A DNA stretch of 64,000 nt from Patescibacteria group bacterium (GTDB lineage: Bacteria > Patescibacteriota > Microgenomatia > 0-14-0-10-38-17). The stretch lies in the NCBI GenBank assembly GCA_050953885.1, contig JBMNNJ010000001.1, positions 207,437 to 271,436 on the forward strand, given 5' to 3'. The position numbers were made by a program, and so were the translations under genes. Positions 1 through 64,000 of this stretch are shown here, piece after piece. Each line of letters opens with the position of its first letter. The stretch's first letter is position 1. Below the pieces are notes generated by a model. It did no database searches. It had not been told where the DNA came from and saw nothing but the letters and a program-made list of their open reading frames with translations.

Positions 1-1
1 T

Positions 2-796
2 TTAAACAAGGACGATTATTCTTTTAAAATTATCAAACCATTAATTGAAAAACAAAATAAACCGCCAAAAATTATTACCTATTCGCTTAAAAAAGAAGCC
101 GATTTTAATCTTGATAATTTTCCGGTTAAAACCCGCCTGCCCGGAGACTATAATTTAGCCAATTGCCTTGCCGCGGCGGCGGCGGCCACTTCTTTGGGAA
201 TTAAAAAAGAAACCATTCTTGAGGCAATTGCCAGTTTTGAGGGAGTAACCGGAAGATTAGAGCCGGTTGTAAAAGGCCAAAATTTTGCCGTCTATGTTGA
301 TTTTGCTCATACCCCAAATGCCTTAAAAAACGTGCTTGGTTATCTGCGAAAAGAAGCCGATAGAAAAGGCGGCCGGCTTATCGCTGTTTTTGGCGCCGCG
401 GGTTTGCGCGACCGTCAAAAAAGACCCCAAATGGGCCAAATTGCCGCTCAATTAGCGGACATCAGTATTTTAACGGCGGAGGATCCTCGGACTGAAGATG
501 TTAATAACATTATTAACCAAATTAGCCGGGGAAGCAAAAAGGGAGGCGCAAAAGAAGCCACGGAGAAAAACCTGCTAACACTAAAAAATAAGAAACACTA
601 TTTTTTAAAAATCCCCGATCGGCGCGAAGCGATTAAAACCGCCGTTAAAATTGCCCAAAAAAATGATATTATTGTTCTTTGCGGCAAGGGGCACGAAAAA
701 TCAATGTGCTTTGGCGCCACCGAATATCCCTGGAGTGATAAAAAAGAGGCGGAGGAGACGATCAAACACGAATTAACACGAACAGGGAACGAATAA
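2..796 (+). CDS. murE: UDP-MurNAc-L-Ala-D-Glu--2,6-diaminopimelate ligase MurE, C-terminal part; 5' end lies outside the window
   Basis: Frame 2 is open from the window edge. Mur-ligase C-terminal motifs GVTGRLEPV, YVDFAHTPNAL, AVFGAAGLRDRQKRPQMG, TAEDPRTED. First gene of the dcw cluster. Confidence 0.75.
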   Translation, partial: LNKDDYSFKIIKPLIEKQNKPPKIITYSLKKEADFNLDNFPVKTRLPGDYNLANCLAAAAAATSLGIKKETILEAIASFEGVTGRLEPVVKGQNFAVYVDFAHTPNALKNVLGYLRKEADRKGGRLIAVFGAAGLRDRQKRPQMGQIAAQLADISILTAEDPRTEDVNNIINQISRGSKKGGAKEATEKNLLTLKNKKHYFLKIPDRREAIKTAVKIAQKNDIIVLCGKGHEKSMCFGATEYPWSDKKEAEETIKHELTRTGNE

Positions 797-819
797 ACGC
801 GAATGAGCGAATGGCTGGC

Positions 820-905
820 AAAGCACACAGGATACAACAGGATTAAAAACGGGATTTAACGGGATTTATCCTGTTTTATCCCGTAAACATCCTGTTTAAT
901 CCTGT
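820..905. repeat. family H long hairpin repeat (AAAGCACACAGGAT ... ACAGGAT/ATCCTGT tracts), copy 1 after murE
   Basis: Homologous to 6037-6125 after murF. Both fold as long imperfect hairpins. Confidence 0.7.
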
Positions 906-946
906 ATACTTCTTTAACAATGAAGCAATGAAACAATGTAGCAATC

Positions 947-2404
947 ATGTTCCGGGTCTCTTGTATCGTGTATCATAAAATTATGCCTAAGCCCCTAATC
1001 CTGGAAAATATCCATACTGTTCACCTTACCGGCATCAAAGGGGTGGGAATGACCGCCCTGGCTTGTTGTTTTCAGGATTTGGGGGTAAAAATAACGGGAA
1101 GTGACGTGGCAGAAGTTTTTGTTACCGACGAGGTTTTAAAAAAACGCCAAATTAGCTTTAAAATTGGTTTTAGCGCTAAAAACTTAGGAAACCCTGATTT
1201 GCTGATTACCACCGGCGCTCATGGGGGCCTTTTAAATCCCGAAGTAAAAGCGGCTAAAAAAAGAGGTATTCCGATAATGACTCACGGCGAAGCTCTAGGC
1301 TTCCTAATGAAAGGGAAAAGGGGCATTTCTTTTTGCGGGGTAGGGGGCAAATCAACCACGAGCGCGATGGCGGCGACTGTTTTGGATCACGCCGGCCTCG
1401 CACCTTCCTACGCCGTGGGGGTGGCGGAAATTTTTCCCCTCGGTTTTCCGGGGCGATTTGAAAAAAAAGGTAAATTTTTCGTTGCCGAAGCAGACGAGTA
1501 CGCCACCTGCAAGGGCGTCGATCCGCGGCCTCGTTTTTTCTGGCAAAATCCGGAATTTATTATCTGCACTAATATTGAATACGATCATCCGGATATTTAC
1601 CCAAATCTTGCCGCCACTAAAAAAACTTTTCTTCGCTTTTTCCAAAAAATTCCCCCCGACGGTTTTTTAATTATTAACGGCGATAATCCTAACAACCGAG
1701 ACGTTTTAAAATCCTATCGGGGAAATGTTTTCACCTATGGCAGAGGAGAAAAAAATCAATGGCAAGTAAAAAATATTATTTACCAAGAAAGAAAAAGCCT
1801 TTTCTCCCTTTATTATCAAAATAAAAAAGAGGCCTCATTTTTCCTTTCTATCCCCGGAGAATACAATATATTGAATGCCACTGCTACCATCATTTTAGGA
1901 AAAACTTTAGGTTTATCATATAAAATAGTAGGGGAGGGAATTAAGAAATTTAAGGGGACAAAAAGACGTTTTGAAAAAATTGGCGAGAATCACAGAATTG
2001 CCGTTTATGACGATTATGCTCATCACCCCAGCGAAATTAAAGCCACCCTTAGGGCGGCCAGAAAATGGTTCGGACCTGCCAAAAGATTAATTGCCATTTT
2101 TCAGCCTCACACTTTTTCCCGAACAAAATATCTTTTAAAAGATTTTGGCGCTGCTTTTAAAGATGCTAATATTGTTGTTATCGCTCCCATTTACGCCTCT
2201 GCCCGCGAAGAAAAAGATCCGTCAATTACTCCCGTCGTTCTTGCCCAAGAAATTAGCAAACACCAGAAAGGAGTATATTTTGTAAACAACCTGAAAGAGC
2301 TTACTCCTTTGATTAAAAAAATTGCTCAAAAGGGCGATATTGTCTTTACCATTGGCGCTGGTGATATTTGGAAGATAGGCAAAGAACTATTAAAAAATAA
2401 CTAA
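947..2404 (+). CDS. murC: UDP-N-acetylmuramate--L-alanine ligase MurC; the true start is probably the ATG at 983
   Basis: N-terminal HLTGIKGVGMTALA (MurC Rossmann motif), GKSTTSAM P-loop, DDYAHHPSEI C-terminal ligase motif. Sits in the dcw cluster. Confidence 0.85.
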   Translation: MFRVSCIVYHKIMPKPLILENIHTVHLTGIKGVGMTALACCFQDLGVKITGSDVAEVFVTDEVLKKRQISFKIGFSAKNLGNPDLLITTGAHGGLLNPEVKAAKKRGIPIMTHGEALGFLMKGKRGISFCGVGGKSTTSAMAATVLDHAGLAPSYAVGVAEIFPLGFPGRFEKKGKFFVAEADEYATCKGVDPRPRFFWQNPEFIICTNIEYDHPDIYPNLAATKKTFLRFFQKIPPDGFLIINGDNPNNRDVLKSYRGNVFTYGRGEKNQWQVKNIIYQERKSLFSLYYQNKKEASFFLSIPGEYNILNATATIILGKTLGLSYKIVGEGIKKFKGTKRRFEKIGENHRIAVYDDYAHHPSEIKATLRAARKWFGPAKRLIAIFQPHTFSRTKYLLKDFGAAFKDANIVVIAPIYASAREEKDPSITPVVLAQEISKHQKGVYFVNNLKELTPLIKKIAQKGDIVFTIGAGDIWKIGKELLKNN

Positions 2405-2433
2405 TCAAACAACCCCCGGCGTTACTATCTAAA

Positions 2434-3363
2434 ATGATAAAAAATAAAGAAAAAATTACCGTCAAACTTAAAAAAGCCTTAGGAGTAGAAAAAGTAAAAG
2501 AAAACGTTCTTTTGGCTCCCTTGACTACCTTTGGCATTGGCGGACCAGCTTTTTGGTTTATCACCGCCGGGAACAAAAAAGAAATCCTTGAAGCAATAAA
2601 AGCAAGCCGCGAGCTTAAAATTCCTTATTTTATCCTGGGAGGAGGATCAAATATTTTAATCGCCGATCAAGGATTTCCCGGTTTGGTAATTAGGATTAAG
2701 AATGAAGGCTTAACCATTAAGGGAACAAAAATTGCCGTTGAGGCGGGATTACCGCTGGCAAAATTAGTAGAAATTGCCCAAAAAAACTTACTTAGCGGCC
2801 TTGAATGCGGTGTTGGCATTCCAGGCACCGTCGGCGGAGCTGTTTGCGGTAATGCTGGCACCCGCGAAGAATGGATTGGACAAAAAGTCGCCAAGGTGAG
2901 TATAATAGACAAGAAAAATAAAATTGCTCATTTAAATAATCGTGACTGCAAATTTTCTTACCGGGAGAGTCGGTTTAAAAATAATCCCCAAGAAGTAATT
3001 TTGGAAGCTGTTTTTAACTTAAAGAAAGAAAAAAGAGAGGTTATTGAACAAAAAATTAAATCATTTTTAGAGGCGCGGGGAAACCAGCCCAAAGAAAAAA
3101 GCGCCGGCTCGGTTTTTAAAAATCCTCCCGGCGATTCAGCCGGAAGGCTAATTGATCAGGCCGGTCTTAGGGGTAAAAAAATTGGTCAAGCGCAAATTTC
3201 CAAAAAACACGCTAATTTTATTATTAACACCGGTGGCGCTAAAGCGGAGGAGGTGTTAAAACTTATAAGACTAGCCCAAAAAACAGTGAAAGAAAAATTT
3301 AATGTTAATCTGGAACTGGAAATAAAACTGGTGGGATTCAGTAATGAAACGACGAAAAAATGA
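2434..3363 (+). CDS. murB: UDP-N-acetylenolpyruvoylglucosamine reductase MurB
   Basis: FAD-binding N-terminal domain (LAPLTTFGIGGPA...), C-terminal GSVFKNPPG and AGRLIDQAGLRG motifs typical of MurB. Confidence 0.85.
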   Translation: MIKNKEKITVKLKKALGVEKVKENVLLAPLTTFGIGGPAFWFITAGNKKEILEAIKASRELKIPYFILGGGSNILIADQGFPGLVIRIKNEGLTIKGTKIAVEAGLPLAKLVEIAQKNLLSGLECGVGIPGTVGGAVCGNAGTREEWIGQKVAKVSIIDKKNKIAHLNNRDCKFSYRESRFKNNPQEVILEAVFNLKKEKREVIEQKIKSFLEARGNQPKEKSAGSVFKNPPGDSAGRLIDQAGLRGKKIGQAQISKKHANFIINTGGAKAEEVLKLIRLAQKTVKEKFNVNLELEIKLVGFSNETTKK

Positions 3364-3478
3364 TTCTGACTTTCGTCAGAATGACGTTTACGGAAGAATA
3401 ATGTTATTCGCTCATTCGTGTTAATTCGTTTTCATTCGTGTCAATTCGTGTGTCTTAACAGTTTAGTAATTTAACTCT

Positions 3479-4798
3479 ATGTCAAAATTCATCATCCGCG
3501 GCGGGAAACCATTGCAAGGGGCGGTTCGTTTAGGAGGAGCAAAAAACGTCAGTTTTAAAGTAATGATTGCCTCTCTTTTATGCGAAGGTCGTTCCCGGAT
3601 TTTGAACTTAGCCAAAATCGGCGATGTGGAAACAACGCGGAAAATAATTGAGGCTTTAGGAGCAAAAACTATCCCTTGCGGTGAACGGACCGTTTTTATT
3701 GATCCCAACGGCTTCTCTTCTTATCAAATTCCCGATCGCTTTGGCCCTTCCTCACGCGCTTCCATTCTTTTTGCTCCACCGCTTTTGAAAAAATTTGGCA
3801 AAGCCATTATTCCTTTCCCCGGCGGCGACAAAATTGGCCAGCGCCCCCTTGAACGCCATCTTTTGGGTTTTGAAAAATTAGGCGTGAGAGCAAAAAGCGC
3901 AAACAATCGCCTTTATCTTGAAGCCCCCCATGGTCTCCACGGCGCCACTTATCGCTTCGCTAAAAACACCCACACCGGCACCGAAAACTTAATCATGTTA
4001 GCCGTTTGCGCTCAAGGCGTTACTATTTTAGAAAATGCCGCCCAGGAAACAGAAATTGACGATTTAATTCTTTTCCTGAATCGCGCCGGGGGCAACATTA
4101 AAAGGCTGGCGGGAAGAAAAATCAAAATCATCGGTGTTCCCAAGCTTTCTGGCCAAACTCATTGGGTTATCCCTGATGCCAACGAAGCTGTTTCTTATGC
4201 CTGCGCCGCCTTAATAACCCAGGGAGATATTGCCATCGAAGGGGCTAAAACCAAAGACTTGATTGCTTTCCTTAAAAAAATCAGAGAAACGGGAGGCGAA
4301 TACGAAAGCAGTTCTTGGGGGATCCGATTTTGGTACGCCGGTCCTCTTCAGGCCACCAATGTGACCACCAAACCATACCCGGGCTTTAAAACCGACTGGC
4401 AACCACTTTGGACCACCTTAATGACCCAAGCCCAAGGTGTTAGCAAAGTAATTGAAACCGTTTATGAACAGCGCTTCGGTTTTGTTCCGGAGCTTGAAAA
4501 AATGGGAGGAAAATTCGCTTATTTTAATCCTAAGGTTAAAAACCCGGAAACATTTTACAACTTTAATTACGCCGAAAGCGATCCCAGGCTTTGTCATGGA
4601 CTTAAAATTTACGGTCCCGTCCCGCTTAAAGGAGCCCATCTTAAAACCGATGATCTGCGTCATGGCGCCACCTTAACCTTAGCCGCCCTTGCGGCAAAAG
4701 GGGAAACAATTATCGAAAACGCCGAAATTATCGACCGCGGCTATGAAGCGCTGGATTTAAAACTTAAAGAATTAGGAGGCAACATTAAAAGAATCTAG
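3479..4798 (+). CDS. murA: UDP-N-acetylglucosamine 1-carboxyvinyltransferase MurA
   Basis: MSKFIIRGGKPLQGAVRLGGAKN N-terminus, EPT-fold repeats, 439 aa. Confidence 0.9.
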   Translation: MSKFIIRGGKPLQGAVRLGGAKNVSFKVMIASLLCEGRSRILNLAKIGDVETTRKIIEALGAKTIPCGERTVFIDPNGFSSYQIPDRFGPSSRASILFAPPLLKKFGKAIIPFPGGDKIGQRPLERHLLGFEKLGVRAKSANNRLYLEAPHGLHGATYRFAKNTHTGTENLIMLAVCAQGVTILENAAQETEIDDLILFLNRAGGNIKRLAGRKIKIIGVPKLSGQTHWVIPDANEAVSYACAALITQGDIAIEGAKTKDLIAFLKKIRETGGEYESSSWGIRFWYAGPLQATNVTTKPYPGFKTDWQPLWTTLMTQAQGVSKVIETVYEQRFGFVPELEKMGGKFAYFNPKVKNPETFYNFNYAESDPRLCHGLKIYGPVPLKGAHLKTDDLRHGATLTLAALAAKGETIIENAEIIDRGYEALDLKLKELGGNIKRI

Positions 4799-4804
4799 TT
4801 TTTC

Positions 4805-6061
4805 ATGATTGGCGTTTTTAAAAATCTCTTCCATTGCCTTCAGCGTCTCGCCGCTAAAATATGGCGCGCTTTTTTTCCCAGTTTAATCGTTATTGGCGTT
4901 ACCGGCAGTTACGGCAAAACAAGCACCGTCCAGGCGATTAAGTTTGCCTTAGGAAAAAAATTTTCCCCTCTCACCACCGATATTAATTTGGATACGGTTT
5001 TTAATCTTCCCCTAACTCTTCTTAAAATTCGCCCCAAAAATAAAGCCCTAATTTTAGAATATGGCGTTGATCACCGGGGAGAAATGGAAGCTCACCTGCG
5101 CCTAATTCGACCCCAAATTGGCGTTTTAACCGGCATCAGTCCGGTTCATGCCGAAAAGGAATTGCTTGGCTCGCTTTCGGGGATCATTGAAGAAAAAGGA
5201 AAGCTTTTGGAAGCTCTTCCCAAAACCGGCTGGGCCGTTTTAAATTTTGCCAATCCCCATGTGCGTCAAATGGCTAAAAAAACAGAAGCAAAAATCGTCA
5301 GCTATGGCCAAAAAGGCGCCGATTTTTGGCTTAAAGATGCCAAAGTGAAACTTGGAGGAACTTCTTTCTTGGTTGGCCTACGACAAGGGGGAAAAGAAAA
5401 AGAGGTGAGAGTTAAAACCAAACTAATTGGTCGCCACTTTAGCGAGGAGATTATGGCCGCTTTGGCGGTAGCAAAAATTTTAGGCATAAAGGAAGAAAAA
5501 GCGGCGCGAAACTTGGAAAAACTAACAACCCTGCCGGGCAGAATGAGCTTGGAGAAAGGGCCTGAAGACACTCTTCTTCTTAATGATTCGTTACGAGCAA
5601 ATCCCGCTTCAACGCTCGCCGGTCTTAAAACCTTGGCTGAAATTCCCTACCGGGGCAGGAAAATTGCTGTTCTGGGGGAAATGGGAGAATTAGGGCAATA
5701 TCAAGAAAAAGAGCACCGACTGATTGGTCAAAAGTTGGCAAGTCTTGATATTGATTTTTTCATCGGGATAGGGGGCCTAACTCGCCTTGTCTGGGGAGAG
5801 GCAATCAAAAATGGCTTCCCTCAAAAAAAAGCTTTTTGGGCTAAAGACGTGGTTGAGGCCGCCCAAATTTTGGAAAAACTACTCAAAAAAGGAGACCTTT
5901 GGTATCTTAAGGGCTCACGCCTGCGCCACTTGGAACGAATTTTACTGCTTTTAAATCACGAAAGAGTTGATTGCCGATTAATTTCCTGTCATAATTATGA
6001 TCACTGTCGGGAATGCCCGAGACTAAAGCACACAGGATTAAACAGGATGTTTACAGGATAA
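4805..6061 (+). CDS. murF: UDP-MurNAc-pentapeptide synthetase MurF, with an unusual Cys-rich C-terminal tail
   Basis: VIGVTGSYGKTST P-loop and Mur-ligase middle and C-terminal domains. The last about 30 aa carry C-x4-C-x5-C-x2-C, and the ORF runs into an intergenic hairpin repeat. Confidence 0.8.
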   Translation: MIGVFKNLFHCLQRLAAKIWRAFFPSLIVIGVTGSYGKTSTVQAIKFALGKKFSPLTTDINLDTVFNLPLTLLKIRPKNKALILEYGVDHRGEMEAHLRLIRPQIGVLTGISPVHAEKELLGSLSGIIEEKGKLLEALPKTGWAVLNFANPHVRQMAKKTEAKIVSYGQKGADFWLKDAKVKLGGTSFLVGLRQGGKEKEVRVKTKLIGRHFSEEIMAALAVAKILGIKEEKAARNLEKLTTLPGRMSLEKGPEDTLLLNDSLRANPASTLAGLKTLAEIPYRGRKIAVLGEMGELGQYQEKEHRLIGQKLASLDIDFFIGIGGLTRLVWGEAIKNGFPQKKAFWAKDVVEAAQILEKLLKKGDLWYLKGSRLRHLERILLLLNHERVDCRLISCHNYDHCRECPRLKHTGLNRMFTG

Positions 6062-6125
6062 AACAGGATAAATCCTGTTCAATCCTGTCTTAAATCCCGC
6101 TGTATCCGTGTGCTTTCTATCACAA
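6037..6125. repeat. family H long hairpin repeat, copy 2; overlaps the murF 3' end
   Basis: Terminal inverted repeats AAAGCACACAGGAT / ATCCGTGTGCTTT. Confidence 0.7.
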
Positions 6126-6153
6126 TTTAACCAATTAGCCATTTAACTTTCTT

Positions 6154-7185
6154 ATGCGTTTTTTCCTAGGTTTAATCCTTATTTCCTTTGCGGCTACCAG
6201 CGCCGCCATTGTTCCTTTTATCAATCTTCTTTATCGGCTTAAATTTACCCGCCGTCCTCAAAAAACCCGCGACTTTTTGGGGAGGCGAACTCAAATTTTT
6301 GACCGGTTTCACCGGCAAAAAGCCGGCACTCCCTTGGGCGCCGGTATTCTCCTTATCGTCTTGATTAGTATTTTCTTCGCCGCCGCTTTTTTCTTTTCAA
6401 AAGCAACCGGCGTTTATATCACCAGCGTCTTTCCTATCACAGGAGAACTAAACGTTATTTTTTTCACTCTTTTTTCCTTCGGCCTTTTGGGTTTTTTTGA
6501 CGACTTTAAAAAGATTTTTAATCTTGAAGAAAAAGGCGTCTTTGGTTTGAGGTTGCGCGACAAGTTTCTCTTTCAATGGCTCTTGGCTTTTATCATCGCT
6601 TTCCTTCTTTACTATCAGTTGGGGATTAGTATTATTAACATCCCCTTTTGGGGAGTTTTAGATCTTGGCCTTGGCTACATTCCTTTGGCGGCTTTTATTA
6701 TTGTTGCTTTTACCAACGCCTTTAATATCACCGATGGTCTCGATGGCCTTGCCTGCGGTTTGCTTCTTATCTGCTTAGTCGCCTTTTGCTTCCTTTCTTT
6801 CCAAATTTTTGATACTCCCTTAACGATTCTCACCAGCATTTGGATAGGAGTTTTAATTGCCTTCCTTTATTTCAATGTCTATCCGGCGCGGGTTTTTTTG
6901 GGCGATACCGGCGCCATGGCCTTTGGGGCGCTCATGGCAGTGGTAGGTTTAATGTTGGGAAAAATTATTGCCTTGGCTTTTATCGGGGGAATTTTTATCT
7001 TAGAAGTAGGCTCCAGTCTTCTCCAAATGCTTTCCAAGGCCTGGCGGGGCAAAAAGATTTTCCGAGCGGCTCCCGTTCATCTTTGGTTGCAAGACCGCGG
7101 CTGGGAAGAGCCCAAGATTGTTATGCGCGCTTGGCTGGCTCAATTGGTTTTAGCAATTTTTGGCCTTTGGCTGGCTACTTTTTAA
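6154..7185 (+). CDS. mraY: phospho-N-acetylmuramoyl-pentapeptide transferase MraY
   Basis: Multi-TM protein with NAFNITDGLDGLA and VFLGDTGAMAFGA motifs. Confidence 0.9.
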   Translation: MRFFLGLILISFAATSAAIVPFINLLYRLKFTRRPQKTRDFLGRRTQIFDRFHRQKAGTPLGAGILLIVLISIFFAAAFFFSKATGVYITSVFPITGELNVIFFTLFSFGLLGFFDDFKKIFNLEEKGVFGLRLRDKFLFQWLLAFIIAFLLYYQLGISIINIPFWGVLDLGLGYIPLAAFIIVAFTNAFNITDGLDGLACGLLLICLVAFCFLSFQIFDTPLTILTSIWIGVLIAFLYFNVYPARVFLGDTGAMAFGALMAVVGLMLGKIIALAFIGGIFILEVGSSLLQMLSKAWRGKKIFRAAPVHLWLQDRGWEEPKIVMRAWLAQLVLAIFGLWLATF

Positions 7186-7194
7186 AACTTCAAA

Positions 7195-8514
7195 ATGGAA
7201 TGGAAAAACAAAAAGGTTTTGGTAATGGGGCTGGGCACTCATGGCGGAGGAGTGGGAACGGCGCGATATTTAGCCCAAAAAGGGGCAAAGGTGCGGGTAA
7301 CCGACTTAAAAACCGCCTCCCAATTAGCTTCTTCCCTTGAAAAACTTTCCTCCTTACCCATTAAATTTACTTTAGGCGAACATCGTCCCGAGGATTTTCT
7401 TGAAGCCGAGGTGGTGGTTCGCAATCCCGACGTTCCCCCAAACTCGCCTTTTTTGAAAATCGCCTACGAGCATGGCGCCAAAATTGAAATGGAAAGCAGT
7501 ATTTTTTTTGAAGAATTGCCTTCTTTGAAAACAATTGGCATCACCGGTACTAAAGGCAAAACCACCACCACCATGCTTGTCTACCAAATGCTTAAAGAGG
7601 CAGGAGAAAAAGTGGTGGTCGGCGGTAATTTGGAAATTTCCCTTTTGGAGCTTTTACCCCAAATTGACAAGGACACTTGGGTGGTAGCAGAACTTTCCTC
7701 CTGGCAGACAGAAGGGCTTGAAATTTGTCAGAAATCACCTCATATCGCCGTTATTACCAATATTTTTCCTGACCATCTTAATCGCTATCAAAAGATGGAA
7801 AAATATGTGGAGGCCAAAAAATTTATTTTAAAATATCAGGGCAAAAACGATTATAAGGTCCTTAATAAAAATAATCCCTATGCCCCAGAGTTAGCCCTTA
7901 CCTCGCCAAGCCAAAATTTTTTCTTTGAGAAAAAAAGTCTTAACCCTCAAATCCGCCAAGTGAACCCTCTTTTAGGCGAGCATAATTTGGAAAATCTTGC
8001 CGCCATGGAAACAGTGGGAAAAATTTTAGGAATAAAAACAGATAAAATTGTCAGGGCGGTTAAGCAATTTTCTCCCCCTCCCCATCGCCTGGAAAAGGTA
8101 AGAGAAATTAAAGGCATTACCTTTTACAATGACTCCGCCGCCACCAATCCTGACGCCGCCATCGCGGCCCTTGGTTCCTTTGGCAAAAGGCCAATTATTT
8201 GGATTTTGGGCGGGGCCGACAAGAATCTTAAATTTGAGAAATTGGCCTCCGCTTCCACCAAGGCCAATATTAAAGCAGCCATTCTTCTGAACGGAAGCGC
8301 TACTTTAAAAATAAAAGAGGCATTAGAAAAAACAAAAGTTGCCTTCCCTTTCTTTGGGCCTTTTGATGATTTTGAAAAAGCAGTTCAAAAAGCTTATCAA
8401 CTAGCGAGGGGAGGAGAGGTAGTGCTTTTATCACCCGGCGCGGCCAGCTTTGGCATGTTTAAAAACGAATTTGACCGAGGAGAAAAATTTAAAAAAATTG
8501 TTAATTCTTTATGA
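7195..8514 (+). CDS. murD: UDP-MurNAc-L-Ala--D-Glu ligase MurD
   Basis: KKVLVMGLGTHGGG Rossmann N-terminus, GITGTKGKTTTT P-loop, Mur-ligase C-terminal domain. Confidence 0.85.
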   Translation: MEWKNKKVLVMGLGTHGGGVGTARYLAQKGAKVRVTDLKTASQLASSLEKLSSLPIKFTLGEHRPEDFLEAEVVVRNPDVPPNSPFLKIAYEHGAKIEMESSIFFEELPSLKTIGITGTKGKTTTTMLVYQMLKEAGEKVVVGGNLEISLLELLPQIDKDTWVVAELSSWQTEGLEICQKSPHIAVITNIFPDHLNRYQKMEKYVEAKKFILKYQGKNDYKVLNKNNPYAPELALTSPSQNFFFEKKSLNPQIRQVNPLLGEHNLENLAAMETVGKILGIKTDKIVRAVKQFSPPPHRLEKVREIKGITFYNDSAATNPDAAIAALGSFGKRPIIWILGGADKNLKFEKLASASTKANIKAAILLNGSATLKIKEALEKTKVAFPFFGPFDDFEKAVQKAYQLARGGEVVLLSPGAASFGMFKNEFDRGEKFKKIVNSL

Positions 8515-9620
8515 AAAGAGAAAAAAAGGGAAAGGCCGATAAGATTCTTTTGGTACTAATTTTGGTTATTAGTCTTTTTGGCCTTTTGATGGTTGCCAAC
8601 GCTTCGGCGATTATCGCTCAAGAAAATTTTGGCGATCAGTTTTATTTTTTAAAACGGCAAGCCGCTTGGTGGGTTTTGGGGATAATTTCTTTAGCATTGG
8701 CAAGTCACCTAACTTCTCAACAATTAGAAAAAATCGCTTTCCCCCTTCTTTTTCTTTCTCTTGTTTTAACCACGGCCGTCCTGCTTCCGGGATTAGGCCA
8801 AGAAAAGCTGGGCGCCCGACGGTGGTTGGCTATTGGCGGCTTTACCTTTCAGCCAACAGAATTAACCAAACTGGCCATGGTTTGCTACGGCGCTTCTTTT
8901 TTTGCCTCACAAGAAAAAAAAGAAAAGAAAAATTTTGGACCTTTTTTGCTCATTACTTTATTGGCGGTCGCCTTGGCGATGGCCGGACCTGACTTGGGAA
9001 CAACGGTTGTTTTAGCCTCCACGGGTCTGCTTATTTGCTTTTTAGCCGGTATTTCTTCTTTTAAAATTTTTCTTCTTGCCCTTGCGGCCTTAATAGCAGG
9101 GGCGATTATGATCTTCACTTCTCCCTACCGGTATCAGAGAATGTTGACTTTTTTAAACCCTAATCAGGATTTACAAAAAACCTCTTATCATGTCCACCAA
9201 ATTCTGCTTTCTTTAGGTTCGGGCGGTCTTTTGGGCCAAGGCTTGGGGCAGGGAAAACAAAAATATGCCTATCTTCCGGAAGTGGCCACCGATTCTATTT
9301 TTGCCGTTATTGCCGAAGAGTTAGGCTTTATCGGCGCCACCGCGGTTATTATTCTTCTGGCCCTTTTGGTTTTTCGCTGTTTTAATATTGCCGCCAGAGC
9401 CGGCGATTTGAGGGGAAAACTGTTGGCGGGTGGAGTAGGGGGGTGGCTGGGAATTCAGACGCTAATTAATTTGGGAGGAATCGTTTCTCTTATCCCCCTA
9501 ACCGGCATTCCCCTGCCTCTTATTTCCTATGGCGGCTCCTCGCTTTTGGTCACCCTAACCGCCTTAGGATTAGTGCTGGGAGTTTCAAGAGAAAATAAAT
9601 TACTAAAATACACGAATTAA
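8511..9620 (+). CDS. ftsW: SEDS-family peptidoglycan glycosyltransferase FtsW; start overlaps the murD stop
   Basis: About 10 TM helices and SEDS motifs (PTELTKLAMV, SYGGSSLL). Located between murD and murG. Confidence 0.85.
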   Translation: MKREKKGKADKILLVLILVISLFGLLMVANASAIIAQENFGDQFYFLKRQAAWWVLGIISLALASHLTSQQLEKIAFPLLFLSLVLTTAVLLPGLGQEKLGARRWLAIGGFTFQPTELTKLAMVCYGASFFASQEKKEKKNFGPFLLITLLAVALAMAGPDLGTTVVLASTGLLICFLAGISSFKIFLLALAALIAGAIMIFTSPYRYQRMLTFLNPNQDLQKTSYHVHQILLSLGSGGLLGQGLGQGKQKYAYLPEVATDSIFAVIAEELGFIGATAVIILLALLVFRCFNIAARAGDLRGKLLAGGVGGWLGIQTLINLGGIVSLIPLTGIPLPLISYGGSSLLVTLTALGLVLGVSRENKLLKYTN

Positions 9621-10000
9621 CGCGAATGAGAAACGAATGGACACGAATGAGCGAATAACATTATTCTGCTGTAAGCGTCATCCTGATGAAAATCAGGATC
9701 GGTTTTAAAGCTTAACGCTTGAAACGCTTGAGGCTTGAATCGCTTGAATCGTTTAATGTTTTTACGTTTCAAACGTCTCATACATTTCAAGCATTTCACG
9801 CATGATTCTGAATCAAGTTCAGAATGACGCTAATCGTGGATGTCATCCTGACGAATCCACCAGCCGACGGATTAAAGTTAAAAGTTTTTTTTGTTCTACT
9901 TTTGAATTTTAACTTGTAATTTTGACTTTTAACTTTTGACTTTTAACTTTTTCTGTCCGCCCGCTGGCGGATGGCGCTTGTTTATTGCTTTTTACCAGTT
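9612..10000. repeat. composite repeat array (CGAAT-periodic unit overlapping the ftsW stop, hairpins, inverted family D unit, AAAGT tract, CCGCCCGCTGGCGG palindrome)
   Basis: The family D copy here is the reverse complement of those at 43314 and 45872. Confidence 0.8.
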
Positions 10001-10023
10001 ACTAATTTTAAACTCTATCTTTT

Positions 10024-11103
10024 ATGTCTAATCGTATCATCTTCACCGGCACTCACTTTACTCCTGCCTTGGCGGTTATTGAGGAGATTAAAAAAAAGGA
10101 GCCATGGGAAATTTATTATTTAGGCCGAAAATACACTTTAGAAGGAGAAAAAATTCCCTCGCCGGAATCGCAAATTCTTCCCAAAATGGGAGTTAAATTT
10201 ATCCCCATTCCCGCCGGCCGTTTACAACGCCGCTTTACCCGCTGGACTATTCCCTCGCTTTTACGCGTTCCCTTTGGTCTTTTTAAAGCTTTAAAAGTTA
10301 TCCTTGAAATAAAGCCCAAGGTAATTGTTTCCTTTGGCGGCTATGTGGGGGTGCCTGTTGTTATTGCCGGTTTTTTGCGGCGCGTTCCCATTTTAATCCA
10401 TGAGCAAACCGCTACTGTAGGATTGGCAAATAAAATTAGCGCCCGCTTTGCCCAAAAAATTGCCATTTCTTTTCCGGAAAGCAAAACTTTTTTTCCTGAA
10501 GGAAAAGTTGTCTTCACCGGCAATCCTTTAAGGCCAGAAATTTTTAAAAGCGGCAAGCCGCTTTTCCCCTTAAACGAAAAGAAAAAAACTATTTATATCA
10601 CCGGCGGCAGCCAGGGCGCCAGTATTATAAATGAAACAGTAGAAAGGTGTTTGCTTGACCTTGTAATACAATATAATGTAGTCCACCAGTGCGGCGCTAA
10701 AGACTATCCTCATTTTAAAGAAAAAAAGGCGAAAGATTATTTTCCTGTTGATTACGTGGATAATAATTCCATTGGCTGGGTTTTTGAAAAAGCGGATTTG
10801 GTTGTCTCCCGCGGCGGGGCAAATACTATTCTTGAATTAGCAGCTCTTGGCAAACCGGCGATTATTATTCCCATCCCTTGGGCAACGCATAATGAACAAC
10901 TTAAAAACGCTGAATTTTTGGCAAAAAGCGGCGTGGCAGAAATTTTGCCCCAAGAAAAACTTAATCCTCAAAACTTAAAAGACTTAATTGAAAAAATGAT
11001 GGCCAATTTATCCTCTTATCAAAAAGCGGGGGAAAAATTAAAAAAAACTATTCCCCGCAACGGCGCCCAAAAAATCGTTGCCGAAATTTATAAACTTTTA
11101 TGA
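10024..11103 (+). CDS. murG: UDP-GlcNAc:lipid I GlcNAc transferase MurG
   Basis: GT28 fold with IFTGTHFTPALA N-terminus and GGSQGA and GGANTILE C-terminal motifs. Confidence 0.85.
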   Translation: MSNRIIFTGTHFTPALAVIEEIKKKEPWEIYYLGRKYTLEGEKIPSPESQILPKMGVKFIPIPAGRLQRRFTRWTIPSLLRVPFGLFKALKVILEIKPKVIVSFGGYVGVPVVIAGFLRRVPILIHEQTATVGLANKISARFAQKIAISFPESKTFFPEGKVVFTGNPLRPEIFKSGKPLFPLNEKKKTIYITGGSQGASIINETVERCLLDLVIQYNVVHQCGAKDYPHFKEKKAKDYFPVDYVDNNSIGWVFEKADLVVSRGGANTILELAALGKPAIIIPIPWATHNEQLKNAEFLAKSGVAEILPQEKLNPQNLKDLIEKMMANLSSYQKAGEKLKKTIPRNGAQKIVAEIYKLL

Positions 11104-11501
11104 AAACTCCCCGGTTGAACCTTAAAGAAAAAGAGAGAGCAAAAAAAAGGCTTCTTTTTTTAATCATCATCACCAGCATTTTTTGGATTTACTTTCTCTC
11201 CCAATCGGCAAAAGCCTTTTATACCCAAAAAGAAACCCTCTCTTCTCCTGTTATCGCTATTGAGGAGGAAATAGCCAAAGAGCTTGAAAAAAAAGGAATT
11301 AAAGCAAAGATTACCGAAATTAAATCAGATATGATAATATTAAAATTAGCAAACGGCAATACGGAGGTAATTTTGGGCAAAGATAAAAGTATTACCGATC
11401 AAATTAGGGCTTTGCAATTAATCCTTAATGATAATAAAATGGGAGAAGGAGAGGCAAAAAAAATCGATTTGCGTTTCAAAAATCCGGTGATTACTTTTTA
11501 A
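11100..11501 (+). CDS. small single-TM protein in the ftsQ/divIB position of the dcw cluster
   Basis: 133 aa, one N-terminal TM helix, overlaps the murG stop and precedes ftsA. Too short for a canonical POTRA-containing FtsQ. Confidence 0.35.
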   Translation: MKTPRLNLKEKERAKKRLLFLIIITSIFWIYFLSQSAKAFYTQKETLSSPVIAIEEEIAKELEKKGIKAKITEIKSDMIILKLANGNTEVILGKDKSITDQIRALQLILNDNKMGEGEAKKIDLRFKNPVITF

Positions 11502-11503
11502 AA

Positions 11504-12760
11504 ATGACCAGAAGTAAAACTTTAGCCGCCCTAGACATCGGCTCAACAAAGATTGCCGCCATTATCGCTCAAACTAATGAAGAAGGAATTTTGAGCGTTA
11601 TCGGCTCCGCTTCCCTTCCTTCCCGCGGTATAAAACGAGGCCAAATTGTTAATATTGAAGAGGCCACGGAGGCAATTATTGCCGCGGTTGAAGCCGCCGA
11701 AAGAATGGCCGGGCTGAACGTTAACCATCTTTGGGTTTCCGGCGGCGGCCCGCAAATTGTTTCCCAAAACTCGCGAGGGGTGGTGGCAGTTGGCAATCCG
11801 GGGGGAGAAATTGACGAAGAGGATATCCGTCGGGTTTTGGAATCGGCGCAGGCAATTTCTCTACCCGCGTCGCGCGAGATTATCCACGTTATTCCCCGCC
11901 AGTTTACCGTTGATTCCCAAGAAGGAATTGCCGATCCCAGCGGCATGAGCGGCATTCGGTTAGAGGTGGAAACCCACATTATCAGTGCCTCCTCAACGGC
12001 ATTACGAAATTTACGAAAATGCGTGGATGAATTAGGGGCTCACACCGATGGTATTGTTTTTGATGGTTTGGCGAGCGCCGCGGCGGTGGTTACCCCCACC
12101 GAAAAAGAATTGGGAGTAATTTTAATTGATATTGGGGGAGGGACAACTTCGGTGGTTTTGTATGCCGAGGGCTCGCCAATTTACTCTTCGGTTTTGCCCA
12201 TTGGCGCCCAAAATATCACCAACGACTTGGCAATTGGTTTAAGGCTTTCTTTAGAAGAGGCGGAAAGCCTTAAAGTGGCCTTAGGAAACGATAAAAATAT
12301 TAAAGACGACAAAGAAATTGAGTTAAAATTAGGCAGTCGTCAGCCAAACGAGAAAAAAATCACCAAAAAAATGGTTGTCGAGGAAATTATCCAACCGCGG
12401 CTTGAGGAAATTTTCGGGATGATTAATGAGGAAATCAGACGCAACGATTATCAGAATTTAGCCCCCGCAGGAGTGGTTTTAACTGGCGGAGGAGCCCAAA
12501 CTGTCTCCATTGAAGAAACTTGCCGGCGGATAATGGCCCTACCAGTGCGCCAGGGAGTTCCCTCTGGCCTTACCGGCTTAGTTGATGATATCCTTTCTCC
12601 TGAATTTGCCACCACTATTGGTCTAATTTTTTGGGGCCAACAGCATCAGCCCGAAGAATTTCGCTCAAATTCTGGCCACGGCCGCAAAAAAATGCCCTCT
12701 TTTAACTGGCGGGAACCATTAGAAAAAGTGGTTAACTTTGTTAAATCATTCTTGCCGTAA
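11504..12760 (+). CDS. ftsA: cell division protein FtsA
   Basis: Actin/ASKHA fold with LDIGSTKIAAII and ILIDIGGGTT phosphate motifs. Confidence 0.9.
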   Translation: MTRSKTLAALDIGSTKIAAIIAQTNEEGILSVIGSASLPSRGIKRGQIVNIEEATEAIIAAVEAAERMAGLNVNHLWVSGGGPQIVSQNSRGVVAVGNPGGEIDEEDIRRVLESAQAISLPASREIIHVIPRQFTVDSQEGIADPSGMSGIRLEVETHIISASSTALRNLRKCVDELGAHTDGIVFDGLASAAAVVTPTEKELGVILIDIGGGTTSVVLYAEGSPIYSSVLPIGAQNITNDLAIGLRLSLEEAESLKVALGNDKNIKDDKEIELKLGSRQPNEKKITKKMVVEEIIQPRLEEIFGMINEEIRRNDYQNLAPAGVVLTGGGAQTVSIEETCRRIMALPVRQGVPSGLTGLVDDILSPEFATTIGLIFWGQQHQPEEFRSNSGHGRKKMPSFNWREPLEKVVNFVKSFLP

Positions 12761-13011
12761 AAAGAGGCAAAGCACACGAAATAACGCGAATAAAAAACGA
12801 ATGGACGCGAATGAACAAATGGATTAATGCAAAACTCAAAGTGCAAAATGCAAAACCAAGCTCAAAGACCAAAAACAAAAAATAAAAATAGTTTTTGAAC
12901 TTTGATTTAGGTTTTGATTTTTGATATTTGCGCTTTGCGCTTGTTTGTTACCTGTTACGCATTACGAATTATTTTGCCCGCAACAATATAATATTTTAAC
13001 AATTCAACCTT

Positions 13012-14193
13012 ATGGCTCTTGTTAAACCCCAATCTACCCGTTTTGCCCAAATTAAAGTGCTAGGCATTGGCGGCGGCGGCGGCAACTGCCTTAACAATAT
13101 GGTGGAAAACGATCAAATTGAGGGCATCGATTTTATCGCTGTTAACACCGACGCGCAAGCCTTGTTAGTTAATAAAGCCCCAAAAAAGCTCCAAATCGGA
13201 GAAAAATTAACCAAGGGCTTGGGAGCGGGCGGTAATCCGGAAATTGGCCAAAAAGCCGCCGAGGAATCAAAAGAAGAAATTAAGCGCTTGCTTGAAGGAA
13301 CCGATATGGTTTTTTTAACCGGAGGAGAGGGCGGGGGAACCTGCACCGGCGCAAGCCCGATTTTGGCGCAAATTGCCCGGGAAATGGGCATTTTAACGGT
13401 GGCGGTGGTTACCAAACCTTTCAATTTTGAGGGGCGGCGGCGGATGGAAGCCGCCATTAAAGGAATTGAGGAATTAAAAGACAAGGTGGACACGCTGATT
13501 GTTATCCCCAACCAAAAACTGCTTGATAATATTGATGAAAAAGTAACTCTTGTGGACGCCTTCAGGATGGTGGATTCGATTTTAATTTCCGGCGTTACCG
13601 GTATTGCCGATTTAATCACCAAACCGGGCTTAATTAATCTTGATTTTGCTGATGTGCGCGCCGTGATGAAAAACGCCGGCAGCGCCTTAATGGGTATTGG
13701 GCAGGCAAGCGGAGAAAATCGCGCTCTTGAAGCGGCCAAATTGGCCATTGCCTCGCCACTCTTGGAAACCTCCATTGAGGGCGCCCGCGGCATAATCTTT
13801 AATGTTAGCGGCGGCAAGAATATGACTATGCGCGAGATAGAACAAGCCGCCGAGATGATTAGTTCCCAAGCCGACCCGGATGCCAATATTATTTTTGGCG
13901 CTTCTTTAAACGAAAACCTTAATAACGAAATTAAAATTACCCTCATCGCCGCTGGTTTTGACGAAAAGCGAAGCCGCTTAGCCCAGATGGCTAAATTCCA
14001 AATCCCCACCGGCATCGTCAGCGAGATTCCTGAAGAAAAGCAAGAAAGACAAGGAGAAAAACCCTTGCCTTTTATCAATCAAAAAGAGGAAAGTGATTTT
14101 GAAGAAAAGGAAGAAACGCCGATTGAAGATTTGGGAGAAGAATATGAAGTGCCCGCCTTCTTAAGGCAGGGCAAAAAAAAGCTTCTTAATTAA
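13012..14193 (+). CDS. ftsZ: cell division GTPase FtsZ
   Basis: GIGGGGGN tubulin signature, NTDAQAL, GGGTGTG T4 loop, C-terminal conserved peptide EVPAFLRQ. Confidence 0.95.
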   Translation: MALVKPQSTRFAQIKVLGIGGGGGNCLNNMVENDQIEGIDFIAVNTDAQALLVNKAPKKLQIGEKLTKGLGAGGNPEIGQKAAEESKEEIKRLLEGTDMVFLTGGEGGGTCTGASPILAQIAREMGILTVAVVTKPFNFEGRRRMEAAIKGIEELKDKVDTLIVIPNQKLLDNIDEKVTLVDAFRMVDSILISGVTGIADLITKPGLINLDFADVRAVMKNAGSALMGIGQASGENRALEAAKLAIASPLLETSIEGARGIIFNVSGGKNMTMREIEQAAEMISSQADPDANIIFGASLNENLNNEIKITLIAAGFDEKRSRLAQMAKFQIPTGIVSEIPEEKQERQGEKPLPFINQKEESDFEEKEETPIEDLGEEYEVPAFLRQGKKKLLN

Positions 14194-16696
14194 GCAAAAT
14201 TTTGCTGTTTATCCCCAAGAAATAGCCGCGGCCCAGCCTGATTAATTCTCCTAAATCCCGGGGCAGGCTTGAAGGCAAACTTTCTTCCGCCAAAGTTAAA
14301 CGTTGGGCGGCAGAAATAACAAAAGGATTATTAGGCGAGGGAGAAAGTTGCTCTAATTCTTCAAGAAGAGCTTTGGTTTCCTGATAGGCCAAAGCGGCTT
14401 TTCCCTCCGAGTAAATTTCTTCTTCATTTTCTGCCGCCGCCTCAAGATAAACAATCAGCTGATCAAGTTTTTTATTCATTTGATTTAGATCGTCGGGACT
14501 CGTCCCTTTTTCTTTTGCTTCTAAGGCGACCAAATTTTTTATTCGATAAGCATATTTTAAAGCCTCAACCGGGGAAATTTTCATTAAGGCTGTCAAATGC
14601 TCTAATTTTTCTGTCAAAAGAGAAGAAGAGGAGAAACCGGTTTTTAACTGACTAAGCATTTCCTGATCTTGCCGCTTTTCGCCACTGCTTTCCTTAGATT
14701 TAAGGCTAATTTTATCGGTGGCCTCAATTAAAAACTTATCTTCCTCGCCTAATTTAATTTCACCATGATATTCCCGCCAACTGGTCTCTTCACCCCGAGC
14801 CAAACCAACCCCCAAAACATATTCACCATCATCTACCCCTTTAACAACGACCTCTTTTTGCCAGTTGCTTGGCGGATTAGCAATAATAATTAGCTTTGGT
14901 TTATCTTGCTCCTCCTGACCAATAAAAATATTTTCGCTAAGAATACCCATAAGATTAATATCCAAATAAGCAGGAGAAAGGAGATAAAAAGCAAGATAGT
15001 CGGTGGCATTTCTCTCAAACAAAACATCACCATTAACGGCCGGAGGGGGAAGATTTAAAAAAGAAAAAATTTTCCCTAACGCTTCATTTTTACTAATAAT
15101 TTCGCCATGGTCAAAATTAAAGCCAGCAACATTGCCGGAAGAGTTCTCAAAAGGACGCGCGCTTTGTACTAAAACCGTCCCGTCTCCTCCAAACGAATAC
15201 TTTTTCTCAATAGGTTTTCCATGGGACCATTTTCCTAAAATTTGATCATACCAAGACCTCTCTTTAATTTTTACTCCCGATAAGGTATCTTTACCCTCAC
15301 CGTAAATTAGCTTTAAACTCTCCCCTAAATTTTCTGGCGGCGATAATTGGTTTAACAACGTGTTCTGTGGGTAAGCGGGGGAGGCAAAAGAGTAGGAAAG
15401 TGGTTCGTTCTCGTCTCCGGCGTAAAGATAGGAAAAAGTCGGCAGCATTTCTTCTGTTGAAGGAGCAAGACGCTGAACCGTTTGGTATAAGCTCTCTCCC
15501 TCCTGACGGGCAAGATGAAGAACTAAAGAAAAAGCAAATTTGGAAAGTCCCGGCCGCCAAACTTCCCCGCCTTCCCAAGCCCCATAGGTGTCAACCACCC
15601 CCTTGTGGGGCGTGCCTACGGTTATAAGCTGGTCAATGGGGCAACCGGATACTTGCTGAAGGCAAGTTCGCGCCACTAATCCTCCCATTGAATGGGCAAT
15701 CACATCCGCTTTTTGGCCTTCTTCCAGCTTCTCATTTAAAAAATCGGCTAATTTTTCGGCTGAACCCTTATTACCATCTTCCGATCTAATTTTTTCCAAC
15801 CAATTATAATTAAAAACAAAAAGATCCCTGCCTTCTTCGTAACCGGCATTTTCAAGCGCCGTAATTAAAGGGTTGTAAATCTTCACTCCCGGCATCATAT
15901 GCCAAGGAAAAGGGGATTCTTCCAAATGCGCAGGGGTATAAATATCCGGATAGCGAATTTTCAAAAACATCTCTCCAAAATTTATCGACGCCCCATGGCC
16001 GGGGACAATAACGACAGGATCTTTAATTTTAGTTACCTTGATATTGTCAAAATAGACTTCAGTAGGAGCAACAGCCCCGGTGCCAACACCTAACGCTATT
16101 CTTCCTCTTAAAAACGCATCATTTACGTTTGTATCCACAAAATCAATAAGCAAATTATTATTCTCATATATCTTAAAAATATTCTTATATGCCACAATTT
16201 TAAAATGATAAACTCCGTTACTTGGAGGCGACAAATTTTTGCCAGGAGTTAAGGGAATATAGTGGTCAGAAAAAAATTTAGCTAGATAAACAGTGTTAAA
16301 TGAAACATGTATACCATAACCTTGGGGCCAATTAAAAACATGCCCATTGCCATCGTCATAAGCAGATCTTTCGTCTCTCACCCTAAAAAAGAAATTAATA
16401 TCTTGGCCGGATTTCCTAATCAAATCAAATTCAAACTCATAATCATCCCATAAAAAATCTCCAGCTTGCACTTCTGTATAAGAAAAGTTATCGTTAACTT
16501 TACTACCAAAATAATGATTACCGTTATCCCCTTGTACAACACTCCACAAATAATCTCTCTTTTTATTTATAACAGTCCAACCTTCAAAAGAGCCATTTTC
16601 AAAATCATAATAAAAATTACTAGTCGCAAAAAGAGGTGTAGGAATAAGGAAGAAAAAAGCAAGAAAAAAGAAAAGCCATTTTACTTTTCGCCTCAT
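14186..16696 (-). CDS. large secreted alpha/beta-hydrolase (lipase/PGAP1-like) with an N-terminal jelly-roll (LamG/DUF1080-like) domain
   Basis: Signal peptide (MRRKVKWLFFFLAFFFLIPTPLFA), GxSxG nucleophile elbow VIAHSMGGLVAR, preceding PGHGAS segment. 836 aa. 3' end overlaps ftsZ by 8 bp in convergent orientation. Confidence 0.6.
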   Translation of the reverse strand: MRRKVKWLFFFLAFFFLIPTPLFATSNFYYDFENGSFEGWTVINKKRDYLWSVVQGDNGNHYFGSKVNDNFSYTEVQAGDFLWDDYEFEFDLIRKSGQDINFFFRVRDERSAYDDGNGHVFNWPQGYGIHVSFNTVYLAKFFSDHYIPLTPGKNLSPPSNGVYHFKIVAYKNIFKIYENNNLLIDFVDTNVNDAFLRGRIALGVGTGAVAPTEVYFDNIKVTKIKDPVVIVPGHGASINFGEMFLKIRYPDIYTPAHLEESPFPWHMMPGVKIYNPLITALENAGYEEGRDLFVFNYNWLEKIRSEDGNKGSAEKLADFLNEKLEEGQKADVIAHSMGGLVARTCLQQVSGCPIDQLITVGTPHKGVVDTYGAWEGGEVWRPGLSKFAFSLVLHLARQEGESLYQTVQRLAPSTEEMLPTFSYLYAGDENEPLSYSFASPAYPQNTLLNQLSPPENLGESLKLIYGEGKDTLSGVKIKERSWYDQILGKWSHGKPIEKKYSFGGDGTVLVQSARPFENSSGNVAGFNFDHGEIISKNEALGKIFSFLNLPPPAVNGDVLFERNATDYLAFYLLSPAYLDINLMGILSENIFIGQEEQDKPKLIIIANPPSNWQKEVVVKGVDDGEYVLGVGLARGEETSWREYHGEIKLGEEDKFLIEATDKISLKSKESSGEKRQDQEMLSQLKTGFSSSSLLTEKLEHLTALMKISPVEALKYAYRIKNLVALEAKEKGTSPDDLNQMNKKLDQLIVYLEAAAENEEEIYSEGKAALAYQETKALLEELEQLSPSPNNPFVISAAQRLTLAEESLPSSLPRDLGELIRLGRGYFLGINSKILLN

Positions 16697-16719
16697 ATTA
16701 AAAACAGAGCATTATTACA

Positions 16720-17532
16720 ATGTTAAAATACTATCATAATAAACATTACAACAACAAGTATATCAATAGAAACATGAAAGAAATCAAAAATACCGCTAAA
16801 AATTGGGCTACTATATGGGACAAAAAAAATAACCTCCCAATCGTTCACAGAGAACTAATAGAAGCTATTACTAAAACAACAGAAACTAAAAATAAAAAAG
16901 TTTTAGAGATAGGAGCTGGTTTAGGTGGGGACTTAGTGTATCTGGCTAAACTAGGAGGAATTTGTACAGCAATAGACATAAGCAAGACTTCTCTTAAAAA
17001 AATTAAGCAATTGGCCAAAAAAAATAACGTTCAGATAAAAGCAGTAAAATGTGATGCCAAAAAATTGATTTTCGATAAAGAAACTTTTGACATTATATTC
17101 CATCAGGGATTTTTGGAACATTTTAAAAATCCTCTTCCGCTACTTAAAGAGCAAAAAAGAGTTTTAAAGAAAGAAGGTATTCTTCTTATTGACGTACCAC
17201 AAAGATATAATGCTTACACTGTTTATAAACGATGGAAGTTATTAAAAAAAGAATGGGAGATACCATGGGAGACAGAATATACAAAAAAACACTTACTCAA
17301 AATGCTAGAAGATGCTGAATTAAAGCCAAAGCTAATTTATTATAGAAGTATATTCCCCCCCGGTATTAAAAAAATAATGAAAGGAGAAGTTCCTAAAAGG
17401 CTTCAATCAAAAAAAATAGTCAATAACAGACTATCACGTAAAATAATATTATATTTTGGGAAAATTATAAAAAAAAATGAACATTGCCCCTTTTTTTATC
17501 AATGTATTGGGGTTGTCGCCCAAAAGAAATAA
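16720..17532 (+). CDS. class I SAM-dependent methyltransferase; likely start at 16774
   Basis: Motif I VLEIGAGLGGD, motif II (acidic residue after beta2), FDIIFHQGFLEH motif. Confidence 0.7.
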   Translation: MLKYYHNKHYNNKYINRNMKEIKNTAKNWATIWDKKNNLPIVHRELIEAITKTTETKNKKVLEIGAGLGGDLVYLAKLGGICTAIDISKTSLKKIKQLAKKNNVQIKAVKCDAKKLIFDKETFDIIFHQGFLEHFKNPLPLLKEQKRVLKKEGILLIDVPQRYNAYTVYKRWKLLKKEWEIPWETEYTKKHLLKMLEDAELKPKLIYYRSIFPPGIKKIMKGEVPKRLQSKKIVNNRLSRKIILYFGKIIKKNEHCPFFYQCIGVVAQKK

Positions 17533-17637
17533 AGAAAGCGATTAAAAAGATTCTGTCCGCCAACTGGCGGATTCGTCAGAACCTGTCCTGAATTTAATTC
17601 AGGAATGACGGCCAACTAAAAATTTTTACTTAAAGAA

Positions 17638-18741
17638 ATGACCATTGGCCTTGACGCTCGTTTTGCCCAAGGAAAACTTACCGGCGTGGGAAAATATATC
17701 CAAGCCTTGGCCTTGGGCTTGGCGGCGTGGCATTTTAAAGTGATTCTTTTTTACTCGCAAAAGCCCCAATCAGTCCTAAGAAGGAAGGGGATCAAAACTA
17801 TTATTCTCCCCGGTAATAAATATCTCTGGGAACAAATTTATCTGCCCCGGGCCTTAAAAAGGGAAAAAGTGGATCTTTATCATGCCACCGGCAACTTTGG
17901 TGTTCCTCTTTTTTCAAACATTCCCGCCGTTTTAACCGTCCACGATCTTATCCCCCTCCTGCAAAAAGATTATTTCAACCACGCAAAAATTCCCGTCTTT
18001 TCCCAAAAACTTTATTACTGGCGCGCTAAAACCTCAATTATGAAGGCCCAAAAAATTATCACCGACACTTACTGGACAAAAAAGACGATCGTTGATTTTT
18101 TTAAAACCCCACCTCAAAAAATTAGCGTTATCTACTTAGATTCTTCTTATCCCGAAGAAATTGACGAAAAGGCTTATCTTCAGTTTGATCTTGAAAGAAA
18201 AAAATATCTTATCAACAATGGCGGCCTTGACCGGCGCAAGAATTTGCCCAACCTTATCGGCGCTTTTGCCTTAGCCGAAAGAAAAATGCCTTGGCTAAAA
18301 TTAGTCATCACGGGAGAAAACCCGCAACTACTTCCTTTATTAAAAAAAGAAGTGGAAGAAAAAAAATTAACCCAAAAAGTTATTTTCACCGGCTTTTTGG
18401 AAGAAAAAGCTCTTTGGGGACTTTTAAAAAATGCCTTTTGCCTTTGTTATCCCACCCTTGCGGAGGGCTTTGGTCTTCCTTTAATTGAAGCTTTCCGCGC
18501 CAACACACCGGTTATTACCAGCAACCTTCCGGTTTTAAAAGAAGTCGGGGGCAAGGCTTGCCTTTTTGTTAACCCCTATCAACCCCAAGCCATCGCCCAA
18601 ACAATTATCAGCCTGCAAAACAAAACCCTTCGGCAAAAACTAATCATTTCCGGCCAAAAACAAGCCCAAAAATTTTCTTGGGAGAAAACAATTGAAGAAA
18701 ACATTAAAATCTACAAAAAGATAATAAAAAATACTACTTAA
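17638..18741 (+). CDS. GT4-family glycosyltransferase
   Basis: GT-B fold, C-terminal EGFGLPLIEA E-x7-E motif. Confidence 0.8.
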   Translation: MTIGLDARFAQGKLTGVGKYIQALALGLAAWHFKVILFYSQKPQSVLRRKGIKTIILPGNKYLWEQIYLPRALKREKVDLYHATGNFGVPLFSNIPAVLTVHDLIPLLQKDYFNHAKIPVFSQKLYYWRAKTSIMKAQKIITDTYWTKKTIVDFFKTPPQKISVIYLDSSYPEEIDEKAYLQFDLERKKYLINNGGLDRRKNLPNLIGAFALAERKMPWLKLVITGENPQLLPLLKKEVEEKKLTQKVIFTGFLEEKALWGLLKNAFCLCYPTLAEGFGLPLIEAFRANTPVITSNLPVLKEVGGKACLFVNPYQPQAIAQTIISLQNKTLRQKLIISGQKQAQKFSWEKTIEENIKIYKKIIKNTT

Positions 18742-18894
18742 AAAGGCAAAAATGATAATAGAAGGAAATATAAACGAAACATAAAAAAGTAACCAAATCC
18801 AAAATAATTAATAAAAGAAAATTATCGCTAAAAAAAGCCCGAAATAATTAATAAGATAATTGATAAAAATTTAGAAAATTTTGTTCTGGCAATA

Positions 18895-18930
18895 TGACAA
18901 ATTTTTAAGCGATCGCTTAAAAATTTGTCA
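18895..18930. promoter_or_regulatory. perfect 36-bp palindrome TGACAAATTTTTAAGCGATCGCTTAAAAATTTGTCA followed by TATAAT; copy 1 of a 55-bp duplicated box
   Basis: Left half read directly against the reverse complement of the right half with no mismatch. A consensus -10 hexamer lies 6 bp downstream. Confidence 0.6.
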
Positions 18931-19096
18931 CACCCTATAATATAAATAATATAAAAATAGCTTGGATTAATTGAATTAAAATGGTTCAGAATAAATTAGT
19001 CTAAAATGGTTTAAAAATAAAGCGAGATAAAATTAAAATCAAAAAGTAAGCATCGTAAATATCAACAATCTTTTCTAATGTTAATTCTGGATAATT

Positions 19097-19843
19097 ATGG
19101 CCAAAAATTTTCGTTTTCGCGATAATTTTCTTCTGTCTTTAGCTTTTTTAGGAGATGAATTTCTTAACATCACCCAACCATATCCGCTTCAAGCAGAAAG
19201 ATGGGCTGGTTTACTGCCTCCTGATTATAAAAAAAGTAATTTAAAAAGAAATATTTACCGGCTGTTAAAGACGGAAGAAATAGAAAAAGTAGTTAAAAAC
19301 GGCCAGCCTTATTTAAGGCTAAGCAACCGGGGGAAAAAGATCATTACCCGTGATTTTTCCCTCATCGCCCTCCAAAATAAACCGTGGGATGGTTATTGGC
19401 GAATAATTGCCTATGATATTCCGGAAAAATATAAAAAAACCCGCTATTTACTTCAACAAGAACTTCAGACCCTGGGTTTTGGAATGATGCAAAAAAGCAT
19501 CTATATTTCTCCTCACGATCTTGCCGAAGATATCCAGGAATATTTAGAAAGTAATCATTTAAGCGATTTTGCTTTTGTATCGGTGGCGAAAAGGATTTTT
19601 GGGAAAAGTAATCGGGCCTTGGCTTGGGAAGTGTGGAATTTAGAAAAATTGGAAGAAAAATACGAAGAGTGGATTGAAAACAGCCAAATTTTCCGCCAGA
19701 AAAAAATAGAACTTATCAACAATTTAAGGAAATTCAAAATCGCTTTATCGAAATTCTTTACCAAGACCCCTTTCTCCCTAAAGAACTTTGCTTCGACAAT
19801 TGGGCTGGCGAAAAAGCAGTTAAAGAATTTAAAACGCTTTTAA
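19097..19843 (+). CDS. PaaX-like transcriptional regulator
   Basis: WDGYWRIIAYDIPE...R...L...GFGMMQKSIYISP matches the PaaX C-terminal signature. N-terminal winged-helix-like region. Confidence 0.55.
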   Translation: MAKNFRFRDNFLLSLAFLGDEFLNITQPYPLQAERWAGLLPPDYKKSNLKRNIYRLLKTEEIEKVVKNGQPYLRLSNRGKKIITRDFSLIALQNKPWDGYWRIIAYDIPEKYKKTRYLLQQELQTLGFGMMQKSIYISPHDLAEDIQEYLESNHLSDFAFVSVAKRIFGKSNRALAWEVWNLEKLEEKYEEWIENSQIFRQKKIELINNLRKFKIALSKFFTKTPFSLKNFASTIGLAKKQLKNLKRF

Positions 19844-19925
19844 AAACTCAATTAAATTATCATCAAGATGAGGTTTAAATATTGGACTATCGCGTTATCG
19901 GACGATAAATTACTTATGTTTAATA

Positions 19926-19961
19926 TGACAAATTTTTAAGCGATCGCTTAAAAATTTGTCA
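19926..19961. promoter_or_regulatory. second identical copy of the 36-bp palindrome plus TATAAT box
   Basis: The 55-bp stretch AATATGACAAATTTTTAAGCGATCGCTTAAAAATTTGTCACACCCTATAATATA is identical to 18892-18946. Confidence 0.6.
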
Positions 19962-20322
19962 CACCCTATAATATATAACAGCTATATAACAACTTAGATA
20001 ATTAACTTAGATAATTAACTTAGATAACTAAAATGGTAGTAAAAGTAGAACAATACAATAAGAAAATGACTATAGACGCAAATGGAATAACAAATCTTCT
20101 CCCGAAGAGATAAACAAATAGTTCACACTAAAAAACAAGCGCACACTAAAACGTGCTAATCCAATTTATAGCAAAGTAGCAGACTTTAACCCGCGCCAAG
20201 AAAAGCGCGCAATAAATTGTGCTACTCTATTTTTTCTAGAGTAGCAATTAAACTTTATCTAGCCATATTTATATCCCGGTTATAATAATATCCAACACTC
20301 AAGAATAATTAACACCAAAAAA

Positions 20323-21261
20323 ATGAAAACTTCTTTTATCGCCACGGTATTAAATGAGAAAAAAACAATTGACGCACTTCTTAGCTCTTTGGCAAAACAA
20401 ACCAAAAAACCGGAAGAAATTATCATTGTTGATGGCGGTTCGACCGACCAAACGGTTGCAAAAATTAAGGCTTTTCAAAAAAAACATCCGGAGCTTAAAA
20501 TAAAAGTTTTTGTTAAAAAAGGCGCCAACCGTTCTCAGGGCAGAAATTTAGCCATAAAAAAGGCCCAAAATGAAGTTATCGCCATCTCCGATGCCGGTGG
20601 CGAACTTGACCGGCGGTGGCTTGAAAAAATTAGCCAACCATTTAACGATTTAAGCGTTGAGGTGGTGGCCGGCTATTTCAGGGGCAAAGGGAAAAATGTT
20701 TTTGAAGAATGTGTGGCCACCTTTACCCTCACTGTTCCCCATCGTGTCGACCCCAAAAATTTCCTGCCCACTTCGCGTTCCATGGCCATCCGCCAAAAAA
20801 CTTGGCAAAAATTTGGCGGTTTTCCCGAAGAATTTTCGGATAACGAAGATTTTGTTTTTTCAACCCGCCTTAAAAAAGAAGGGGCGAAAATCGTTTTTGT
20901 TCCCGAAGCGGTTTTTTACTGGTATCCGCGGGAAAATCTTCAGAGTTTTACCAAAATGATCTTCCGCTTTGCCCGGGGAGACGCTCTTGCCGGTCTTCGC
21001 TATGCGAAAGTGGCCACTGTTTTTAGCCGCTATCTTCTCGCTTTTGCCTTAATCTGTCTTTTGCCTTTTTATCCTTTCTTAACCCCGCTAACCATAATGC
21101 TCGCTGTTGCCTATCTTTTATGGCCCATTTTTAAAAATTATCGCTACGTCAAAAAATGGCCCGCTTTCTTTTTCCTGCCGCTTTTACAAATTACCACCGA
21201 CTTGGCGATTATAGCCGGTAGTTTAGCCGGCAGAAAACAAAAACTTTTAAAAAGGGTATAA
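20323..21261 (+). CDS. GT2-family glycosyltransferase with a C-terminal multi-TM region
   Basis: IIIVDGGSTDQT and ISDAGGELD (DxD-like) GT-A motifs. Hydrophobic C-terminal third. Confidence 0.75.
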   Translation: MKTSFIATVLNEKKTIDALLSSLAKQTKKPEEIIIVDGGSTDQTVAKIKAFQKKHPELKIKVFVKKGANRSQGRNLAIKKAQNEVIAISDAGGELDRRWLEKISQPFNDLSVEVVAGYFRGKGKNVFEECVATFTLTVPHRVDPKNFLPTSRSMAIRQKTWQKFGGFPEEFSDNEDFVFSTRLKKEGAKIVFVPEAVFYWYPRENLQSFTKMIFRFARGDALAGLRYAKVATVFSRYLLAFALICLLPFYPFLTPLTIMLAVAYLLWPIFKNYRYVKKWPAFFFLPLLQITTDLAIIAGSLAGRKQKLLKRV

Positions 21262-21271
21262 TAATTTTTAA

Positions 21272-21976
21272 ATGCTCTTACCGAAAAACAACATCACCGC
21301 TTTTATCGTTAATAATAATAAAGAGCCGATTTCCCAAACGCTTAAAAACCAATTAAGCTGGTGTCGGGAAATAAAAGAAGGCATTCTTGCCGCGGGAACA
21401 CCGGTTTTAAATTTAAATATCAAAACCCGCTGGGTCTTTTTTATTTATCCTTGGGAAGAGCCTTCAAAAGAATTGTCTTTGGAAATCCAAAACTTTATTA
21501 ACGAGGCGGATGAGAAATTTCTCACCGGCGCCCAAGTGACGATCCAAAACCAAATTTGGGGGAAAAAAATTAAATTTGGCCGTTTTGGGCCAACCTTGCA
21601 AACCAGAGTTGGCCGCAGAGTAGGGGAGTGGAAGGAAAAAAACGGTCAGCTTTTTTGGGATTTCCCCGGCCGCAAGAAAAGTTTGGAAAATCCTCTTTTG
21701 GCGCGCCCTTTTATCAATTTAGCTGATTTCTTACACAAAACAAATGAACAAACCACCAAACAAGCGCAAGTTTTATTAAAAAAGGGTAAAAAAAGTAATT
21801 GGCTAAAAATTAGCCTCAAGCCGCTTTTAACCATTCTTAAAAACTTTTTCGGCCTAAGTTTTCTGGATGGCTTTATTGGCTTGATTTTAAGTTTATTAAG
21901 CGGGTTTGAAGTTTTCTTGGTAGAAAGCAAGCTTTGGGTGGCAAGTCAAAAAAAGTCTTTTTCAAATGAACCTTAA
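21272..21976 (+). CDS. hypothetical protein, co-oriented with the GT2 gene
   Basis: Intact ORF 10 bp after the GT2 stop. No recognisable motifs. Confidence 0.4.
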   Translation: MLLPKNNITAFIVNNNKEPISQTLKNQLSWCREIKEGILAAGTPVLNLNIKTRWVFFIYPWEEPSKELSLEIQNFINEADEKFLTGAQVTIQNQIWGKKIKFGRFGPTLQTRVGRRVGEWKEKNGQLFWDFPGRKKSLENPLLARPFINLADFLHKTNEQTTKQAQVLLKKGKKSNWLKISLKPLLTILKNFFGLSFLDGFIGLILSLLSGFEVFLVESKLWVASQKKSFSNEP

Positions 21977-22222
21977 AACTTGGCAATTTTTTCTTCTTTT
22001 TTAAGACTCTTTTGGAAACGCTCTTTTCTTTCCTTCCTGTTAATCTTAAAAATCAAGCGGTTTTAGCTCTTATTCTTGCTTTTATCCATTCTTTTTTCAA
22101 TAACAGCCTTTCCTTACCCCCCGCTGGCTCCTTTTTTGCTCTCTTTTTTAGGAATGGCTTTGGCCAAAAACCGCTTTCTTTCTCAAATCTAAAAAATAAC
22201 CTTGTTTATTCTTTATTAAAGA

Positions 22223-22963
22223 TTAAGGCTTATATTTAATTTTAAGCGTTTTCTCGGTTTTATTCCCCGCCTTATCTTTGGCCACCACGATAATTTCATT
22301 ATCTCCTTCCGTTAAAAAATAATCTGCTTCAAAATTTCCTTCCAGTCCTACAATTACCTGCCGCTCATTAACCATCACCACCGCTTCTTTTTCCGTCTTT
22401 CCCTTAATAATCATTTCTTTTTTATCATTAATCGTTTGACCATCGCCGGGCGATTCTATCTCCAACGCTGGCGGTTCTTTGTCAAAAATAACCGTTTGCG
22501 CCAAAGAGGCTTGGCTTTCATTCCCCGCCTGATCATATGCCCGCGCCAAAAAGATATTCTCTCCTTCTTCTAATTCTACTTGGCTAAAACTAAAACTTCC
22601 TTCTTCTCCCACCGTGGTTTTTCCTTTCTCCTCGCCGTTTTGGAAAAGGGCCAGCTCCGCTCCTGCCTCCGCCTGACCGCTAATTGCCAACGAGGCGCTA
22701 TTGGTTGCCTCGGGAAGAGGATCAAGCTGGGGTGGAGGGGGGGGAAGATTATCCCGACCGGCTTCTAAAACCCCTTCCTCACCGTTAGGAGTAATTAAAT
22801 CAACAAACCCGATAACCAAATCGGCACCAAATTTATAAAGACCAAAAGCCGCCAAGAAAAGAAAAATTAGCGCCCCTAAAACAATGGGGCCAATTTTTTT
22901 TGAAGATGATGAACGGGTTTCTTTTTTCCGGGAAAAAAGCTTTGGTTTTTCAAATTTAACCAT
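22223..22963 (-). CDS. membrane-anchored protein with Ig-like (Big-type) repeats and a Pro-rich linker
   Basis: N-terminal TM helix, PPPPPQLDPLP linker, two beta-rich repeats. Confidence 0.5.
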   Translation of the reverse strand: MVKFEKPKLFSRKKETRSSSSKKIGPIVLGALIFLFLAAFGLYKFGADLVIGFVDLITPNGEEGVLEAGRDNLPPPPPQLDPLPEATNSASLAISGQAEAGAELALFQNGEEKGKTTVGEEGSFSFSQVELEEGENIFLARAYDQAGNESQASLAQTVIFDKEPPALEIESPGDGQTINDKKEMIIKGKTEKEAVVMVNERQVIVGLEGNFEADYFLTEGDNEIIVVAKDKAGNKTEKTLKIKYKP

Positions 22964-23007
22964 CTATAATTTTAATAATTTAAGCTTCTGAATTTTGACT
23001 TTCTTTG

Positions 23008-23079
23008 AGCCATCTCTCGGGATCGAACCGAGGACCTACTGTTTACGAAACAGTTGCTCTACCACTGAGCTAAGATGGC
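23008..23079 (-). tRNA. tRNA-Thr (anticodon CGU)
   Basis: Hand-folded cloverleaf GCCATCT/AGATGGC acceptor, anticodon stem ACTGT/ACAGT, loop TTCGTAA, T-arm CTCGGTTCGATCCCGAG. No encoded CCA. Confidence 0.85.
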
Positions 23080-23108
23080 AAGTCGCCTTATCTTTTTGCC
23101 AATCTTTG

Positions 23109-23180
23109 AGCGGTGGAGGGGACTTGAACCCCCGACCTTCTCCTTGGGAAGGAGACATTCTACCACTGAACTACCACCGC
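23109..23180 (-). tRNA. tRNA-Gly (anticodon CCC)
   Basis: Acceptor GCGGTGG/CCACCGC, anticodon stem TCTCC/GGAGA, loop TTCCCAA, T-arm GGGGGTTCAAGTCCCCT, discriminator U. Confidence 0.85.
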
Positions 23181-23348
23181 GATTAGAAAATAATTAAGGC
23201 AAACCTCCGCTCTTGCCACCTTGGCGGGATATTTCGCCACCCAAAGCACCCCCGCTTTGGCAAAAAGAAAAAGGTAATATTATACCCATTAATAATCTCT
23301 AACTCTTTTTATTTTACCTCTTTCCTCTTTTTAAGGCAAAAGCTCTCC

Positions 23349-23924
23349 TTAGGGAATAGTTAAAACAGTGCCAGAAAAAATTAAGCCGGGGTTCGTGCCA
23401 ATCTTTTCCTGATTAGCCTGATAAATCTTTATCCATTGATAACCATCGCCGTAAATCTTCTCGGCAATTTTCCAAAGACTGTCGTCTCTTTCCACCGTAT
23501 ATTCATTAATATCGGCCACTTTCTTGCCGCTGGCAATTTCTCCACCTTCAGGATGACGCGCCGGCATATCAGGAATTGCTAACTCTTGATCCACCACCAG
23601 GAAGTTGGGATTGCCTAATTGATTTTCCTTGGCCACATCCACCCAATTATACCCTGAACCATAATAATGCTCGGCAATTTTCCAAAGGTTTTCCCCCGGC
23701 GCCACCTTATGAGTAGCGGGGAGTTTTACCTCCTCTTCTGTGGCCGCCATTTGCCCTGTTTCTTCCCCAAGAAGCTCTTCTTCACCTGTTGCTATTTCCT
23801 CACCTTGAGAACGGAAAAAATTAAAAATTAGCACCCCGATTAAAACCACCACTGCCACCCCCAGCACAATACTTATTGGCCTTTCCCAAGATTTAATTTT
23901 CTTCAAAATTGATTTTAAATTCAT
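23349..23924 (-). CDS. membrane-anchored protein with two LysM peptidoglycan-binding domains
   Basis: N-terminal TM helix. Two LysM repeats (GENLWKIAEHYYGSGYNW..., DSLWKIAEKIYGDGYQW...). Confidence 0.75.
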   Translation of the reverse strand: MNLKSILKKIKSWERPISIVLGVAVVVLIGVLIFNFFRSQGEEIATGEEELLGEETGQMAATEEEVKLPATHKVAPGENLWKIAEHYYGSGYNWVDVAKENQLGNPNFLVVDQELAIPDMPARHPEGGEIASGKKVADINEYTVERDDSLWKIAEKIYGDGYQWIKIYQANQEKIGTNPGLIFSGTVLTIP

Positions 23925-23983
23925 TTTACCTGCCTTTTCACCTCCTTTTTCTTTACTTTGGGCAGGTAACTTTTTTCAGAAAG

Positions 23984-24056
23984 CGGACCCGACCAGAATC
24001 GAACTGGCGATCTTTCGCGTGACAGGCGAACGTGTTAACCGCTACACCACGGGTCC
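23984..24056 (-). tRNA. tRNA-Asp (anticodon GUC)
   Basis: Acceptor GGACCCG/CGGGTCC, anticodon stem TTCGC/GCGAA, loop CTGTCAC, T-arm GCCAGTTCGATTCTGGT, discriminator G. Confidence 0.85.
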
Positions 24057-24122
24057 TCTCCTTCCTATTTTATATCAAACTATAAGGTAATAGTCAACCG
24101 CAAGATTAGTTTTTGGGATATA

Positions 24123-25958
24123 ATGAAAAGAGCAATGCCGCAAAAAACCGATTTTACCAACGCCGACATCGCCCAAATGCTACGTCGTGTGGCGGCAGTT
24201 TACGAAATTCGCGAAGATCGCTTTCGCAGTCTTGCCTACCAACGCGCCGCGGACAGCATTGAACATGCGGCCGTGGAGGCAAAAGACCTTTGGGATGAAG
24301 GAAAGCTTGATACTCTGCCCGGCATTGGCAAAAACTTAGCCCAACACTTAAACACCCTTTTTAAAACCGGCCGCGTTCCCCATTTTGAAAAATTATTTAG
24401 AACCGTTCCTGCTTCAGTCTTTATATTTTTGGAAATCCCCGGCGTCGGGCCAAAAACTGCCTACCGTTTGGCTTGCGAGCTTAAAATAAAAGAAGAAAAA
24501 GGGGCTCTTAAAAAACTTAAAGAGGCGGCCGAAACGGGAAAAATTAGCCAAATCCCGGGCTTTGGCGAAAAATCGGCAAAAGAAATTCTTGAGGGCATTC
24601 TTGCCTTAGAAAAAAAGAGTGTCATGGAGAAAAGAATGCTCCTCCCCTATGCTGACAGAATTGCCCAAGAAATTATTAACTATCTTAAAAAATCACCCGC
24701 CGTTTTAGAGGCTTATCCTTTAGGAAGCCTGCGTCGTCAAGTGGCCACGATTGGCGATATTGACATTGCCGTCAAAACCGAAAAGCCAAAAGAGGTTATT
24801 CATCATTTTACCAACTACTCCAAAATTAAAAAAGTTCTGGAGAGGGGAGAGAAAGCCTTATGCCGAGTTATCTTGGAAAATAATCGCCAAATTGATTTAC
24901 GCACCCAGGCGCCCCAAAATTTTGGCGCTATGCTCCAATACTTCACCGGCTCAAAACATCACAATATCGCCTTGCGCGAATTTGCCCTGAAAAAAGGCTT
25001 AAGCCTGTCAGAGCACGGCATAAAAAAAGTTAAAAGTCAATCCGCCAGCCGGCGGATAAAAGTCAAAAGTTTTGCTACCGAAAGAGATTTTTATCATTAT
25101 TTAGGCTTAGGTTGGATTCCACCGGAACTGCGAGAAGGAAGCGGTGAAATTGAAGCCGCCGCGAAGGGAAAGCTCCCCCGCTTAGTGGAAAAAAAAGATA
25201 TTAAAGGCGATCTTCATCTCCATTCTAATTTTGAAATTGAACCCAGCCATGATTTGGGAGAAAATACGATGGAAGAAATGGTGGCTTGGGCAATTGCCAA
25301 TGGTTATGAGTATTTAGCTTTTAGCGAGCATAACCCTAGCTTAAGCCAACACCGGGAAAAAGAAATTATTGACCTAATAAAGAGGAAAAAAGAACAAATT
25401 GAACAAATAAATTACTCAATTAAAAAGAGATATTTTAAACGAGCAAAAAATGTAAACTTTTATATTCTGAACGGCCTTGAAGTGGATATTCGCCCCGACG
25501 GTTCTTTGGCTTTACCAGAAAAAGCCCTAGGCCTTCTTGATTTTATCATCGTCTCTGTACATACTCAATTTGGGCTCCCCCGGGAAAAAATGACCCAAAG
25601 AATTTTAAAAGGCCTTGAACATCCCAAAGCAAAAATATTAGGTCATCCCACCGGCCGACTCTTAAACCAAAGAGAGGGTTATGAGCTTAATTGGGAAAAG
25701 CTCTTTTCTTTTTGCCAAAAAAACAATAAAATGTTAGAAGTGAATGCTTATCCCAACCGCTTGGACTTGCCCGATTTTTTGATCCGAGAGGCTGTCAAAA
25801 GAAAAATCAAATTAGCCATTAATACCGATAGCCATGCCTTGGCGCAAATGGAATTTATCAAATATGGCGTGGCCACTGCCCGCCGTGGCTGGGCGCAAAA
25901 AGAGGATATTATTAATACCCAAGGCGTGGGGGAAATCAAAAAAATACTCTTGAATTAG
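24123..25958 (+). CDS. family X DNA polymerase (Pol beta-like) fused to a PHP phosphoesterase domain
   Basis: HhH motifs (LPGIGKNLA, IPGVGPKTA), nucleotidyltransferase GSLRRQVATIGDIDIAV, PHP DLHLHSNF...HTQFG. Confidence 0.85.
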   Translation: MKRAMPQKTDFTNADIAQMLRRVAAVYEIREDRFRSLAYQRAADSIEHAAVEAKDLWDEGKLDTLPGIGKNLAQHLNTLFKTGRVPHFEKLFRTVPASVFIFLEIPGVGPKTAYRLACELKIKEEKGALKKLKEAAETGKISQIPGFGEKSAKEILEGILALEKKSVMEKRMLLPYADRIAQEIINYLKKSPAVLEAYPLGSLRRQVATIGDIDIAVKTEKPKEVIHHFTNYSKIKKVLERGEKALCRVILENNRQIDLRTQAPQNFGAMLQYFTGSKHHNIALREFALKKGLSLSEHGIKKVKSQSASRRIKVKSFATERDFYHYLGLGWIPPELREGSGEIEAAAKGKLPRLVEKKDIKGDLHLHSNFEIEPSHDLGENTMEEMVAWAIANGYEYLAFSEHNPSLSQHREKEIIDLIKRKKEQIEQINYSIKKRYFKRAKNVNFYILNGLEVDIRPDGSLALPEKALGLLDFIIVSVHTQFGLPREKMTQRILKGLEHPKAKILGHPTGRLLNQREGYELNWEKLFSFCQKNNKMLEVNAYPNRLDLPDFLIREAVKRKIKLAINTDSHALAQMEFIKYGVATARRGWAQKEDIINTQGVGEIKKILLN

Positions 25959-25959
25959 C

Positions 25960-26290
25960 AAACAATTTGTAATGCGTAATAAGCAAGCGCAAAGCGCAAA
26001 TACCAAAAATCAAAACCTAAATCAAAGTTCAAAAACAATAAATAAACTCAAATGTTAAATCGCAAAACGCAAGGGAATTTGTAGGGGTCGACCCATGTGT
26101 CGACCCGATTAATGGTTTTAAATAAGGTTGAGTACGGACCCTTTGACGGGCGGACACATGGGTCCGCCCCTACAGAATTGTATTTGCCATTTGCGTTTTG
26201 AGTTTTAGTTTATGGTTTTGGTCTTTGAACTTGGTTTTGCGCTTTGATATTTGATATTTGATTTATTTTTATATTATTCGCTCATTCGTT
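25960..26290. repeat. about 330-bp near-palindromic element (family G) with a central GC-rich hairpin GTAGGGGTCGACCCATGTGTCGACCCG ... CGGGCGGACACATGGGTCCGCCCCTAC
   Basis: Outer arms CAAAGCGCAAATACCAAAAATCAAAACCTAAATCAAAGTTCAAAAAC and their reverse complement. Related half-elements at 12820-12960 and 61140-61255. Confidence 0.75.
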
Positions 26291-26341
26291 TTAATTCGTT
26301 TTCATTCGTTTTAATTCGTGTGTCCAAAAAGGAGGTGAAAA

Positions 26342-26929
26342 ATGAGTATCTTATTAATTCTTTTAATTATTATCGGCGTTATCGGCATTTATATTTGGCA
26401 AACCTATAATTTTTTTGTCACCACTAAAACCAGAATTGGCGCTTCTATTCAGGAAATCGGCAATCAATTAAAAAGGCAAGCCAATCTTATTCCCAATTTA
26501 ATCGAAAGCACCAAAGGCTATCTTGAGCACGAAAAGGGAATTTATGAAAAAATCACCCAAGCTCGGGAAAAAGTGGCCCAAGCGGCCGGCAGTCAAAATG
26601 CCCAGGAAATGGTTGACGCCGCCCAAAGTTTGGGACAAGCCTTAGGGGGAATTCAGGTGGTGGTGGAAAACAATCCGGAACTTAAAGCTTCGGAAACAGT
26701 GCAAAAGCTAACGGAGGAATTGCGGGATACGGCCGATAAAATTATGTATGCCCGACGAACGCTAATTGATTTGACGGCGGATTATAATACCCGGCTGGCC
26801 ACTTTCCCAAGCAATTTGGTGGGAAAAATGTTTAAATTCTCAACCGAAAGAGGCTTGAAAACAGAAAATGTGGAGGAAATCACCAGCGTGAGCGTTGAGG
26901 AAACCAAAAACCCCGAGGTTAAGCTTTAA
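26342..26929 (+). CDS. LemA-family membrane protein
   Basis: N-terminal TM helix and LemA core (IGNQLKRQANLIPNLIESTKGYLEHEK, QVVVENNPELKAS). Confidence 0.85.
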   Translation: MSILLILLIIIGVIGIYIWQTYNFFVTTKTRIGASIQEIGNQLKRQANLIPNLIESTKGYLEHEKGIYEKITQAREKVAQAAGSQNAQEMVDAAQSLGQALGGIQVVVENNPELKASETVQKLTEELRDTADKIMYARRTLIDLTADYNTRLATFPSNLVGKMFKFSTERGLKTENVEEITSVSVEETKNPEVKL

Positions 26930-26943
26930 GACTATTTTAGCAG

Positions 26944-26972
26944 TTGACAAAGCCGTCTGCTAAGGGTATACT
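26944..26972 (+). promoter_or_regulatory. near-consensus sigma70-type promoter TTGACA-17 bp-TATACT
   Basis: Hexamers read directly, spacer counted at 17 nt. Lies 200 bp upstream of htpX. Confidence 0.4.
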
Positions 26973-27172
26973 TTTAGTCGTTAATGCCAGAGGTGTAAAT
27001 AGTAATTCACCTTTGGGATGTAAGACTATTTTCAAGGGTTAGTTTTTGGTTGTAGTCTTTTTAGATTAACATTTTGAGTTTTGACTTTTGTATTTACAAA
27101 AAAGAGTTTAAATGTTACCCATAACTCTTATATAAAAGAACAAGGTAAAATAAATTAGCTGCCGTTTTTCCT

Positions 27173-28063
27173 ATGCTTAACGTTTACGAACAAGTAAGCC
27201 GTAATAAAAGGCGCTCCACGTTTATTGTCTTTTTTTTCATCGTTTTTGTTTTGGGCGTTGGCTGGCTTCTCTCTCAAGCTCTTGATGCCGGAGTAGGGGG
27301 GTTAATTATCGCCCTTCTTTTTGCCGGCCTTTCCACCTTAGGAAGCTATTTTGCGGGCGACAAAATTGTTTTGGCCATGAACCGGGCCAAAGAGGCCGAC
27401 AAAAAAAATTTTCCCACTCTGGTGGGCGTAGTGGAAAATCTTTCTTTAGCGACGCAAATCCCCACGCCTAAAGTTTATGTTATCCCTGATCGAGCCATTA
27501 ATGCCTTTGCCACCGGCCGCGATCCCAAACACGCCAGCGTGGCGGTTACCCAAGGAGCGCTAGACCAACTTAGCCGGACAGAGCTTGAGGGGGTTCTTGC
27601 CCATGAACTAAGTCATATTACCAATTTTGACACCCGCCTTTTTACGATCGTGGCCCTGCTTATCGGCATGATTTCTATTTTGGCAGATTTTTTCCTTCGT
27701 TCTTTTTATTGGCGTGATCGTGACAGTGAAAAGCAGGGAGGGGGTTTATTAACAATCATCGGCCTTCTTTTGGCCATATTTGCTCCTCTGGCGGCGCAAT
27801 TAATCCAACTAGCCATTTCCCGACAAAGAGAGTTTTTGGCCGACGCCTCGGCGGTAAAATTAACCCGCCAGCCGGAGGGTTTAATTGGCGCTTTGGAAAA
27901 AATTGGCCAAAGCCAGCCCTTGCGCTTTGCCCAAAACGCCAACGCTCATTTTTACATTGCCAATCCTTTTAGCCCCAAAGGGGCCCTTAAGGGAATCGCT
28001 AAGCTTTTCAACACTCATCCTCCTTTGGAAGAACGCATTGCGGCATTGAAAAAAATGAGCTAA
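27173..28063 (+). CDS. htpX: M48-family zinc metalloprotease HtpX
   Basis: HELSHI HExxH motif, downstream E (REFLADASA), four TM segments. Confidence 0.85.
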   Translation: MLNVYEQVSRNKRRSTFIVFFFIVFVLGVGWLLSQALDAGVGGLIIALLFAGLSTLGSYFAGDKIVLAMNRAKEADKKNFPTLVGVVENLSLATQIPTPKVYVIPDRAINAFATGRDPKHASVAVTQGALDQLSRTELEGVLAHELSHITNFDTRLFTIVALLIGMISILADFFLRSFYWRDRDSEKQGGGLLTIIGLLLAIFAPLAAQLIQLAISRQREFLADASAVKLTRQPEGLIGALEKIGQSQPLRFAQNANAHFYIANPFSPKGALKGIAKLFNTHPPLEERIAALKKMS

Positions 28064-28480
28064 ATATGTCTTCTCTATAAACTATTTAAACTTAAGGCAA
28101 ATGTTAAAACTTTTTAAAACTTAAAGTTGTTTTTTAGTTTTGATCCGCCAGCTGGCGGACAGAATCGAATAACTAAAAGTTAAAAGTCAAAATTACAAGT
28201 TAAAATTCAAAAGTAGAACAAAAAACTTTTAACTTCTGCCCGCCAGCTGGCGGGCAGAATCATTCTCGTAGCTGTCATTCCTGAATTAAATTCAGGACAG
28301 GCTCTGACGAAAGTCAGGATCTAACTGATTCTGAATCAAGTTCAGAATGACGCTAATCGTGACCGTCATTCTGACGAATTCGCCAGCTGACGGATTGAGA
28401 TTTGAGTTTTAAGTTTTTTCAAGATGAGACAGATGGCATTAAATGCCAATAAATAAATTACCACCAAGAATAAATTAATT
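28064..28480. repeat. composite repeat array (CAAAA/AAAGT tract, three CCGCCAGCTGGCGG-type palindromes, hairpin cluster)
   Basis: Read directly. Confidence 0.8.
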
Positions 28481-28491
28481 AAACTAATATC

Positions 28492-31062
28492 ATGCCTTTT
28501 GATCCGGAAAAACTAACCAGCAGCGCCCAAAAAGCTTTAATTGACGCTCAAAGGGAGGCCGAAGAACGCCATCATCCCGCCGTTGAGCCCCTTCATTTGC
28601 TGGCCGCTTTAATTAATGACACGGAGGGAATTGTGGCCAGCGCCTTAAAAGAAAACGGCGATTTGGGAAAAATCAGCCAAGAGGTAAAAGAGGCTTTAGA
28701 AAAAATGCCGCAGGTGGCGGGAGAAGCAAAAATTTATATCAGCGCCAGCCTTGCCTCGATTTTGGAGCAAGCAGAAAAAGAAAGAAGCGCCTTTGGCGAC
28801 GATTATCTTTCCACTGAACATCTACTTTTGGCTCTTTTAGCTGTCCCCGGCCCCGTCGGCGAAATTCTCTCAAGAGCGGGTGTTCAAAAAAGCCAAGTTG
28901 AAGCATATTTCAAAAGAGAGCGGGGAGGGGAACGCGCCGATTCGCCCGAATCGGAAGGAAAATTTAAAGCCTTAGAAAAATACACCCTTAATTTAACCCA
29001 AATGGCCCGCGAGGGAAAGCTTGATCCGGTGATCGGCCGCGATCAGGAAATCCGCCGCATTATGGAAATTTTAACGCGGCGGCGCAAAAATAACCCCGCG
29101 CTTTTAGGCGATCCGGGCGTGGGCAAAACCGCCATTGTGGAGGGATTAGCCCAGCGGATTATCAGCGGCGATGTTCCGGAAAGTCTTAAAAACAAGGAAA
29201 TTTTAATGCTTGATCTGGCTTCGCTTTTGGCCGGCGCTAAATTCCGGGGAGAATTTGAAGAACGGCTTAAAGCGGTTATTAACGCCGTTGAAAAGGGCGG
29301 CGGCCGTTATATCCTCTTTATCGACGAAATGCATACCCTTATTGGCGCCGGCGGCGCCGAAGGGGCAGTGGATGCCTCCAATATGTTAAAGCCGGCCTTA
29401 GCCCGGGGAAGCCTTCATGCCATTGGCGCCACCACCGTGAGCGAATACCGCCAATATATTGAAAAAGACCCGGCCTTAGAACGCCGTTTTCAACCAATTC
29501 TCATTGAAGAACCAACGCCGGAGGACACCTTGGCAATTTTGCGCGGTTTAAAAGAAAAATACGAGCTTCACCATAATGTCCGTATTGCCGACGATGCCCT
29601 GATTGCCGCCGTGCGCCTTTCGGTGCGCTACATTAGCGACCGCTTTTTGCCCGACAAGGCCATTGATTTAATTGATGAAGCCGCCGCCGCTTTGGCGATT
29701 GAAACCCAAAGCGTGCCGGAAGAAATTGATCAGATGCGCCGCCGCCTGCGCCAATTGCAAATTGAGTCGGAGGCGCTTAAAAAAGAAAAGGAAAAAGAGC
29801 GTTTCGAACAAATTAAAAAAGAAATTTCCTCGCTGGAGGAAAAACTGCGCGGTTGGGAAGCCAAATGGAAAGAGCAAAAAGATATTTTGCAAAAAATTAA
29901 AGAAAACCGCGAAAAGTTAGAAAAGCTAAGACAAGAAGAGGAGAGGGCGGAACGGGAAATAGACCTCGAAAAGGCGGCCAGAATTAAATATGATGAAATT
30001 CCCAAAACCGAGGGGGAACTTAAAAAATACCTCAAACTTTGGCAGGAAATTCCGGAAGAAGAAAAGCTAGTTAAGGACGAAGTTGATGAGGAGGCGGTGG
30101 CTCGGGTGGTGGCCCGCTGGACTCATATCCCCGTTTCCCGCTTGCTTCTTTCCGAAGCGGAAAAATTAGCTCATCTTGAAGAAGAGATTCACGAACGTTT
30201 TGTTGATCAGGAAGACGCGGTGCGGGAAGTGGCCAATGCCATTCGCCGCAATCGGGCGGGATTGGATATGGGCAACCGGCCGATTGGCGTTTTTCTTTTC
30301 TTGGGCCCCACGGGGGTGGGCAAAACTGAACTGGCTCGCACCCTAGCTTTCCTTCTTTTCGACAGCGAACAGGCGATGATTAGAATTGATATGTCCGAAT
30401 ACCAGGAACGTCATAGTGTGGCCCGCTTGATCGGCTCTCCCCCTGGCTATGTCGGTTATGAAGAAGGAGGCCAGCTCACCGAAGCGGTGCGCCGCCGACC
30501 CTACAGCGTGATTTTATTTGACGAAATTGAAAAAGCCCATCCTGATGTTTTTAATCTTTTCCTGCAGATTTTTGACGACGGCCGGCTTACCGATGGGCAG
30601 GGCCGCACGGTTGACTTTAAAAACACGATCATTATTATGACCTCCAACCTGGGAACGCCAATCATCCAGGAAAAAGAGAAAAGCGAAGAAGAAAAAGAAA
30701 GAGAAGTTTGGCAGTTAATCCAGCAAACTTTCAAGCCGGAATTTGTTAACCGTTTGGACCAGATTATTATCTTTAACCAATTAACCAAAGAGCAAATTTC
30801 CCAAGTGGTTGACTTGGAAATTAAGAAAGTGGCTAAAAATCTCCAAGAAAACCGTAACCTAAAGCTGGAAATAAGCCAAGAAGCAAAAGAGCTTATCGCT
30901 AAATTAGGTTATGACCCGCAATTTGGCGCCCGACCCCTAAAGCGGGTAATTCAAAATAATATTTTGGATAAAATCGCTTTAATGATTATTGAGGGCAAAA
31001 TAAAAGAAGGAAAAACAATTAAGGTGGAGGCCCAAAACGGCCAGTTCTTAATTAAAGCATAG
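28492..31062 (+). CDS. clpB: AAA+ disaggregase ClpB
   Basis: Clp N domain, two Walker A ([16 protein letters not shown]), long coiled-coil M domain, 856 aa. Confidence 0.95.
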
Positions 31063-31142
31063 TTAATTAATAAAACAGGGATTATTTTTCCCCAAAAAGT
31101 CGTTTTTTGACTTAAAATAATTAAAGGTGGAAATAAATAAAA

Positions 31143-32567
31143 ATGGAAAATAGAGCTGAATTGTCGCCAGCTTTTCCTTATCCTCAAAGAGAAGTAGAAA
31201 TCAGCAAGGAAAAACTTGGGGAAATTTTAGAAACAAAACCAATAAAACTAACAGAGAAAGAGAGGGAAAGAGTCGGCGAATTTGAAGGCGAACTTTTTGA
31301 ACAATATCTCCCTCTTGAAAACATTGCCCCGGAAACACACGCTGTTTATCCCCAATATTTTCTCAGCGACACGGGGTGGCGTTTGTTTCAAATGGTTTAC
31401 CAAGACTCAAGCCTTAGCCAAAGAATAGAAAAGATCTTAGAAGAGCAGGGAATAAAATTTGACAAAGAAAGTGTTGCCGGCCGACAGACAGAAAAAACAT
31501 TTTGGAACACGGTTTTTAAGGATCTTTTGACAGTCGCCGAGGATGAAGAAAAATTTACCCAATATCAAGAAAAAGGATGGCCGTTTAAAGAGAGGGAAAA
31601 GGCTCTTGGTGAAAAAGCATCGTTAACATTGCCAGGGGAAATCACCGCTTTGGCAAAACCCACTACCCTTGAGGAAGCCGAGAAGCTTTTTTATCAAACT
31701 TCCAACCAAAGCTTGAAAGACATTCAAAAACAGCTTCAGAAAGGGGTAGAAACAGCCTCCAGCGATTGGGCCAGAGATCGTTTCCTGGAAGAATTTCAGA
31801 AAGCTGGCGGCAACGTCGGCCAGATTACCAATCCTGTCATAATAAGCAGAGTCGTTAACCCGGAAAGCCTGCTGGAAAAAATTAAAGGCTACCGAAGCCT
31901 CAAGAAAGAGTGGAAAGAACTAAAACGAAAATTGTTAGAAAACGACGACCCTCTTAGCCAAGCCAAAGTGGCTGTTTTAAACATTTATTTAAGACGACTT
32001 AATGTCTCTATTGCTGAACAATATTCTACCGGGAGGGTAATCGCTTCTTCTCCTCAGCCTAGCCCGGAGGAAAAAAAGGCTTATCAGGCCATTAAAGGGA
32101 CCAAGGCCGAACTACCCGAGGACCGCTTTAGCGCTTCAAAAGTTTCAAGAACAATGGAGCACATTGACCATTTCCTTGTTGGCGCCAGCCAGGTAATCAA
32201 CCCCAACACCGGACTTTACAAAACAATTTCTCCAAAAATTGACGAAATTATTGCTAAAGCTGGGCAAGAAAAGGATTCAAAAAACCAAAAATTTGAAAAA
32301 TACAACGCTGTCAGGGTAAACGCCGAACAGGCTAAGTTTTTAGGAGAGATTATTCTTCGGACTTACCACCTCGATCAGGAGGGATGGACTATTTATATCG
32401 ATCCCCACCAAAAATCTTTAGCCTGTGCTTATAAAGAAGCTTTTGAAGGAGAAGAAAAGAAAATAAAACAAATTAAAATTCCCCCAGAGTATAATCGCGG
32501 CCTGATAGATACTCTCAAAGCTTTAGCCCACGAAATCGAGGGCCACGCCCTAAGGTGGCAAAATTAA
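31143..32567 (+). CDS. DUF1704/MATCAP-like HExxxH metallopeptidase, N-terminal portion; ends at an in-frame TAA directly after HEIEGHA
   Basis: Terminal HEIEGHALRWQN matches the HEXXXHA motif of the QEGLA/DUF1704 family. The same frame continues after a single TAA. Confidence 0.5.
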   Translation: MENRAELSPAFPYPQREVEISKEKLGEILETKPIKLTEKERERVGEFEGELFEQYLPLENIAPETHAVYPQYFLSDTGWRLFQMVYQDSSLSQRIEKILEEQGIKFDKESVAGRQTEKTFWNTVFKDLLTVAEDEEKFTQYQEKGWPFKEREKALGEKASLTLPGEITALAKPTTLEEAEKLFYQTSNQSLKDIQKQLQKGVETASSDWARDRFLEEFQKAGGNVGQITNPVIISRVVNPESLLEKIKGYRSLKKEWKELKRKLLENDDPLSQAKVAVLNIYLRRLNVSIAEQYSTGRVIASSPQPSPEEKKAYQAIKGTKAELPEDRFSASKVSRTMEHIDHFLVGASQVINPNTGLYKTISPKIDEIIAKAGQEKDSKNQKFEKYNAVRVNAEQAKFLGEIILRTYHLDQEGWTIYIDPHQKSLACAYKEAFEGEEKKIKQIKIPPEYNRGLIDTLKALAHEIEGHALRWQN

Positions 32568-32576
32568 GAAACCTTC

Positions 32577-33254
32577 TTGGCAAAAGAGGAGGAGGGGATG
32601 CGCTTATTTAGCGAGTTAACCACGGGCCGCGAAAATCTTCTCTCTGAAGCAGCAGCAATTTATATAGAAAAGAAAACTTTAAGGGAAACCGTAGGAAAAG
32701 AAAGGCTTCCTAGCCGTTATTATTATCTAATTTTGAAAAGAAAAAGAGACGGCGGCAGCTTTAAGGAATGTTTTCAAACTGCTATGGAAGCATTCGCTGA
32801 AAAAAGGGGGCAAACTCTCACAGAAATCATAGGTGATAACAAGAAGTTTGAAGAAGCGTGGCGGTACGCTTATCCTAGAACATTAAGAATTTTCCGCGAG
32901 GAAACACCCCTTGACGATACCAGTGGCTACTTGCCGTCTTCCAAAACTCTCCATTACACCGAGCAGGAAATTATTGGCGAAGAACTGGAAAAAGCCGGTC
33001 TTGCCGATTTATTATTCGTAGGAGGAACTGATTTTTATTCTCTTGCTGATTTAAGAAAATTAGGTTTGCTAGACTTTGATAAAATTAACAAGCCAAAATA
33101 CGCCGCGGTGGCTCTTTTTGAAAAAATAAAAGAACAAATTGACCAAGGAAAAACTTTAGAAGAAATCATCAGCGCTTATGAAAATCAGCCTCCGTCTTTT
33201 GAAACACAGAAAAAGTTATCAAAGCAAACGCCAAAACGGCCAGTTCTTAATTAA
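32577..33254 (+). CDS. C-terminal continuation of the DUF1704-like protein; no ATG, only a TTG start, same frame as 31143-32567
   Basis: Begins (L/M)AKEEEGMRLF, which supplies the acidic/QEGLA-like motif expected about 15 aa after HExxxH. Frame identical to the upstream ORF. Confidence 0.45.
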   Translation: MAKEEEGMRLFSELTTGRENLLSEAAAIYIEKKTLRETVGKERLPSRYYYLILKRKRDGGSFKECFQTAMEAFAEKRGQTLTEIIGDNKKFEEAWRYAYPRTLRIFREETPLDDTSGYLPSSKTLHYTEQEIIGEELEKAGLADLLFVGGTDFYSLADLRKLGLLDFDKINKPKYAAVALFEKIKEQIDQGKTLEEIISAYENQPPSFETQKKLSKQTPKRPVLN

Positions 33255-33267
33255 AGCTTAGGCAATA

Positions 33268-33945
33268 TTGAAAAAAATCCTCGTTACCCTTACCACCACC
33301 AATTCTTCCTGGCAGGAAAAAATTAAAGAAATTAAGAATCTAGAACTTAAAGAAATTGCTTTATTTTTAACCTGCCTTAACCGGCAAGAAAGAGAAGAAT
33401 GCTACCGCGCCCTTGCCAAAACCGGTTTGGAAAAAATTCCCTTTGTCCATCTTCGTTCCGACATGAGCGCCGAGGAGGTAGGATTCTTAATCAAAAATTA
33501 CCAAACCGAAGTTTTTAATATTCACAGCGAAAGGGAATTTCCATTAAAAGATGATTTATCTTTTTGGGCTAACCGGATTTATCTGGAAAACACCGATCTT
33601 CTTCTTGGCGAGGAGGAATTAAAAAAATGGGCGGGAATTTGTTTGGACCTCTCCCATTTGGAAGATGACCGCTACCTTAAGCAAAAGCGGTATAAAAAAT
33701 ATTTAAGGTTAATTAAAAAATATCCGGTGGGCGTTAACCATATTAGCGCCGTGAGGAAAAAAGTTTTCCGTCATCCTGAATTTGGTTTGGTTAAAAGCGC
33801 TCATTTTCTTAAAAGCCTTAACGAGCTTGACTATCTTAAAAATTACCCGGCTAATTTTTTTGCTCCCCTAATTGCCATTGAACTGGAAAACTCTTTGGAA
33901 GAACAATTGAAGATTAAAACTTACTTGGAAAAGCTTCTTTTTTAG
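33268..33945 (+). CDS. hypothetical protein
   Basis: Intact 225-aa ORF, no confident motif. Confidence 0.4.
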   Translation: MKKILVTLTTTNSSWQEKIKEIKNLELKEIALFLTCLNRQEREECYRALAKTGLEKIPFVHLRSDMSAEEVGFLIKNYQTEVFNIHSEREFPLKDDLSFWANRIYLENTDLLLGEEELKKWAGICLDLSHLEDDRYLKQKRYKKYLRLIKKYPVGVNHISAVRKKVFRHPEFGLVKSAHFLKSLNELDYLKNYPANFFAPLIAIELENSLEEQLKIKTYLEKLLF

Positions 33946-34433
33946 AAAGATTTTTCTTCTCTTTTTGCCCACAAAAGCAGGGAAGAAGTTAACAAAAATA
34001 AACCGCCCGATATGAAAAGAATTTGGGTGGGAGCAAAATTACCCACCACCGGCGTGGTGGCCTCTGCCGGCGCGCCCACTCCGGCCGGCATTTCCCCGCC
34101 AACAGTTAAGGTAAAAGCAACCGTGCTTCCCTGCGAGGCAAAAGAAACCTGATGATCGCCATTTGCCAGCGGCGCGGGAGTATAAGACCATTGGCCCGCC
34201 TCATCCACACTCACCGTTTCCGTGGCGCCGTCAATGGTGGCTTCCACCTGACTGCCGGCCACTCCTTCGCCGGTAAAAGTAATGTTGCCGTTGGAATACC
34301 ACCAGTGATCATAAAGCTTGCCCGCCGTTGACAACCCGCCAATATTCTTCAGCTGAAAACCGGCAGCAAAAAGAGGCGCGCCGCTTAAAAGAAAGAAAAA
34401 ACCCGCCGCCAAAAGAACTATCGTTTTCTTCAT
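33942..34433 (-). CDS. small secreted/anchored Gly/Ala/Thr-rich protein with a C-terminal hydrophobic segment and basic tail
   Basis: Signal peptide MKKTIVLLAAGFFFLLSGAPLFAA. C-terminus GGLFLLTSSLLLWAKREEKSF resembles a sorting or anchor signal. Confidence 0.5.
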   Translation of the reverse strand: MKKTIVLLAAGFFFLLSGAPLFAAGFQLKNIGGLSTAGKLYDHWWYSNGNITFTGEGVAGSQVEATIDGATETVSVDEAGQWSYTPAPLANGDHQVSFASQGSTVAFTLTVGGEMPAGVGAPAEATTPVVGNFAPTQILFISGGLFLLTSSLLLWAKREEKSF

Positions 34434-34471
34434 CTTAAGAAGAGAGTAATCCTTTTTTTTCTCGTTGTCAA

Positions 34472-34535
34472 GGCGGCCTTTGGCGCAAAAATCCCGAGGT
34501 TTGAAGCTATTTAACTCCGGGGGTTTGAAGCTACT
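34472..34535. repeat. family C unit CCTTTGGCGCAAAAATCCCGAGGTTTGAAGCTATTTAACTCCGGGGGTTTGAAGCTA
   Basis: Further copies at 36246-36275, 36717-36749, 36866-36897, 36947-37006, 37718-37812, 38495-38545, 39345-39455, 42690-42740, 43262-43310, 50825-50890, 58200-58250, 59051-59096, 59888-59990, in both orientations. Confidence 0.8.
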
Positions 34536-34972
34536 TAGTTTTTTGTGCTATAATAACCTTATCGTTAATCAACCCTCCGTCGACAAACTAATTAAAATCT
34601 TTTTAAAAAGAGGTGGACGGATCGACAAATACTATCTTCAAGATAATAATCAGAGCAAGCACACCCTGCTCTACCTTAAAGGTTGGTTTGCCGGCAAAAA
34701 CATTCGCGAGGCCCTAAATAAAGCCCTTTTTTCGCCCAAAAACAAATAGACTTTGGGGGGAAACTGGCTATTAGCCGACCTTCGTGTTATAATACTTTTT
34801 GATTGATGCAGATTGTGCCTTGGTACATCTGCTTATACTGATTTAGTTTTTTAAAAGATAAAGATACCTCAAGCTTTCTACTCAAGTATCTTCACATTAA
34901 AAACGACTTCATTTCTTTAAGCAGATCTACCTGGGCGCAATTCCCCCCTCAACTTAAAACCGAAAATAACTC

Positions 34973-36166
34973 ATGGCCTACTTCAAACAAAGAAACTATT
35001 ATCGCCGGCCAACTTCTGGCTCCGGCAATTGGGCCAACAAAAGACATTTTCGAAATTCAGGAAAAAAACTCGACGAAAGCCTGTTTATTAAAAAAGCCAA
35101 AGGCGGCCCGGTTGAAAAACCTTTTGCCGAAGGAGCCAAGTTTGCCGACTACGCCCTGGTTGACCAATTAAAAACCAACATTGCCCAACACGGCTATCAA
35201 ACCCCCACCCAAATTCAAGACCAGGTTATCCCTCAGGTTTTGGCCGGTAAAGACATTATTGGCGTGGCTAACACCGGCACCGGTAAAACGGCCGCTTTTT
35301 TAACCGGCCTCATTAATAAAGCCTATTTAGACAGAAATCAAAGAGTATTAATCATCGTGCCCACCCGGGAATTAGCCCTGCAAATTGGCCAAGAATTTAA
35401 CCATCTTGCCAAAGGAATGGGTCTTAATATCGCTACCATTATCGGCGGCGTCAATATCGGCTGGCAAATAAGTCTTTTAAGATCAAATCCCAATTTTATC
35501 GTTGGCACCCCGGGTCGGTTAAAAGATTTAATTGGCCGCAAAAAGATCGAGCCGGCCTCTTTTGGCAATATTGTCTTGGACGAGGTTGATCGCATGGTCG
35601 ATATGGGCTTTATTAAAGATATTAAGTACTTAGTTTCGCTTTTACCCCAAAACCGCCAAGGGCTGTTTTTTTCGGCGACAGTTGATGATAAAACAGAGCA
35701 AATCTTGCAAAACTTTGCTCACCAACCGATTCGGGTCTCGGTAAAACACCAAGACACTCTTGATAATATTGATCAGGATATTATAAAAATTACCAATCGG
35801 GGCACTAAAATCGACGTCTTAAGAAAATTACTGGCCCAACCGGGCTTTGATAAGGTGCTGATTTTTGGCCGAACCAAATGGGGCATGGAAAGGCTGGCCC
35901 GCTCCCTGGTGGAATACGGCATTAAGGCCACCGCTATTCATGGCAATAAATCTCAAAACCAAAGACAAAAAGCCCTGGCGCAATTTAAAAACAACCAGCT
36001 TCAGGTCTTAACGGCCACTGATGTGGCTTCTCGAGGCCTAGATATTGATAACGTTACCCAGGTAATTAATTATGATCCTCCGGCTACTTATGATGATTAT
36101 GTTCACCGCATCGGCCGAACCGGCCGGATGGGTAAAAAGGGCTTAGCGCTGACCTTTATCGAATAA
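34973..36166 (+). CDS. DEAD-box ATP-dependent RNA helicase
   Basis: Q motif, ANTGTGKT (motif I), PTRELA, DEVD (motif II variant), SAT-like, HRIGRTGR (motif VI). Confidence 0.9.
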   Translation: MAYFKQRNYYRRPTSGSGNWANKRHFRNSGKKLDESLFIKKAKGGPVEKPFAEGAKFADYALVDQLKTNIAQHGYQTPTQIQDQVIPQVLAGKDIIGVANTGTGKTAAFLTGLINKAYLDRNQRVLIIVPTRELALQIGQEFNHLAKGMGLNIATIIGGVNIGWQISLLRSNPNFIVGTPGRLKDLIGRKKIEPASFGNIVLDEVDRMVDMGFIKDIKYLVSLLPQNRQGLFFSATVDDKTEQILQNFAHQPIRVSVKHQDTLDNIDQDIIKITNRGTKIDVLRKLLAQPGFDKVLIFGRTKWGMERLARSLVEYGIKATAIHGNKSQNQRQKALAQFKNNQLQVLTATDVASRGLDIDNVTQVINYDPPATYDDYVHRIGRTGRMGKKGLALTFIE

Positions 36167-36280
36167 CCCCAATCCCCGCTCCTCTTGAGGAAAAAAAAGC
36201 TCCTAAGGGTAAAATAAAAAGTGCTATTTAGAAACCGCGTTTATAAGCTAACCAACGCCGGGGGGGGTTAAATAGCTTTT

Positions 36281-36622
36281 TTATTTATTTAAATACATCT
36301 TGAATTCAATGCCGAAATTTTCAAATCCGTTCTTCTCATACATCTTATGGACACTTTCTCTTTCATAACGGCTGGTAGCGACAAGTTTGTAGCACCCGAG
36401 ATTTTTAGCTTCGGTGATAACCATATTTAATAATTTAGTGCCGATGCCCTGTCCTCTAAGTTGTTCATCAACAAATAAATCCTCTAACAAGCCAAATGGT
36501 TCTTTCTTTAGGTCATTTTTCATTACATACAAAAAGGCTCGGGCAACTTCTTTTCCGTCTTTTTCTATAAAGAATTTTACTCCAAATGATTTAACTGGTT
36601 TTTTGTTTATTTTTATGTCCAT
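36281..36622 (-). CDS. GNAT-family N-acetyltransferase
   Basis: Acetyl-CoA binding motif A RGQGIGTKLL. Confidence 0.8.
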   Translation of the reverse strand: MDIKINKKPVKSFGVKFFIEKDGKEVARAFLYVMKNDLKKEPFGLLEDLFVDEQLRGQGIGTKLLNMVITEAKNLGCYKLVATSRYERESVHKMYEKNGFENFGIEFKMYLNK

Positions 36623-37049
36623 TTTTAGTTTTCCCGGAAGAATTTAATTGCTCAAAGGTTTACAATATCTTACCTAAAAAATTGAAATAAGGCAATTTTT
36701 AACCTGTCATTGTGAAGCTAATCAACGCCGGGGGTTAAATAGCTTCATCTGAAGAACGCAGATCCTGACTTTCGTCAGGATGACAGCTACGGGGATGATT
36801 CCCGCCAGGCGGATTCGTCAGAGCTTGTCCTGAATTTAATTCAGGAATGACAGCTACGATTAGTGTGCCTATTTAAATCCGGGGGTTTGAAGCTATCAAG
36901 GAAAGCGCTTTTACTGCGAATAATTAATAATAGTTAATATTATCTGCCTTTGGCGCAAAAATCCCGAGGTTCGAAGCTATTTAACTCCGGGGGTTTGAAG
37001 CTATTTATTCAAATTATTAGGAGCATAACCCCTATGTTAAACTAAATTT

Positions 37050-37718
37050 ATGAAAAAGTTCTTTCTGCCTTTTCTTGGCCTCATCGCTCTTTTTCTAGGT
37101 CTTAATAACCTTAATCTTCGCCAGGAAATTCAAAAATTAACCGCCCAAAACAAAGTTATCGAAGTTATTGACGGCGATTCTCTAACCTTAGCCTCCAAAC
37201 AAAGAGTTCGCCTGGCCAATCTTGATGCTCCCGAATTGGAGTTTTGCGGCGGCATTGAAGCGAAGAATAAACTTGAATCCCTCACTCTAAATAAGACTGT
37301 CCGCTTGGAAATAATCGGCCACGACAACCTGAACCGCTCGATTTCTTTAGTTTATGTTGACAATACTCTGGTTAACGAAATCGTTCTCAAAGAGGGCTGG
37401 GCTCGCTATGACGGCTCGCCTTCGCCGGAAAAAGAAAAATTAAAACAAGCTTATGATTATGCCTTTGAAAACCGGCTAGGGATTTTCAGCCCCTTGTGTT
37501 TTTCCGAAGAGCCACCCAGCCCCAAATGCCTAATTAAAGGCAATGTCGACCGCCATTATGGCCAAAAAACCTATCATTTCCCCGGTTGTAGTGGTTATCC
37601 CCAAGTAATGGTAGAAAAAGACTTAGGCGAAGATTGGTTTTGTTCAGAAAAAGAAGCTGAAAAAGCTGGCTTTACCAAATCCAAAAATTGCTATGGTAAA
37701 ATATACGTTCCTATTTAA
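37050..37718 (+). CDS. secreted thermonuclease (staphylococcal-nuclease/SNase-like) with a Cys-containing C-terminal module
   Basis: Signal peptide. SNase active-site region RLANLDAPE, OB-fold. C-terminal KGNV...YHFPGC...WFCSEKEAEKAGF module. Confidence 0.8.
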   Translation: MKKFFLPFLGLIALFLGLNNLNLRQEIQKLTAQNKVIEVIDGDSLTLASKQRVRLANLDAPELEFCGGIEAKNKLESLTLNKTVRLEIIGHDNLNRSISLVYVDNTLVNEIVLKEGWARYDGSPSPEKEKLKQAYDYAFENRLGIFSPLCFSEEPPSPKCLIKGNVDRHYGQKTYHFPGCSGYPQVMVEKDLGEDWFCSEKEAEKAGFTKSKNCYGKIYVPI

Positions 37719-37951
37719 CCCCCGGAGTTAAATAGCTTCAAACCTCGGGAAAAATATATAATTTTGAACTTACCTCTCCGGCGCGAGCGCCAAAACTACT
37801 GGGCAGGTAGACAAAAATTTAAAACTCTGTTAAAATAGAGAAAACCGAAGAAAAACCAAATATTTGTTTGAAAATTAAAGCTGATGGTAGCATAAAAAGG
37901 CTAAGAGGGATTTCTGGCTTGCTAAAAAATTTTTAATCATCCTTATTACTC

Positions 37952-38440
37952 ATGTTGATTATTCATCCCCAGCCCAATCAGTGGAAAATGTATAGAAAGA
38001 TTCGATTAGCGGCCTTAAAAGAAGATCCGCAAGCCTTTGGCCGCTTTTTTAAAGAAGAAAAAACATATTCCAAAGAAAAATGGTTAGAACGAGTAAATAA
38101 TGACTACAGTCTACTGGCTCTTGAAAACAACAAACCGATAGGAATAATCAGCGCCTATATTACCGAAGAAAAAAACAACAAAGTTGCCCATGTCGTTAGT
38201 GTTTTTGTTCTTAAAGAAGCTCGTGGTAGGGGTGTTGGGAAAAAGTTGCTTAATGCCGTCTTAGAGAAAATAAAAAAAGACCCGACCATTAAAAAAGTTG
38301 TTCTATCTGTAAACAAAGAGCAAATTCCCGCTGTCAAGCTATACCAAAAATTTGGTTTTGAAATTATTGGCCAAAAGCCCGAGCGATTGGGTGATGGCAA
38401 AAAACACATAGAATACGAGATGGAACTATCTTTGAAGTAA
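37952..38440 (+). CDS. GNAT-family N-acetyltransferase
   Basis: Motif A RGRGVGKKLL, GNAT fold length. Confidence 0.8.
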   Translation: MLIIHPQPNQWKMYRKIRLAALKEDPQAFGRFFKEEKTYSKEKWLERVNNDYSLLALENNKPIGIISAYITEEKNNKVAHVVSVFVLKEARGRGVGKKLLNAVLEKIKKDPTIKKVVLSVNKEQIPAVKLYQKFGFEIIGQKPERLGDGKKHIEYEMELSLK

Positions 38441-38556
38441 AGGCCCCAAAAGTAACCTAGGCCAAGAAACCACCTAGCCATCTAGAGGGAAACCCTGTTA
38501 TTTCGTAGCTATTTAACCCCCGGAGTTGATTAGCTTTTATAATGGAAGCCTGAAAC

Positions 38557-39345
38557 ATGTCTTCGAAGAGGCGCTTGAAGAAAAGCTGTAAAGTTTCTAC
38601 TACAATACAAATGGGCATTACTGGCAACAATAAAAAAACAAAAACCGAAATCTGTCACAAACATTTCTTGCAAATTCAAGAAAAGTTAGCTACTAACACG
38701 TGGGCAAAAGAAAAACCTAAAGGGAAAAAAGAAATAATAAAACTCTTAAGAATTTGCAATCAGGCATTTGGGAAAATTCCTGGATATATTAAAGTTCTTA
38801 AATCAATATCAAAAAACTTAAATGAAAACGATTCAATTAAATGGCTAAATTATTTTTCTCAAATTCGATGTGCATATTATCTACAAACACAAGGGGTTAG
38901 TATTACCGCCTTTGAGAAAAAAGTAAATGGAAAATTAATTGATTTAGAAATAAATGAGGCAACGCTTTGTGAAGTTAAATCTTTCGAACCTCAACTTAAA
39001 AAAACAGAAAACGCAATAGAATTAGAGGAAGATGTCTTTAAAAACTTTCTTGAAAATAAAATTAAAAAGGCTCTAGATGAACAAAAAGCTGACTTAGTTA
39101 TAATTGATGATATTTTTTCTTATGAATCTAAAATCTACAGATTTTTAAATTATTTCTTATCGTTCATTAATGATCCTGGTACTGAGCGTTATGAAATGAT
39201 CCAAAAAAAATTTGGTAAATATCTACCTAAAATTCTAATTCTAAGTTTTACAAGCTCAATGGCCATTAATCCCATTATCAGAGACCCAATGGGTAGCGAG
39301 TGGGTTAAAATATTGTCATTAAACAAAGCCAAAAATCATGAATAA
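38557..39345 (+). CDS. AT-rich orphan protein; weak PD-(D/E)xK-like arrangement (IDLEINE...CEVKS)
   Basis: Intact 262-aa ORF, compositionally more AT-rich than its neighbours, bracketed by family C repeats. Confidence 0.4.
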   Translation: MSSKRRLKKSCKVSTTIQMGITGNNKKTKTEICHKHFLQIQEKLATNTWAKEKPKGKKEIIKLLRICNQAFGKIPGYIKVLKSISKNLNENDSIKWLNYFSQIRCAYYLQTQGVSITAFEKKVNGKLIDLEINEATLCEVKSFEPQLKKTENAIELEEDVFKNFLENKIKKALDEQKADLVIIDDIFSYESKIYRFLNYFLSFINDPGTERYEMIQKKFGKYLPKILILSFTSSMAINPIIRDPMGSEWVKILSLNKAKNHE

Positions 39346-39571
39346 AAAAAGCTATTCGACCCCCGGAATTGATTAGCTTCAAAACTCGGGAAAAATATGT
39401 AATTTTGAACGTGCCTCTCCGGCACGGGCGCCAAAACCACCTGGCCAGGTAGCTGAAAAACCTAGCCTTAATCACCCCAAGGGTTGATTAAGGCACTCCT
39501 ATCGAGTATACTTGTACAATACTTCAAGGCACTACCGATAATTTACGCCAATACGCATAAATTTAAAATTC

Positions 39572-39958
39572 ATGATAAAATCTAAAATAAAAGAATTAAG
39601 TTATGAAAAAATGAAAGAAATCGAGAATTTAACAAAAGAGATTGTTTCTTTTCGAGACGAAAGAGAATGGAAACAATTTCATAACCCGAAAGACATGTCT
39701 TTGTCTCTAGTTCTGGAAGCAGGAGAAGTGATGGAGCACTTCCAGTGGAAAAACGGAGAAGAGATGGAAAAATATGTTACCGAGCATAAAGATGAAATTG
39801 GCGAAGAGCTTGCTGACGTTTTATATTGGATTTTGCTTATAAGCCACGACCTTAATATAAACATTCTCGAAGCTTTAGAAAAAAAAATAAAGAAAAATAA
39901 AGAAAAATATCCTGTAGAAAAAGCAAAGGGAAGACATACAAAATATACAGATCTTTAG
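39572..39958 (+). CDS. MazG-like nucleoside-triphosphate pyrophosphohydrolase (all-alpha NTP-PPase)
   Basis: EAGEVMEHFQW (E-x-x-E) and EELADVLYWILLIS (E-E-x-x-D) metal-binding motifs, 128 aa. Confidence 0.75.
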   Translation: MIKSKIKELSYEKMKEIENLTKEIVSFRDEREWKQFHNPKDMSLSLVLEAGEVMEHFQWKNGEEMEKYVTEHKDEIGEELADVLYWILLISHDLNINILEALEKKIKKNKEKYPVEKAKGRHTKYTDL

Positions 39959-39981
39959 CTTTTTGATGTTTTCGATAGAAA

Positions 39982-40689
39982 ATGCTCTCCAAAAGAAAAA
40001 ATAAGCTCGTAGCAAAAAAGAAATTGCAAGAGGGACATAGAGAAAGATTGCGGCAAAGATTTTTACAAGGAGGACTCGATTCCTTCCTCGATTACGAAGT
40101 TGTTGAATTACTTTTGACGCTAGGAACCCCCCGCAGGGATTGCAAGTCTATTGCTAAAGAAATAATTAAAAAATTTGGAAATTTATGTAACGTTCTTGAT
40201 GCTTCTCCGGAAGATCTGCAAGAAATATATGGCGTAGGCCCTAACAACATATTTGGTTTAAAATTATTTCAGGCAATATCAGAGCGATATACCGGCGAAA
40301 AAATTCAAAAAAAAGAAATTCTCAATAACCCTAAGGCAGTATTTGATTACCTTAAAAATCTTATTGGAAAAGAGAAAAAAGAAAGCTTTGTGGTTATATC
40401 ATTAAACTCAAAAAACCAATTAGTCAAAATTAATAAAATATCGTTAGGAACTGTTGATGCAAACATTGTGCACCCTAGAGAAGTCTTCCAAGCAGCCATT
40501 AAAAATTTAGCAACGCAAATAATTATAGCCCATAATCATCCCTCGGGTAGCCTAGAGCCGTCTCCGGAAGATGTTGCTTTAACTAGGCAATTGTTAGAAG
40601 CTTCTTCAATCTTAAGCATTCCGCTCATTGATCATATAATTGTTACCAACAAGGAATACTTAAGCATGAAGGAACATAATTTCATATAG
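39982..40689 (+). CDS. radC: RadC-like JAB/MPN-domain protein with an N-terminal HhH
   Basis: N-terminal HhH (EIYGVGP) and JAMM motif IIIAHNHPSGSLEPSPEDVALT. Starts 24 bp after the mazG-like stop. Confidence 0.85.
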   Translation: MLSKRKNKLVAKKKLQEGHRERLRQRFLQGGLDSFLDYEVVELLLTLGTPRRDCKSIAKEIIKKFGNLCNVLDASPEDLQEIYGVGPNNIFGLKLFQAISERYTGEKIQKKEILNNPKAVFDYLKNLIGKEKKESFVVISLNSKNQLVKINKISLGTVDANIVHPREVFQAAIKNLATQIIIAHNHPSGSLEPSPEDVALTRQLLEASSILSIPLIDHIIVTNKEYLSMKEHNFI

Positions 40690-40695
40690 GCTGAA

Positions 40696-42564
40696 ATGAT
40701 TCTTTACGAAGGAACAATTGAACAATTTAATCAAGATGTTATCCAAAACTGCATCGCTGACAGGGCGGCCGAAAAATATCAAGCCCACTACAATAGAAGA
40801 CCCAACAATTCAGAGTACCGTTCATGGGCTTACTCTCTGGCTATACTTAACAATTCTTTCCGTTATGCAAATCTTAAAGACAATTATGTTCTTCTTGAGT
40901 ATGAGCTTCCATACTCCTCACAAAGAATAGATGTTATACTTTTCGGAGAAAATTATCAGGACCAAAAAAATGTTGTCGTGATCGAATTAAAACAATGGTC
41001 CAATGATAATGTGTCACCCGCAGAATCAAAAGGAAATGTAATTGTTAATTACGGAAGATTTAAAAAAGAAGAACCTCATCCCTCTTTGAAAGTTCAGGGA
41101 TACCATTTTTATCTCAAGGATTTTATAAAGCTTTTTACTGAAAAGAATGCTCCCAACCTTAACTCTTTGGCATATGCTCATAATTATTCCCGAGAAAGAG
41201 GGGGCGTGTTGTTTTCTGATGAGTTTCAATCTGCTTTAGCGGAATTTCCTCTATTTGCAAAAGAAGATTCGATTAAGTTAGCAAACTACTTAAAAGATCG
41301 GCTAAGTAAAGGGAGAGGACAAATTCTTTACGAACGATTTGCTAGAAGCAAAATTGGCCCCTCTAAAAAGCTTCTCGCACATACTTCAGAAATGATTAAT
41401 AAGCAACAAGTTTTTAATTTAATTGACGACCAAATCGCTGCTTATAATGCAATAATGCACAAAGCAAAAAAGCTCTCGGGAACAGAAGAAAAGTCAGTGA
41501 TTTTAGTTAATGGTGGCCCAGGTACCGGCAAATCGGTTATCGCTTTGGAAGTTATGGGAGAGCTTTTAAGACAGGGTAAAAAGGTGGTTCATGCTACTGG
41601 GTCATCAGCTTTTACTAATACATTAAGGAGTCTTGTTGGTTTAAGGGCTAAAAATCTTTTCAAATTTTTTAACAGCTTCACAAGAGCGAACCCTAATTGT
41701 TTTGATGTTCTAATTTGTGATGAAGCTCATCGGATAAGGGAGTCAAGTGCGGATAGATACACCCCAAAAGAGCTAAGGACCAATGACCCCCAAATAGATG
41801 AATTGCTACGAGTTGCCAACCTCAGTGTTTTTTTTATAGATGAATATCAAATTGTAAGACCAAATGAAGTGGGTAGCATCGAAATGATTAAGAACGCAGC
41901 TAAAAGATTTAATATCAAAACCAAAAATATTATCGAATTTGAGCTGAAAACACAGTTTCGTTGTTCCGGCTCCGATGCTTACCTTCAATGGCTTGATAAT
42001 GTCTTAGGGATCAGAGAAACAGGGATTACCGAATTTGATACTAAAATGGAGTTTAAAATATTTGAAAATCCTCAAAAAATGATGAACGAAATTAGGGAAA
42101 GGAATAAGGAAAAGCCCAACTCTGCTCGTATAGTTGCTGGTTTTTGCTGGCCATGGAGTAACCCTCGGCCAGACGGATCGCTAGTGAATGATGTAAAAAT
42201 TGGAGATTTCGAAATGCCTTGGGAAAAAAAGAATCAATTTTGGAAGTGGGCAACAGATAAATCAGGCATGGAGCAAGTTGGCACTGTCTATACTGCTCAA
42301 GGGATGGAGTTTGATTATATCGCGGTAATTTTTGGTAACGACCTTGTTTATAACCCCCAAAAAAATGAATGGGAAGCAATACCTGAAAATTCTTATGACA
42401 CACAGGTTAAGAGAAACAACCCTAATCTAGAAAATCACTTAAAGCATGTTTACCGTGTTTTAATGTCTCGTGCCCATATGGGAGTTTATGTTTATTTTAT
42501 GGATAAAAAAACAGAAGATTATTTTAGAAGACATTTGCCCAAGCTCCCTTCTGCTTCTAAGTAA
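40696..42564 (+). CDS. DUF2075-type protein: N-terminal PD-(D/E)xK-like nuclease module fused to an SF1 P-loop helicase (Nhi-like)
   Basis: RIDVILFGE...VVVIELKQW (D...E-x-K), Walker A NGGPGTGKSV, Walker B DEAH box VLICDEAHRI, C-terminal VYTAQGMEFDYIAV UvrD-C-like motif. Starts 7 bp after radC. Confidence 0.75.
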   Translation: MILYEGTIEQFNQDVIQNCIADRAAEKYQAHYNRRPNNSEYRSWAYSLAILNNSFRYANLKDNYVLLEYELPYSSQRIDVILFGENYQDQKNVVVIELKQWSNDNVSPAESKGNVIVNYGRFKKEEPHPSLKVQGYHFYLKDFIKLFTEKNAPNLNSLAYAHNYSRERGGVLFSDEFQSALAEFPLFAKEDSIKLANYLKDRLSKGRGQILYERFARSKIGPSKKLLAHTSEMINKQQVFNLIDDQIAAYNAIMHKAKKLSGTEEKSVILVNGGPGTGKSVIALEVMGELLRQGKKVVHATGSSAFTNTLRSLVGLRAKNLFKFFNSFTRANPNCFDVLICDEAHRIRESSADRYTPKELRTNDPQIDELLRVANLSVFFIDEYQIVRPNEVGSIEMIKNAAKRFNIKTKNIIEFELKTQFRCSGSDAYLQWLDNVLGIRETGITEFDTKMEFKIFENPQKMMNEIRERNKEKPNSARIVAGFCWPWSNPRPDGSLVNDVKIGDFEMPWEKKNQFWKWATDKSGMEQVGTVYTAQGMEFDYIAVIFGNDLVYNPQKNEWEAIPENSYDTQVKRNNPNLENHLKHVYRVLMSRAHMGVYVYFMDKKTEDYFRRHLPKLPSASK

Positions 42565-42755
42565 CCTATTAAAACGAAGGCGTAAGGGCCCTAACGACTA
42601 TAATTAATAAAAAATTTTATTAGAAAAATAAAAGCTTGCAGGCATAAAAAACGGAGTAGCCAATTTTTTGCTAGGCTCTATGAGCTCAACCAAGAATTCG
42701 AAGCTATTTAACCCCCGGAGTTGATTAGCTTGATAACCTTAACTCAAATAAAACT

Positions 42756-43199
42756 TTAATTTTCTTCAGGCTTAAATTGTCCATCTTCGTATACATATTT
42801 CACTTCAGTCAGGTCGTTTGAGTTAACTTCTTCTGCATAAAGCAAAGTAAAACCATTCCCTACTTCTACCTCCTCTGGGGATTGCTTAACTCCAATCCTC
42901 ATCTTTTCATCACTTTCAAAAACAACCCTGCCTTCATCAATAACCCACAGCTTACCTGCTCCTTGAGTCATAGCTACAGGAATTATTACTAAACTTTCTG
43001 ACAAATCATCTCCATCCACATCCATACTAAAGTATTCTGGACACCTTCCTAAAAAACATTCCGGAAGTTCTTGACTTACAATTTTTTCTTTTTGAGCAGG
43101 AACGTTAATTTTTGTACTTCTTGAAAAATATCCAATCGCAAAACCTAAAAGGATAAAAATTAAATAGGCTAAAAACTTGCCTACTGTAATCTTAGACAT
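42756..43199 (-). CDS. small membrane-anchored hypothetical protein convergent on the island operon
   Basis: N-terminal TM helix, acidic C-terminal domain. Confidence 0.45.
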   Translation of the reverse strand: MSKITVGKFLAYLIFILLGFAIGYFSRSTKINVPAQKEKIVSQELPECFLGRCPEYFSMDVDGDDLSESLVIIPVAMTQGAGKLWVIDEGRVVFESDEKMRIGVKQSPEEVEVGNGFTLLYAEEVNSNDLTEVKYVYEDGQFKPEEN

Positions 43200-43313
43200 A
43201 AGACTATTCTATCAAAAATTGATAAAACTAGGCAAACAAGGTTAAAAAAAGAAAGAAACTTAACTATAAATTTGAAGCTATTTAACCCCCGGAGTTGATT
43301 AGCTTTTGAATTT

Positions 43314-44585
43314 TGCGTGAAATGCTTGAAATGCATGAGACGTTTGAAACGTAAAAACATTAAACGGTTCAGGCGATTCAAGCCTCAAGCTTTGAAGCAT
43401 CAAGTCTTAAGGCAGATCCTGATTTTCATCAGGATGACAACTACCTTGATTCAGAATCAGTTAGCTAAAAGTTAAAATTCAAAATTTAAAAGTCAAAAGT
43501 ACAAGTCAAAATTCAAAAGTAGAGCAAAAAACTTTTAACTTTTAACTTGTCCGCCGGCAGGCGGATTCGTTAAAATGACGGCCACGATTAGCGTCATTCT
43601 GAACTTGATTCAGAATCGTTATTATTGTCAGAAAACACAGATCCTGACTTTCGTCAGAGCCTGTCCTGAATTTAATTCAGGAATGACAGTTACCTTGATT
43701 CAGAGTCGTTATTAATGTCAGAAAACGCAGATCCTGACTTTCGTCAGGATGACGGTTGCGATTAGCGTCATTCTGAACTTGATTCAGAATCTGTGTTATT
43801 GTCAAAAAACGCAGATCCTGACTTTCGTCAGGATGACGGTTACAGGTTCTGACTTTCGTCAGAATGACGGTTACGGGACTACAGGAATAACCCTGCCCAC
43901 CAGCCGACGGACAAGTTAAAACTCAAAACTCAAATGTCAAATCTCAAAACTACATGTTAAAACTTAAAACTACATGGTAAATGTTAAAACTTTTTAAAGC
44001 TTAATTCGTCAGAATGATGACAGCCGTGCCGTCATTCCGGACTTGATCCGGAATCGGTGTTAATGCCTAAAGAACGCAGATCCTGACTTTCGTCAGGATG
44101 ACGGTTATCTGAAGAACGCAGATCCTGACTTTCGTCAGGATGACGGCCACGATTAGCGTCATTCCGGACTTGATCCGGAATCGGTGTTATTGTCAGAAAA
44201 CGGTAGATCCTGACTTTCGTCAGGATGACGGCTACGGGGATGATTCCCGCCAAGCGGATTCGTCAGGATGACGACAGTCGTGCCGTCATTCCGGACTTGA
44301 TCCGGAATCGGTGTTAATATCTGAAGAACGCAGATCCTGACTTTCGTCAGGATGACAGCTATGGGGATGATTCCCGCCAGGCGGATTCGTCAGAATGACG
44401 GCCACGATTAGCGTCATTCTGAACTTGATTCAGAATCAGTTAGATCCTGACTTTCGTCAGGATGACGCTTTCGTCAGAGCCTGTCCTGAATTTAATTCAG
44501 GAATGACGGCCACGGCAGGATAATTTTATTCGCTCATTCGTGTTGATTCGTTTCCCATTCGCGTTGCTTCGTGTCTTTGGTCCAA
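43314..44585. repeat. about 1.25-kb BIME/REP-like composite array: one family D 100-bp unit, CAAAA/AAAGT low-complexity tract, CCGCCAGCTGGCGG-type palindromes, more than 20 short hairpins in repeating units of about 95 bp, ending in a CGAAT-periodic unit
   Basis: Three hairpin types (ATCCTGAC-TTTC-GTCAGGAT, ATTCTGAA-CTTGA-TTCAGAAT, TCCTGAATT-TAA-TTCAGGA) each followed by ATGACGG. They recur with conserved linkers such as GCGATTAGCGTC and GTTATTGTCAGAAAACGCA. No unique spacers. Confidence 0.85.
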
Positions 44586-44644
44586 AAATCTTGTGCTAAA
44601 ATGAAGAAAGATAAAAGAATCGCTTTTGGAAATTAAAATTCGCC

Positions 44645-45400
44645 ATGAATCACTACCGCCAACGGGAAACCAATCTTTACCAGCCCGGCCAGGAAAGACC
44701 TTTTTGGTTAAGCCGCTCCAAGATTGATCTTTTTTTGGAATGCCCCCGCTGTTTTTACCTTGACCGCCGCTTGGGTTTGAGCCGTCCCGGCATGCCTTCT
44801 TTTTCCCTAAACTCCGCCGTTGACCAGCTTTTAAAAAATGAATTTGACCTCCTGCGCCAAGAAGGCAAACCCCACCGGCTGATGGAAAAATACCGCATTG
44901 AGGCCATTCCCCTAAATCATCCCGATCTTCCCCTCTGGCGCGACGATGTCCACCGCTGGGAAGGGGCCCATGTTCACCACCAGCCCACCAATTTTGAAAT
45001 AAGCGGCATTGTTGACGACATCTGGGTAGACCGGAAAAATAATTTCTACATTGTGGACTACAAATCCACCAGCACCACAGCGGAGATTTCCCTTGAAGAT
45101 GAATACAAGCAAGGTTATAAAAAACAAATCGAGGTTTACCAGTGGATTTTTAGAAAAATGGGCTTTAGCGTTGCCAACACCGCCTATTTTGTCTACGCCA
45201 ACGCCAGCAAAAACCGCCCCCGCTTTGACGGCCGTTTGGAATTTGAGGTGCAAATTATCACCTACGAGGGCAATGACGCGTGGGTAGAGCCCACCCTTAA
45301 GGAGATTAAAAAATGCCTTGATTCCCCCAAAGTGCCCGCCGCCGACCCCGATTGCGAATATTGCCGTTATCGCCAATTAATCAGCCAGAAACTTAAATGA
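44645..45400 (+). CDS. Cas4/RecB-like PD-(D/E)xK nuclease with Fe-S cluster cysteines (stand-alone)
   Basis: IVDDIWVD...FYIVDYKST (D...D-x-K) core. N-terminal CPRCFYL and C-terminal C-x13-C-x2-C cysteines. Confidence 0.65.
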   Translation: MNHYRQRETNLYQPGQERPFWLSRSKIDLFLECPRCFYLDRRLGLSRPGMPSFSLNSAVDQLLKNEFDLLRQEGKPHRLMEKYRIEAIPLNHPDLPLWRDDVHRWEGAHVHHQPTNFEISGIVDDIWVDRKNNFYIVDYKSTSTTAEISLEDEYKQGYKKQIEVYQWIFRKMGFSVANTAYFVYANASKNRPRFDGRLEFEVQIITYEGNDAWVEPTLKEIKKCLDSPKVPAADPDCEYCRYRQLISQKLK

Positions 45401-45717
45401 TTTCTCTTGAAGACTTTCAAAAGTTGGACATCAGGGTAGGGGAGGTAAAAGAAGCCGCGGCGGTGGCCGGCAGTAAAAATCTTTTCCTCTTAAAAGTTAG
45501 CCTGGGTAAAGAAGAACGCCAAATTGTTTCCGGTTTGGCCGGCTTTTACCAGCCCGAAGAACTTTTAGGCAAACAGGTTATTCTTCTTGCCAATCTTGAA
45601 CCAAGAGTAATTTTTGGCCTTGAAAGCCAGGGAATGCTTTTGGCCGTTGACAGTGGCGCGGAAGTGGCCCTGCTCACCCCTGATCGCAAAGTAACCCCGG
45701 GCAGTCCGGTAAAGTAA
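45397..45717 (+). CDS. tRNA-binding (Trbp111/CsaA/Myf-domain) protein; start overlaps the upstream stop as ATGA
   Basis: LDIRVGEV...LKVSLGKEERQIVSGLAGFY...GMLLAV OB-fold tRNA-binding signature. Confidence 0.8.
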   Translation: MISLEDFQKLDIRVGEVKEAAAVAGSKNLFLLKVSLGKEERQIVSGLAGFYQPEELLGKQVILLANLEPRVIFGLESQGMLLAVDSGAEVALLTPDRKVTPGSPVK

Positions 45718-45734
45718 AAAAATTACCTTGAGGG

Positions 45735-46310
45735 TGATTTATGCGAATTGAGACGAACGAAAAACGAATTAACACGAAAAATAAACTCAAATCTCAAATC
45801 TCAAAACGCAAAACTACATGGTAAATGTTAAAACTTTTTAAAGCTTAATTCGCCAGCGGGCGGATAAAATCATGCGTGAAATGCTTGAAATGCAGGAGAC
45901 GTTTGAAACGTAAAAACATTAAACGGCTCAGACAATCAAGCCTCAAGCGTTTCAAGCATCAAGCTTTAAGACAGATCCTGACTTTCGTCAGGATGACGGT
46001 TACGGGGATGATTCCCGCCAGGTGGATTCGTCAGAATGATGACAGCCGTGCCGTCATTCCGGACTTGATCCAGAATCAGTGTTATTGTCAGAAAACGCAG
46101 ATCCTGACTTTCGTCAGGATGACAGCTACCTTGATTCAGAATCGTTATTAATACCTAAAGAACGCAGATTCTGACTTTCGTCAGAATGACGGTTACGGAA
46201 AGCGTCAGGATGACGACAGCCGTGCCGTCATTCCGGACTTGATCCGGAATCTGTGTTATTATCAGAAAACGCAGATCCTGACTTTCGTCAGGATGACAGC
46301 TACAGGTTTG
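45735..46310. repeat. composite repeat array (CGAAT-periodic unit, CAAAA tract, family D 100-bp unit, hairpin cluster)
   Basis: Built from the same modules as 43314-44585. The ORF-track 'proteins' here (45876-46151, 46155-46367) are repeat translations. Confidence 0.8.
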
Positions 46311-46337
46311 ATTTTTGCATTTTGAATTTATTCTTAT

Positions 46338-46619
46338 ATGGTTCAGGCTAAAATCTCCGTTTCTCATCTGGCCAAATTAGCCAACCTCCATCTTTCTTCC
46401 CCAGAAGAAAAATTAATCGGCCCCCAAATTGAGGAAGTGGTGGGCTCTTTTTCGGTTTTGGACCGCGTTTCGGCTTTGGAAAAACTTCCCCCCACTTTTC
46501 AGGTGGGCCAAAACGAGAATATTCTCCGGCCCGACGAGGTTCAACCCTCCCTGGCGCGCCCAAAAATTCTTGGCAAAAATACTTTTTTTACCACCAAAGC
46601 CGTTTTAACCAAAAAATGA
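46338..46619 (+). CDS. gatC: Asp/Glu-tRNA amidotransferase subunit C
   Basis: ISVSHLAKLANLHLSSPEEKLIGPQIEEVV matches the GatC core. Immediately upstream of gatA. Confidence 0.8.
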   Translation: MVQAKISVSHLAKLANLHLSSPEEKLIGPQIEEVVGSFSVLDRVSALEKLPPTFQVGQNENILRPDEVQPSLARPKILGKNTFFTTKAVLTKK

Positions 46620-48040
46620 AGCCCAAAACAAATTTTGCCGAAAAAAGCCCTTCTCTTTTGGCCTGGCAGGAAAAACTCCAAAAAGAAGAGGTAAAAAGCG
46701 AAGAAATTATCTCTTTTTACCTGGAAAAAATTAAAGAAAAAGATCGGGTTTTAAATGCTTACTTAAGCGTTAATCCCCAAGCTTTGGATCAAGCCCGCGA
46801 GGCGGATCGGGAAATAAGCGGCGCCGCTGATAAAAAGCTTCTTTTTGAAAAAAAGCCGCTTTTGGGCTTGCCTTTGGCCATTAAAGATAATTTTTGTACC
46901 CTCGATTTGCCCACCACCGCCGCTTCCCGAATTTTAGAAAACTGGCAAGCTCCCTATGAGGCCACCGTGGTTAGCCGCCTGAAAAAAGCGGGCGCCATTA
47001 TTTTGGGAAAAACCAATATGGACGCCTGGGCTCATGGCTCCTCCACGGAAACTTCCGACTTTGGCGAGACAAGCAACCCCTACGACATTAACCGCGTTCC
47101 CGGCGGTTCTTCGGGGGGTTCGGCCGCCGCCGTGGCCGCGGCGATGGCTCCCGCCGCCATCGGCTCGGAAACAGCCGGCTCCATTCGCCAACCGGCCGCC
47201 TGGTGCGGAGTGGTGGGTTTAAAACCCACCTATGGCCGCGCTAGCCGCTGGGGGCTGATTGCCATGGCCTCGTCTTTGGACTGCCCCGGACCGCTCACCC
47301 AAGATGTTGCCGACGCCGCCCTGCTTTTGGCAATTATCAGCGGTCAAGACCCTCATGATGCCACCAGCATTCAGGAGCCAAGCCTTGAAATAAAACCTAA
47401 CCCCCGCCTTGATTCCTCCCTCACTATCGGCATTCCCCGCCAATACTTGGAAATCGCCGCTCCCGAAATTCAAGAAAAGATAGAAAAAATTATCAGCCGG
47501 CTTGAGAAAGAAAAAATTAAAATTAAGTTTATTTCTTTGCTTGACCCGAAAATCAGCATGGCCGTTTACGCCATTGTCCAGCGCGCCGAGGTTTCCTCCA
47601 ACCTGGCCCGCTATGACGGCATTCGTTTTGGGAAAAACCGCTCTTTTTTTGGTTTGGAGGCCAAGAGAAGAATTATCACCGGCACTTTCGTTCTCTCCGC
47701 CGGCTACTTTGACCAGTACTATCTTAGGGCCCAAAAAGCGCGTACCAAAATTAGCCAAAATTTTGCCCAAGCTTTTGGGGAAGTTGACTTGATCCTTGCC
47801 CCCACTTCGCCTAGCGCCGCCATTGAAAAAGGCGGGCAGGAAAAAGAGCCGCTTTTTGGTGAAAAGCAGGATATTCTGGTGGAAGCCAGCTCTTTGGCCG
47901 GCCTTCCCGGCATCAGCCTTAACGCCGGTTTTACCAAAGAAGGCCTGCCGGTGGGAGCGCAAATTATCGGCCCGGCCAAAAGCGAGGAAAAAATTCTCAA
48001 TTTTGCCTGCTTTTTGGAAAAAAAGATATCAGAAAATTAA
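46616..48040 (+). CDS. gatA: Asp/Glu-tRNA amidotransferase subunit A (amidase signature)
   Basis: Amidase signature GGSSGGSAAAVAA and catalytic Ser-cisSer-Lys context. Confidence 0.9.
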   Translation: MKPKTNFAEKSPSLLAWQEKLQKEEVKSEEIISFYLEKIKEKDRVLNAYLSVNPQALDQAREADREISGAADKKLLFEKKPLLGLPLAIKDNFCTLDLPTTAASRILENWQAPYEATVVSRLKKAGAIILGKTNMDAWAHGSSTETSDFGETSNPYDINRVPGGSSGGSAAAVAAAMAPAAIGSETAGSIRQPAAWCGVVGLKPTYGRASRWGLIAMASSLDCPGPLTQDVADAALLLAIISGQDPHDATSIQEPSLEIKPNPRLDSSLTIGIPRQYLEIAAPEIQEKIEKIISRLEKEKIKIKFISLLDPKISMAVYAIVQRAEVSSNLARYDGIRFGKNRSFFGLEAKRRIITGTFVLSAGYFDQYYLRAQKARTKISQNFAQAFGEVDLILAPTSPSAAIEKGGQEKEPLFGEKQDILVEASSLAGLPGISLNAGFTKEGLPVGAQIIGPAKSEEKILNFACFLEKKISEN

Positions 48041-48043
48041 AAA

Positions 48044-49318
48044 ATGAAAAGAAAACTTTCCCAAACCGTCTTTGGCAGCAGCAGTTTTTTAAAGCTCTGG
48101 GGGGTGCAAATTTCCTCGGTTGTCAGCGCCAATATCCTTCTTTTCTCCTCCATTAACTTTATTTTTAGCCACACCCAATCAACTATCGCCGTCGGCCTTT
48201 TAACCTTCTTTTATTATCTTCCCACCGTTATCTTAGGTTTTTTCAGCGGCGCGGTGGTAGATCGTTTCCCTAAAAATAAAATTTTAGTTATTTCCAGTCT
48301 TGCTCAAGCCCTTTTTGTCTGGCTTTTTTTAGGAATAAAAACACGTCCTTTTCTTATTTACCCCCTTGTTTTCCTTTATTCTTCTTTTGATGAATTTATC
48401 AATCCCACCATCGGCACCCTTTTGCCGGAAACGGTTAAAAAAGAACATCTGGGTGAAGCCAACAGCGTTTGGCTTTTTTCCTCGCAGGGAGCGGTAATTT
48501 TAGGGTCAATCGGCGCCGGTTTGTTTTTAAAAATTCTCCCCAGCCTTTACGCAATTTATCCTCTTATTAGCCTTGTCCTTTTTACGGGAGTAATTTTTTC
48601 TCTCCTGCTTTTTAAATCTTCCCCAAAGCTGGCAACCGTAAAAAGGCAAAACCGCCAACCGGTAGACTTTGAAGAATTTCTTCAAGAGGTTAAAGACGGC
48701 TATCACTTTGTTCGCCAAGAAAAAGCCATTCTTTTCCCCCTCCTTCTTATCGCCCTAACCCAAATGGTCACCGGCAGTGGCGTTATCGCCCTTCCCGCTA
48801 TCGCTCAAGCGCTTAAAATTCAGTTTGCTGACGCTTCCTTTTATTTAATTACCCCCGCTCTTTTGGGGGCAATTAGCGGTAGTTTCCTGGTAAGCAAAGT
48901 CATTCGGGAGAAAACAATCAGGAAAAAAACCCTTATTATTAAAAGTCTTATTTCCTGCGGATTAATTATTCTTCTAGTAAGTTTGGCGGCGATTTTCTTA
49001 CCTCGGCCAATTTTCGCCGCTTCTCCTCTTCTTTTCTTGGGCGGCTTTGCCTTCGTTTTCCTTCTTGTCCCCGCCCAAACTTTAATTCAGGAAAATTCCC
49101 CCCTAAATCTTCGCGGCCGGGTTTACGGCGCTCTTTCGGTACTGGTGACCATTGCTGCCGCCATTCCCGTCCTTTTAACGACCATTTTTGTCGAATTTTT
49201 GGGCGCAAAAACTTTTTTGGCTCTTGCCGGGGCGGCCATTTTAATGGCAGGCCTTTACCTCCAAAAACACCAGCAAGCAATTTTTGCCCAATTTAAAAAC
49301 AATGGAAAGAAAAAATAA
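48044..49318 (+). CDS. MFS-type transporter inserted between gatA and gatB
   Basis: About 12 predicted TM helices, MFS length and loop pattern. Confidence 0.7.
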   Translation: MKRKLSQTVFGSSSFLKLWGVQISSVVSANILLFSSINFIFSHTQSTIAVGLLTFFYYLPTVILGFFSGAVVDRFPKNKILVISSLAQALFVWLFLGIKTRPFLIYPLVFLYSSFDEFINPTIGTLLPETVKKEHLGEANSVWLFSSQGAVILGSIGAGLFLKILPSLYAIYPLISLVLFTGVIFSLLLFKSSPKLATVKRQNRQPVDFEEFLQEVKDGYHFVRQEKAILFPLLLIALTQMVTGSGVIALPAIAQALKIQFADASFYLITPALLGAISGSFLVSKVIREKTIRKKTLIIKSLISCGLIILLVSLAAIFLPRPIFAASPLLFLGGFAFVFLLVPAQTLIQENSPLNLRGRVYGALSVLVTIAAAIPVLLTTIFVEFLGAKTFLALAGAAILMAGLYLQKHQQAIFAQFKNNGKKK

Positions 49319-50639
49319 TTTCTCACCCGTAATCGGCTTGGAAATCCATTTGGAGCTGACCACGGCCAGCAAGATGTTTTGCCCCTGCCCGGCCGATCAT
49401 TTTGGCAAAGAGCCTAACACTCAAACCTGCCCGGTTTGTCTTGGCCTGCCCGGCGCCTTGCCCGTACCCAACAAAGAAGCGATTCGTCGCACCCTGCTTT
49501 TGGCCCTTGCCTTAAATTGCCAAATTAATACCCATACTTGGTTTGACCGCAAAAATTACTTTTACCCTGACCTGCCTAAAGGCTATCAGATTAGCCAATT
49601 TTTCAAGCCCTTAGGGATAAACGGTCAATTAGCCCTTTCCTCGGGAAAGAAAATTAACATCCGCGAAATCCATTTGGAAGAAGACACCGCCAAATCTCTC
49701 CATCGCGACGGCCACACCCTGCTTGACTTTAATAAATCGGGGGTTCCTTTAGTGGAAATTGTCAGCGAGCCGGATTTGGCCTCGGCCGAAGAGGCAGTTG
49801 ATTACGCCAAAACTCTCCATACTCTGATAAGAAAAATTAAAATCAGTCCGGCCGATATGGAAAAAGGGCAGTTAAGGCTGGAAGCTAATATTTCCTTAAA
49901 AAAAGATCCTCAAGACCCCTTGCCAAATTATAAAGTAGAGGTGAAAAACATCAACTCTTTTAAGTTTTTGAAAGACGCCATTACCTACGAAATTAAGCGG
50001 CAAAAAGAACTTCTTGAAAACAACAAGAAAATTATTCAGGAAACCCGGGGTTATGACGCCAAAAACAAGAAAACTTTTTCCCAACGGACTAAAGAAGAAG
50101 CTTATGAATACCGTTATTTCCCCGAACCGGACATTCCCCCATTAAATCTTGAAGAGGTTTTTGACTTTGACAAGCTTAAGGAAGAAATTCCCGAACTGCC
50201 CGAGCAAACAATAAGGCGGTTGGAGACCGATTATCAATTAGCCGCTGCCGACGCGCAAATTTTCTCAAAAAGCAAAAAGGCTCTTGATTATTTTGAAAAA
50301 GCGGTGAAATTTGGCCAAAAGGAAAATATCGGTCCCCAAGAAATCGCCAACACCATCATTAATAAGCGCCTCCCTTGGGAAAAGCTTTCTCCCCAAGAGC
50401 TAATTTTAAAAATTAAAAGCCAAAAAGAGCAGGAGTTGGTGGGGGGAGGGGAATTGGCAAGCATCATTAACCAAGTGCTTGCCAAAAATCCCCAGGCGGT
50501 GGCCGATTTTAAAAAAGGAAAGGAAAACGCTCTCGGCTTTTTAATCGGCCAGGTGCAAAAAGAAACTAAGGGAAAGGCCGATGTCCGCCAGGCGCAAGAG
50601 ATGCTAAGACGCGAATTAACACGAATGAGAAGCGAATAG
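49284..50639 (+). CDS. gatB: Asp/Glu-tRNA amidotransferase subunit B; likely true start ATG at 49302
   Basis: VIGLEIHLELTTASKMFC N-terminal motif, C-terminal GatB/YqeY tail GFLIGQVQKETKGKAD. Confidence 0.85.
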   Translation: MPNLKTMERKNNFSPVIGLEIHLELTTASKMFCPCPADHFGKEPNTQTCPVCLGLPGALPVPNKEAIRRTLLLALALNCQINTHTWFDRKNYFYPDLPKGYQISQFFKPLGINGQLALSSGKKINIREIHLEEDTAKSLHRDGHTLLDFNKSGVPLVEIVSEPDLASAEEAVDYAKTLHTLIRKIKISPADMEKGQLRLEANISLKKDPQDPLPNYKVEVKNINSFKFLKDAITYEIKRQKELLENNKKIIQETRGYDAKNKKTFSQRTKEEAYEYRYFPEPDIPPLNLEEVFDFDKLKEEIPELPEQTIRRLETDYQLAAADAQIFSKSKKALDYFEKAVKFGQKENIGPQEIANTIINKRLPWEKLSPQELILKIKSQKEQELVGGGELASIINQVLAKNPQAVADFKKGKENALGFLIGQVQKETKGKADVRQAQEMLRRELTRMRSE

Positions 50640-51180
50640 ACGCGAATGAGCGAATAACTGGCGCAAAAATAATTCAAAAGGCAAAAGTCAAAATTCAAAA
50701 TTGCAAGTCAAAAGTTAAAAGTTTTTTGCTCTACTTTTGAACTTTAACTTGTACTTTTGACTTTTGAATTTTGACTTTTAACTTTTAGTTATTCGATTCT
50801 CTCCGCTACGCTGGCAGACAGAATCATATTTTTCCCGGGGTTTGAAGCTAATCAACTCCGGGGGTTAAATAGCTTCAAACCTTGGGATTTTTGAATTTAA
50901 TTCAGGAATGACGGTTGCGATTAGCGTCATTCTGAACTTGATTCAGAATCGTTATTGTTATTAATGTCTAAAGACACAGATCCTGACTTTCGTCAGGATG
51001 ACGGACGGGGCGGTTACAGGTTCTGACTTTCGTCAGGTGACGGCCACGATCAGCGTCATTCTGAACTTGATTCAGAATCGTTATTGTTATTAATGTCAGA
51101 AAACGCAGATCCTGACTTTCGTCAGGATGACAGTTACGGAACTACAGGAATAATCCTGTCCGCCAGTTGGCGGATGGCGT
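50620..51180. repeat. composite repeat array (CGAAT unit overlapping the gatB 3' end, 130-bp AAAGT/CAAAA inverted-repeat tract, family C unit, hairpin cluster)
   Basis: Same modules as the other arrays. 50670-50790 is itself a near-palindrome. Confidence 0.8.
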
Positions 51181-51267
51181 TTTTTATTACGCATTGCCCA
51201 TTACCCATTACAAGTTACGCCTTATTCCCCCAACACCAGAAGATAATGCTATACTAAGAAAGAGGGT

Positions 51268-54200
51268 ATGTCTTCGCCGAAAAACAACACACCAGAATTC
51301 GTCCATCTTCATGTCCACAGCGAGTATTCCCTGCTTGACGGTTTGTCAAAAATTGAAAAATTAGTCGGTAAAACCAAAGAGCTGGGGATGAACGCCGTTG
51401 CCTTAACCGACCACGGCGTCATGTATGGGGCGATTAAATTTTATAACGCCTGCCGTCAGGCGGGAATTAAGCCGATTATCGGGTGCGAAATGTATCTTAC
51501 CCCCAAATCGCGTTTTGAAAAAAGCGGCGGCGCGCAGGAAGGAAAAGAGCTTTACCATCTCTTGGTTTTGGCCAAAAATTACGAGGGTTACCAAAACCTA
51601 ATGCAACTGGTAACTCGGGCGCATTTGGAGGGGTTTTATTATAAACCCCGCCTTGACTGGGAGCTTTTGGAAAAATATCACCAAGGCCTGGTGGTCACCA
51701 CCGCTTGCCTACAGGGAATTCTTCCTTCTCTTTTATTGGGAAACCGCGAAGAAGAAGCGCGGGCAGCGGCCCAAAAATTATGGGAAATTTTTGGCGACGA
51801 TTTTTATTTGGAGCTTCAAGATCATCCTAAAATTACCGACCAGAAAAAAGCCAACCGGCTTTTAGTCAAGCTCTCCCGCGAAATTGGCCTGCCGCTTTTG
51901 GCCACCAACGACAGCCATTATCTTAATCCCGAAGACGCCCAAGCCCAAGACGCTCTTTTGGCCATCGGCACCCAAAAAAAAATTAACGACCCCAAGAGGC
52001 TTTCCATGCTTGACTCCCCCGATTTTTATCTTAAGTCCCCGCAGGAAATGGCGACGGCTTTTGCGGATTACCCCGAGGCGATTACCAACACCGTTGCCGT
52101 GGCCCAAAAATGCCAGCTGGAAATTCCCTTGGGTCAAAAAATTTATCCCTCTTTCCCTTTGCCGGCAGGGAAAACTGCCCCCCAATATCTTAAAGATTTG
52201 GTTTGGGAACGAGCGCCCAGGCGTTACCCGAAAATTACCTCCGAAATTAAAGAAAGAATTAATTATGAACTGGAAATTATTATTAAAATGGGTTATGCCG
52301 AATATTTTTTAATTGTTCAGGATTATGTTAACTGGGCCAAAGCACAGGGAATAAGAGTCGGCCCGGGGCGGGGCAGCGGCGCCGGTTCCATCGTTGCTTT
52401 TATTTTAAGAATTACCTCCATTGACCCTCTCGAACACCATCTTCCTTTCGAGCGCTTTTTAAACCCCGAACGCCAATCAACTCCCGATTTTGATATCGAC
52501 TTTTCCGACGACCGCCGCGACGAGGTGATTGAGTATGTTCGCCAAAAGTATGGCGAGGACCGCGTGGCCAACATTATCACCTTTGGCACTATTGAGGCCC
52601 GCATGGCGGTGCGCGACATTGCCCGGGTGCTTGATTATCCTTATGCCACCGGCGATCGCCTGGCCAAAATGATCCCCGCCGAAGCAGGCAGAAAAACAAG
52701 TTTGGATGAAGCCCTCAAGCTTAACCCCGAACTGGCCCTGGCTTATAAAACCGAAAAAGAAACTCGGCAGATTATTGATTTGGCCAAGGGGATCACCGGT
52801 GTGGCTCGCCACGCTTCCACCCATGCCGCCGGGGTGGTTATCGGCGATAAACCTTTAGTCTGCTATACCCCTTTGCAAAAAGAAAGCCGAGGAGAGCGGA
52901 TTACCACCCAATACGACATGTATTCTTTAGATTTAAATGTGGCCGACGATGCCATTGGTCTTTTAAAAATGGACTTCTTGGGATTGCGCAATTTAACCAT
53001 TCTGGAAAAGGCGATTGATTTTGTTGAAAAAACAGAAGGGGAAAAAGTTGATATTTCCGAAATTCCTTTAGATGATAAAAAAGTTTACGAGATGATTTCG
53101 CGGGGCGAAACTACCGGTGTTTTCCAGCTTGAAAGCGAGGGAATGCGACGTTTGGCCCGCAATCTTCAGCCTTCGCGTTTTTCCGACCTTTCCGCCATGG
53201 TCGCTCTTTTCCGCCCGGGGCCAATGCAGTTTATCGACGATTTTGTTAACCGCAAGAAAAACCCCCGCCTGATTGACTACCCTCATCCCGACCTGCGACC
53301 AATTTTGGAGGAAACTTACGGCATTATCGTTTATCAAGAACAGGTGTTGCAAATTGCTCACGAGATGGCCGGTTTTTCCCTGGGCCGGGCGGATATTTTG
53401 CGCCGGGCAATGGGCAAGAAAAAAGCCTCGCTCATGGCTAAAGAAAAAGAGGATTTTATTAAGGGTTGCGTGGCCAAGGGGTATCCCAAAAAAACGGCCG
53501 AGCAGGTTTATTCTTTTATCGAAAAATTCGCCCAGTACGGCTTTAATAAAGCCCATTCCGCTTCTTACGCGATGATTGCCTACCAAACCGCGTGGATGAA
53601 AACCCACTATCCGGTAGAATTCACCGCCGCCCTTCTTTCCACTGAAAGCGACAAATCGGAAAAGAGGCTGGTCTTGGCCATTGATGAATGCCGGCGGATG
53701 GGCATTAAAATTCTTCCTCCCGATATTAACATCTCCCAGGCCGCCTTTACAATCGAAAAAAGCCCCGACTCACTTGAGGGAAAAACGATCCGCTTTGGCC
53801 TTTCGGCGATTAAAAACGTCGGCGAGGCGGCGATTGAGGCGATTTTGAAAGAACGAGAAAAAGGAGAATTTAGTTCGCTAACCGATTTTTGCCTGCGCGT
53901 TGATACCCAAAAAGTTAATAAAAAAGTTTTGGAAAGTTTAATTAAAGCCGGCGCCATGGATCGCTTCGGCAAAAGAGCCGCCCTTTTAACGGCGCTGGAA
54001 GAGATTAGAAAACGGGGTGAGCAAGAGCAAAAAAACCGCCTTAATCATCAGGCCAGTCTTTTTGGTCAGGAAGAAGCGGTAAAAATTACCCGCGACAAAT
54101 TGCCGCCGGTGGCCGAATTTTCCCCGCAGGAGATTAAAAAATTTGAAGAAGAACTTTTGGGATTTTCCCTAAATGGCGGCCCTCTTTGGGATAAAAATTT

Positions 54201-54768
54201 AGCCCAAAAATTTGACCAGAAAATTGCCGATGTTTTAGGGCTGCCGGCGGGAAGCCGGGCCAAAATTTTAGGGGTTATTGATCAGGCAAGAACGGTTTTT
54301 ACCCGCAACGGCAATCACGAAATGGCTTTTTTAAAAATTGTTGATGAAACCGGCCAAATTGAGGCGGTGGTTTTCCCCAAAATTTTTGCCGAAACGCGCG
54401 AAAAACTGGTTGCCGGTCAGGCGGTGGCTTTGGTCGGAAAGCTGGATGAACGCGAGGAAGAAAAGTCCTTTCTGGTTGATAAAGTCTACTCTCTTGATGA
54501 GGCAAAGAAAAATTTTCTCAACGGCGAGGAAGACTATGATTTTACCATTATTATCCCCGAGAAAACCCGCCCTCAAGAACTGATGTCCTTAAACAAACTT
54601 CTTAAAACTCATCCGGGAGAAAAAAAGGGGCTTTTAATTTTTCAACAAAAAAATGGGGAAAAGTCTTTAGCCCTTAACTTTGGGGTTGACTTCACTTCCA
54701 CTTTAGAGGGAAAAATTCAAGAATTGTTAAATACCAATTCCTCTGCTATAATAAACGCCAATGACTAA
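51268..54768 (+). CDS. dnaE: DNA polymerase III alpha subunit DnaE
   Basis: PHP domain [15 protein letters not shown], polymerase core, OB domain, 1166 aa. Confidence 0.95.
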
Positions 54769-55099
54769 AACCAAAAAAGTGGAAATTCCAGAAAAAAGCG
54801 AAGAAAAAGTAGAAAGGGAAGAACCAAGGGTAGGGGAGACAGTTCGAGTTTACTTTAAGATACGGGAAAAGGGCGATAAAACGCGGGAAACCTTCTTTGA
54901 AGGCGATTTAATCGCCAAAAAGGGGCAGGGGAATGGGAAAACAATCACGGTGCGGCGCATCGGTAGCAACAAAATTGCCATCGAAAGAATTTTTCCTCTT
55001 TACTCGCCTTTAATCACTAAAATCGAAACAAAAAGCAAGCCTAAAAAAAGGACACGACGGGCCAAGCTTTACTACCAACGCCAAGCTTATAATAAATAA
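54761..55099 (+). CDS. rplS: ribosomal protein bL19
   Basis: [11 protein letters not shown]...[10 protein letters not shown]...[11 protein letters not shown]19 signature. Confidence 0.85.
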
Positions 55100-55171
55100 G
55101 CAGCAAAGGACATACTTAATGCCATCCTGGACTTGATTCAGGATCTTAAAAGATGCTGAATTAAATTCAGC

Positions 55172-55552
55172 ATGACAAATAGAGTCTTGCCCCCAGATCG
55201 ACATCGGATAGGCCAGAGAGGAGAAACCTTGGCCGCTGGCTTTCTTCAAAAACAAGGTTACCGGATTTTGGAAAGAAACTTTCGCGTCAAAGGGGGAGAA
55301 ATTGACATTATTGCCCAAGAAAAAAATAGCCTGGTTTTTGTGGAAGTTAAGGCGCGGCAAGATGATTCTTTTGGCCGGCCGGAGGAGGCCATTAACCCCC
55401 AAAAAATCGCCACCATTATGAGGGTGGGCGAATATTATGCTTCCTGCCATCCCGAACTGCCCCAAGAATTACGAGTGGATGTTTTGGCCATTAACAAGGA
55501 AAACGGCCAAATTTCTTTTCGCTTATATCGCGATATTCACAAGGACTTGTAA
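55172..55552 (+). CDS. yraN: YraN/UPF0102-family endonuclease
   Basis: GQRGETLAAGFLQKQGYRILERNFR...GEIDIIAQE...VFVEVKAR motif. Confidence 0.8.
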   Translation: MTNRVLPPDRHRIGQRGETLAAGFLQKQGYRILERNFRVKGGEIDIIAQEKNSLVFVEVKARQDDSFGRPEEAINPQKIATIMRVGEYYASCHPELPQELRVDVLAINKENGQISFRLYRDIHKDL

Positions 55553-55659
55553 GCTAAATCTCAAAACGCAAATGGCAAAACTACATGGTAAATCTAAAAA
55601 CTTTTTTAAAATTTGTTTTTCAGATTTGAGTTTTAAGTTGTAGATTTGAGATTTGAGTT

Positions 55660-56892
55660 TTGAGATTTAAATTTTTTTTATTTTTTATGCCCTATCGTCC
55701 TCCCGAGAAAATTTTAGAAAAATACGCCCAGGTTTTGGTTAACTTTGCCCTAAATAATGGTCAAGGGATAAAAAAGGGGGAGGTGGTTTTTCTCCAAGTT
55801 TCCGAAGCGGCTAAACCACTGCTTATTCATTTAAGACGCCAAGCGCTTTTGGCCGGCGCTTACCCGATTATTCAATATTTGCCCGAAGGGCTGGAGCGTG
55901 AATTTTACGAATTGGCTAAAAAAGACCAGCTTATTTTTTTCCCCAAAAAATATCTTAAGGGGATAGTGGAACAAGCCGACCATTTCATCAGCGTTTTATC
56001 GGAAACCAATAAATACGAGCTTGAAGGAATTGCGCCCCAAAAAATTCTCCAGCGAAGCCGGGCTTTTGCTCCCTATAAACGCTGGCGGGAGGAAAAAGAA
56101 GGCCGGGGAAAACTCTCCTGGACGCTCGCTCTTTACGCCACGCCGGCAGAAGCCAAGGAAGCCGGCCTTACCTTAAAAGAATATTGGCAGCAAATTATCC
56201 GCGCTTGTTTCCTAGACTTTCCCGACCCGGTCAAAAAGTGGCGGGAAGTTTTTGCCCAAATTGAGCAAACCAAAAATCGCCTTAACCAACTGGCAATTGA
56301 AGAAATTGAAGTTAAGGCCAAAGATACTAATTTGACCATCGGTATTGGCGCCAATCGCCAATGGAGAGGCGGCTCGGGCACCAATATCCCCAGCTTTGAA
56401 ATTTTCACCGCCCCCAACTGTCGGCTGATTAACGGTAAGGTTTATTTTAACCAGCCGCTTTATGTTTTTGGCCAGCTTATTAAAGACATTTATTTGGAAT
56501 TTAAAAACGGCCGGGTGGTTTTGGCCCAAGCCCAAAGAGGCCAAAAGGCGCTTGAAGAAATTATTAAAACCCCGGGCGCCAATAGAGTAGGGGAGTTTTC
56601 CTTAACCGACGGCCGCCTTTCGCGCATTACCCATTTCATGGCGGAAACACTTTATGATGAGAATCGGGGCGGCCGAAACGGTAATTTTCATCTTGCTCTG
56701 GGCTCGGCTTATCAGGAATGCTATCAGGGGAGCAACAAGGAAAAATTAAAAGCAAAAGATTGGCAAAAGTTAGGCTTTAACCGCTCGCCTTTACATCTTG
56801 ATTTTGTTTCCACCCAAAACCGCGTCGTTACCGCCTGCCTTAAAAACGGCCGGAAGAAAATTATTTACCAAAACGGCCAGTTTAAAAAATGA
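55660..56892 (+). CDS. M29-family (AmpS/PepS-like) aminopeptidase
   Basis: N-terminal ILEKYAQVLVNFALN..., about 410 aa, metal-binding H/E/D pattern typical of M29. Confidence 0.65.
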   Translation: MRFKFFLFFMPYRPPEKILEKYAQVLVNFALNNGQGIKKGEVVFLQVSEAAKPLLIHLRRQALLAGAYPIIQYLPEGLEREFYELAKKDQLIFFPKKYLKGIVEQADHFISVLSETNKYELEGIAPQKILQRSRAFAPYKRWREEKEGRGKLSWTLALYATPAEAKEAGLTLKEYWQQIIRACFLDFPDPVKKWREVFAQIEQTKNRLNQLAIEEIEVKAKDTNLTIGIGANRQWRGGSGTNIPSFEIFTAPNCRLINGKVYFNQPLYVFGQLIKDIYLEFKNGRVVLAQAQRGQKALEEIIKTPGANRVGEFSLTDGRLSRITHFMAETLYDENRGGRNGNFHLALGSAYQECYQGSNKEKLKAKDWQKLGFNRSPLHLDFVSTQNRVVTACLKNGRKKIIYQNGQFKK

Positions 56893-58190
56893 ACACCAAG
56901 CAAACCTTAGTTATTTTTGGTGCTAGCGGCGCCCTATCTCGGGAAAAGCTTTTTCCGGCTCTTTTAAGGTTGAACCAAGAAGGGGAAAGTTTCTCCCAAA
57001 TCATTGGTTTTGCCCGCACCCCCCTAACCACCAGAACTTTTATTAAAAGTCTAAAAAGCGCTTATTGTGGCAGGGAAGAAAAAAATCAGTTTTGGCAAAA
57101 AGTCTCTTATTTAAGCGGTTCGTACTCGCCCGAGGGAATTTCAAAACTTAAACCTTTTCTTGCCAAAAAGCCTGTTCTTTATTATTTTGCCCTGCCTGTT
57201 TCCCCCGATTTTATCATTCCCCTTATCAGCGGCTTAAAAAAAGAGGGTTTGCTTAAAGATAAGGACAAATTAATTTTAGAAAAACCGGTGGGCAAGAATC
57301 TTAAAGAGGCGCAGGAAATTATTAAATTCTTAAAAGCAACTGTTTGCTTAAAAAATGTTTACTTTATTGATCATTATCTTGGCAAAACCATGGTTCGCAA
57401 TATTATCGCTCTCCGTTTTGCCAACCCTATTTTTAAAAGTCTTTGGAACAACCAATTTTTGGAAAAAATTAACATTGATATTTTGGAAAAAGAAGGCATT
57501 GGCCGGCGGGGGCAATATTATGACCAAAGCGGCGCCATTCGCGATATTGTCCAAAACCACGGCCTGCAGCTTTTAAGCCTCATTGGTATGGACGAGCCCA
57601 GAAGCCTTGAGGAGCAGGAATTTTTTAAAAAACGCCGGGAGGTTTTACAAAAAGTTCGCCTCTTTGGGGGGAAATTTGCCGGCAATGTTAAAATTGGCCA
57701 ATACCAAGGTTATCAGAAAGAACCATATGTTGCCCCAAATTCTCTTACCGAAACCTACGCTTGCCTAAATTTGGAAATTAATTCCCCCAAAATGGCTGGC
57801 ATTCCCATCAAAATTACCACCGGAAAAAAATTGGCCCGAAAAAAAACGGTGATAGAAATTTATTTTAAAAAAGATTTTACCTGTTCTTGGCAAGGACAAT
57901 GCAATCGTCTTCTTTCCAATCGCCTGACGATTGATATTGCCTCACCGGCGATTTCCCTACAGCTTAACACCCGCTTTAAAAACAACCAGGCAATTCCCTC
58001 TCCAGAGGAGTTAAAAATAAAAATCGGTAATGATCAAGAAGATCCCTATCAGCAGGTTTTAAGCGATATTTTGGCAAACAGCCAATTTTCCTTTCCCCAA
58101 GCGGAGGATATTCTTTCCTCATGGCGTTTTATTGACCCTCTTCTTGCCAAAATCAATTCCCAAAGAAAGAGGATTTTAAAAATTTACTAA
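56889..58190 (+). CDS. zwf: glucose-6-phosphate 1-dehydrogenase
   Basis: N-terminal VIFGASGALSREKLFPAL Rossmann motif and IDHYLGK catalytic signature (RIDHYLGKE). Confidence 0.8.
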   Translation: MNTKQTLVIFGASGALSREKLFPALLRLNQEGESFSQIIGFARTPLTTRTFIKSLKSAYCGREEKNQFWQKVSYLSGSYSPEGISKLKPFLAKKPVLYYFALPVSPDFIIPLISGLKKEGLLKDKDKLILEKPVGKNLKEAQEIIKFLKATVCLKNVYFIDHYLGKTMVRNIIALRFANPIFKSLWNNQFLEKINIDILEKEGIGRRGQYYDQSGAIRDIVQNHGLQLLSLIGMDEPRSLEEQEFFKKRREVLQKVRLFGGKFAGNVKIGQYQGYQKEPYVAPNSLTETYACLNLEINSPKMAGIPIKITTGKKLARKKTVIEIYFKKDFTCSWQGQCNRLLSNRLTIDIASPAISLQLNTRFKNNQAIPSPEELKIKIGNDQEDPYQQVLSDILANSQFSFPQAEDILSSWRFIDPLLAKINSQRKRILKIY

Positions 58191-58294
58191 ACCAAATCGG
58201 CCCTTTTCCCGAGATTATAAGCTAATTAACCCCCAAGTTGATTAGCATATTTTGGCTTCCTCGTAGTTTTTCTAAGTGATTGCGAAAAATAAAT

Positions 58295-58380
58295 GCGGCT
58301 TACTGCTCGTAGTTCTTCGAAGCGTTAGCGAAGAAGAACGGAGTGTGGTTTACTGCTCGTAGTTCTTCGAAGAACGGAGT
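58295..58380. repeat. direct repeat of TTACTGCTCGTAGTTCTTCGAAG (2 copies about 60 bp apart)
   Basis: Read directly. Lies just upstream of the tandem tRNA-fragment units. Confidence 0.7.
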
Positions 58381-58382
58381 GC

Positions 58383-58660
58383 AGTAGCTCCAATGGGAAT
58401 CGAAGACGCGCCGATTATCATCATTTAGCCCGAAAATTCCCATCTCAGAATCACGATTCACCGGCGGAAGCCCTATTATTAGAGGTATTTGATGGGTTCG
58501 ATAAACCCATTGTCGCTACTTAGTAGCTCCAATGGGAATCGAAGACGCGCCGATTATCATCATTTAGCCCGAAAATTCCCATCTCAGAATCACGATTCAC
58601 CGGCGGAAGCCCTATTATTAGAGGTATTTGATGGGTTCGATAAACCCATTGTCGCTACTT
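58383..58660. repeat. two tandem 139-bp units, each starting with the 22-nt 3' end of tRNA-Glu (minus strand) followed by 117 bp of unrelated sequence
   Basis: Units 58383-58521 and 58522-58660 are essentially identical. The third occurrence of AGTAGCTCCAATGGGAATCGAA starts the intact tRNA. Confidence 0.85.
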
Positions 58661-58662
58661 AG

Positions 58663-58734
58663 TAGCTCCAATGGGAATCGAACCCATGTTACCACCTTGA
58701 AAGGGTGGTGTCCTAACCGTTAGACGATGGAGCC
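58663..58734 (-). tRNA. tRNA-Glu (anticodon UUC)
   Basis: Acceptor GGCTCCA/TGGAGCT (G1-U72), anticodon stem CCACC/GGTGG, loop CTTTCAA, T-arm TGGGTTCGATTCCCA. Confidence 0.85.
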
Positions 58735-58768
58735 AAGATAAAATGATTTTACCAAAAAAGAGAAAGAA

Positions 58769-59008
58769 ATGCCAACTTTACTATTAATAAAACCTATGGT
58801 ATTATTCATCTTTATGAATAAAGAAAAAAACCCACCAGAAGAAGGGCCTTTTTTTGGCACCACCGGCCCTTTTGGGACGGGTAAAAAATTTATGCTGGGA
58901 CTAACACCAGAAGATTTGGAAAGATTAATAGAAACTTACGGGAAAGGCGCTAAAGTGGCGGATGTCATTACCAGCGAAATTCTCAAAAAAGGTAACCGCC
59001 AAAACTAA
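58769..59008 (+). CDS. small hypothetical protein (may start at an internal Met)
   Basis: 79-aa ORF with a hydrophobic N-terminus. No motif. Weak support. Confidence 0.25.
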   Translation: MPTLLLIKPMVLFIFMNKEKNPPEEGPFFGTTGPFGTGKKFMLGLTPEDLERLIETYGKGAKVADVITSEILKKGNRQN

Positions 59009-59111
59009 ACCCTCTCGCCGCTTACCCCATTTCTCTTAAGCGCTCTAAAGAAAATCCCGAGGTTTGAAGCTATTTAACTCCGGGGGTTTGAAGCTAAAAA
59101 ATATTTCCTCC

Positions 59112-59828
59112 TCATTTCTCCCTTAAGTCGTTCCAAAAATGACGGAATTTTACTTTTGTCTTTTGCCAAGGAGTAATTTTACCACCCTCAACCGCCACAC
59201 GAAACTCGGTATAAAAACGAGATAAGTTTTTAACCAAGTATTTAAAAAGTTCGTCTTTTCCCTTCGTTTTGCCCCGGCAAATATGCTGATGGCAACCAAC
59301 GGCCACTGTAAAAGCCGGCAGGAAAAGATTAATCTCCTCCAAATCGGCAGAGGTTAAATCTCTCCCTTTCTCTCCTGATTCAAACTCCATCATTGCTCCT
59401 CTTGCCTCCAGTTTATCTTGGCGATATTCCTCGTAGCGCATTTTAATTAATTTCTCCCAATCGGCAAGATGTTTTTTCTCAATGCCAAGATTTTTAAGAT
59501 ATCCAACATGGGCTTTGGGAATTTCGTCTCGAACCATCAGCAAATAATCACGAAATTCTTCTGGCTGTCTTATGTCGGGCGCTTCTAAGGTAAGCATGAA
59601 AAGCGTCAGGGGAGCAATGATCAACTCATTGAAAATACGATCTTTTTCTAATTGTTCCCGCTTATCAAATTCCGCTAACTTTTGAAATTTTGGGTCGTTA
59701 AACACTTTCGCCACAAAACCAATCGCCCCCTGATCAAGCATCGCCGCCGTGGCTTTGGCCATTTTAGGCAAAGAATCTGCCGAAAAGTCTTCCTTTTCAA
59801 GTTGTTCAATTTCCTCTCGGGGCTCCAT
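59112..59828 (-). CDS. hypothetical protein
   Basis: Intact 238-aa ORF flanked by family C repeats. No confident motif. Confidence 0.45.
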   Translation of the reverse strand: MEPREEIEQLEKEDFSADSLPKMAKATAAMLDQGAIGFVAKVFNDPKFQKLAEFDKREQLEKDRIFNELIIAPLTLFMLTLEAPDIRQPEEFRDYLLMVRDEIPKAHVGYLKNLGIEKKHLADWEKLIKMRYEEYRQDKLEARGAMMEFESGEKGRDLTSADLEEINLFLPAFTVAVGCHQHICRGKTKGKDELFKYLVKNLSRFYTEFRVAVEGGKITPWQKTKVKFRHFWNDLREK

Positions 59829-60076
59829 TAACTTTATTTTAGCACCTCTTGTTGACAGCGTAAAATTTCAATATTTGGGCACTAAAAATCAAAAATCCCG
59901 AGGTTTGAAGGCTCGCTAACGCCGGGAGTTTGAAGCTAAAAAAATCCCGAGGTTTGAAGCTATTTAACGCCGGGAGTTGGAAGCTAATTTCCTTGCTCTT
60001 GATTGTCATCTTCCGATGTGCGAAAATAGAAAAAATCAAGAAAGGGAAGAACTCTCTTAAAAGGGGGTGAGAAAAA

Positions 60077-60340
60077 ATGGCGGATGTTAAAGTTGGTAAA
60101 ATCACTCATTATTACGATAAAATCGGCGTGGCGGTTTTGGCCGTGAACGAAGCGCCGCTTAAAACAGGAGAAACAATTAAAATTACCGACAATGAAGGCA
60201 ACGAACTTTTCACCCAAGAAGTTACCTCCATGCAGGTAGAGCATCAAAATATTCCTGAAGCTAAAGTAGGCGAAGAGGTGGGGCTTAAGGTGGAGCAAGA
60301 AGTAAAAGAAGGCGACGAGGTTTATAAAGTGACGGCTTAA
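60077..60340 (+). CDS. small EF-Tu-domain-2-like beta-barrel protein
   Basis: VGKITHYYDKIGVAVLAV...KTGETIKI... resembles the translation-factor beta-barrel domain. 87 aa. Confidence 0.4.
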   Translation: MADVKVGKITHYYDKIGVAVLAVNEAPLKTGETIKITDNEGNELFTQEVTSMQVEHQNIPEAKVGEEVGLKVEQEVKEGDEVYKVTA

Positions 60341-60350
60341 TTTTCTCTTT

Positions 60351-60752
60351 TTGAAAATGAAAGTTGAAAAAGCGGAAGATGTCCGGCTTTTGGCGGAAAA
60401 AATTATTCTTTCCCTTAACTTTTCCCATATTAAAAAAGAGCGCCTTTTTTTCTACCGCAGTTTTTCCTCCAAAACTCGCGCCTTAGCTCGTATCTGGTCT
60501 TTTCCCTCCCTTTGGCAAGAAGCCCTTAATTTGCCCTCGTACTATATTATTGAGGTGGTTAGCGAAAAGTTTGATAAACTTGATCCCGAACAACAAGCCA
60601 AGGTTTTAATTCACGAACTGCTTCACATCCCCAAAACTTTTTCCGGCGCTCTCCTGCCGCACCGCACCGGCACTTTTAAACTTAGCCAGAGAACGGTTAA
60701 TAAGATGTATCAAGAATACAAAAATAAAGAGAAAGATAAAATTGATACTTAA
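60351..60752 (+). CDS. HExxH (HELLH) putative metallopeptidase-like protein (SprT/DUF45-like)
   Basis: LIHELLHIP zinc-binding motif. Starts 10 bp after the preceding small ORF. Confidence 0.4.
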   Translation: MKMKVEKAEDVRLLAEKIILSLNFSHIKKERLFFYRSFSSKTRALARIWSFPSLWQEALNLPSYYIIEVVSEKFDKLDPEQQAKVLIHELLHIPKTFSGALLPHRTGTFKLSQRTVNKMYQEYKNKEKDKIDT

Positions 60753-60779
60753 AAGCGAATTTTTTCTGTCCGTCTGGCA

Positions 60780-61259
60780 AAAAAATCTCAAATTCCTATT
60801 TAATTCAAAATTTAAAAGTCAATCCGCCAGCTGGCGGATCAAAATTGCAAGTTAAAATTAAAAAGTAATGCAAAAAACTTTTAACTTTTGTCCGCCAGCG
60901 GGCGGATTCGTCAGAATGACAACCACGATTAGCGTCATTCTGAACTTGATTCAGAATCGTCTTAAGGAATGATTCTGACTTTCGTCAGAATGACACTTTC
61001 GTCAGGATGACAACAGCCGTGCCGTCATTCCGGACTTGATCCGGAATCGGTGTTATTGTCAGAAACGCAGATTCTGACTTTCGTCAGAATGACGGTTACG
61101 GGACGGTTACAGGAATAATTTTGTCCGCCAGCTGGCGAATTTAGTTTTGAGTTTTAACATGTAATTTTTAGTTTTGCGATTTAACATTTGAGTTTATTTA
61201 TTGTTTTTAAATTTTGATTTAGGCTTTGATATTTGATATTTGCGTTTTGATTTACCCTT
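60780..61259. repeat. composite repeat array (CCGCCAGCTGGCGG palindromes, AAAGT tract, hairpin cluster, half of the family G palindromic element)
   Basis: Same modules as the other arrays. Confidence 0.8.
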
Positions 61260-61943
61260 ATGCTTACCATCATCCACGGCGAAAATGTGGTTGCCAGCCG
61301 CAATTATCTTTTAAGCCAAATTGACCAATTTAAAAAAAAGGGCCAGGAGGTGCTTTTTTTAGACGAGAAAAACTTTACCCCCGAAAATTTAGTGGCCGCT
61401 TTGGAAAAAGATCTTTTTGGCCAGCAAAAAGTCGTTGTTTTTGAATCGTTTTCCCACCTTAAACCAAACCCAAAAAAAGAAGCGACAGAAATTATCAAGC
61501 AACACCCGGAAGGAATACTTTTTCTTTGGGAGGCAAAAACCCTCCCCGCTTCTTTTTTTAAGCCTTTCCCCAAAGGCCAGGCGCGTCTTTTTAAGCCTAG
61601 CCCTATTCTTTTTCAATTCTTGGATGCCCTTTCGCCAAAAAATAAACAAAAGACTATTTTCCTTTTAGGCCAAGCTCTTAAAAAAGAAGAAACAGGTTTG
61701 GTTTTTTATTTTCTTACGCGACGAATAAGCGATTTAATTTTAATCAAAGAAAACCATGAAGAAAAAGTTTCCGCCCGACAGGCTTGGCAAAAAGAAAAAT
61801 TAAAAAAACAGGCGCAGGATTTTTCTCAAGAAAAACTCACCGATTTTCTTTGCCAACTTATTTGGCTTGATTATCAGCAAAAAAGCGGCCAGCTTTCCTA
61901 TCCTTTCGAATTTGGCCTTGAACTTTTGCTGGCAAAAATGTAA
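61260..61943 (+). CDS. holA: DNA polymerase III delta subunit (HolA-like, short form)
   Basis: N-terminal IIHGEN...L pattern typical of delta N-domain. 227 aa. Moderate support. Confidence 0.5.
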   Translation: MLTIIHGENVVASRNYLLSQIDQFKKKGQEVLFLDEKNFTPENLVAALEKDLFGQQKVVVFESFSHLKPNPKKEATEIIKQHPEGILFLWEAKTLPASFFKPFPKGQARLFKPSPILFQFLDALSPKNKQKTIFLLGQALKKEETGLVFYFLTRRISDLILIKENHEEKVSARQAWQKEKLKKQAQDFSQEKLTDFLCQLIWLDYQQKSGQLSYPFEFGLELLLAKM

Positions 61944-62255
61944 ACTAATAATTAAATTGGTATATTGTTAAACTGTTAAATTGCTATATTGCTTAAAGAC
62001 GCGAATGAGCGAGGAGTACCATTCTGACATAAACGTCATTCTGAACTTGATTCAGAATCTGCTTTGGGGATAAAGGACAGATCCTGACTTTCGTCAGGAT
62101 GACGGTTTCGTCAGAGCCTGTCCTGAATTTAATTCAGGAATGACGATTTCGTCAGGATGACGGTTTAAATTAATTTCTTAATTTTCAGCGAGCCTTGCGA
62201 GCAAATTTCTTTTAAAATTTCAATTTAACAGTTTAGCAATTTAGCAATAAATTTC

Positions 62256-63626
62256 GTGGTTGATCCCAACATTTTCTCCGCTTATGACCTGCGGGGAGTG
62301 GTGCCTCAGCAGTGGGACGAAAACGATGCCTACAATTTAGGTCGCGCTTTTGGCACTTTTTTTAAAAAAAGAGGAGTTAACGACTGTTATTTAGGCCGCG
62401 ATAACCGCCTCACCTCTCCTTTAATTGCCAAAAAAATAAGCCAAGGCCTGCGGGAAAGTGGCGTTGAGGTGATTAATTTGGGCATCATTATTACCCCGAT
62501 GATTTATTTTTCCTGGCACCACTTTAAGGCGCCGGCCACCATTATGGTTACCGCCAGCCATAACCCGCCGGAATATAACGGCCTCAAGGCAAGCCTTAAC
62601 CAAAAACCAATTTTTGAAAAAGATTTAGAAGAAGTAAAGAAAATTTTTCTTGAGAAAAAATTTTCCTCCGGGCAGGCAAGCGAGAAAAAAAGAGAAATCG
62701 CCCCCGCCTATATTAATTATCTTCAAGAAAATATTAAAATCACCAAAAACTTTAAGGTGGCCATTGACACCGGCAACGGCGCCGCCGGCCTTTTTACCGA
62801 AAAAATCTTTAAAAACGAGGGTTGTCAGGTGACTTCCCTTTTTGCCGAATCCGATGGTTCCTTCCCCAACCATCAACCCTATCCCCAGAAAACCGAATTT
62901 TATACCGCCTTAATCGGGGAACTTAAAAAGGGCGGCGATGATTTAGGCTTAGCTTTTGACGGCGACGGCGACCGTTTGGGTGTTTATGATTCGAGCGGCC
63001 AATTTATCGAAAACGACCTTTTAGCCGGCATTTTTGCCCGTGATATTTGCGAAAAAAATCCGGGGGCAAAAATTGTTCTTAATGTTTCGACCACCATGGT
63101 GGTTTTGGAGGCAATCGAAAAAGCCGGCGGTCAACCTTTGCTTTGGAAAACCGGCTATCCCAACATTTCCCAAAAAATGAAAGAAGCGGGAGCTCTTTTT
63201 GGCGGCGAGATAAGCGGTCATTTTTTCTTTGCCGACCGTTATTTTGGCTTTGACGACGCCGTTTACGCCACTTTAAGACTTTTGGAGTTAATCGAAGAGA
63301 AGGGGAGCCTGGAAAAATTAAAAGAAGGCTTCTCCCATTATTATCAAATCCCCGAATTTCGCTTAAGTTTACCAGCGGGGAAAAATAAATACGAATTAAT
63401 AGAAAAAATCGGTCAGTCAATTGAAAAAAATTATCCCCAAGCCGAGATTTTAACCATTGACGGCGTTCGTTTTTCTTTCCCAAACGGCTGGGGGTTAATT
63501 CGCGCTTCAAACACCGAACCGCTTCTCTCCGGCCGCGCCGAGGGAAAAACTCCCCAAGAATTGGAAAAAATCCGCGCCATTATTAATGAAGAGCTGGCAA
63601 GGGTAGGGGTAGGGGGGAGAATATGA
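62256..63626 (+). CDS. phosphoglucomutase/phosphomannomutase (phosphohexomutase family)
   Basis: Active-site TASHNPPEYNG, metal-binding DGDGDR, sugar-binding GEISGH. Confidence 0.85.
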   Translation: MVDPNIFSAYDLRGVVPQQWDENDAYNLGRAFGTFFKKRGVNDCYLGRDNRLTSPLIAKKISQGLRESGVEVINLGIIITPMIYFSWHHFKAPATIMVTASHNPPEYNGLKASLNQKPIFEKDLEEVKKIFLEKKFSSGQASEKKREIAPAYINYLQENIKITKNFKVAIDTGNGAAGLFTEKIFKNEGCQVTSLFAESDGSFPNHQPYPQKTEFYTALIGELKKGGDDLGLAFDGDGDRLGVYDSSGQFIENDLLAGIFARDICEKNPGAKIVLNVSTTMVVLEAIEKAGGQPLLWKTGYPNISQKMKEAGALFGGEISGHFFFADRYFGFDDAVYATLRLLELIEEKGSLEKLKEGFSHYYQIPEFRLSLPAGKNKYELIEKIGQSIEKNYPQAEILTIDGVRFSFPNGWGLIRASNTEPLLSGRAEGKTPQELEKIRAIINEELARVGVGGRI

Positions 63627-64000
63627 AAAACAATATTATTCTAAAAGCAGAGGTGAGCATCTTGCGGATAATTCAAGCTTAAGTTGAAAAAACTCAAAAT
63701 TCAAATCGCAAAACTCAAAACTAAAACTCAAAACTCAAATCTGGAAAAACATTTTTAAACTTTAAAAAGTTTTAACATTTGCCATGTAGTCCTGCCTTGC
63801 CGGCAGGCAGGTTTGCCATTTGCGTTTTGAGTTTTGAGATTATTTTTCGTGTTTATTCGTTTTACATTCGCGTCAATTCGTGTCTTTAAACGATGAAACA
63901 ACACAGTTTTTATACTTAATACATCATACTTAACTTAATACTATATACTATTTTTCCCATGCCTATCTCTCCTTATTCCCAAAAAATAAACAAGCCCTGG

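What the first reader, a model, noticed from the sequence alone, without database searches (positions are those of the whole stretch)
18892..19975. PaaX-like regulator gene bracketed by two identical 55-bp boxes, each carrying a perfect 36-bp palindrome plus TATAAT
TGACAAATTTTTAAGCGATCGCTTAAAAATTTGTCA is perfectly symmetric over 36 bp and is followed 6 bp later by TATAAT. The identical 55-bp box occurs 150 bp upstream of the PaaX-like gene and again 80 bp downstream of it, upstream of the GT2 glycosyltransferase. The whole 1.5-kb block is markedly AT-rich. A 36-bp perfect palindrome is far longer than chance. It is the expected operator for a dimeric winged-helix repressor, suggesting an auto-regulated switch controlling a surface-glycan modification gene. 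Alternatively, direct-repeat boundaries of an excisable single-gene module.
Basis: seen in the sequence. Interest (0 to 1): 0.65.

Follow-up and report, generated by a model that had tools for sequence, protein, structure and literature searches.

The report
PaaX-type regulator bracketed by its operators
The two identical boxes are real and are most likely the binding sites (operators) of the PaaX-family regulator encoded between them, a layout that recurs across this protein family in ultra-small CPR bacteria, so it is an ordinary kind of gene switch with unusually clear comparative evidence and a few unusual details.

Summary
An exact 54-bp direct repeat (18891-18944 and 19922-19975) brackets a PaaX-family gene. 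Each copy holds a perfect 36-bp palindrome followed by CACCC-TATAAT.

The operator reading is supported by comparison, not by experiment:
- In at least 27 of 43 family loci from CPR genomes, the gene has a CGATCG-centred (or CGGCCG-centred) symmetric site just upstream. A second site with the same locus-specific arms lies at or inside its 3' end.
- Symmetry is tripartite: a core, a weaker middle, and outer half-sites 13-19 bp from the dyad. This matches the geometry of the E. coli PaaX box, TGATTC-N27-GAATCA.
- Half-site classes track classes of the predicted recognition helix.
- A sister strain about 97% identical in the flanks has different arms together with a different N-terminal helix region.
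- The same palindrome also sits ahead of other glycan genes in sister genomes. At one orthologous promoter it carries a substitution mirrored in both arms.

The excisable-cassette, hairpin and phage readings are not supported. The window's own copy of the gene is frameshifted (A7 instead of A8). Regulatory sign, ligand and the role of the second site remain inferred.

Verdict: a new member of a known kind, of moderate interest.

The parts
18891..18944 (+). Box 1: copy 1 of the exact 54-bp direct repeat (AATA + palindrome + CACCC + TATAAT + ATA). Proposed operator-promoter of the PaaX-like gene.
18895..18930 (.). Perfect 36-bp palindrome, proposed operator 1. The core GCGATCGC sits at the dyad and the outer half-sites TGACAAA/TTTGTCA lie 12-18 bp from it.
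   Evidence: Tripartite symmetry across the family. Geometry equals the E. coli PaaX box.
18936..18941 (+). TATAAT, a -10-like hexamer 5 bp after the palindrome. This puts the dyad at about -35.
   Evidence: The same PAL-N5-TATAAT/TATTAT/AATAAT layout occurs in four of the five other contexts. It is a consensus match only.
19097..19878 (+). PaaX-family gene with a predicted wHTH (recognition helix about residues 49-57, wing 61-76), a Cas2-like dimerization domain and a short helical C-terminal domain. Reading it through to 19878 needs a -1 shift in the A-run. As it stands the ORF is 19097-19843 (248 aa).
19700..19706 (+). A7 run, a 1-nt deletion relative to the A8 of intact relatives. It frameshifts the gene before the PaaX_C domain. 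The same deletion is present in three other public contigs (L001, L002, L095).
19922..19975 (+). Box 2: copy 2 of the 54-bp repeat. Proposed second operator-promoter, facing the leader and the GT2 gene.
19926..19961 (.). Perfect 36-bp palindrome, proposed operator 2. A second site at or inside the 3' end of the gene is a family-wide feature.
19967..19972 (+). TATAAT after box 2.
19991..20031 (+). 13-bp tandem repeat (AACTTAGATAATT, 3.2 copies) in the leader after box 2. There is one more copy in strain L001.
20204..20246 (.). Two overlapping small hairpins in the leader. GCGCAATAAATTGTGC followed by a T-rich run is terminator-like on the + strand. The motif recurs after an operator on L064.
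20323..21261 (+). GT2 glycosyltransferase, the putative regulated gene downstream of box 2.
17638..18741 (+). GT4 glycosyltransferase, the conserved upstream neighbour. It is part of the syntenic glycan locus.

Best explanation
The two boxes are operator-promoter modules bound by the PaaX-family regulator encoded between them.

Inferred mechanism:
- A dimer places its two winged-helix domains on the outer half-sites (TGACAAA / TTTGTCA, 12-18 bp either side of the dyad).
- A conserved part of the protein contacts the invariant CG-RY-CG core at the dyad.
- Because TATAAT follows each palindrome by 5 bp, the dyad sits at about -35. A bound dimer would therefore block (or, less likely, recruit) RNA polymerase.
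- Box 1 would make the gene self-regulating.
- Box 2 would place the leader and GT2 glycan operon under the same control.
- Further identical sites ahead of other glycosyltransferase, methyltransferase and epimerase genes in sister genomes would make up a small surface-glycan regulon.
- The two sites flanking the gene may also cooperate, for example through a repression loop of about 1 kb. An unknown ligand would release the protein.

Shown here: the sites, their family-wide conservation and architecture, the covariation with the protein, and their presence at other glycan promoters.

Inferred: binding itself, repression rather than activation, looping, and the ligand.

In this particular strain the regulator is frameshifted, so it lacks its C-terminal domain. 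The switch may therefore be locked or broken here.
For: 1. The protein is a PaaX-family member.
- Pfam gives PaaX_M, and PaaX_C in the intact forms.
- The family profile matches the E. coli PaaX structure 8a39 at E = 1e-15.
- Foldseek's top hits are 8a39 and 3kfw.
- The model shows a helix-turn-helix plus a beta-hairpin wing.

2. There is family precedent. The E. coli PaaX box is TGATTC(N27)GAATCA, and PaaX represses its own promoter by occluding RNA polymerase (PMC9493321).

3. All orthologous loci carry a 36-40 bp palindrome both upstream and downstream of the gene. The centre CGATCG is kept, and the arms are lineage-specific.

4. Across 43 loci, CGATCG occurs at 1.51 per kb near the gene ends and 0.23 per kb elsewhere (46 observed against 11.8 expected, p = 2e-17). 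At least 27 loci have the bracket.

5. Symmetry by offset is 1.0 at offsets 1-3, dips to 0.45-0.6 at offsets 7-12, rises to 0.76-0.9 at offsets 13-19, and is at background beyond 20. The identity between the two sites of a locus shows the same profile.

6. Recognition-helix classes go with half-site classes.

7. Window versus L005 is a natural experiment.
- GT4, GT2 and the central 420 bp of the gene are 92-100% identical.
- Two islands, each holding an operator and the adjacent end of the gene, are unalignable.
- In the mosaic L087, the upstream site follows the N-terminus.

8. The identical palindrome, with unique flanks and mostly followed by N5 and a -10-like hexamer, lies ahead of glycan genes in sister genomes.

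9. At the orthologous promoter of a 78%-identical GT2 ortholog, the site is kept with one substitution mirrored in both arms.

10. In several members the site embeds TTGACA-N18-TATATA or abuts the start codon, so it overlaps the core promoter.
Against: - There is no binding, expression or footprint data.
- The -10 assignment is a consensus match. The promoter scan found no more promoter-like sites than in shuffles (11 against 7.7 +/- 3.5), and no -35 match lies 17 bp upstream of TATAAT.
- In this lineage all 36 bp, including the family's loosely constrained middle positions, are identical at six or more sites. That is more than a transcription-factor site usually needs, and it hints at recent copying or arm-to-arm homogenisation.
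- In about half of the family loci the next gene after the second site is convergent, so the second site is not generally a downstream promoter.
- The mosaic allele (L087, L094) pairs an L005-type N-terminus with a window-type downstream site. Under the simple model that protein should not bind that site.
- About 10 of the 43 loci show no detectable site.
- The helix and half-site covariation is partly confounded by shared ancestry.
- The window's own regulator gene is frameshifted.
Confidence: 0.78

Rival explanations
1. The boxes are the ends of a mobile or excisable single-gene cassette, or of a REP/RAYT-like selfish unit in which the Cas2-like protein handles its own flanking palindromes and spreads them around the genome.
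For: - The gene is bracketed by identical repeats that are at once direct and inverted.
- The same palindrome is dispersed at other loci.
- Each paralog has its own palindrome.
- Family members sit between genes that are normally adjacent, for example mreB and mreC.
- The central domain is Cas2-like.
- Alleles at the locus are mosaic.
Against: - Gene order GT4, X, GT2 is conserved from 98% down to 59% protein identity. PBP2-X-dprA and IMPase-X-pgi also recur in different genomes.
- No empty-site contig was found.
- No recombinase, transposase or HUH domain is present, and the fold is that of a transcription factor.
- Only about five extra contexts turned up in 241 million metagenome records, each with unique flanks and a promoter-proximal position.
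- Neither the site nor the protein occurs on viral contigs.
- Between strains it is the ends of the unit that vary while its centre is about 97% identical. That is the opposite of whole-cassette replacement.
Confidence: 0.06
2. The palindromes act as nucleic-acid stem-loops or cruciforms, for example terminators, RNA processing sites or replication/recombination signals. The protein link would then be incidental.
For: - As single-stranded DNA the box folds into a 16-bp stem with a GATC loop, at -14.9 kcal/mol and z = -8.1.
- In this lineage the palindromes are perfect over 36-40 bp, and substitutions are mirrored in both arms.
- Assemblers break contigs inside the palindrome.
Against: - Family-wide, pairing dips in mid-stem (0.45-0.6) while the outer 7 bp stay at 0.76-0.9.
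- Mismatches show no G-T wobble excess on either strand: 50 G-T against 46 A-C, with 195 non-pairing.
- The stem is AT-rich and is not followed by a T-run, and the terminator scan did not call it.
- TATAAT lies downstream of the palindrome, so the palindrome would not be in the transcript that starts there.
- No Rfam family matches.
Confidence: 0.05
3. The two boxes are just one more recently duplicated intergenic repeat in a repeat-rich genome, with no dedicated function.
For: - The window and its sister contigs are full of dispersed intergenic repeat families, up to 96% identical.
- The 54-bp identity extends beyond the palindrome, as a recent duplication would.
Against: - The same two positions carry a site pair in lineages whose arm sequences are unrelated.
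- The shared unit at other loci is exactly the palindrome plus a -10-like hexamer, not a longer element.
- In most loci, identity between the two sites follows the tripartite pattern rather than being uniform.
Confidence: 0.04
4. The invariant GATC-containing core is a methylation target. Competition between the regulator and a DNA methyltransferase would make an epigenetic on/off (phase-variable) switch for surface glycans, as with Dam at pap or agn43. This reading would add to the operator model rather than replace it.
For: - The core CGATCG is invariant where the arms vary.
- The targets are surface-glycan genes.
- The Dam, pap and agn43 precedent is my own knowledge and was not checked here.
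Against: - A subclass of the family uses CGGCCG, which has no GATC, in the same layout.
- No methyltransferase motif was found in the 64-kb window, and there is no particular GATC or CGATCG bias.
- The idea was not otherwise testable here.
Confidence: 0.05

Closest known systems
PaaX, the phenylacetyl-CoA-responsive repressor of E. coli and Pseudomonas (structures 8a39, 3L09), and its PaaX box
   Same: - Same protein family and three-part build: wHTH, Cas2-like dimerization domain and helical C-terminal domain.
- Same operator geometry: short inverted half-sites about 33 bp apart centre to centre, giving a total span of 36-40 bp against 39 bp for TGATTC-N27-GAATCA.
- Autoregulation of its own promoter is known for PaaX (PMC9493321).
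   Different: - It is not the PaaX equivalog: 75 bits against a cut-off of 264.
- No paa genes are nearby. The host is a CPR bacterium, and the neighbours are glycan and envelope genes.
- The C-terminal domain is much shorter, about 60 aa.
- The sites have an invariant CG-RY-CG core at the dyad and come as a pair bracketing the regulator gene. Neither feature is described for PaaX in what I could read.
- There are several paralogs per small genome.
Rv0674 of Mycobacterium tuberculosis (structure 3kfw), a PaaX-like protein of unknown function
   Same: It is the second-best match by sequence profile and by fold. It is a short PaaX-like protein found outside phenylacetate catabolism.
   Different: I know of no described operator or site pair for it, and I did not examine it here.
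Repressors that use two distant operators and DNA looping (LacI O1/O2, GalR OE/OI), and the lambda cI gene flanked by OL and OR with exchangeable 'immunity' regions. This comparison rests on my own knowledge.
   Same: - A regulator whose sites lie upstream of, and within or beyond, a transcription unit.
- For lambda, the repressor gene is bracketed by its own operators. The DNA-binding end of the repressor plus the operators are swapped as a unit between otherwise similar genomes, which resembles the two variable islands seen between the window and L005.
   Different: - The protein families are different.
- No looping is shown here, and the spacing of the two sites (614-1163 bp) shows no helical phasing.
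- The locus is chromosomal and stable, not part of a phage.
REPtrons (RAYT transposase genes flanked by their cognate REP palindromes). This comparison rests on my own knowledge.
   Same: A gene is flanked by its own palindromes, the same palindromes occur elsewhere in the genome, and different paralogs have different palindromes.
   Different: - The protein is not an HUH/Y1 transposase.
- Copy number is low.
- The sites are promoter-proximal and conserved in position.

Membership tests
PaaX protein family (Pfam PaaX_M / PaaX_C; structure 8a39) | Central Cas2-like (ferredoxin-fold) dimerization domain, PaaX_M | tested here: met
   PF20803 matches at 5.8e-22, 78 bits against a cut-off of 24. 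Foldseek hits Cas2 proteins for this segment.
PaaX protein family (Pfam PaaX_M / PaaX_C; structure 8a39) | C-terminal helical PaaX_C domain | tested here: met
   PF08223 is precomputed for the intact relatives P0001-P0007 and most of the family. The profile alignment to 8a39 runs through the DPxLPxELLPxxW motif. In the window copy this domain is out of frame.
PaaX protein family (Pfam PaaX_M / PaaX_C; structure 8a39) | [quoted passage not shown] | tested here: inconclusive
   Pfam called no N-terminal domain. The AlphaFold model shows helices 7-25, 29-36 and 49-57 followed by a beta-hairpin at 61-76, and Foldseek aligns 237 columns to PaaX 8a39. However, pLDDT is only 50-73 over residues 1-60.
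PaaX equivalog (phenylacetate catabolism repressor, TIGR02277) | Score above the curated equivalog cut-off | tested here: not met
   73-76 bits against a cut-off of 264.55.
PaaX equivalog (phenylacetate catabolism repressor, TIGR02277) | Genomic association with paa catabolic genes | tested here: not met
   The neighbours are GT4, GT2, a methyltransferase and a lipase in the window. In other members they are mreB/C, PBP2/dprA and pgi.
PaaX-type operator (PaaX box) | Two short inverted half-sites separated by about 27 bp (span about 39 bp) | tested here: met
   Symmetry peaks at offsets 13-19 from the dyad across 29 upstream, 17 downstream and 9 internal sites. The span is 36-40 bp. The reference value comes from PMC9493321.
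PaaX-type operator (PaaX box) | Bound by the cognate protein, with binding relieved by a ligand | not testable with these tools
   This needs EMSA or footprinting with purified protein. The ligand is unknown.
Mobile cassette / REPtron-like element | Variable genomic location, presence/absence polymorphism, or an associated recombinase or transposase | tested here: not met
   Synteny is conserved. No empty site was found. There is no recombinase domain and there are no viral contigs.
Structured RNA / intrinsic terminator | Pairing maintained along the whole stem with wobble-tolerant covariation. For a terminator, also a GC-rich stem followed by a T-run. | tested here: not met
   Pairing dips in mid-stem, there is no wobble excess, the terminator scan did not call it, and there is no Rfam match.

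The most novel reading that the evidence does not exclude
The family may be a CPR-specific class of 'bracketed' local switches. In this reading, each PaaX-like regulator sits between two copies of its private operator. The operator together with the recognition-helix end of the gene is exchanged between co-existing strains as a specificity cassette, much like a phage immunity region. An A8 slippage tract could then switch the regulator, and with it a surface-glycan regulon, on and off. That would amount to strain-level and phase-level variation of the cell surface in episymbiotic bacteria, driven by rewiring of regulator specificity rather than by change in the glycan genes themselves.
Probability: 0.15. 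Interest if true: 0.65.

Novelty: new member of a known kind. Interest (0 to 1): 0.42.

Why it matters
CPR/Patescibacteria have tiny genomes and few recognisable regulators, and almost nothing is known about how they control their cell surface, which is their interface with host cells. This locus provides several things:
- a concrete, testable pairing of a regulator and its operator;
- a site model: outer half-sites plus a CG-RY-CG core, in pairs that bracket the gene;
- a candidate glycan regulon.

The family-wide set of private protein and site pairs also works as a natural specificity table. It could help define how PaaX-type proteins read DNA, for which no complex structure exists. If the strain-level swapping of operator and recognition helix is real, it would be an example of regulatory rewiring between near-identical genomes.

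Tried and rejected
- **Rfam.** Searches on the locus and on eight contigs carrying the palindrome gave nothing above threshold.
- **Viral collections.** Neither the site nor the protein family was found.
- **Further copies in the window.** No other copy, half-site or PaaX-like paralog exists in the 64 kb.
- **Empty site.** I looked for a contig with GT4 directly next to GT2 and found none.
- **Helical phasing.** The distances between the two sites of each locus show none (Rayleigh p = 0.05-0.7).
- **Methylation idea.** No methyltransferase motif and no GATC/CGATCG bias appear in the window, and a CGGCCG-centred subclass exists.
- **Conserved leader RNA after the operators.** Only a 25-nt hairpin motif is shared, so I dropped this.
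- **Small ORF in the leader.** The 26-codon ORF starting near 20034 is interrupted by a stop in strains L001 and L004, so I treat it as non-coding.
- **L079.** Its two sites in inverted orientation come from a mirror-image chimeric assembly, so I discarded it.
- **del Peso-Santos 2006 (PMC1483010).** The paper is not held, so details of the Pseudomonas PaaX box rest on the review.
- **Distant GT2 orthologs.** The 68%-identical orthologs L098 and L101 have no site, so regulon membership is not conserved at that distance.
Full report
**1. Observation**

The window holds an exact 54-bp direct repeat at 18891-18944 and 19922-19975. Each copy consists of AATA, the perfect 36-bp palindrome TGACAAATTTTTAAGCGATCGCTTAAAAATTTGTCA, CACCC, TATAAT and ATA.

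About 1.4e-6 perfect 36-bp palindromes are expected by chance in this window. No shuffle gave a match, and there is no further copy or half-site copy in the 64 kb.

The repeat brackets a gene with a PaaX central (Cas2-like) domain. Upstream lies a GT4 glycosyltransferase and downstream a GT2 glycosyltransferase. The closest named relatives are Candidatus Shapirobacteria, which belong to the CPR/Patescibacteria.

**2. The gene**

As it stands the ORF runs 19097-19843 (248 aa). Its C-terminal domain continues in the -1 frame and ends at 19878.

Intact 260-aa relatives that are 98% identical read straight through (P0001). The difference is an A7 run at 19700-19706, where all intact relatives have A8 and one lineage has the interrupted AAAGAAAA. 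The deletion recurs in three other public contigs (L001, L002, L095). It is therefore probably real rather than an assembly slip.

The family profile matches the E. coli PaaX crystal structure 8a39 (E = 1e-15). A predicted model (pLDDT 83) hits 8a39 and Rv0674 first, then Cas2 proteins for the central domain. It scores far below NCBIfam's PaaX equivalog cut-off. It is a distant PaaX-family protein, not the phenylacetate regulator.

**3. Comparative anatomy of the sites**

Gene order GT4, PaaX-like, GT2 is conserved in relatives from 98% down to 59% protein identity. In every one of them a 36-40 bp palindrome lies both upstream and downstream of the gene. The centre (G)CGATCG(C) is kept, but the arms differ by lineage:

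| Lineage | Palindrome |
|---|---|
| Window | TGACAAATTTTTAAGCGATCGCTTAAAAATTTGTCA |
| L014 | TGGGACATAAATTTAAGCGATCGCTTAAATTTATGTCCCA |
| L005 | GGAATTAAAAAGGGGGTGATCGCCCCCTTTTTAATTCC |
| L015 | AACAAATTACTATGGCGATCGCCATAGTAATTTGTT |

I then fetched 43 loci of the wider family from species-representative genomes: Shapiro-, Levy-, Woese-, Gottesman- and Blackburnbacteria and others, often with several paralogs per genome.

- CGATCG occurs at 1.51 per kb within 350 bp of the gene ends and at 0.23 per kb elsewhere (46 observed, 11.8 expected, p = 2e-17).
- At least 27 loci have a symmetric site 20-100 bp before the start and a second site with the same locus-specific arms. The second site lies either just after the stop or inside the CDS at about +510 to +630, in the variable linker.
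- A subclass uses CGGCCG instead of CGATCG in the same layout.
- About 10 loci show no site at my thresholds.

**4. Site architecture**

Aligned on the dyad, symmetry is 1.0 at offsets 1-3, falls to 0.45-0.6 at offsets 7-12, rises to 0.76-0.9 at offsets 13-19, and is at background beyond 20. The identity between the two sites of one locus follows the same tripartite profile.

This is the geometry of the experimentally defined E. coli PaaX box, TGATTC(N27)GAATCA. PaaX is also known to repress its own promoter by blocking RNA polymerase, and no PaaX-DNA complex structure exists (PMC9493321).

Mismatched positions show no wobble excess: G-T 50, A-C 46, other 195. The pattern is one of protein contacts rather than a stem-loop, even though the window's box would fold well as single-stranded DNA.

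In several members the site embeds TTGACA-N18-TATATA or abuts the start codon. In the window's lineage a -10-like hexamer follows the palindrome by 3-6 bp. Either way the site overlaps a core promoter.

**5. Protein and DNA covariation**

Classes of the predicted recognition helix go with classes of half-site:

| Recognition helix | Half-site |
|---|---|
| HNxSRV/L | TGTAT |
| NFxHLxWR | TTTAAC |
| SYxSxVSR | CCTTG |
| IYRLLK / TYRLLK | GACAAA |
| TIHR | ACACTT |

Shared ancestry confounds this in part, but one comparison breaks the confounding. Between the window and strain L005, the GT4 gene, the GT2 gene and the central 420 bp of the regulator gene are 92-100% identical. Two islands are essentially unalignable:

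- 18718-19250, holding operator 1 and the first ~50 codons, which include the recognition helix;
- 19680-20319, holding the last ~65 codons and operator 2.

Mosaic alleles exist in independent assemblies. L087 and L094 combine an L005-type N-terminus with a window-type C-terminus. L087 has an L005-type upstream site and a window-type downstream site. L094 has the window-type downstream site, and its contig stops short of the upstream one. Each operator therefore travels with the adjacent end of the gene.

**6. Other copies of the window's palindrome**

A scan of public metagenome contigs for TGACAAAT-N7-CGATCG-N7-ATTTGTCA found 36 contigs.

Besides the PaaX locus, the same 36-bp palindrome occurs in at least four other contexts. 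Some copies carry a one-pair variant.

| Context | Position of the palindrome |
|---|---|
| B | just after an FkbM methyltransferase gene |
| C | between a PMT_2-type membrane glycosyltransferase and a small membrane protein plus GT2 operon |
| D | in an ORF-free, repeat-rich stretch near map and uvrB |
| E | about 95 bp ahead of a GT2 plus GT4 pair |

- No PaaX-like gene is present on those contigs.
- They share the window's dispersed repeat families at up to 96% identity, so they come from the same or sister organisms.
- Their flanks are unique. The only shared unit is the palindrome, mostly followed by N5 and TATAAT, TATTAT or AATAAT.
- Contig L064 carries a window-type site and also an L005-type site ahead of a sugar epimerase gene.
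- At the orthologous position ahead of a 78%-identical GT2 ortholog, the site is GTGACAAACTTTTAAGCGATCGCTTAAAAGTTTGTCAC. It has one substitution mirrored in both arms and is again followed by N5-AATAAT.
- More distant orthologs have no site.

This picture fits a small regulon of glycan genes, not a high-copy repeat.

**7. Rivals**

- An excisable or mobile cassette is contradicted by conserved synteny, the absence of an empty site, the lack of a recombinase domain, the lack of a viral link and the low copy number.
- A hairpin role is contradicted by the symmetry profile and the mismatch spectrum. There is also no T-run or terminator call.
- A meaningless recent duplication is contradicted by the conserved positions of site pairs whose sequences are unrelated.
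- A GATC-methylation switch is weakened by the CGGCCG subclass and could not otherwise be tested.

**8. What remains unexplained**

- Why in this lineage all 36-40 bp are perfectly symmetric and identical at six or more sites, when family-wide the middle positions are loose.
- What reads the invariant core.
- Why the second site is tied to the 3' end of the regulator gene even when the next gene is convergent.
- How the mosaic allele works.
- The regulatory sign, the ligand and any looping, all of which are inferred.

**9. Verdict**

The operator and autoregulation reading is supported by strong indirect evidence, and the excision alternative is not supported.

The thing is a PaaX-family regulator with its operators, so it is a new member of a known kind. 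I found no paper linking PaaX to CPR bacteria. Three features have not been described in what I could search:
- an invariant dyad core;
- operator pairs that bracket the gene, seen across the family;
- strain-level swapping of operator and recognition helix.

Interest is moderate.

Noticed in passing
window 19700-19706: The A7 homopolymer causes a frameshift in the regulator, where intact relatives have A8 and one lineage has the slippage-proof AAAGAAAA. It could be a pseudogene, a truncated allele or a phase-variable tract.
   Followed up: partly
window 19991-20031; L001 about 2062-2115: The 13-bp tandem repeat AACTTAGATAATT after box 2 varies in copy number between strains, with about 3 copies in the window and about 4 in L001. 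Other lineages also have short tandem repeats right after their downstream site, for example AAACAACACAT in L015.
   Followed up: no
window 43300-46300, 60880-61150, 9680-9860, 28270-28400, 50840-51130, 62030-62150, 63690-63860: The genome is rich in dispersed intergenic repeat families shared with sister contigs at 70-96% identity. These include 84-bp and 127-bp tandem arrays at 43585-43841 and 44004-44400.
   Followed up: no
window 28234-28259, 28144-28159, 60822-60839: A different family of GC-rich perfect palindromes is built on CCGCCAGCTGGCGG, for example TTCTGCCCGCCAGCTGGCGGGCAGAA (26 bp). Its function is unknown.
   Followed up: no
window 58383-58682 and tRNA-Glu 58662-58734: A 139-bp unit is repeated 2.2 times at 100% identity and overlaps the end of a tRNA-Glu gene. 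It may be an integration-site duplication or an assembly artefact.
   Followed up: no
L063:753-788, L072:1374-1409, L080:252-287, L081:1526-1641, L082:1395-1430: High-GC contigs (0.56-0.59), which are therefore probably not CPR, carry other perfect 36-48 bp palindromes. These have the same outer arms (TGACAAAT) and the same CGATCG centre but different inner bases. L081 has two different ones 77 bp apart. The neighbours are unrelated (PfkB kinase, amidohydrolase, pstC) and no PaaX-like gene lies on those contigs.
   Followed up: partly
L087, L094, L090 versus window 19097-19878: Mosaic alleles of the regulator gene exist. L087 and L094 combine an L005-type N-terminus with a window-type remainder. 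L090 is window-type with a short L007-type patch at about 19702-19762. This indicates frequent recombination between co-existing strains, or chimeric assembly.
   Followed up: partly
window 20207-20222; L064:2869-2893: A short hairpin motif, GCGC-AATAAATT-GYGC followed by a T-rich run, recurs in two leaders that follow these operators: the window's GT2 leader and the leader of the L064 epimerase gene. It may be an attenuator.
   Followed up: partly
L003 start, L096 end, L064 and L071 (site at position 35), L068 end: Public assemblies often break inside or right next to the palindrome. L079 is a mirror-image chimeric contig centred between two copies. Long perfect palindromes are an assembly hazard in these genomes.
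   Followed up: yes
L020, L023, L031, L033, L043, L049, L055: Family members sit co-directionally between housekeeping genes that are usually adjacent or co-transcribed: mreB-X-mreC, PBP2-X-dprA and inositol monophosphatase-X-pgi. This suggests the family acts as a set of local gates inside conserved gene strings in CPR genomes.
   Followed up: partly

Follow-up and report, generated by a model that had tools for sequence, protein, structure and literature searches.

Organization of the defence island and its repeats

The window analysed in this work is a stretch of 64,000 nucleotides from a Patescibacteria group bacterium, an ultra-small (CPR) organism (GCA_050953885.1), in which the genes of a defence island are interspersed with copies of a short repeat, family C (Table 1). 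Copies were counted across the window with the 12-mer GGTTTGAAGCTA (at most one mismatch), with 17-nt cores and with exact strings. Shuffled sequence would be expected to contain the 12-mer 0.33 times, and 13 occurrences were counted; the core and exact-string searches give a family of 14 copies, all of them intergenic, C6 nonetheless providing the stop codon of SNase. Ten copies (C1-C10) lie within 34.4-43.3 kb and four (C11-C14) elsewhere; the same motif searches found none in 1-34 kb of the window. Family C is present in 8 of the 10 intergenic gaps of the island versus 4 of 41 elsewhere (Fisher p = 3e-5). The cores measure 29-58 nt, or about 102 nt with the extension. Orientation is mixed (C1-C5 forward, C6-C10 reverse) and between the copies lie units of one, two or three genes, which may be on either strand. 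At 36.7-37.0 kb and beside 43.3-44.6 kb the copies form BIME-like clusters with other repeat families. The motif with its conserved 40-nt context is also found in 59 metagenome contigs and in MAGs of Woese-, Levy-, Microgenomates, Paceibacterota and Saccharibacteria; a search of a viral collection returned one chance match.

An earlier note on this DNA had proposed an array of one-gene cassettes, each bracketed by the same 45-60 bp repeat. The repeat family is real; the 41-mer given for it matches C1 and C12 exactly and C5 with a single mismatch, and the length is approximate in view of the sizes above. The placements listed were all correct except for the interval between GNAT 36281 and SNase, which holds three copies instead of two, and the two extended copies are C6 and C8 only, as described. 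Pfam, the translations and a profile search agree with the note that no integrase gene is present in the window, nor did they reveal a transposase gene. The units are bounded by repeats as claimed, but are not restricted to one gene each. Equal frequency of the copies beside core genes had been named as evidence against the cassette reading: family C does occur there (at gatB/dnaE, in the tRNA-Glu region and around the RAYT gene that lies between ileS and mraZ, described below), but far more rarely than in the island.

Table 1. Family C copies, island genes and other features (positions counted from the first nucleotide of the window; z, DNA folding compared with shuffles).
Feature	Positions	Strand	Description
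C1	34476..34533	+	'Double direct': 5' flank GCCTTTGGCGC, then two 24-nt-spaced GGTTTGAAGCTA units; Big_13 gene (-) on one side, DEAD helicase (+) on the other; folding at shuffle level (z 0.14)
DEAD-box helicase	34973-36166	+	Pfam; unit bounded by forward copies
C2	36245..36278	+	Hairpin AAGCTAACCAAC-GCCGGGGGGG-GTTAAATAGCTT; z -1.5; between convergent DEAD helicase and GNAT1 genes
GNAT1	36281-36622	-	Pfam; unit bounded by forward copies
C3	36714..36746	+	Hairpin GAAGCTAATCAAC-GCCGGGG-GTTAAATAGCTTC; dG -7.2, z -4.0; followed by other-family repeats (36755-36865)
C4	36867..36895	+	Degenerate copy GCCTATTTAAATCCGGGGGTTTGAAGCTA
C5	36946..37003	+	'Double direct', 97% identity to C1; z 0.16; 47 nt upstream of SNase start
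SNase	37050-37718	+	Pfam; unit bounded by forward copies
C6	37709..37810	-	Core 37709-37749 (SNase stop codon inside) and 61-nt extension 37750-37810; left breakpoint of island swap
Variable segment	37817..44546		GNAT2 to other-family repeat cluster; Pfam, PADLOC
GNAT2	37952-38440		Variable segment
C7	38505..38536	-	Short hairpin between GNAT2 and orphan gene; z -1.6
Orphan gene	38557-39345		Variable segment
C8	39350..39452	-	Core 39350-39390 and 62-nt extension 39391-39452; directly after orphan gene
MazG-like	39572-39958		Variable segment
RadC	39982-40689		Variable segment
DUF2075/SLFN-type helicase	40696-42564		PADLOC matches to defence families PDC-S41, AbiO and Nhi
C9	42700..42731	-	Short hairpin between convergent DUF2075 gene and ORF 42756; z -2.3
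ORF 42756	42756-43199	-	Variable segment
C10	43274..43305	-	Short hairpin upstream of ORF 42756 (-); z -3.4; followed by 1.3-kb cluster of other repeat families
Other-family repeat cluster	43308-44600		
C11	50834..50886	+	Full 53-nt palindrome, RAYT-flanking form; dG -17, z -5.9; between core genes gatB and dnaE
C14	58208..58246	+	Degenerate; between G6PD-like gene and tRNA-Glu
C12	59055..59096	+	'Double direct'; one flank of ORF 59112-59828 (-)
C13	59920..59986	+	Three tandem 24-nt units; opposite flank of ORF 59112-59828

Structure of the repeat element

In family C an imperfect hairpin (CTATTTAAC-NCCGGGG-GTTRRA..) is preceded by a conserved 5' tail (TCCYNRGGTTN-GAAG). At its foot the hairpin has the tetranucleotide GAAG, which is part of a conserved tail of 16 nt; canonical REPs have GT[AG]G in this place. 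The core is laid out as 11-7-11 (AGCTATTTAAC-7 nt-GTTRRWTAGCT), and the heptamers ATTTAAC/GTTAAAT, which resemble RYYYAAC/GTTRRRY, are the innermost arms of a 30-nt hairpin around the 7-nt loop. The palindromic forms, including the full palindrome seen in C11 and around the RAYT gene, fold significantly as DNA compared with shuffles (z about -2 to -8); the 'double/triple direct' copies C1, C5, C12 and C13 fold no better than shuffles. Individual compensatory examples can be found in the hairpin arms (AACACCGGGTGTT, AACCCCTGGGGTT), and in a CPR-wide alignment the right arms are out of register between subfamilies. The extensions of C6 and C8 are 89% identical to each other over 44-47 nt, and BLAST found the extension in relatives always joined to a core.

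Several other identities for the repeat were considered. Rfam at the gathering threshold returned tRNAs only, with chance-level matches in the region, and the idea of a tRNA fragment or att site was rejected since the T-loop-like GGTTCGAA has no closing stem. A promoter role was also set aside: promoter-like matches at the copies are not above shuffles, and good ones overlap only C1 (its second TTGAAG with 18 nt and TATAAT is the best match of the region) and the end of the C6 extension. A DNA uptake sequence was ruled out by copy number and length.

Strain comparisons at the repeats

Comparison of strains, which the earlier note had proposed as a check, showed that units vary exactly at the repeats. 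In Ga0591961, whose backbone is 99.8-100% identical, the segment 37817-44546 is replaced by radC2-hsdM-hsdS-hsdR-ygjP (type I restriction). The helicase, GNAT1 and SNase genes (34973..37718) are kept in the 99.9% strain; contigs L089 and L090 are collinear here, 99.9% identical up to position 37817 and unrelated past it, the first differences appearing 10 nt into the C6 extension. Some junctions rest on metagenome contigs, which could in principle be chimeric at repeats, but this main junction is present in two independent metagenomes (L089, L090). Across five assemblies, five different genes come to the right of SNase at one and the same SNase|C6 junction. On its right side the island swap breaks within another repeat family, so family C is not the sole junction. 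Outside the island, C13 is the point where synteny with L008, L018 and L034 breaks.

In distant lineages, left-constant/right-variable and right-constant/left-variable junctions both fall exactly at the 40-nt motif. The left arms of the copies co-vary with the left flanks and the right arms with the right flanks. No target-site duplications were found at copies that differ between strains (L036, L040, L089). Logan contig L001 begins exactly at C7 and ends at C9, and both L001 and L092 terminate exactly within copies; we read these ends as assembly breaks and not as excision products. Together the comparisons support the view that the repeats delimit gene units and that it is at the repeats that related strains vary in which units they have and in what order.

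A RAYT gene flanked by family C palindromes

By walking left from murC of the window we reached contig L097, in which 9055-21458 matches window positions 1-12404 at 100% identity, for a covered genome portion of about 73 kb. At 3964-4638 of this contig, 4.4 kb left of the window and between ileS and mraZ, lies a gene for a 224-aa protein with a PF01797 (Y1_Tnp) domain, a HUH motif (NHFHFLL) and a Tyr motif (HLSRYIHLNP), which scores 299 bits against a RAYT-family profile built in this analysis. On either side of the gene lies a 53-nt family C palindrome, CCCGAGGTTGCAAGCTAATCAACTCCGGGGGTTGATTAGGCAGGAACCTCGGG, the two being near-identical, and their DNA hairpins reach dG -19 to -20 (z -6 to -8); this is a 'REPtron' arrangement. 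No RAYT gene was found by tblastn and profile search in the window or in close-relative contigs.

Of seven further RAYT loci, which come from other CPR lineages, six (L025/L011/L042, L076, L078, L080-85, L086 and L088) share this arrangement of gene and motif; in each, a reverse-complement copy precedes the gene and a forward copy follows it. At L087, the most distant member (47% identity), a different palindrome occupies the same positions, which indicates that protein and REP co-vary. Among the classes that share the motif, RAYT identity is only about 50-58%. The conservation of the family C motif between classes contrasts with the usual species specificity of REPs (PMC6006769).

The family protein scores 36.4 bits against Pfam Y1_Tnp (cut-off 23), its sole NCBIfam match is REP_Tyr_transpos at 46.6, under the curated cut-off of 80, and the HUH and Y motifs are invariant in 27 homologues. 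Sequence searches against the PDB were weak (profile matches to 4ER8 and 2XM3 with E 0.07-0.26; nothing useful by phmmer), so a structure model was needed. The AlphaFold model (pLDDT 88.6) has as its best Foldseek match in the PDB 4ER8 (E 4e-6), the E. coli REP-associated tyrosine transposase bound to a REP hairpin, above the TnpA of IS608 and ISDra2. Of the 2085 homologues, the named sources are Daviesbacteria, Levybacteria, Gottesmanbacteria and Patescibacteria. Two other genomes have their RAYT in common between gyrB and holB, a fixed position that suggests vertical inheritance. The 224-aa gene product is very probably a domesticated single-strand DNA transposase of the RAYT-type Y1/HUH class.

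Comparison with known REP and transposase systems

The features that define RAYT/REP systems have been set out before (PMC2817692; PMC6006769; PMC8266576). In E. coli, the REP/BIME sequences and TnpA(REP)/RAYT (yafM) likewise comprise a Y1/HUH gene bracketed by cognate palindromes (PMC2817692; PMC8266576), further intergenic copies with a 5' tail and an imperfect bulged hairpin, and mosaic palindrome clusters. The E. coli protein differs in length (165 aa, the protein here being about 60 aa longer) and has 17% identity in the structural alignment, the REP foot is GTAG instead of GAAG, and family C has a Patescibacteria host and a motif conserved across classes. The REPIN-RAYT system of Pseudomonas (Bertels & Rainey) similarly has doublet or full-palindrome forms (here C11 and the two RAYT-flanking copies) beside singlets, and a RAYT at a fixed chromosomal place, as seen here for gyrB-RAYT-holB in the two other genomes. 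Unlike in Pseudomonas, family C is concentrated in one variable island where it delimits gene modules, and it includes tandem 24-nt 'direct' forms that are not hairpins. The IS200/IS605 elements (IS608, ISDra2) belong to the same transposase superfamily, use subterminal hairpins on single-stranded DNA and leave no target duplications, whereas here the RAYT gene is seemingly fixed between ileS and mraZ and not multi-copy, and the hairpins are dispersed singly and are not the two ends of an element. We concluded that Patescibacteria harbour a new REP/RAYT family, which is amplified in a variable defence island and whose copies fall where the gene modules of strains diverge.

Alternative explanations

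The earlier note had likened the array to integron cassettes with attC-type sites, which would be moved by an IntI-like tyrosine recombinase encoded elsewhere. The outcome is indeed similar to that of integron arrays: small units, many of them defence-type, are bracketed by an imperfect palindrome, their presence varies between strains with boundaries exactly at the sites, and the inner arms ATTTAAC/GTTAAAT fit RYYYAAC/GTTRRRY. This is integron-like behaviour and not membership, however. No intI-like gene was found in the ORFs of the window or in the adjoining 9 kb on its left, and neither attI nor Pc is present here. The heptamers flank a 7-nt loop instead of standing at either extremity of a site of 55-141 nt that has two pairs of binding sites, short family C copies are 30 nt, orientation is mixed with one to three genes per unit on both strands, and the Y1 transposase gene bracketed by family C in seven loci is of the HUH class and not a tyrosine recombinase. 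A literature search returned nothing linking integrons to these bacteria in such a manner, and we regard the integron mechanism as highly improbable. Modules moved by Xer recombination, with the 11-7-11 core bound by host XerC/D, are very unlikely as well. The layout AGCTATTTAAC-7 nt-GTTRRWTAGCT resembles the core site of a tyrosine recombinase, the co-variation of arms with their own-side flanks would suggest exchange near the centre, and the pdif modules of Acinetobacter are likewise discrete, flanked by short palindromes and found in different contexts. But pdif sites are dif-like, alternating and on plasmids, while the arms here are unlike dif consensus sequences (judged by eye), no xer gene was noticed, the sites around a module mostly share one orientation, and they are chromosomal with a direct and repeated association with a RAYT gene. 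The least probable reading is that family C is a miniature inverted-repeat element (MITE) mobilized by a classical DDE transposase, an example being the IS30-like gene, of which a fragment adjoins a copy in MAG STE_141. The full 53-nt form has terminal inverted repeats, and in L008 only 12 nt separate a copy from an IS30-like fragment, but that fragment has no Pfam match, strain-variable copies have no target-site duplications and the RAYT association accounts better for the ends. An IS beside a REP is also the arrangement that REP-targeting IS elements leave.

Family C could also be a bystander that fills intergenic DNA and has no role in exchange, perhaps forming transcript-stabilizing RNA hairpins at 3' ends, with the turnover of the island driven by recombination in flanking genes or in other repeats. 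C2 and C6-C9 do lie directly at gene 3' ends, the right break of the swap falls in another repeat family, and any breakpoint between modules must be intergenic, where REPs live. Nevertheless, the 99.9% identity continues as far as the C6 core and falls off within the next 10 nt, which argues against crossovers in the flanking genes. The five different neighbours after one SNase|C6 junction, the one-side-constant junctions exactly at the 40-nt motif even in distant lineages, and the absence of an intrinsic-terminator signature at every copy also speak against this explanation, and we consider it improbable. Our preferred reading, which is very probably correct, is that family C is a family of REPs (repetitive extragenic palindromes), some of them in a REPIN-like full-palindrome form, with a cognate RAYT-type Y1/HUH transposase, and that its copies mark module-exchange points.

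Proposed mechanism and significance

REP binding, cleavage and rejoining are known from proteobacterial enzymes only, in vitro for E. coli TnpA(REP) (PMC8266576). By analogy with that enzyme, the RAYT described here would bind the folded single-stranded family C element and cut and rejoin DNA beside it, and in this way may seed further copies between genes, with a preference for the defence island, which is dispensable. The 30-100-nt repeats could then serve as portable homology or as weak points at which modules are deleted, inserted or replaced. Modules would most likely be exchanged by recombination of one REP copy with another, perhaps involving DNA acquired from relatives; module exchange catalysed directly by the RAYT is a minority possibility. 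The cassette look of the array would result from the accumulation of REPs at every transcription-unit boundary in a locus of fast turnover. It is doubtful that the REP-bounded transcription units are themselves mobile, which would have the RAYT cut at two REP hairpins of the same orientation and rejoin the ends, so that circles of a gene plus one REP are excised or inserted; if true, the REPtron would be an integron analogue built on a HUH enzyme that shuffles CPR defence genes.

The genomes of Patescibacteria (CPR) are tiny and presumed to be poor in mobile elements. In the literature searched we found no earlier description of RAYT/REP in Patescibacteria, which are absent from the published surveys consulted (PMC6006769 among them). 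The RAYT/REP system is widespread in Patescibacteria, with a palindrome unusually conserved across classes, and its copies mark junctions where a 99.8-100% identical backbone carries wholly different defence modules. The repeated family C copies also account for the breaks of CPR metagenome assemblies at such islands. The motif can be used as a marker for variable loci and RAYT genes in CPR bins, and the REP-marked junctions provide a testable handle on CPR genome plasticity.

Copies of family C and the genes between them

Core searches and exact-string mapping placed 14 copies of family C (C1-C14) in the window, all of them intergenic, and its 12-mer GGTTTGAAGCTA occurs there 13 times with at most one mismatch, while 0.33 occurrences are expected. 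Ten copies (C1-C10) fall within 34476-43305 of the island and four lie outside it, C11 in the gap between gatB and dnaE; the first 34 kb of the window (mur/fts cluster, clpB and other core genes) have zero copies. A copy is present in 8 of the 10 intergenic gaps of the island versus 4 of 41 elsewhere in the window (p = 3e-5). Each place named in the earlier note holds a copy, with three, not two, between GNAT1 and SNase. The extension that it put at about 60 bp on two copies measures 61-62 nt and is restricted to C6 and C8 (89% identity over 44-47 nt), and neither a recombinase nor a transposase is encoded in the window, in agreement with the reported lack of an integrase. The window has several further families of short hairpin repeats, arranged in mosaic clusters, which makes family C one family among others in a repeat-rich genome.

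By Pfam, the units between copies are a DEAD-box helicase, two GNATs, an SNase-like nuclease, an orphan gene, a small ORF and a trio of MazG-like, RadC and DUF2075 helicase genes. The DUF2075 protein matches the defence families PDC-S41, AbiO and Nhi.

Three forms of the repeat were observed: a short hairpin (for example AGCTATTTAAC-CCCCGGA-GTTGATTAGCT; C2, C3, C7, C9, C10), an outer-arm palindrome, and a "direct" form in which the GGTTTGAAGCTA unit recurs at a 24-nt period (C1, C5, C12, C13). With the outer arm CCCGAGGTTTGA / TCAAACCTCGGG the short hairpin becomes a 53-nt palindrome in C11, and C6 and C8 have this arm on one side only, plus the extension. In single-stranded DNA folding the palindromic forms outdo shuffled sequences (z -1.5 to -5.9), and the direct forms are on a par with them (z about 0). 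When orientation is set by the G-rich loop strand, C1-C5 are forward and C6-C10 reverse, with the flip at SNase. The hairpin-foot tetranucleotide is GAAG; GT[AG]G is not matched.

A probable partner transposase flanked by family C palindromes

A 20-nt degenerate pattern of the motif was found at 14 places in species-representative genomes and on 59 metagenome contigs, and apart from a few chance intragenic matches all share the 40-nt context TCCYNRGGTTNGAAGCTATTTAACNCCGGGGGTTRRA. The MAGs carrying it are labelled Woesebacteria, Levybacteria, Microgenomates, Paceibacterota, Saccharibacteria and "Patescibacteria group"; one of them, STE_141 (Paceibacterota), is related to the source, with 88-96% nucleotide identity. 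Contigs with one flank in common and the other different diverge exactly at the edges of the 40-nt motif.

On three contigs (L011, L025, L042) a 236-aa ORF has the motif at a distance of 15 nt on either side, in reverse complement upstream and in forward orientation downstream; the ORF matches Pfam Y1_Tnp at 36.4 bits (cut-off 23) and has REP_Tyr_transpos, at a score under the cut-off, as its sole NCBIfam match. Its 2085 homologues, of about 224 aa, carry CPR lineage labels in the sources that give names, and the HUH and Tyr motifs are invariant in this family, which resembles the REP-associated Y1/HUH single-strand transposases (RAYTs) of repetitive extragenic palindromes (REPs). In five of six further members whose contigs were inspected, an inverted family C-type motif stands on both sides of the gene; the most distant of the six (47% identity) has a different palindrome at the same positions. 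An AlphaFold model of the protein (pLDDT 88.6) finds its best structural match in 4ER8, the E. coli REP-associated tyrosine transposase bound to REP (E 4e-6), followed by the IS608 and ISDra2 transposases. RAYT/REP systems are defined by a gene flanked with its own palindromes (PMC2817692; PMC6006769), and the CPR Y1_Tnp gene is like them in this respect. In two of the six, from different CPR genomes, the gene lies between gyrB and holB, and this conserved synteny suggests a fixed, vertically inherited location and not IS-like hopping.

The source genome has such a gene too. Extension leftward from the murC of the window reached L097, a piece of the 61.3-kb contig Ga0591961_000687; L097 9055-21458 is 100% identical to window 1-12404. 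Between ileS and mraZ, 4.4 kb before the window begins, it encodes a 224-aa Y1_Tnp protein (299 bits against the family profile), and the gene is flanked by two near-identical 53-nt family C palindromes that both fold (dG -19 to -20 kcal/mol, z -6 to -8). Copies in the extra 9 kb left of the window are confined to these two; about 73 kb of source-genome sequence was covered.

Contig L078 has a second Y1_Tnp gene, 9 kb from the first and 31% identical to it, with another palindrome (GGTCGCACCT...AGGTGCGACC) on its flanks, so CPR genomes can hold more than one RAYT/REP pair. On L008, from STE_141, 12 nt separate a family C copy from an ORF that resembles the C-terminal half of an IS30-type DDE transposase (no Pfam match at 1e-3); an IS may have inserted at a REP here.

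Exchange of modules between strains

The variation between strains at the repeats, posited in the earlier note, is real: island modules differ between relatives at family C copies, part of these junctions being known from single metagenome contigs. Ga0591961_000687 (pieces L089 and L091) is 99.9% identical to window 27050-37817 and unrelated directly past C6 and its extension, the first differences appearing 10 nt into the extension; there follow a different radC, a family C copy and hsdM. The same C6 junction occurs in a second metagenome (L090). In Ga0591961_000307 (L093) the genes hsdM-hsdS-hsdR-ygjP-ORF are followed by sequence 99.8% identical to window 44546-55400, which places the right break (about 44546) within a cluster of other repeat families. 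Taken together, the two breaks indicate that 6.7 kb of the island was swapped for a type I restriction system in a near-identical backbone.

In less close relatives, SNase and C6 are followed by a 356-aa membrane protein with copies on both sides (L036), a ResIII/HSDR_N restriction subunit (L039), or a NucS-like protein and then a methylase and an OLD/GajA-type nuclease (L003). The gene that follows GNAT2 is the orphan in the window, radC2 in L031 and a type III methylase in L029. Copies lie between transcription units, with none within the hsdMSR operon; their left arms track the left flanks, and the right arms and extension track the right-hand module.

The terminal motif of the extension, CCAAAACCACCTGGCCAGGTAG, also occurs without the core and may be a separate junction element. 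L039 and L061 show a duplication next to two "double" family C copies: a piece of about 45 nt, with the Big_13 5' end in it, is repeated there, and a GTAACCC/GTAATGC heptad run lies between them.

Other repeats and insertions in the window

The 27-nt direct repeat CCAAAACGGCCAGTTCTTAATTAAAGC is the clpB 3' end, duplicated at the end of an ORF; the pair brackets a 2.16-kb two-gene insert with no Pfam matches, which L067, a relative at 96%, lacks. Its appearance is that of an insertion whose attachment sequence was duplicated, and it has no relation to family C. Other hairpin families (for example GATYCTGACTTTCGTCAGRATGAC, GTCATTCYGRACTTGATYCRGAATC, TGTCCTGAATTTAATTCAGGAATGAC) form mosaic, BIME-like clusters beside core genes. 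AT-rich repeats, often next to these clusters, recur between genes on both strands. Four ORFs of the mechanical list run across repeat copies and are probably not genes; the translation "..QKSRGLKLFNSGGLKL..", for example, reads across C1.

Locations of repeats and associated features (window positions unless a contig is named)
Feature	Location	Remark
Family C outside the island	50834-50886, 58208-58246, 59055-59096, 59920-59986	C11, C14, C12, C13
Other-hairpin clusters	3356-3431, 9600-9950, 17544-17623, 28160-28400, 43308-44600, 45740-46320, 50600-51150, 60870-62170
AT-rich repeats	9873-9965, 12824-12937, 26183-26293, 28161-28234, 43467-43540, 43918-43992, 50669-50800, 55549-55690, 61132-61249, 63689-63864	~7-nt period, CAAAAYT-like; D5, D12-D14
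Repeat family D20	761-812, 9605-9656, 12769-12820, 45736-45787, 50604-50655	short units, CGAAT / ACGCGAAT type
27-nt direct repeat	31042-31068, 33231-33257
Genes of 2.16-kb insert	31143-32567, 32577-33254	repeat duplicated at end of the second
ORFs through repeats	34465-34749, 43181-43381, 44032-44253, 45876-46151
Coreless CCAAAACCACCTGGCCAGGTAG	38462-38485; L031 909-935	GNAT2 3' flank; GNAT2/radC2 junction
Duplicated ~45-nt piece	L039 1-345; L061 600-1000 (reverse complement)	Big_13 5' end at window 34416-34472
RAYT between gyrB and holB	L086 3001-3669; L088 3001-3681
Second Y1_Tnp gene	L078 429-1106 (-)
IS30-like ORF	L008 1842-2342 (-)

Interpretation

We read family C as a REP family paired with its RAYT; our search of the literature found no published description of REP/RAYT in Patescibacteria/CPR. 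The motif is conserved across classes, for which the REP/RAYT reading does not account. The integron model, under which the earlier note had predicted units varying at the repeats, was right about that variation and failed on each structural point that could be tested.

The REPs might also be bystanders without a part in module exchange. This is less likely, because identity is kept up to the core and collapses just past it, and because many different modules adjoin the same copy. Recombination between REP copies would be the most likely route of exchange; it is favoured since the repeats alone suffice, and it would explain why another repeat family serves as the second junction. Cut-and-join of REP-bounded units catalysed by the RAYT itself seems to us improbable, and if true it would be the interesting case.

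Follow-up and report, generated by a model that had tools for sequence, protein, structure and literature searches.

Three tightly packed genes on the forward strand of a 64-kb stretch of Patescibacteria DNA, here called the window, encode a MazG-like protein, RadC and a nuclease-helicase (39572-42564; Table 1). We consider it fairly probable that together they are a single defence cassette of the restriction type, horizontally mobile and organised around an Nhi-like nuclease-helicase. The genes recur intact in unrelated microbes beside restriction and abortive-infection genes, and it is therefore probable that the cassette is a multi-gene relative, so far undescribed, of the Nhi anti-phage nucleases, which act as single genes. 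The three family assignments of the initial annotation (MazG-like, RadC and DUF2075 nuclease-helicase) are all correct, as judged by profile matches and invariant residues. Promoter and terminator scans gave nothing above the shuffled expectation. Neighbouring genes in the window (a 262-aa ORF, a 147-aa ORF, an SNase and GNATs) were considered as further members and left out of the system because they are absent near the module elsewhere; no PADLOC model matches the 262-aa or the 147-aa ORF.

Table 1. Features of the cassette and of the adjoining intergenic repeats (window positions)
Feature	Position	Strand	Remarks
Upstream intergenic repeat	39349..39445	+	Degenerate copy of a dispersed 31-nt palindrome at 39349-39379
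MazG-like all-alpha NTP pyrophosphohydrolase, 128 aa	39572..39958	+	DCTPP1/RS21-C6-like
Full-length RadC, 235 aa	39982..40689	+	UPF0758_N/HhH N-terminal domain and JAB/MPN+ domain
Nuclease-helicase, 622 aa, whole gene	40696-42564	+	
PD-(D/E)xK (NERD-like) nuclease domain	40696..41385	+	N-terminal, ~aa 1-230 of the 622-aa protein
DUF2075/Schlafen-group-3-type SF1 helicase domain	41491..42504	+	aa 266-603 of the 622-aa protein
Downstream palindrome copy, AAGCTATTTAACCCCCGGAGTTGATTAGCTT	42700..42731	+	Modest hairpin when folded

The 622-aa protein joins a restriction-endonuclease-fold domain (PD-(D/E)xK, NERD-like) with intact catalytic residues to a DUF2075 SF1 helicase. Its helicase domain matches PF09848 (DUF2075/SLFN-g3_helicase) over the full model (1-354) with 285 bits against a cutoff of 24, and the Walker A (GGPGTGKS, 273-280) and Walker B (DEAH, 342-345) motifs are invariant in 16 diverse homologues. 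The nuclease residues E68, D79 and E97-L-K99 are likewise invariant and lie on consecutive strands. The usable model of the N-terminal domain came from a 121-sequence alignment built by profile search; an AF2 model from 13 similar sequences had a pLDDT of 45 and was not used. The earlier reading of this protein is upheld both by the helicase match and by the aligned nuclease residues. A sequence search against the PDB returned no match. The PADLOC models match the protein weakly and partially: PDC-S41 with 74 bits over three short stretches (best aa 525-611, on a 657-position model), AbiO with 53 bits in the helicase core only, and Nhi with 48.6 bits (aa 242-470, model positions 183-374 of 470), which leaves the nuclease domain unmatched. 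A full-length match fails for both Nhi and PDC-S41. Because these matches are weak and partial, and no PADLOC model matches the MazG or the RadC of the window, we do not count the cassette as a recognised member of any validated family.

The MazG-like protein matches PF12643 (63.6 bits, cutoff 27), and its best matches among solved structures are mouse RS21-C6 and mammalian DCTPP1 (E ~2e-19). Shared with these enzymes are the metal site (E-x-x-E...E-x-x-D), two segments (FHxP and FQWK) and, at the C-terminus, even KYTDL. Among 64 homologues linked to the module, the residues that bind the metal (E49, E52, E55, E79 and D82) do not vary. DCTPP1 and RS21-C6 are eukaryotic pool-sanitising enzymes without a nuclease partner, whereas the prokaryotic protein is coupled to a nuclease gene. 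Membership of this subgroup favours hydrolysis of (modified) dCTP over generic dNTP depletion. The original family call stands, but the generic (d)NTP depletion attached to it is less likely, as the protein is specifically DCTPP1/RS21-C6-like.

The RadC protein exceeds the cutoffs of the NCBIfam models NF000642 (222 bits, cutoff 180) and TIGR00608 (201 bits, cutoff 134), and both PF20582 (UPF0758_N) and PF04002 are matched. Its JAMM/MPN+ site is complete (E134, H184-x-H186, S194 and D197) and invariant in 133 sequences. Close homologues stand at the head of restriction-type operons, Type III Res/Mod among them, in 9 of 9 loci of a small sample taken from long contigs only. RadC JAB domains are beside or fused to DNA helicases in RadC-like DinG, as RadC is beside a helicase here, and they also occur in conflict-related RadC/ArdB modules on mobile elements. 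The window RadC differs from both in being a full-length HhH form encoded by a separate gene. RadC of the window type occurs with SF1 DUF2075 nuclease-helicases or with Type III Res, in contrast to the SF2 DinG of RadC-like DinG. A ~370-aa partner protein of MazG and RadC gave only a weak Hjc-like match (E=0.04-0.09) in Pfam and PDB profile searches and no PADLOC match. An EVE/PUA-like reader at its N-terminus was not relied on, given that weak match alone.

Besides the window, no fewer than 15 non-redundant loci contain the trio, with differing flanks and in three gene orders (L001, L002, L003, L005, L012, L015, L018, L020, L021, L035, L037, L104, L106, L131 and L117). The pairwise identities of RadC and of DUF2075 correlate (Pearson 0.91). 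The trio is not a chance neighbourhood, because it recurs with different flanks in three orders and the divergences of RadC and DUF2075 run together. The initial annotation had allowed for radC being a chance neighbour, and these loci clearly show the trio to be syntenic in other genomes. The conserved core is MazG followed by DUF2075, and RadC is an accessory of one subclade that includes the window. This core is present in ~75% of 78 evaluable loci, in bacteria and archaea and down to ~40% identity. MazG lies directly upstream of DUF2075 or within a trio in 16 of 19 loci at 60% identity or above, in 12 of 13 at 50-60% and in 30-31 of 46 at 39-50%. The MazG cluster is present in 58 loci, and MazG is absent in ~25% of relatives. 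The proposed three-gene unit does recur, but the evolutionarily stable unit is the MazG and DUF2075 pair. S24 (LexA-type) fusions, with a putative self-cleavage site (AAG/ACG/CG), occur in 13 relatives, L004 and L047 among them, and never together with RadC; since the expected overlap is only ~1.7 of 94 loci, this separation is not significant and stays a suggestion.

The functional unit could be MazG and DUF2075 only, or DUF2075 alone, with RadC a hitch-hiking neighbour in one Patescibacteria lineage. RadC is missing from the majority of loci (none of the 46 at 39-50% identity), most trio loci may belong to related genomes of the CPR (Candidate Phyla Radiation, the Patescibacteria), and the ~60% RadC identity could reflect shared ancestry. 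We find this unlikely, since RadC keeps its adjacency in all three gene orders, one of them convergent, and a trio exists at only 39% DUF2075 identity (L117). The same RadC clade also pairs with MazG beside a different nuclease (L108, L112 and L114) and heads Type III R-M operons. Moreover, the genes of RadC-containing units overlap or are a few nt apart, which indicates co-transcription.

The cassette travels as one unit between unrelated genomes and settles next to defence genes. In a blastn comparison with the closest relative, the match covers exactly the three-gene block (39583-42542), and the flanks differ in every genome with the cassette. Homologues at least 70% identical are labelled Patescibacteria, Bathyarchaeia and Fibrobacteraceae. 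These labels, the changing flanks and a GC content below that of the rest of the window speak for a foreign origin. One locus (L001) shares synteny with the window although its label is Pseudomonadota; such MAG contigs are possibly mis-binned, and the cross-phylum spread in the clade of at least 70% identity may therefore be overstated. One relative lies in a neighbourhood of AbiEii, OLD-TOPRIM and PDDEXK_3. On the Priestia aryabhattai plasmid NZ_CP083270.1, an operon of MrcB_N, pyrophosphohydrolase and DUF2075 has a restriction endonuclease on one side and a type I R-M system on the other. SAD_SRA with HNH is found in 12 loci and HNH_2 in 11; Vsr, DndB-like and Cas1 genes also occur, and further flank genes of relatives include Mrr, NYN, TA pairs and R-M. 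The neighbourhoods of relatives are defence-like, in agreement with the defence-type system suggested in the initial annotation.

These observations bear on a reading of the cassette as a housekeeping operon for DNA repair and nucleotide sanitation, in which MazG would clean the dNTP pool while RadC and the helicase-nuclease process damaged DNA as part of core maintenance. The gene names and general biochemistry fit, DCTPP1-type proteins being house-cleaning enzymes. RadC matches the equivalog model of chromosomal RadC, there is no second radC within the 64-kb window, and the S24/LexA-type fusions of relatives provide a tie to DNA-damage signalling. However, the distribution is patchy, the GC content of the cassette is low (0.357 vs 0.424 in the rest of the window), and closely similar proteins appear under very different taxon labels. 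The changing flanks, the AbiEii, OLD, Mrr, R-M, TA and SRA-HNH neighbours and the frequency of decayed or split copies also argue against core maintenance. In addition, radC mutants of E. coli and of pneumococcus are not defective in repair (Attaiech 2008). A housekeeping role is thus improbable.

Depletion of dNTPs is an established defence strategy, used by dCTP deaminase and dGTPase systems. MazG could be the effector of an abortive-infection system that hydrolyses bulk (d)NTPs on infection, or a signal buffer that destroys a nucleotide activator of the nuclease-helicase and so keeps it inactive before infection. The tight coupling of MazG upstream of the nuclease gene and the AbiE and TA neighbours of relatives would suit such a role. 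Against it, the closest characterised MazG relatives are low-throughput sanitisers preferring dCTP analogues. The loci examined show no cyclase or other gene for signal production beside the module, and a domain search found no regulatory domain in the 115-128-aa protein. We give the abortive-infection scheme only a small chance. Least likely of all is that the genes are the payload of a mobile element and benefit that element instead of its host, as a module for anti-restriction or establishment resembling the RadC/ArdB modules of ICEs and prophages or phage MazG. In favour of this, JAB domains of the RadC-like kind typify anti-restriction 'moron' modules and the polyvalent proteins that conjugative elements carry, and a few full-length relatives lie on viral-classed contigs (three with MazG, one with the trio). 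But relatives are rare among viral contigs (4 of 2.9 million) and phage records (4 of 50,697), and the flanks of sampled loci show no recurrent genes for integrase, conjugation or phage structure. RadC is also the full-length HhH form and not the short MGE form, and the N-terminal nuclease has a restriction-enzyme fold.

The closest functional comparison for a restriction-type defence cassette is Nhi (S. epidermidis SERP2475), a validated anti-phage nuclease-helicase; Nhi-like proteins have also been validated (Millman et al. 2022). Nhi and Nhi-like proteins are of similar size and likewise join an N-terminal PD-(D/E)xK domain to a DUF2075 SF1 helicase in a single chain, and both Nhi and the window-type protein are found in defence-rich neighbourhoods. 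The trigger of Nhi is thought to be the phage single-stranded-DNA-binding protein (SSB). Nhi and Nhi-like proteins act as single genes, whereas the window gene is coupled to a DCTPP1-like MazG and RadC, and the Nhi PADLOC model matches its product weakly and in the helicase core only. PDC-S41, a PADLOC candidate, and lactococcal AbiO are DUF2075-type proteins flagged for defence or abortive infection and provide the best, if partial, PADLOC matches, but they are single-gene entries without a MazG or RadC partner. The group 3 Schlafens (SLFN11, SLFN5 and SLFN13) have AlbA_2-type tRNA/rRNA nuclease N-domains, unlike the nuclease domain here; they lack a MazG or RadC partner, and their structural similarity to the window protein is modest. 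A literature search found no pairing of DUF2075 with MazG or RadC, nor of MazG with modification-dependent restriction. The absence of a described system of this composition, as first supposed, holds for this search and for the PADLOC models.

Type IV restriction (McrBC, SRA-HNH, DUF3427/DUF3883) offers a second comparison. Relatives of the cassette are found in operons with MrcB_N, SAD_SRA-HNH, HNH_2 and DUF3883/NOV_C, and the modified-cytosine theme of these systems fits the DCTPP1-like partner. DUF2075 NTPases have been noted beside modification-dependent restriction enzymes (MDREs) (Lutz et al. 2019). Modified-base readers are present only in the operons of relatives, and no SRA, MrcB_N, EVE/PUA or DUF3427 domain is detectable in the three window proteins or in the 262-aa and 147-aa ORFs. 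The link to modified cytosine would thus come solely from the associations of relatives, and the modified-DNA idea may not apply to the window cassette, which has no SRA, MrcB_N or EVE-type reader.

In the mechanism that we propose for the defence cassette, the nuclease-helicase would be the effector, loading on invading or replicating foreign DNA, which it would unwind and cut at the expense of ATP. The MazG-like enzyme would act on nucleotides of the dCTP type; by analogy with its DCTPP1 relatives, hydrolysis of 5-modified dCTP is the most plausible activity. This activity could starve phages that build modified DNA, or it could block the re-incorporation into host DNA of modified nucleotides released by degradation, sparing the host from the nuclease. 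RadC, with its HhH DNA-binding domain and JAB zinc site, would associate with DNA and assist or regulate restriction nucleases that translocate; fused LexA-type S24 self-cleaving domains may have a comparable role in sister clades. RadC may act as a peptidase or on nucleic acids, and the sensing, regulation and effector triad of the initial annotation is a hypothesis.

A broader and more doubtful proposal, which we put forward tentatively, is that DCTPP1-like MazG and DUF2075 constitute a widespread, undescribed two-component anti-phage system of bacteria and archaea, with full-length RadC a dedicated accessory of translocating restriction nucleases (DUF2075 and Type III Res). Such a system would couple ATP-driven degradation of foreign DNA to the destruction of non-canonical dCTP. 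RadC, fused LexA-type S24 domains and SRA-HNH or MrcB_N readers would be its interchangeable add-ons. One possibility for RadC is a metallo-enzyme bound to DNA that would license or reset restriction motors or clear their path.

If these readings are correct, a multi-gene branch is added to the Nhi/Schlafen-like family of immune nuclease-helicases in bacteria and archaea, one that is abundant in the CPR/DPANN lineages, about whose defences little is known. It would include the first DCTPP1-type nucleotide sanitiser hard-wired to a restriction nuclease, suggesting that defence strikes modified DNA together with its precursors, or that the system carries its own protection against self-modification. 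It would also give a testable role to RadC, a near-universal bacterial protein of long-mysterious function ("a misleading name"), which is tied to restriction systems in every close homologue sampled. The Priestia plasmid provides a tractable homologue.

The description of the locus as a repeat-delimited island is only partly right. Repeats do flank the cassette, but the flanking palindrome is a dispersed intergenic repeat and does not form island borders. Of its 12 copies in the window, 9 lie between genes across 34.5-43.3 kb and 3 elsewhere; they occur in both orientations, and some adjoin core genes. Integron attC-like cassette borders were rejected on these grounds, and an Rfam search gave no match for the intergenic repeats. 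The 94-nt repeat upstream of the cassette, which contains the degenerate palindrome copy, is 85% identical to 37711-37804, which itself lies upstream of a GNAT gene, and neither the upstream nor the downstream repeat is cassette-specific. The downstream palindrome may be a terminator or a REP-like element.

The MazG-like gene, radC and the DUF2075 gene probably form a mobile restriction-type defence cassette. Domain content, catalytic-residue conservation, operon coupling, mobility as a block and defence-type company are shown by the sequence analysis, and every statement on function is computational. ORF calling places the three same-strand genes exactly where the initial annotation had put them, with intergenic gaps of 23 and 6 nt and no competing ORFs of similar length. 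Profile searches bear out its family assignments. The first protein scores 63.6 bits with MazG-like PF12643 (cutoff 27). The second scores 147 bits with RadC PF04002 and 222 bits with NF000642, the NCBIfam RadC equivalog (cutoff 180), and also matches UPF0758_N; aa 266-603 of the third match DUF2075 (current name SLFN-g3_helicase, PF09848) at 285 bits.

Features of the window and of related loci (handles beginning with L)
Feature	Coordinates or loci	Strand	Remark
GNAT acetyltransferase	36281-36622	minus	low-GC stretch
Secreted-looking staphylococcal-nuclease homologue	37050-37718		low-GC stretch
GNAT acetyltransferase	37952-38440		low-GC stretch
262-aa ORF	38557-39345		low-GC stretch; GC 0.29; no family match
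MazG-like protein, 128 aa	39572-39958	+	ORF call; PF12643 match
RadC, 235 aa	39982-40689	+	ORF call; PF04002, UPF0758_N and NF000642 matches
Nuclease-helicase, 622 aa	40696-42564	+	ORF call; PF09848 match
Cas4-like PD-(D/E)xK gene	44645-45400	+	PDDEXK_1, 59 bits; GC 0.49
AAGCTATTTAACCCCCGGAGTTGATTAGCTT copies	34505-43296; 50854, 59068, 59958		nine intergenic across the range; three single
ATCCTGACTTTCGTCAGGATGAC copies	43409-44486, 45968-46317; 3363, 9677, 36762, 50980, 51109, 60972, 61071, 62081		the last eight scattered
Spurious ORFs in ATCCTGACTTTCGTCAGGATGAC arrays (examples)	44032-44253, 46155-46367		
94-nt direct repeat	37711-37804, 39352-39445		85% identical
S24-fused DUF2075 relatives	L004, L026, L030, L031, L047, L053, L057, L063, L064, L073, L074, L080, L084		
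~370-aa protein	L108:4726-5847, L112:5056-6147, L114:5060-6190		replaces DUF2075 downstream of MazG and RadC
SLFN_AlbA_2 (Schlafen-core-like) protein	L114:6316-7587		after the RadC-MazG-376-aa operon
RadC before Res/Mod or methylase cluster	L110:4001-8711, L113:4001-8714, L132:4001-8693		RadC ~60% identical
Two tandem DUF2075 genes, Hymenobacter plasmid	L100:1904-5890		adjoin a DNA methyltransferase and a DUF4747 protein

NERD is the sole Pfam match to aa 1-250 of the 622-aa protein, and it is sub-threshold (17.6 bits). An AlphaFold model of this domain from 13 similar sequences had a pLDDT of 45 and was set aside; the model from a 121-sequence alignment, gathered by profile search, reached a pLDDT of 90.4 and a pTM of 0.88. 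Three successive strands bear E68, D79 and E97-L-K99, residues that do not vary among the 121 sequences. The predicted fold and these residues thus support the PD-(D/E)xK-like N-terminus proposed earlier, and the modelled protein appears to have a Nhi-type architecture, a nuclease joined to a DUF2075 SF1 helicase. The N-terminal-domain family is modest in size: a search of 1.84 billion representatives gives 748 clusters at E<=1e-30. Split or truncated relatives are many. DUF2075 is divided between two ORFs in L010, MazG is split in L026 and L087, and many genes called at 240-450 aa, including some from contigs several hundred kb long, hold the N-terminal nuclease domain only. Such copies suggest either that the module often decays or that the nuclease domain also exists as a stand-alone gene.

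Among solved structures, the MazG-like protein is closest to 4qgp, a pyrophosphatase from an archaeon (E=1.4e-19), and to mouse RS21-C6 and human DCTPP1 (E about 2e-19). Alignment with these relatives extends to a common C-terminal KYTDL, and E49, E52, E55, E79 and D82 are invariant among 64 module-linked homologues. RadC is of the full-length type: its N-terminal domain contains HhH, and a JAB domain follows. Its JAMM set (E134, H184-x-H186, S194, D197) is complete and invariant in 133 sequences.

Recurrence was assessed by simple ORF calling and clustering of neighbours in 94 non-redundant loci from genome and metagenome collections, whose relatives are 39-84% identical to the window copy; further loci were added by exact-protein look-up. 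A MazG-like gene lies directly upstream of DUF2075, or inside a trio, at 16 of 19 evaluable loci at >=60% identity, 12 of 13 at 50-60% and 30-31 of 46 at 39-50%. The MazG-DUF2075 pair is therefore the conserved core, and it spans bacteria and archaea as well as plasmids of cultured Priestia. In the 94-locus sample, RadC is limited to the subclade nearest the window, where the order is RadC-MazG-DUF2075, MazG-RadC-DUF2075, or MazG-DUF2075 with a convergent RadC; a more distant trio (L117) stands at 39% identity. Compared with the window RadC, identity is 59-74% at the ten loci where RadC lies upstream, and 31-35% at the two where it is convergent (L035 and L037).

The initial annotation had made its proposal depend on synteny of the trio in related genomes, and the trio does recur, with differing flanks. 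When trio loci are compared in pairs, RadC identity correlates with DUF2075 identity (Pearson 0.91). In blastn against L001, the window's closest relative, exactly the three-gene block aligns (window 39583-42542, 75%); a downstream Cas4-like gene aligns separately, with no relation between the two sequences in spacer or flanks. Every long contig examined has flanks of its own, and the GC content of the cassette is 0.357 versus 0.424 for the rest of the window. Together, these observations establish the trio as a unit, with synteny at other loci and movement of the three genes as one block. Taxon labels of MAGs may be wrong: L001 is labelled Pseudomonadota yet is syntenic with the window, which is part of a Patescibacteria MAG.

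Defence-type genes are common near relatives of the cassette. They include AbiEii on the upstream side, accompanied on the downstream side by a TOPRIM ATPase of the OLD family and a PDDEXK_3 protein. Other neighbours include RelB/YafQ and Gp49/HTH toxin-antitoxin pairs, Fic, NYN, Mrr, Cas1 and DndB-like proteins. A SAD_SRA+HNH endonuclease of ~232 aa occurs at 12 loci, immediately downstream in 8 of these, and a ~310-aa HNH_2 protein is a recurrent downstream nuclease (11 loci). The Priestia aryabhattai plasmid NZ_CP083270.1 carries an operon of MrcB_N (175 bits), nucleotide pyrophosphohydrolase and DUF2075, flanked by a restriction endonuclease and a type I restriction-modification system. 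On a Streptomyces plasmid, a DUF3883/NOV_C protein upstream of a DUF2075 relative echoes the adjacency of DUF2075 to modification-dependent restriction enzymes noted by Lutz et al. 2019. In 13 relatives, the DUF2075 protein has a C-terminal extension of 140-190 aa that matches Peptidase_S24 (LexA/UmuD-type, <=74 bits), with a LexA-like AAG/ACG/CG site in the linker, a G-x-S-M-E-P serine and a K-R/K-Y lysine. This arrangement suggests that self-cleavage controls the fused variants, possibly in a RecA*-dependent way. S24 and RadC are distributed in a complementary fashion, but short of statistical significance.

The literature gives RadC no settled function, and radC mutants have no repair defect. 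One less probable rival reading of the cassette is a housekeeping operon for repair or sanitation. The Aravind group proposed that RadC processes nucleic acids or nucleotides, and structural comparison leads to JAB metallopeptidases. RadC-like domains are known fused to DinG helicases and within RadC/ArdB anti-restriction modules; our literature search found no description of full-length RadC associated with restriction nucleases. A second rival is that RadC merely hitch-hikes. We sampled nine long-contig homologues of the window RadC (59-64% identical), leaving out loci already known as trios. In this small sample, biased to long contigs, RadC heads restriction-type operons at all nine loci. 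Three are additional trios, one of them followed by SRA-HNH. At three others, RadC and MazG are paired with an unannotated, conserved protein of ~370 aa, whose C-terminus aligns weakly (E=0.04) to the Hjc resolvase D...E-V-K core and whose N-terminal domain may be reader-like. RadC directly precedes Type III Res/Mod genes at two loci and a methylase / DUF6997 / T5orf172 / methylase cluster at one, the genes overlapping or lying a few nt apart.

The 622-aa protein shares its architecture with Nhi and Nhi-like proteins, but its matches to the PADLOC models for Nhi, AbiO and PDC-S41 are weak and partial (49, 53 and 74 bits). No PADLOC v2 model matches the MazG-like protein or RadC, and our literature search did not find DUF2075 together with MazG or RadC, in line with the initial annotation, to which no described system with this exact three-gene combination was known. 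For these reasons the cassette, as judged against PADLOC v2, would be classed as a new multi-gene form of Nhi-like nuclease-helicase defence.

Since Nhi nicks and unwinds phage DNA, the nuclease-helicase would by analogy be the effector. The DCTPP1-like enzyme may hydrolyse dCTP-type, probably 5-modified, nucleotides. This could deprive phages that carry modified cytosine of precursors, or keep modified nucleotides from degraded DNA out of salvage into the host chromosome. RadC would act as a DNA-bound accessory or regulator. DCTPP1 homology and guilt by association (SRA-HNH, MrcB_N, HNH_2, Vsr) point to a modified-cytosine theme, which we rate as less likely than not because profile searches find no modified-base reader domain in the window cassette. 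Alternatively, MazG might drive abortive infection or buffer a signal. An anti-defence payload of a mobile element is improbable, as no more than 4 viral contigs among 2.9 million, and 4 phage records, carry relatives.

The low-GC stretch at about 36.2-43.4 kb supports the accessory region of the initial annotation; the repeats said to delimit it are dispersed, and that part of the proposal falls. None of the other genes tabulated for this stretch recurs near the module in other loci. The 31-nt palindrome AAGCTATTTAACCCCCGGAGTTGATTAGCTT has 12 copies in the window versus 0 expected and stands before or after nearly every gene of the stretch. It folds as a modest hairpin (z -1.6 to -2.6). Rfam gives no match, and L001 lacks the repeat, which could be a REP-like element or a shared terminator. 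Another hairpin repeat, ATCCTGACTTTCGTCAGGATGAC, is present 21 times throughout the window, with some copies arrayed about 42, 85 and 127 nt apart in a manner that is not CRISPR-like. Both are genome-wide intergenic repeats, not island borders. The Cas4-like gene follows the cassette at a distance of 2 kb. Its homologues occur near the MazG-DUF2075 module at five other loci, L001 (423 bits), L030, L037, L042 and L024, at varying positions, and the gene may be loosely associated with the module or may be a housekeeping neighbour that is conserved. The 94-nt direct repeat lies upstream of both the second GNAT gene and the cassette, and might supply both with a promoter or regulatory element as part of the intergenic repeat.
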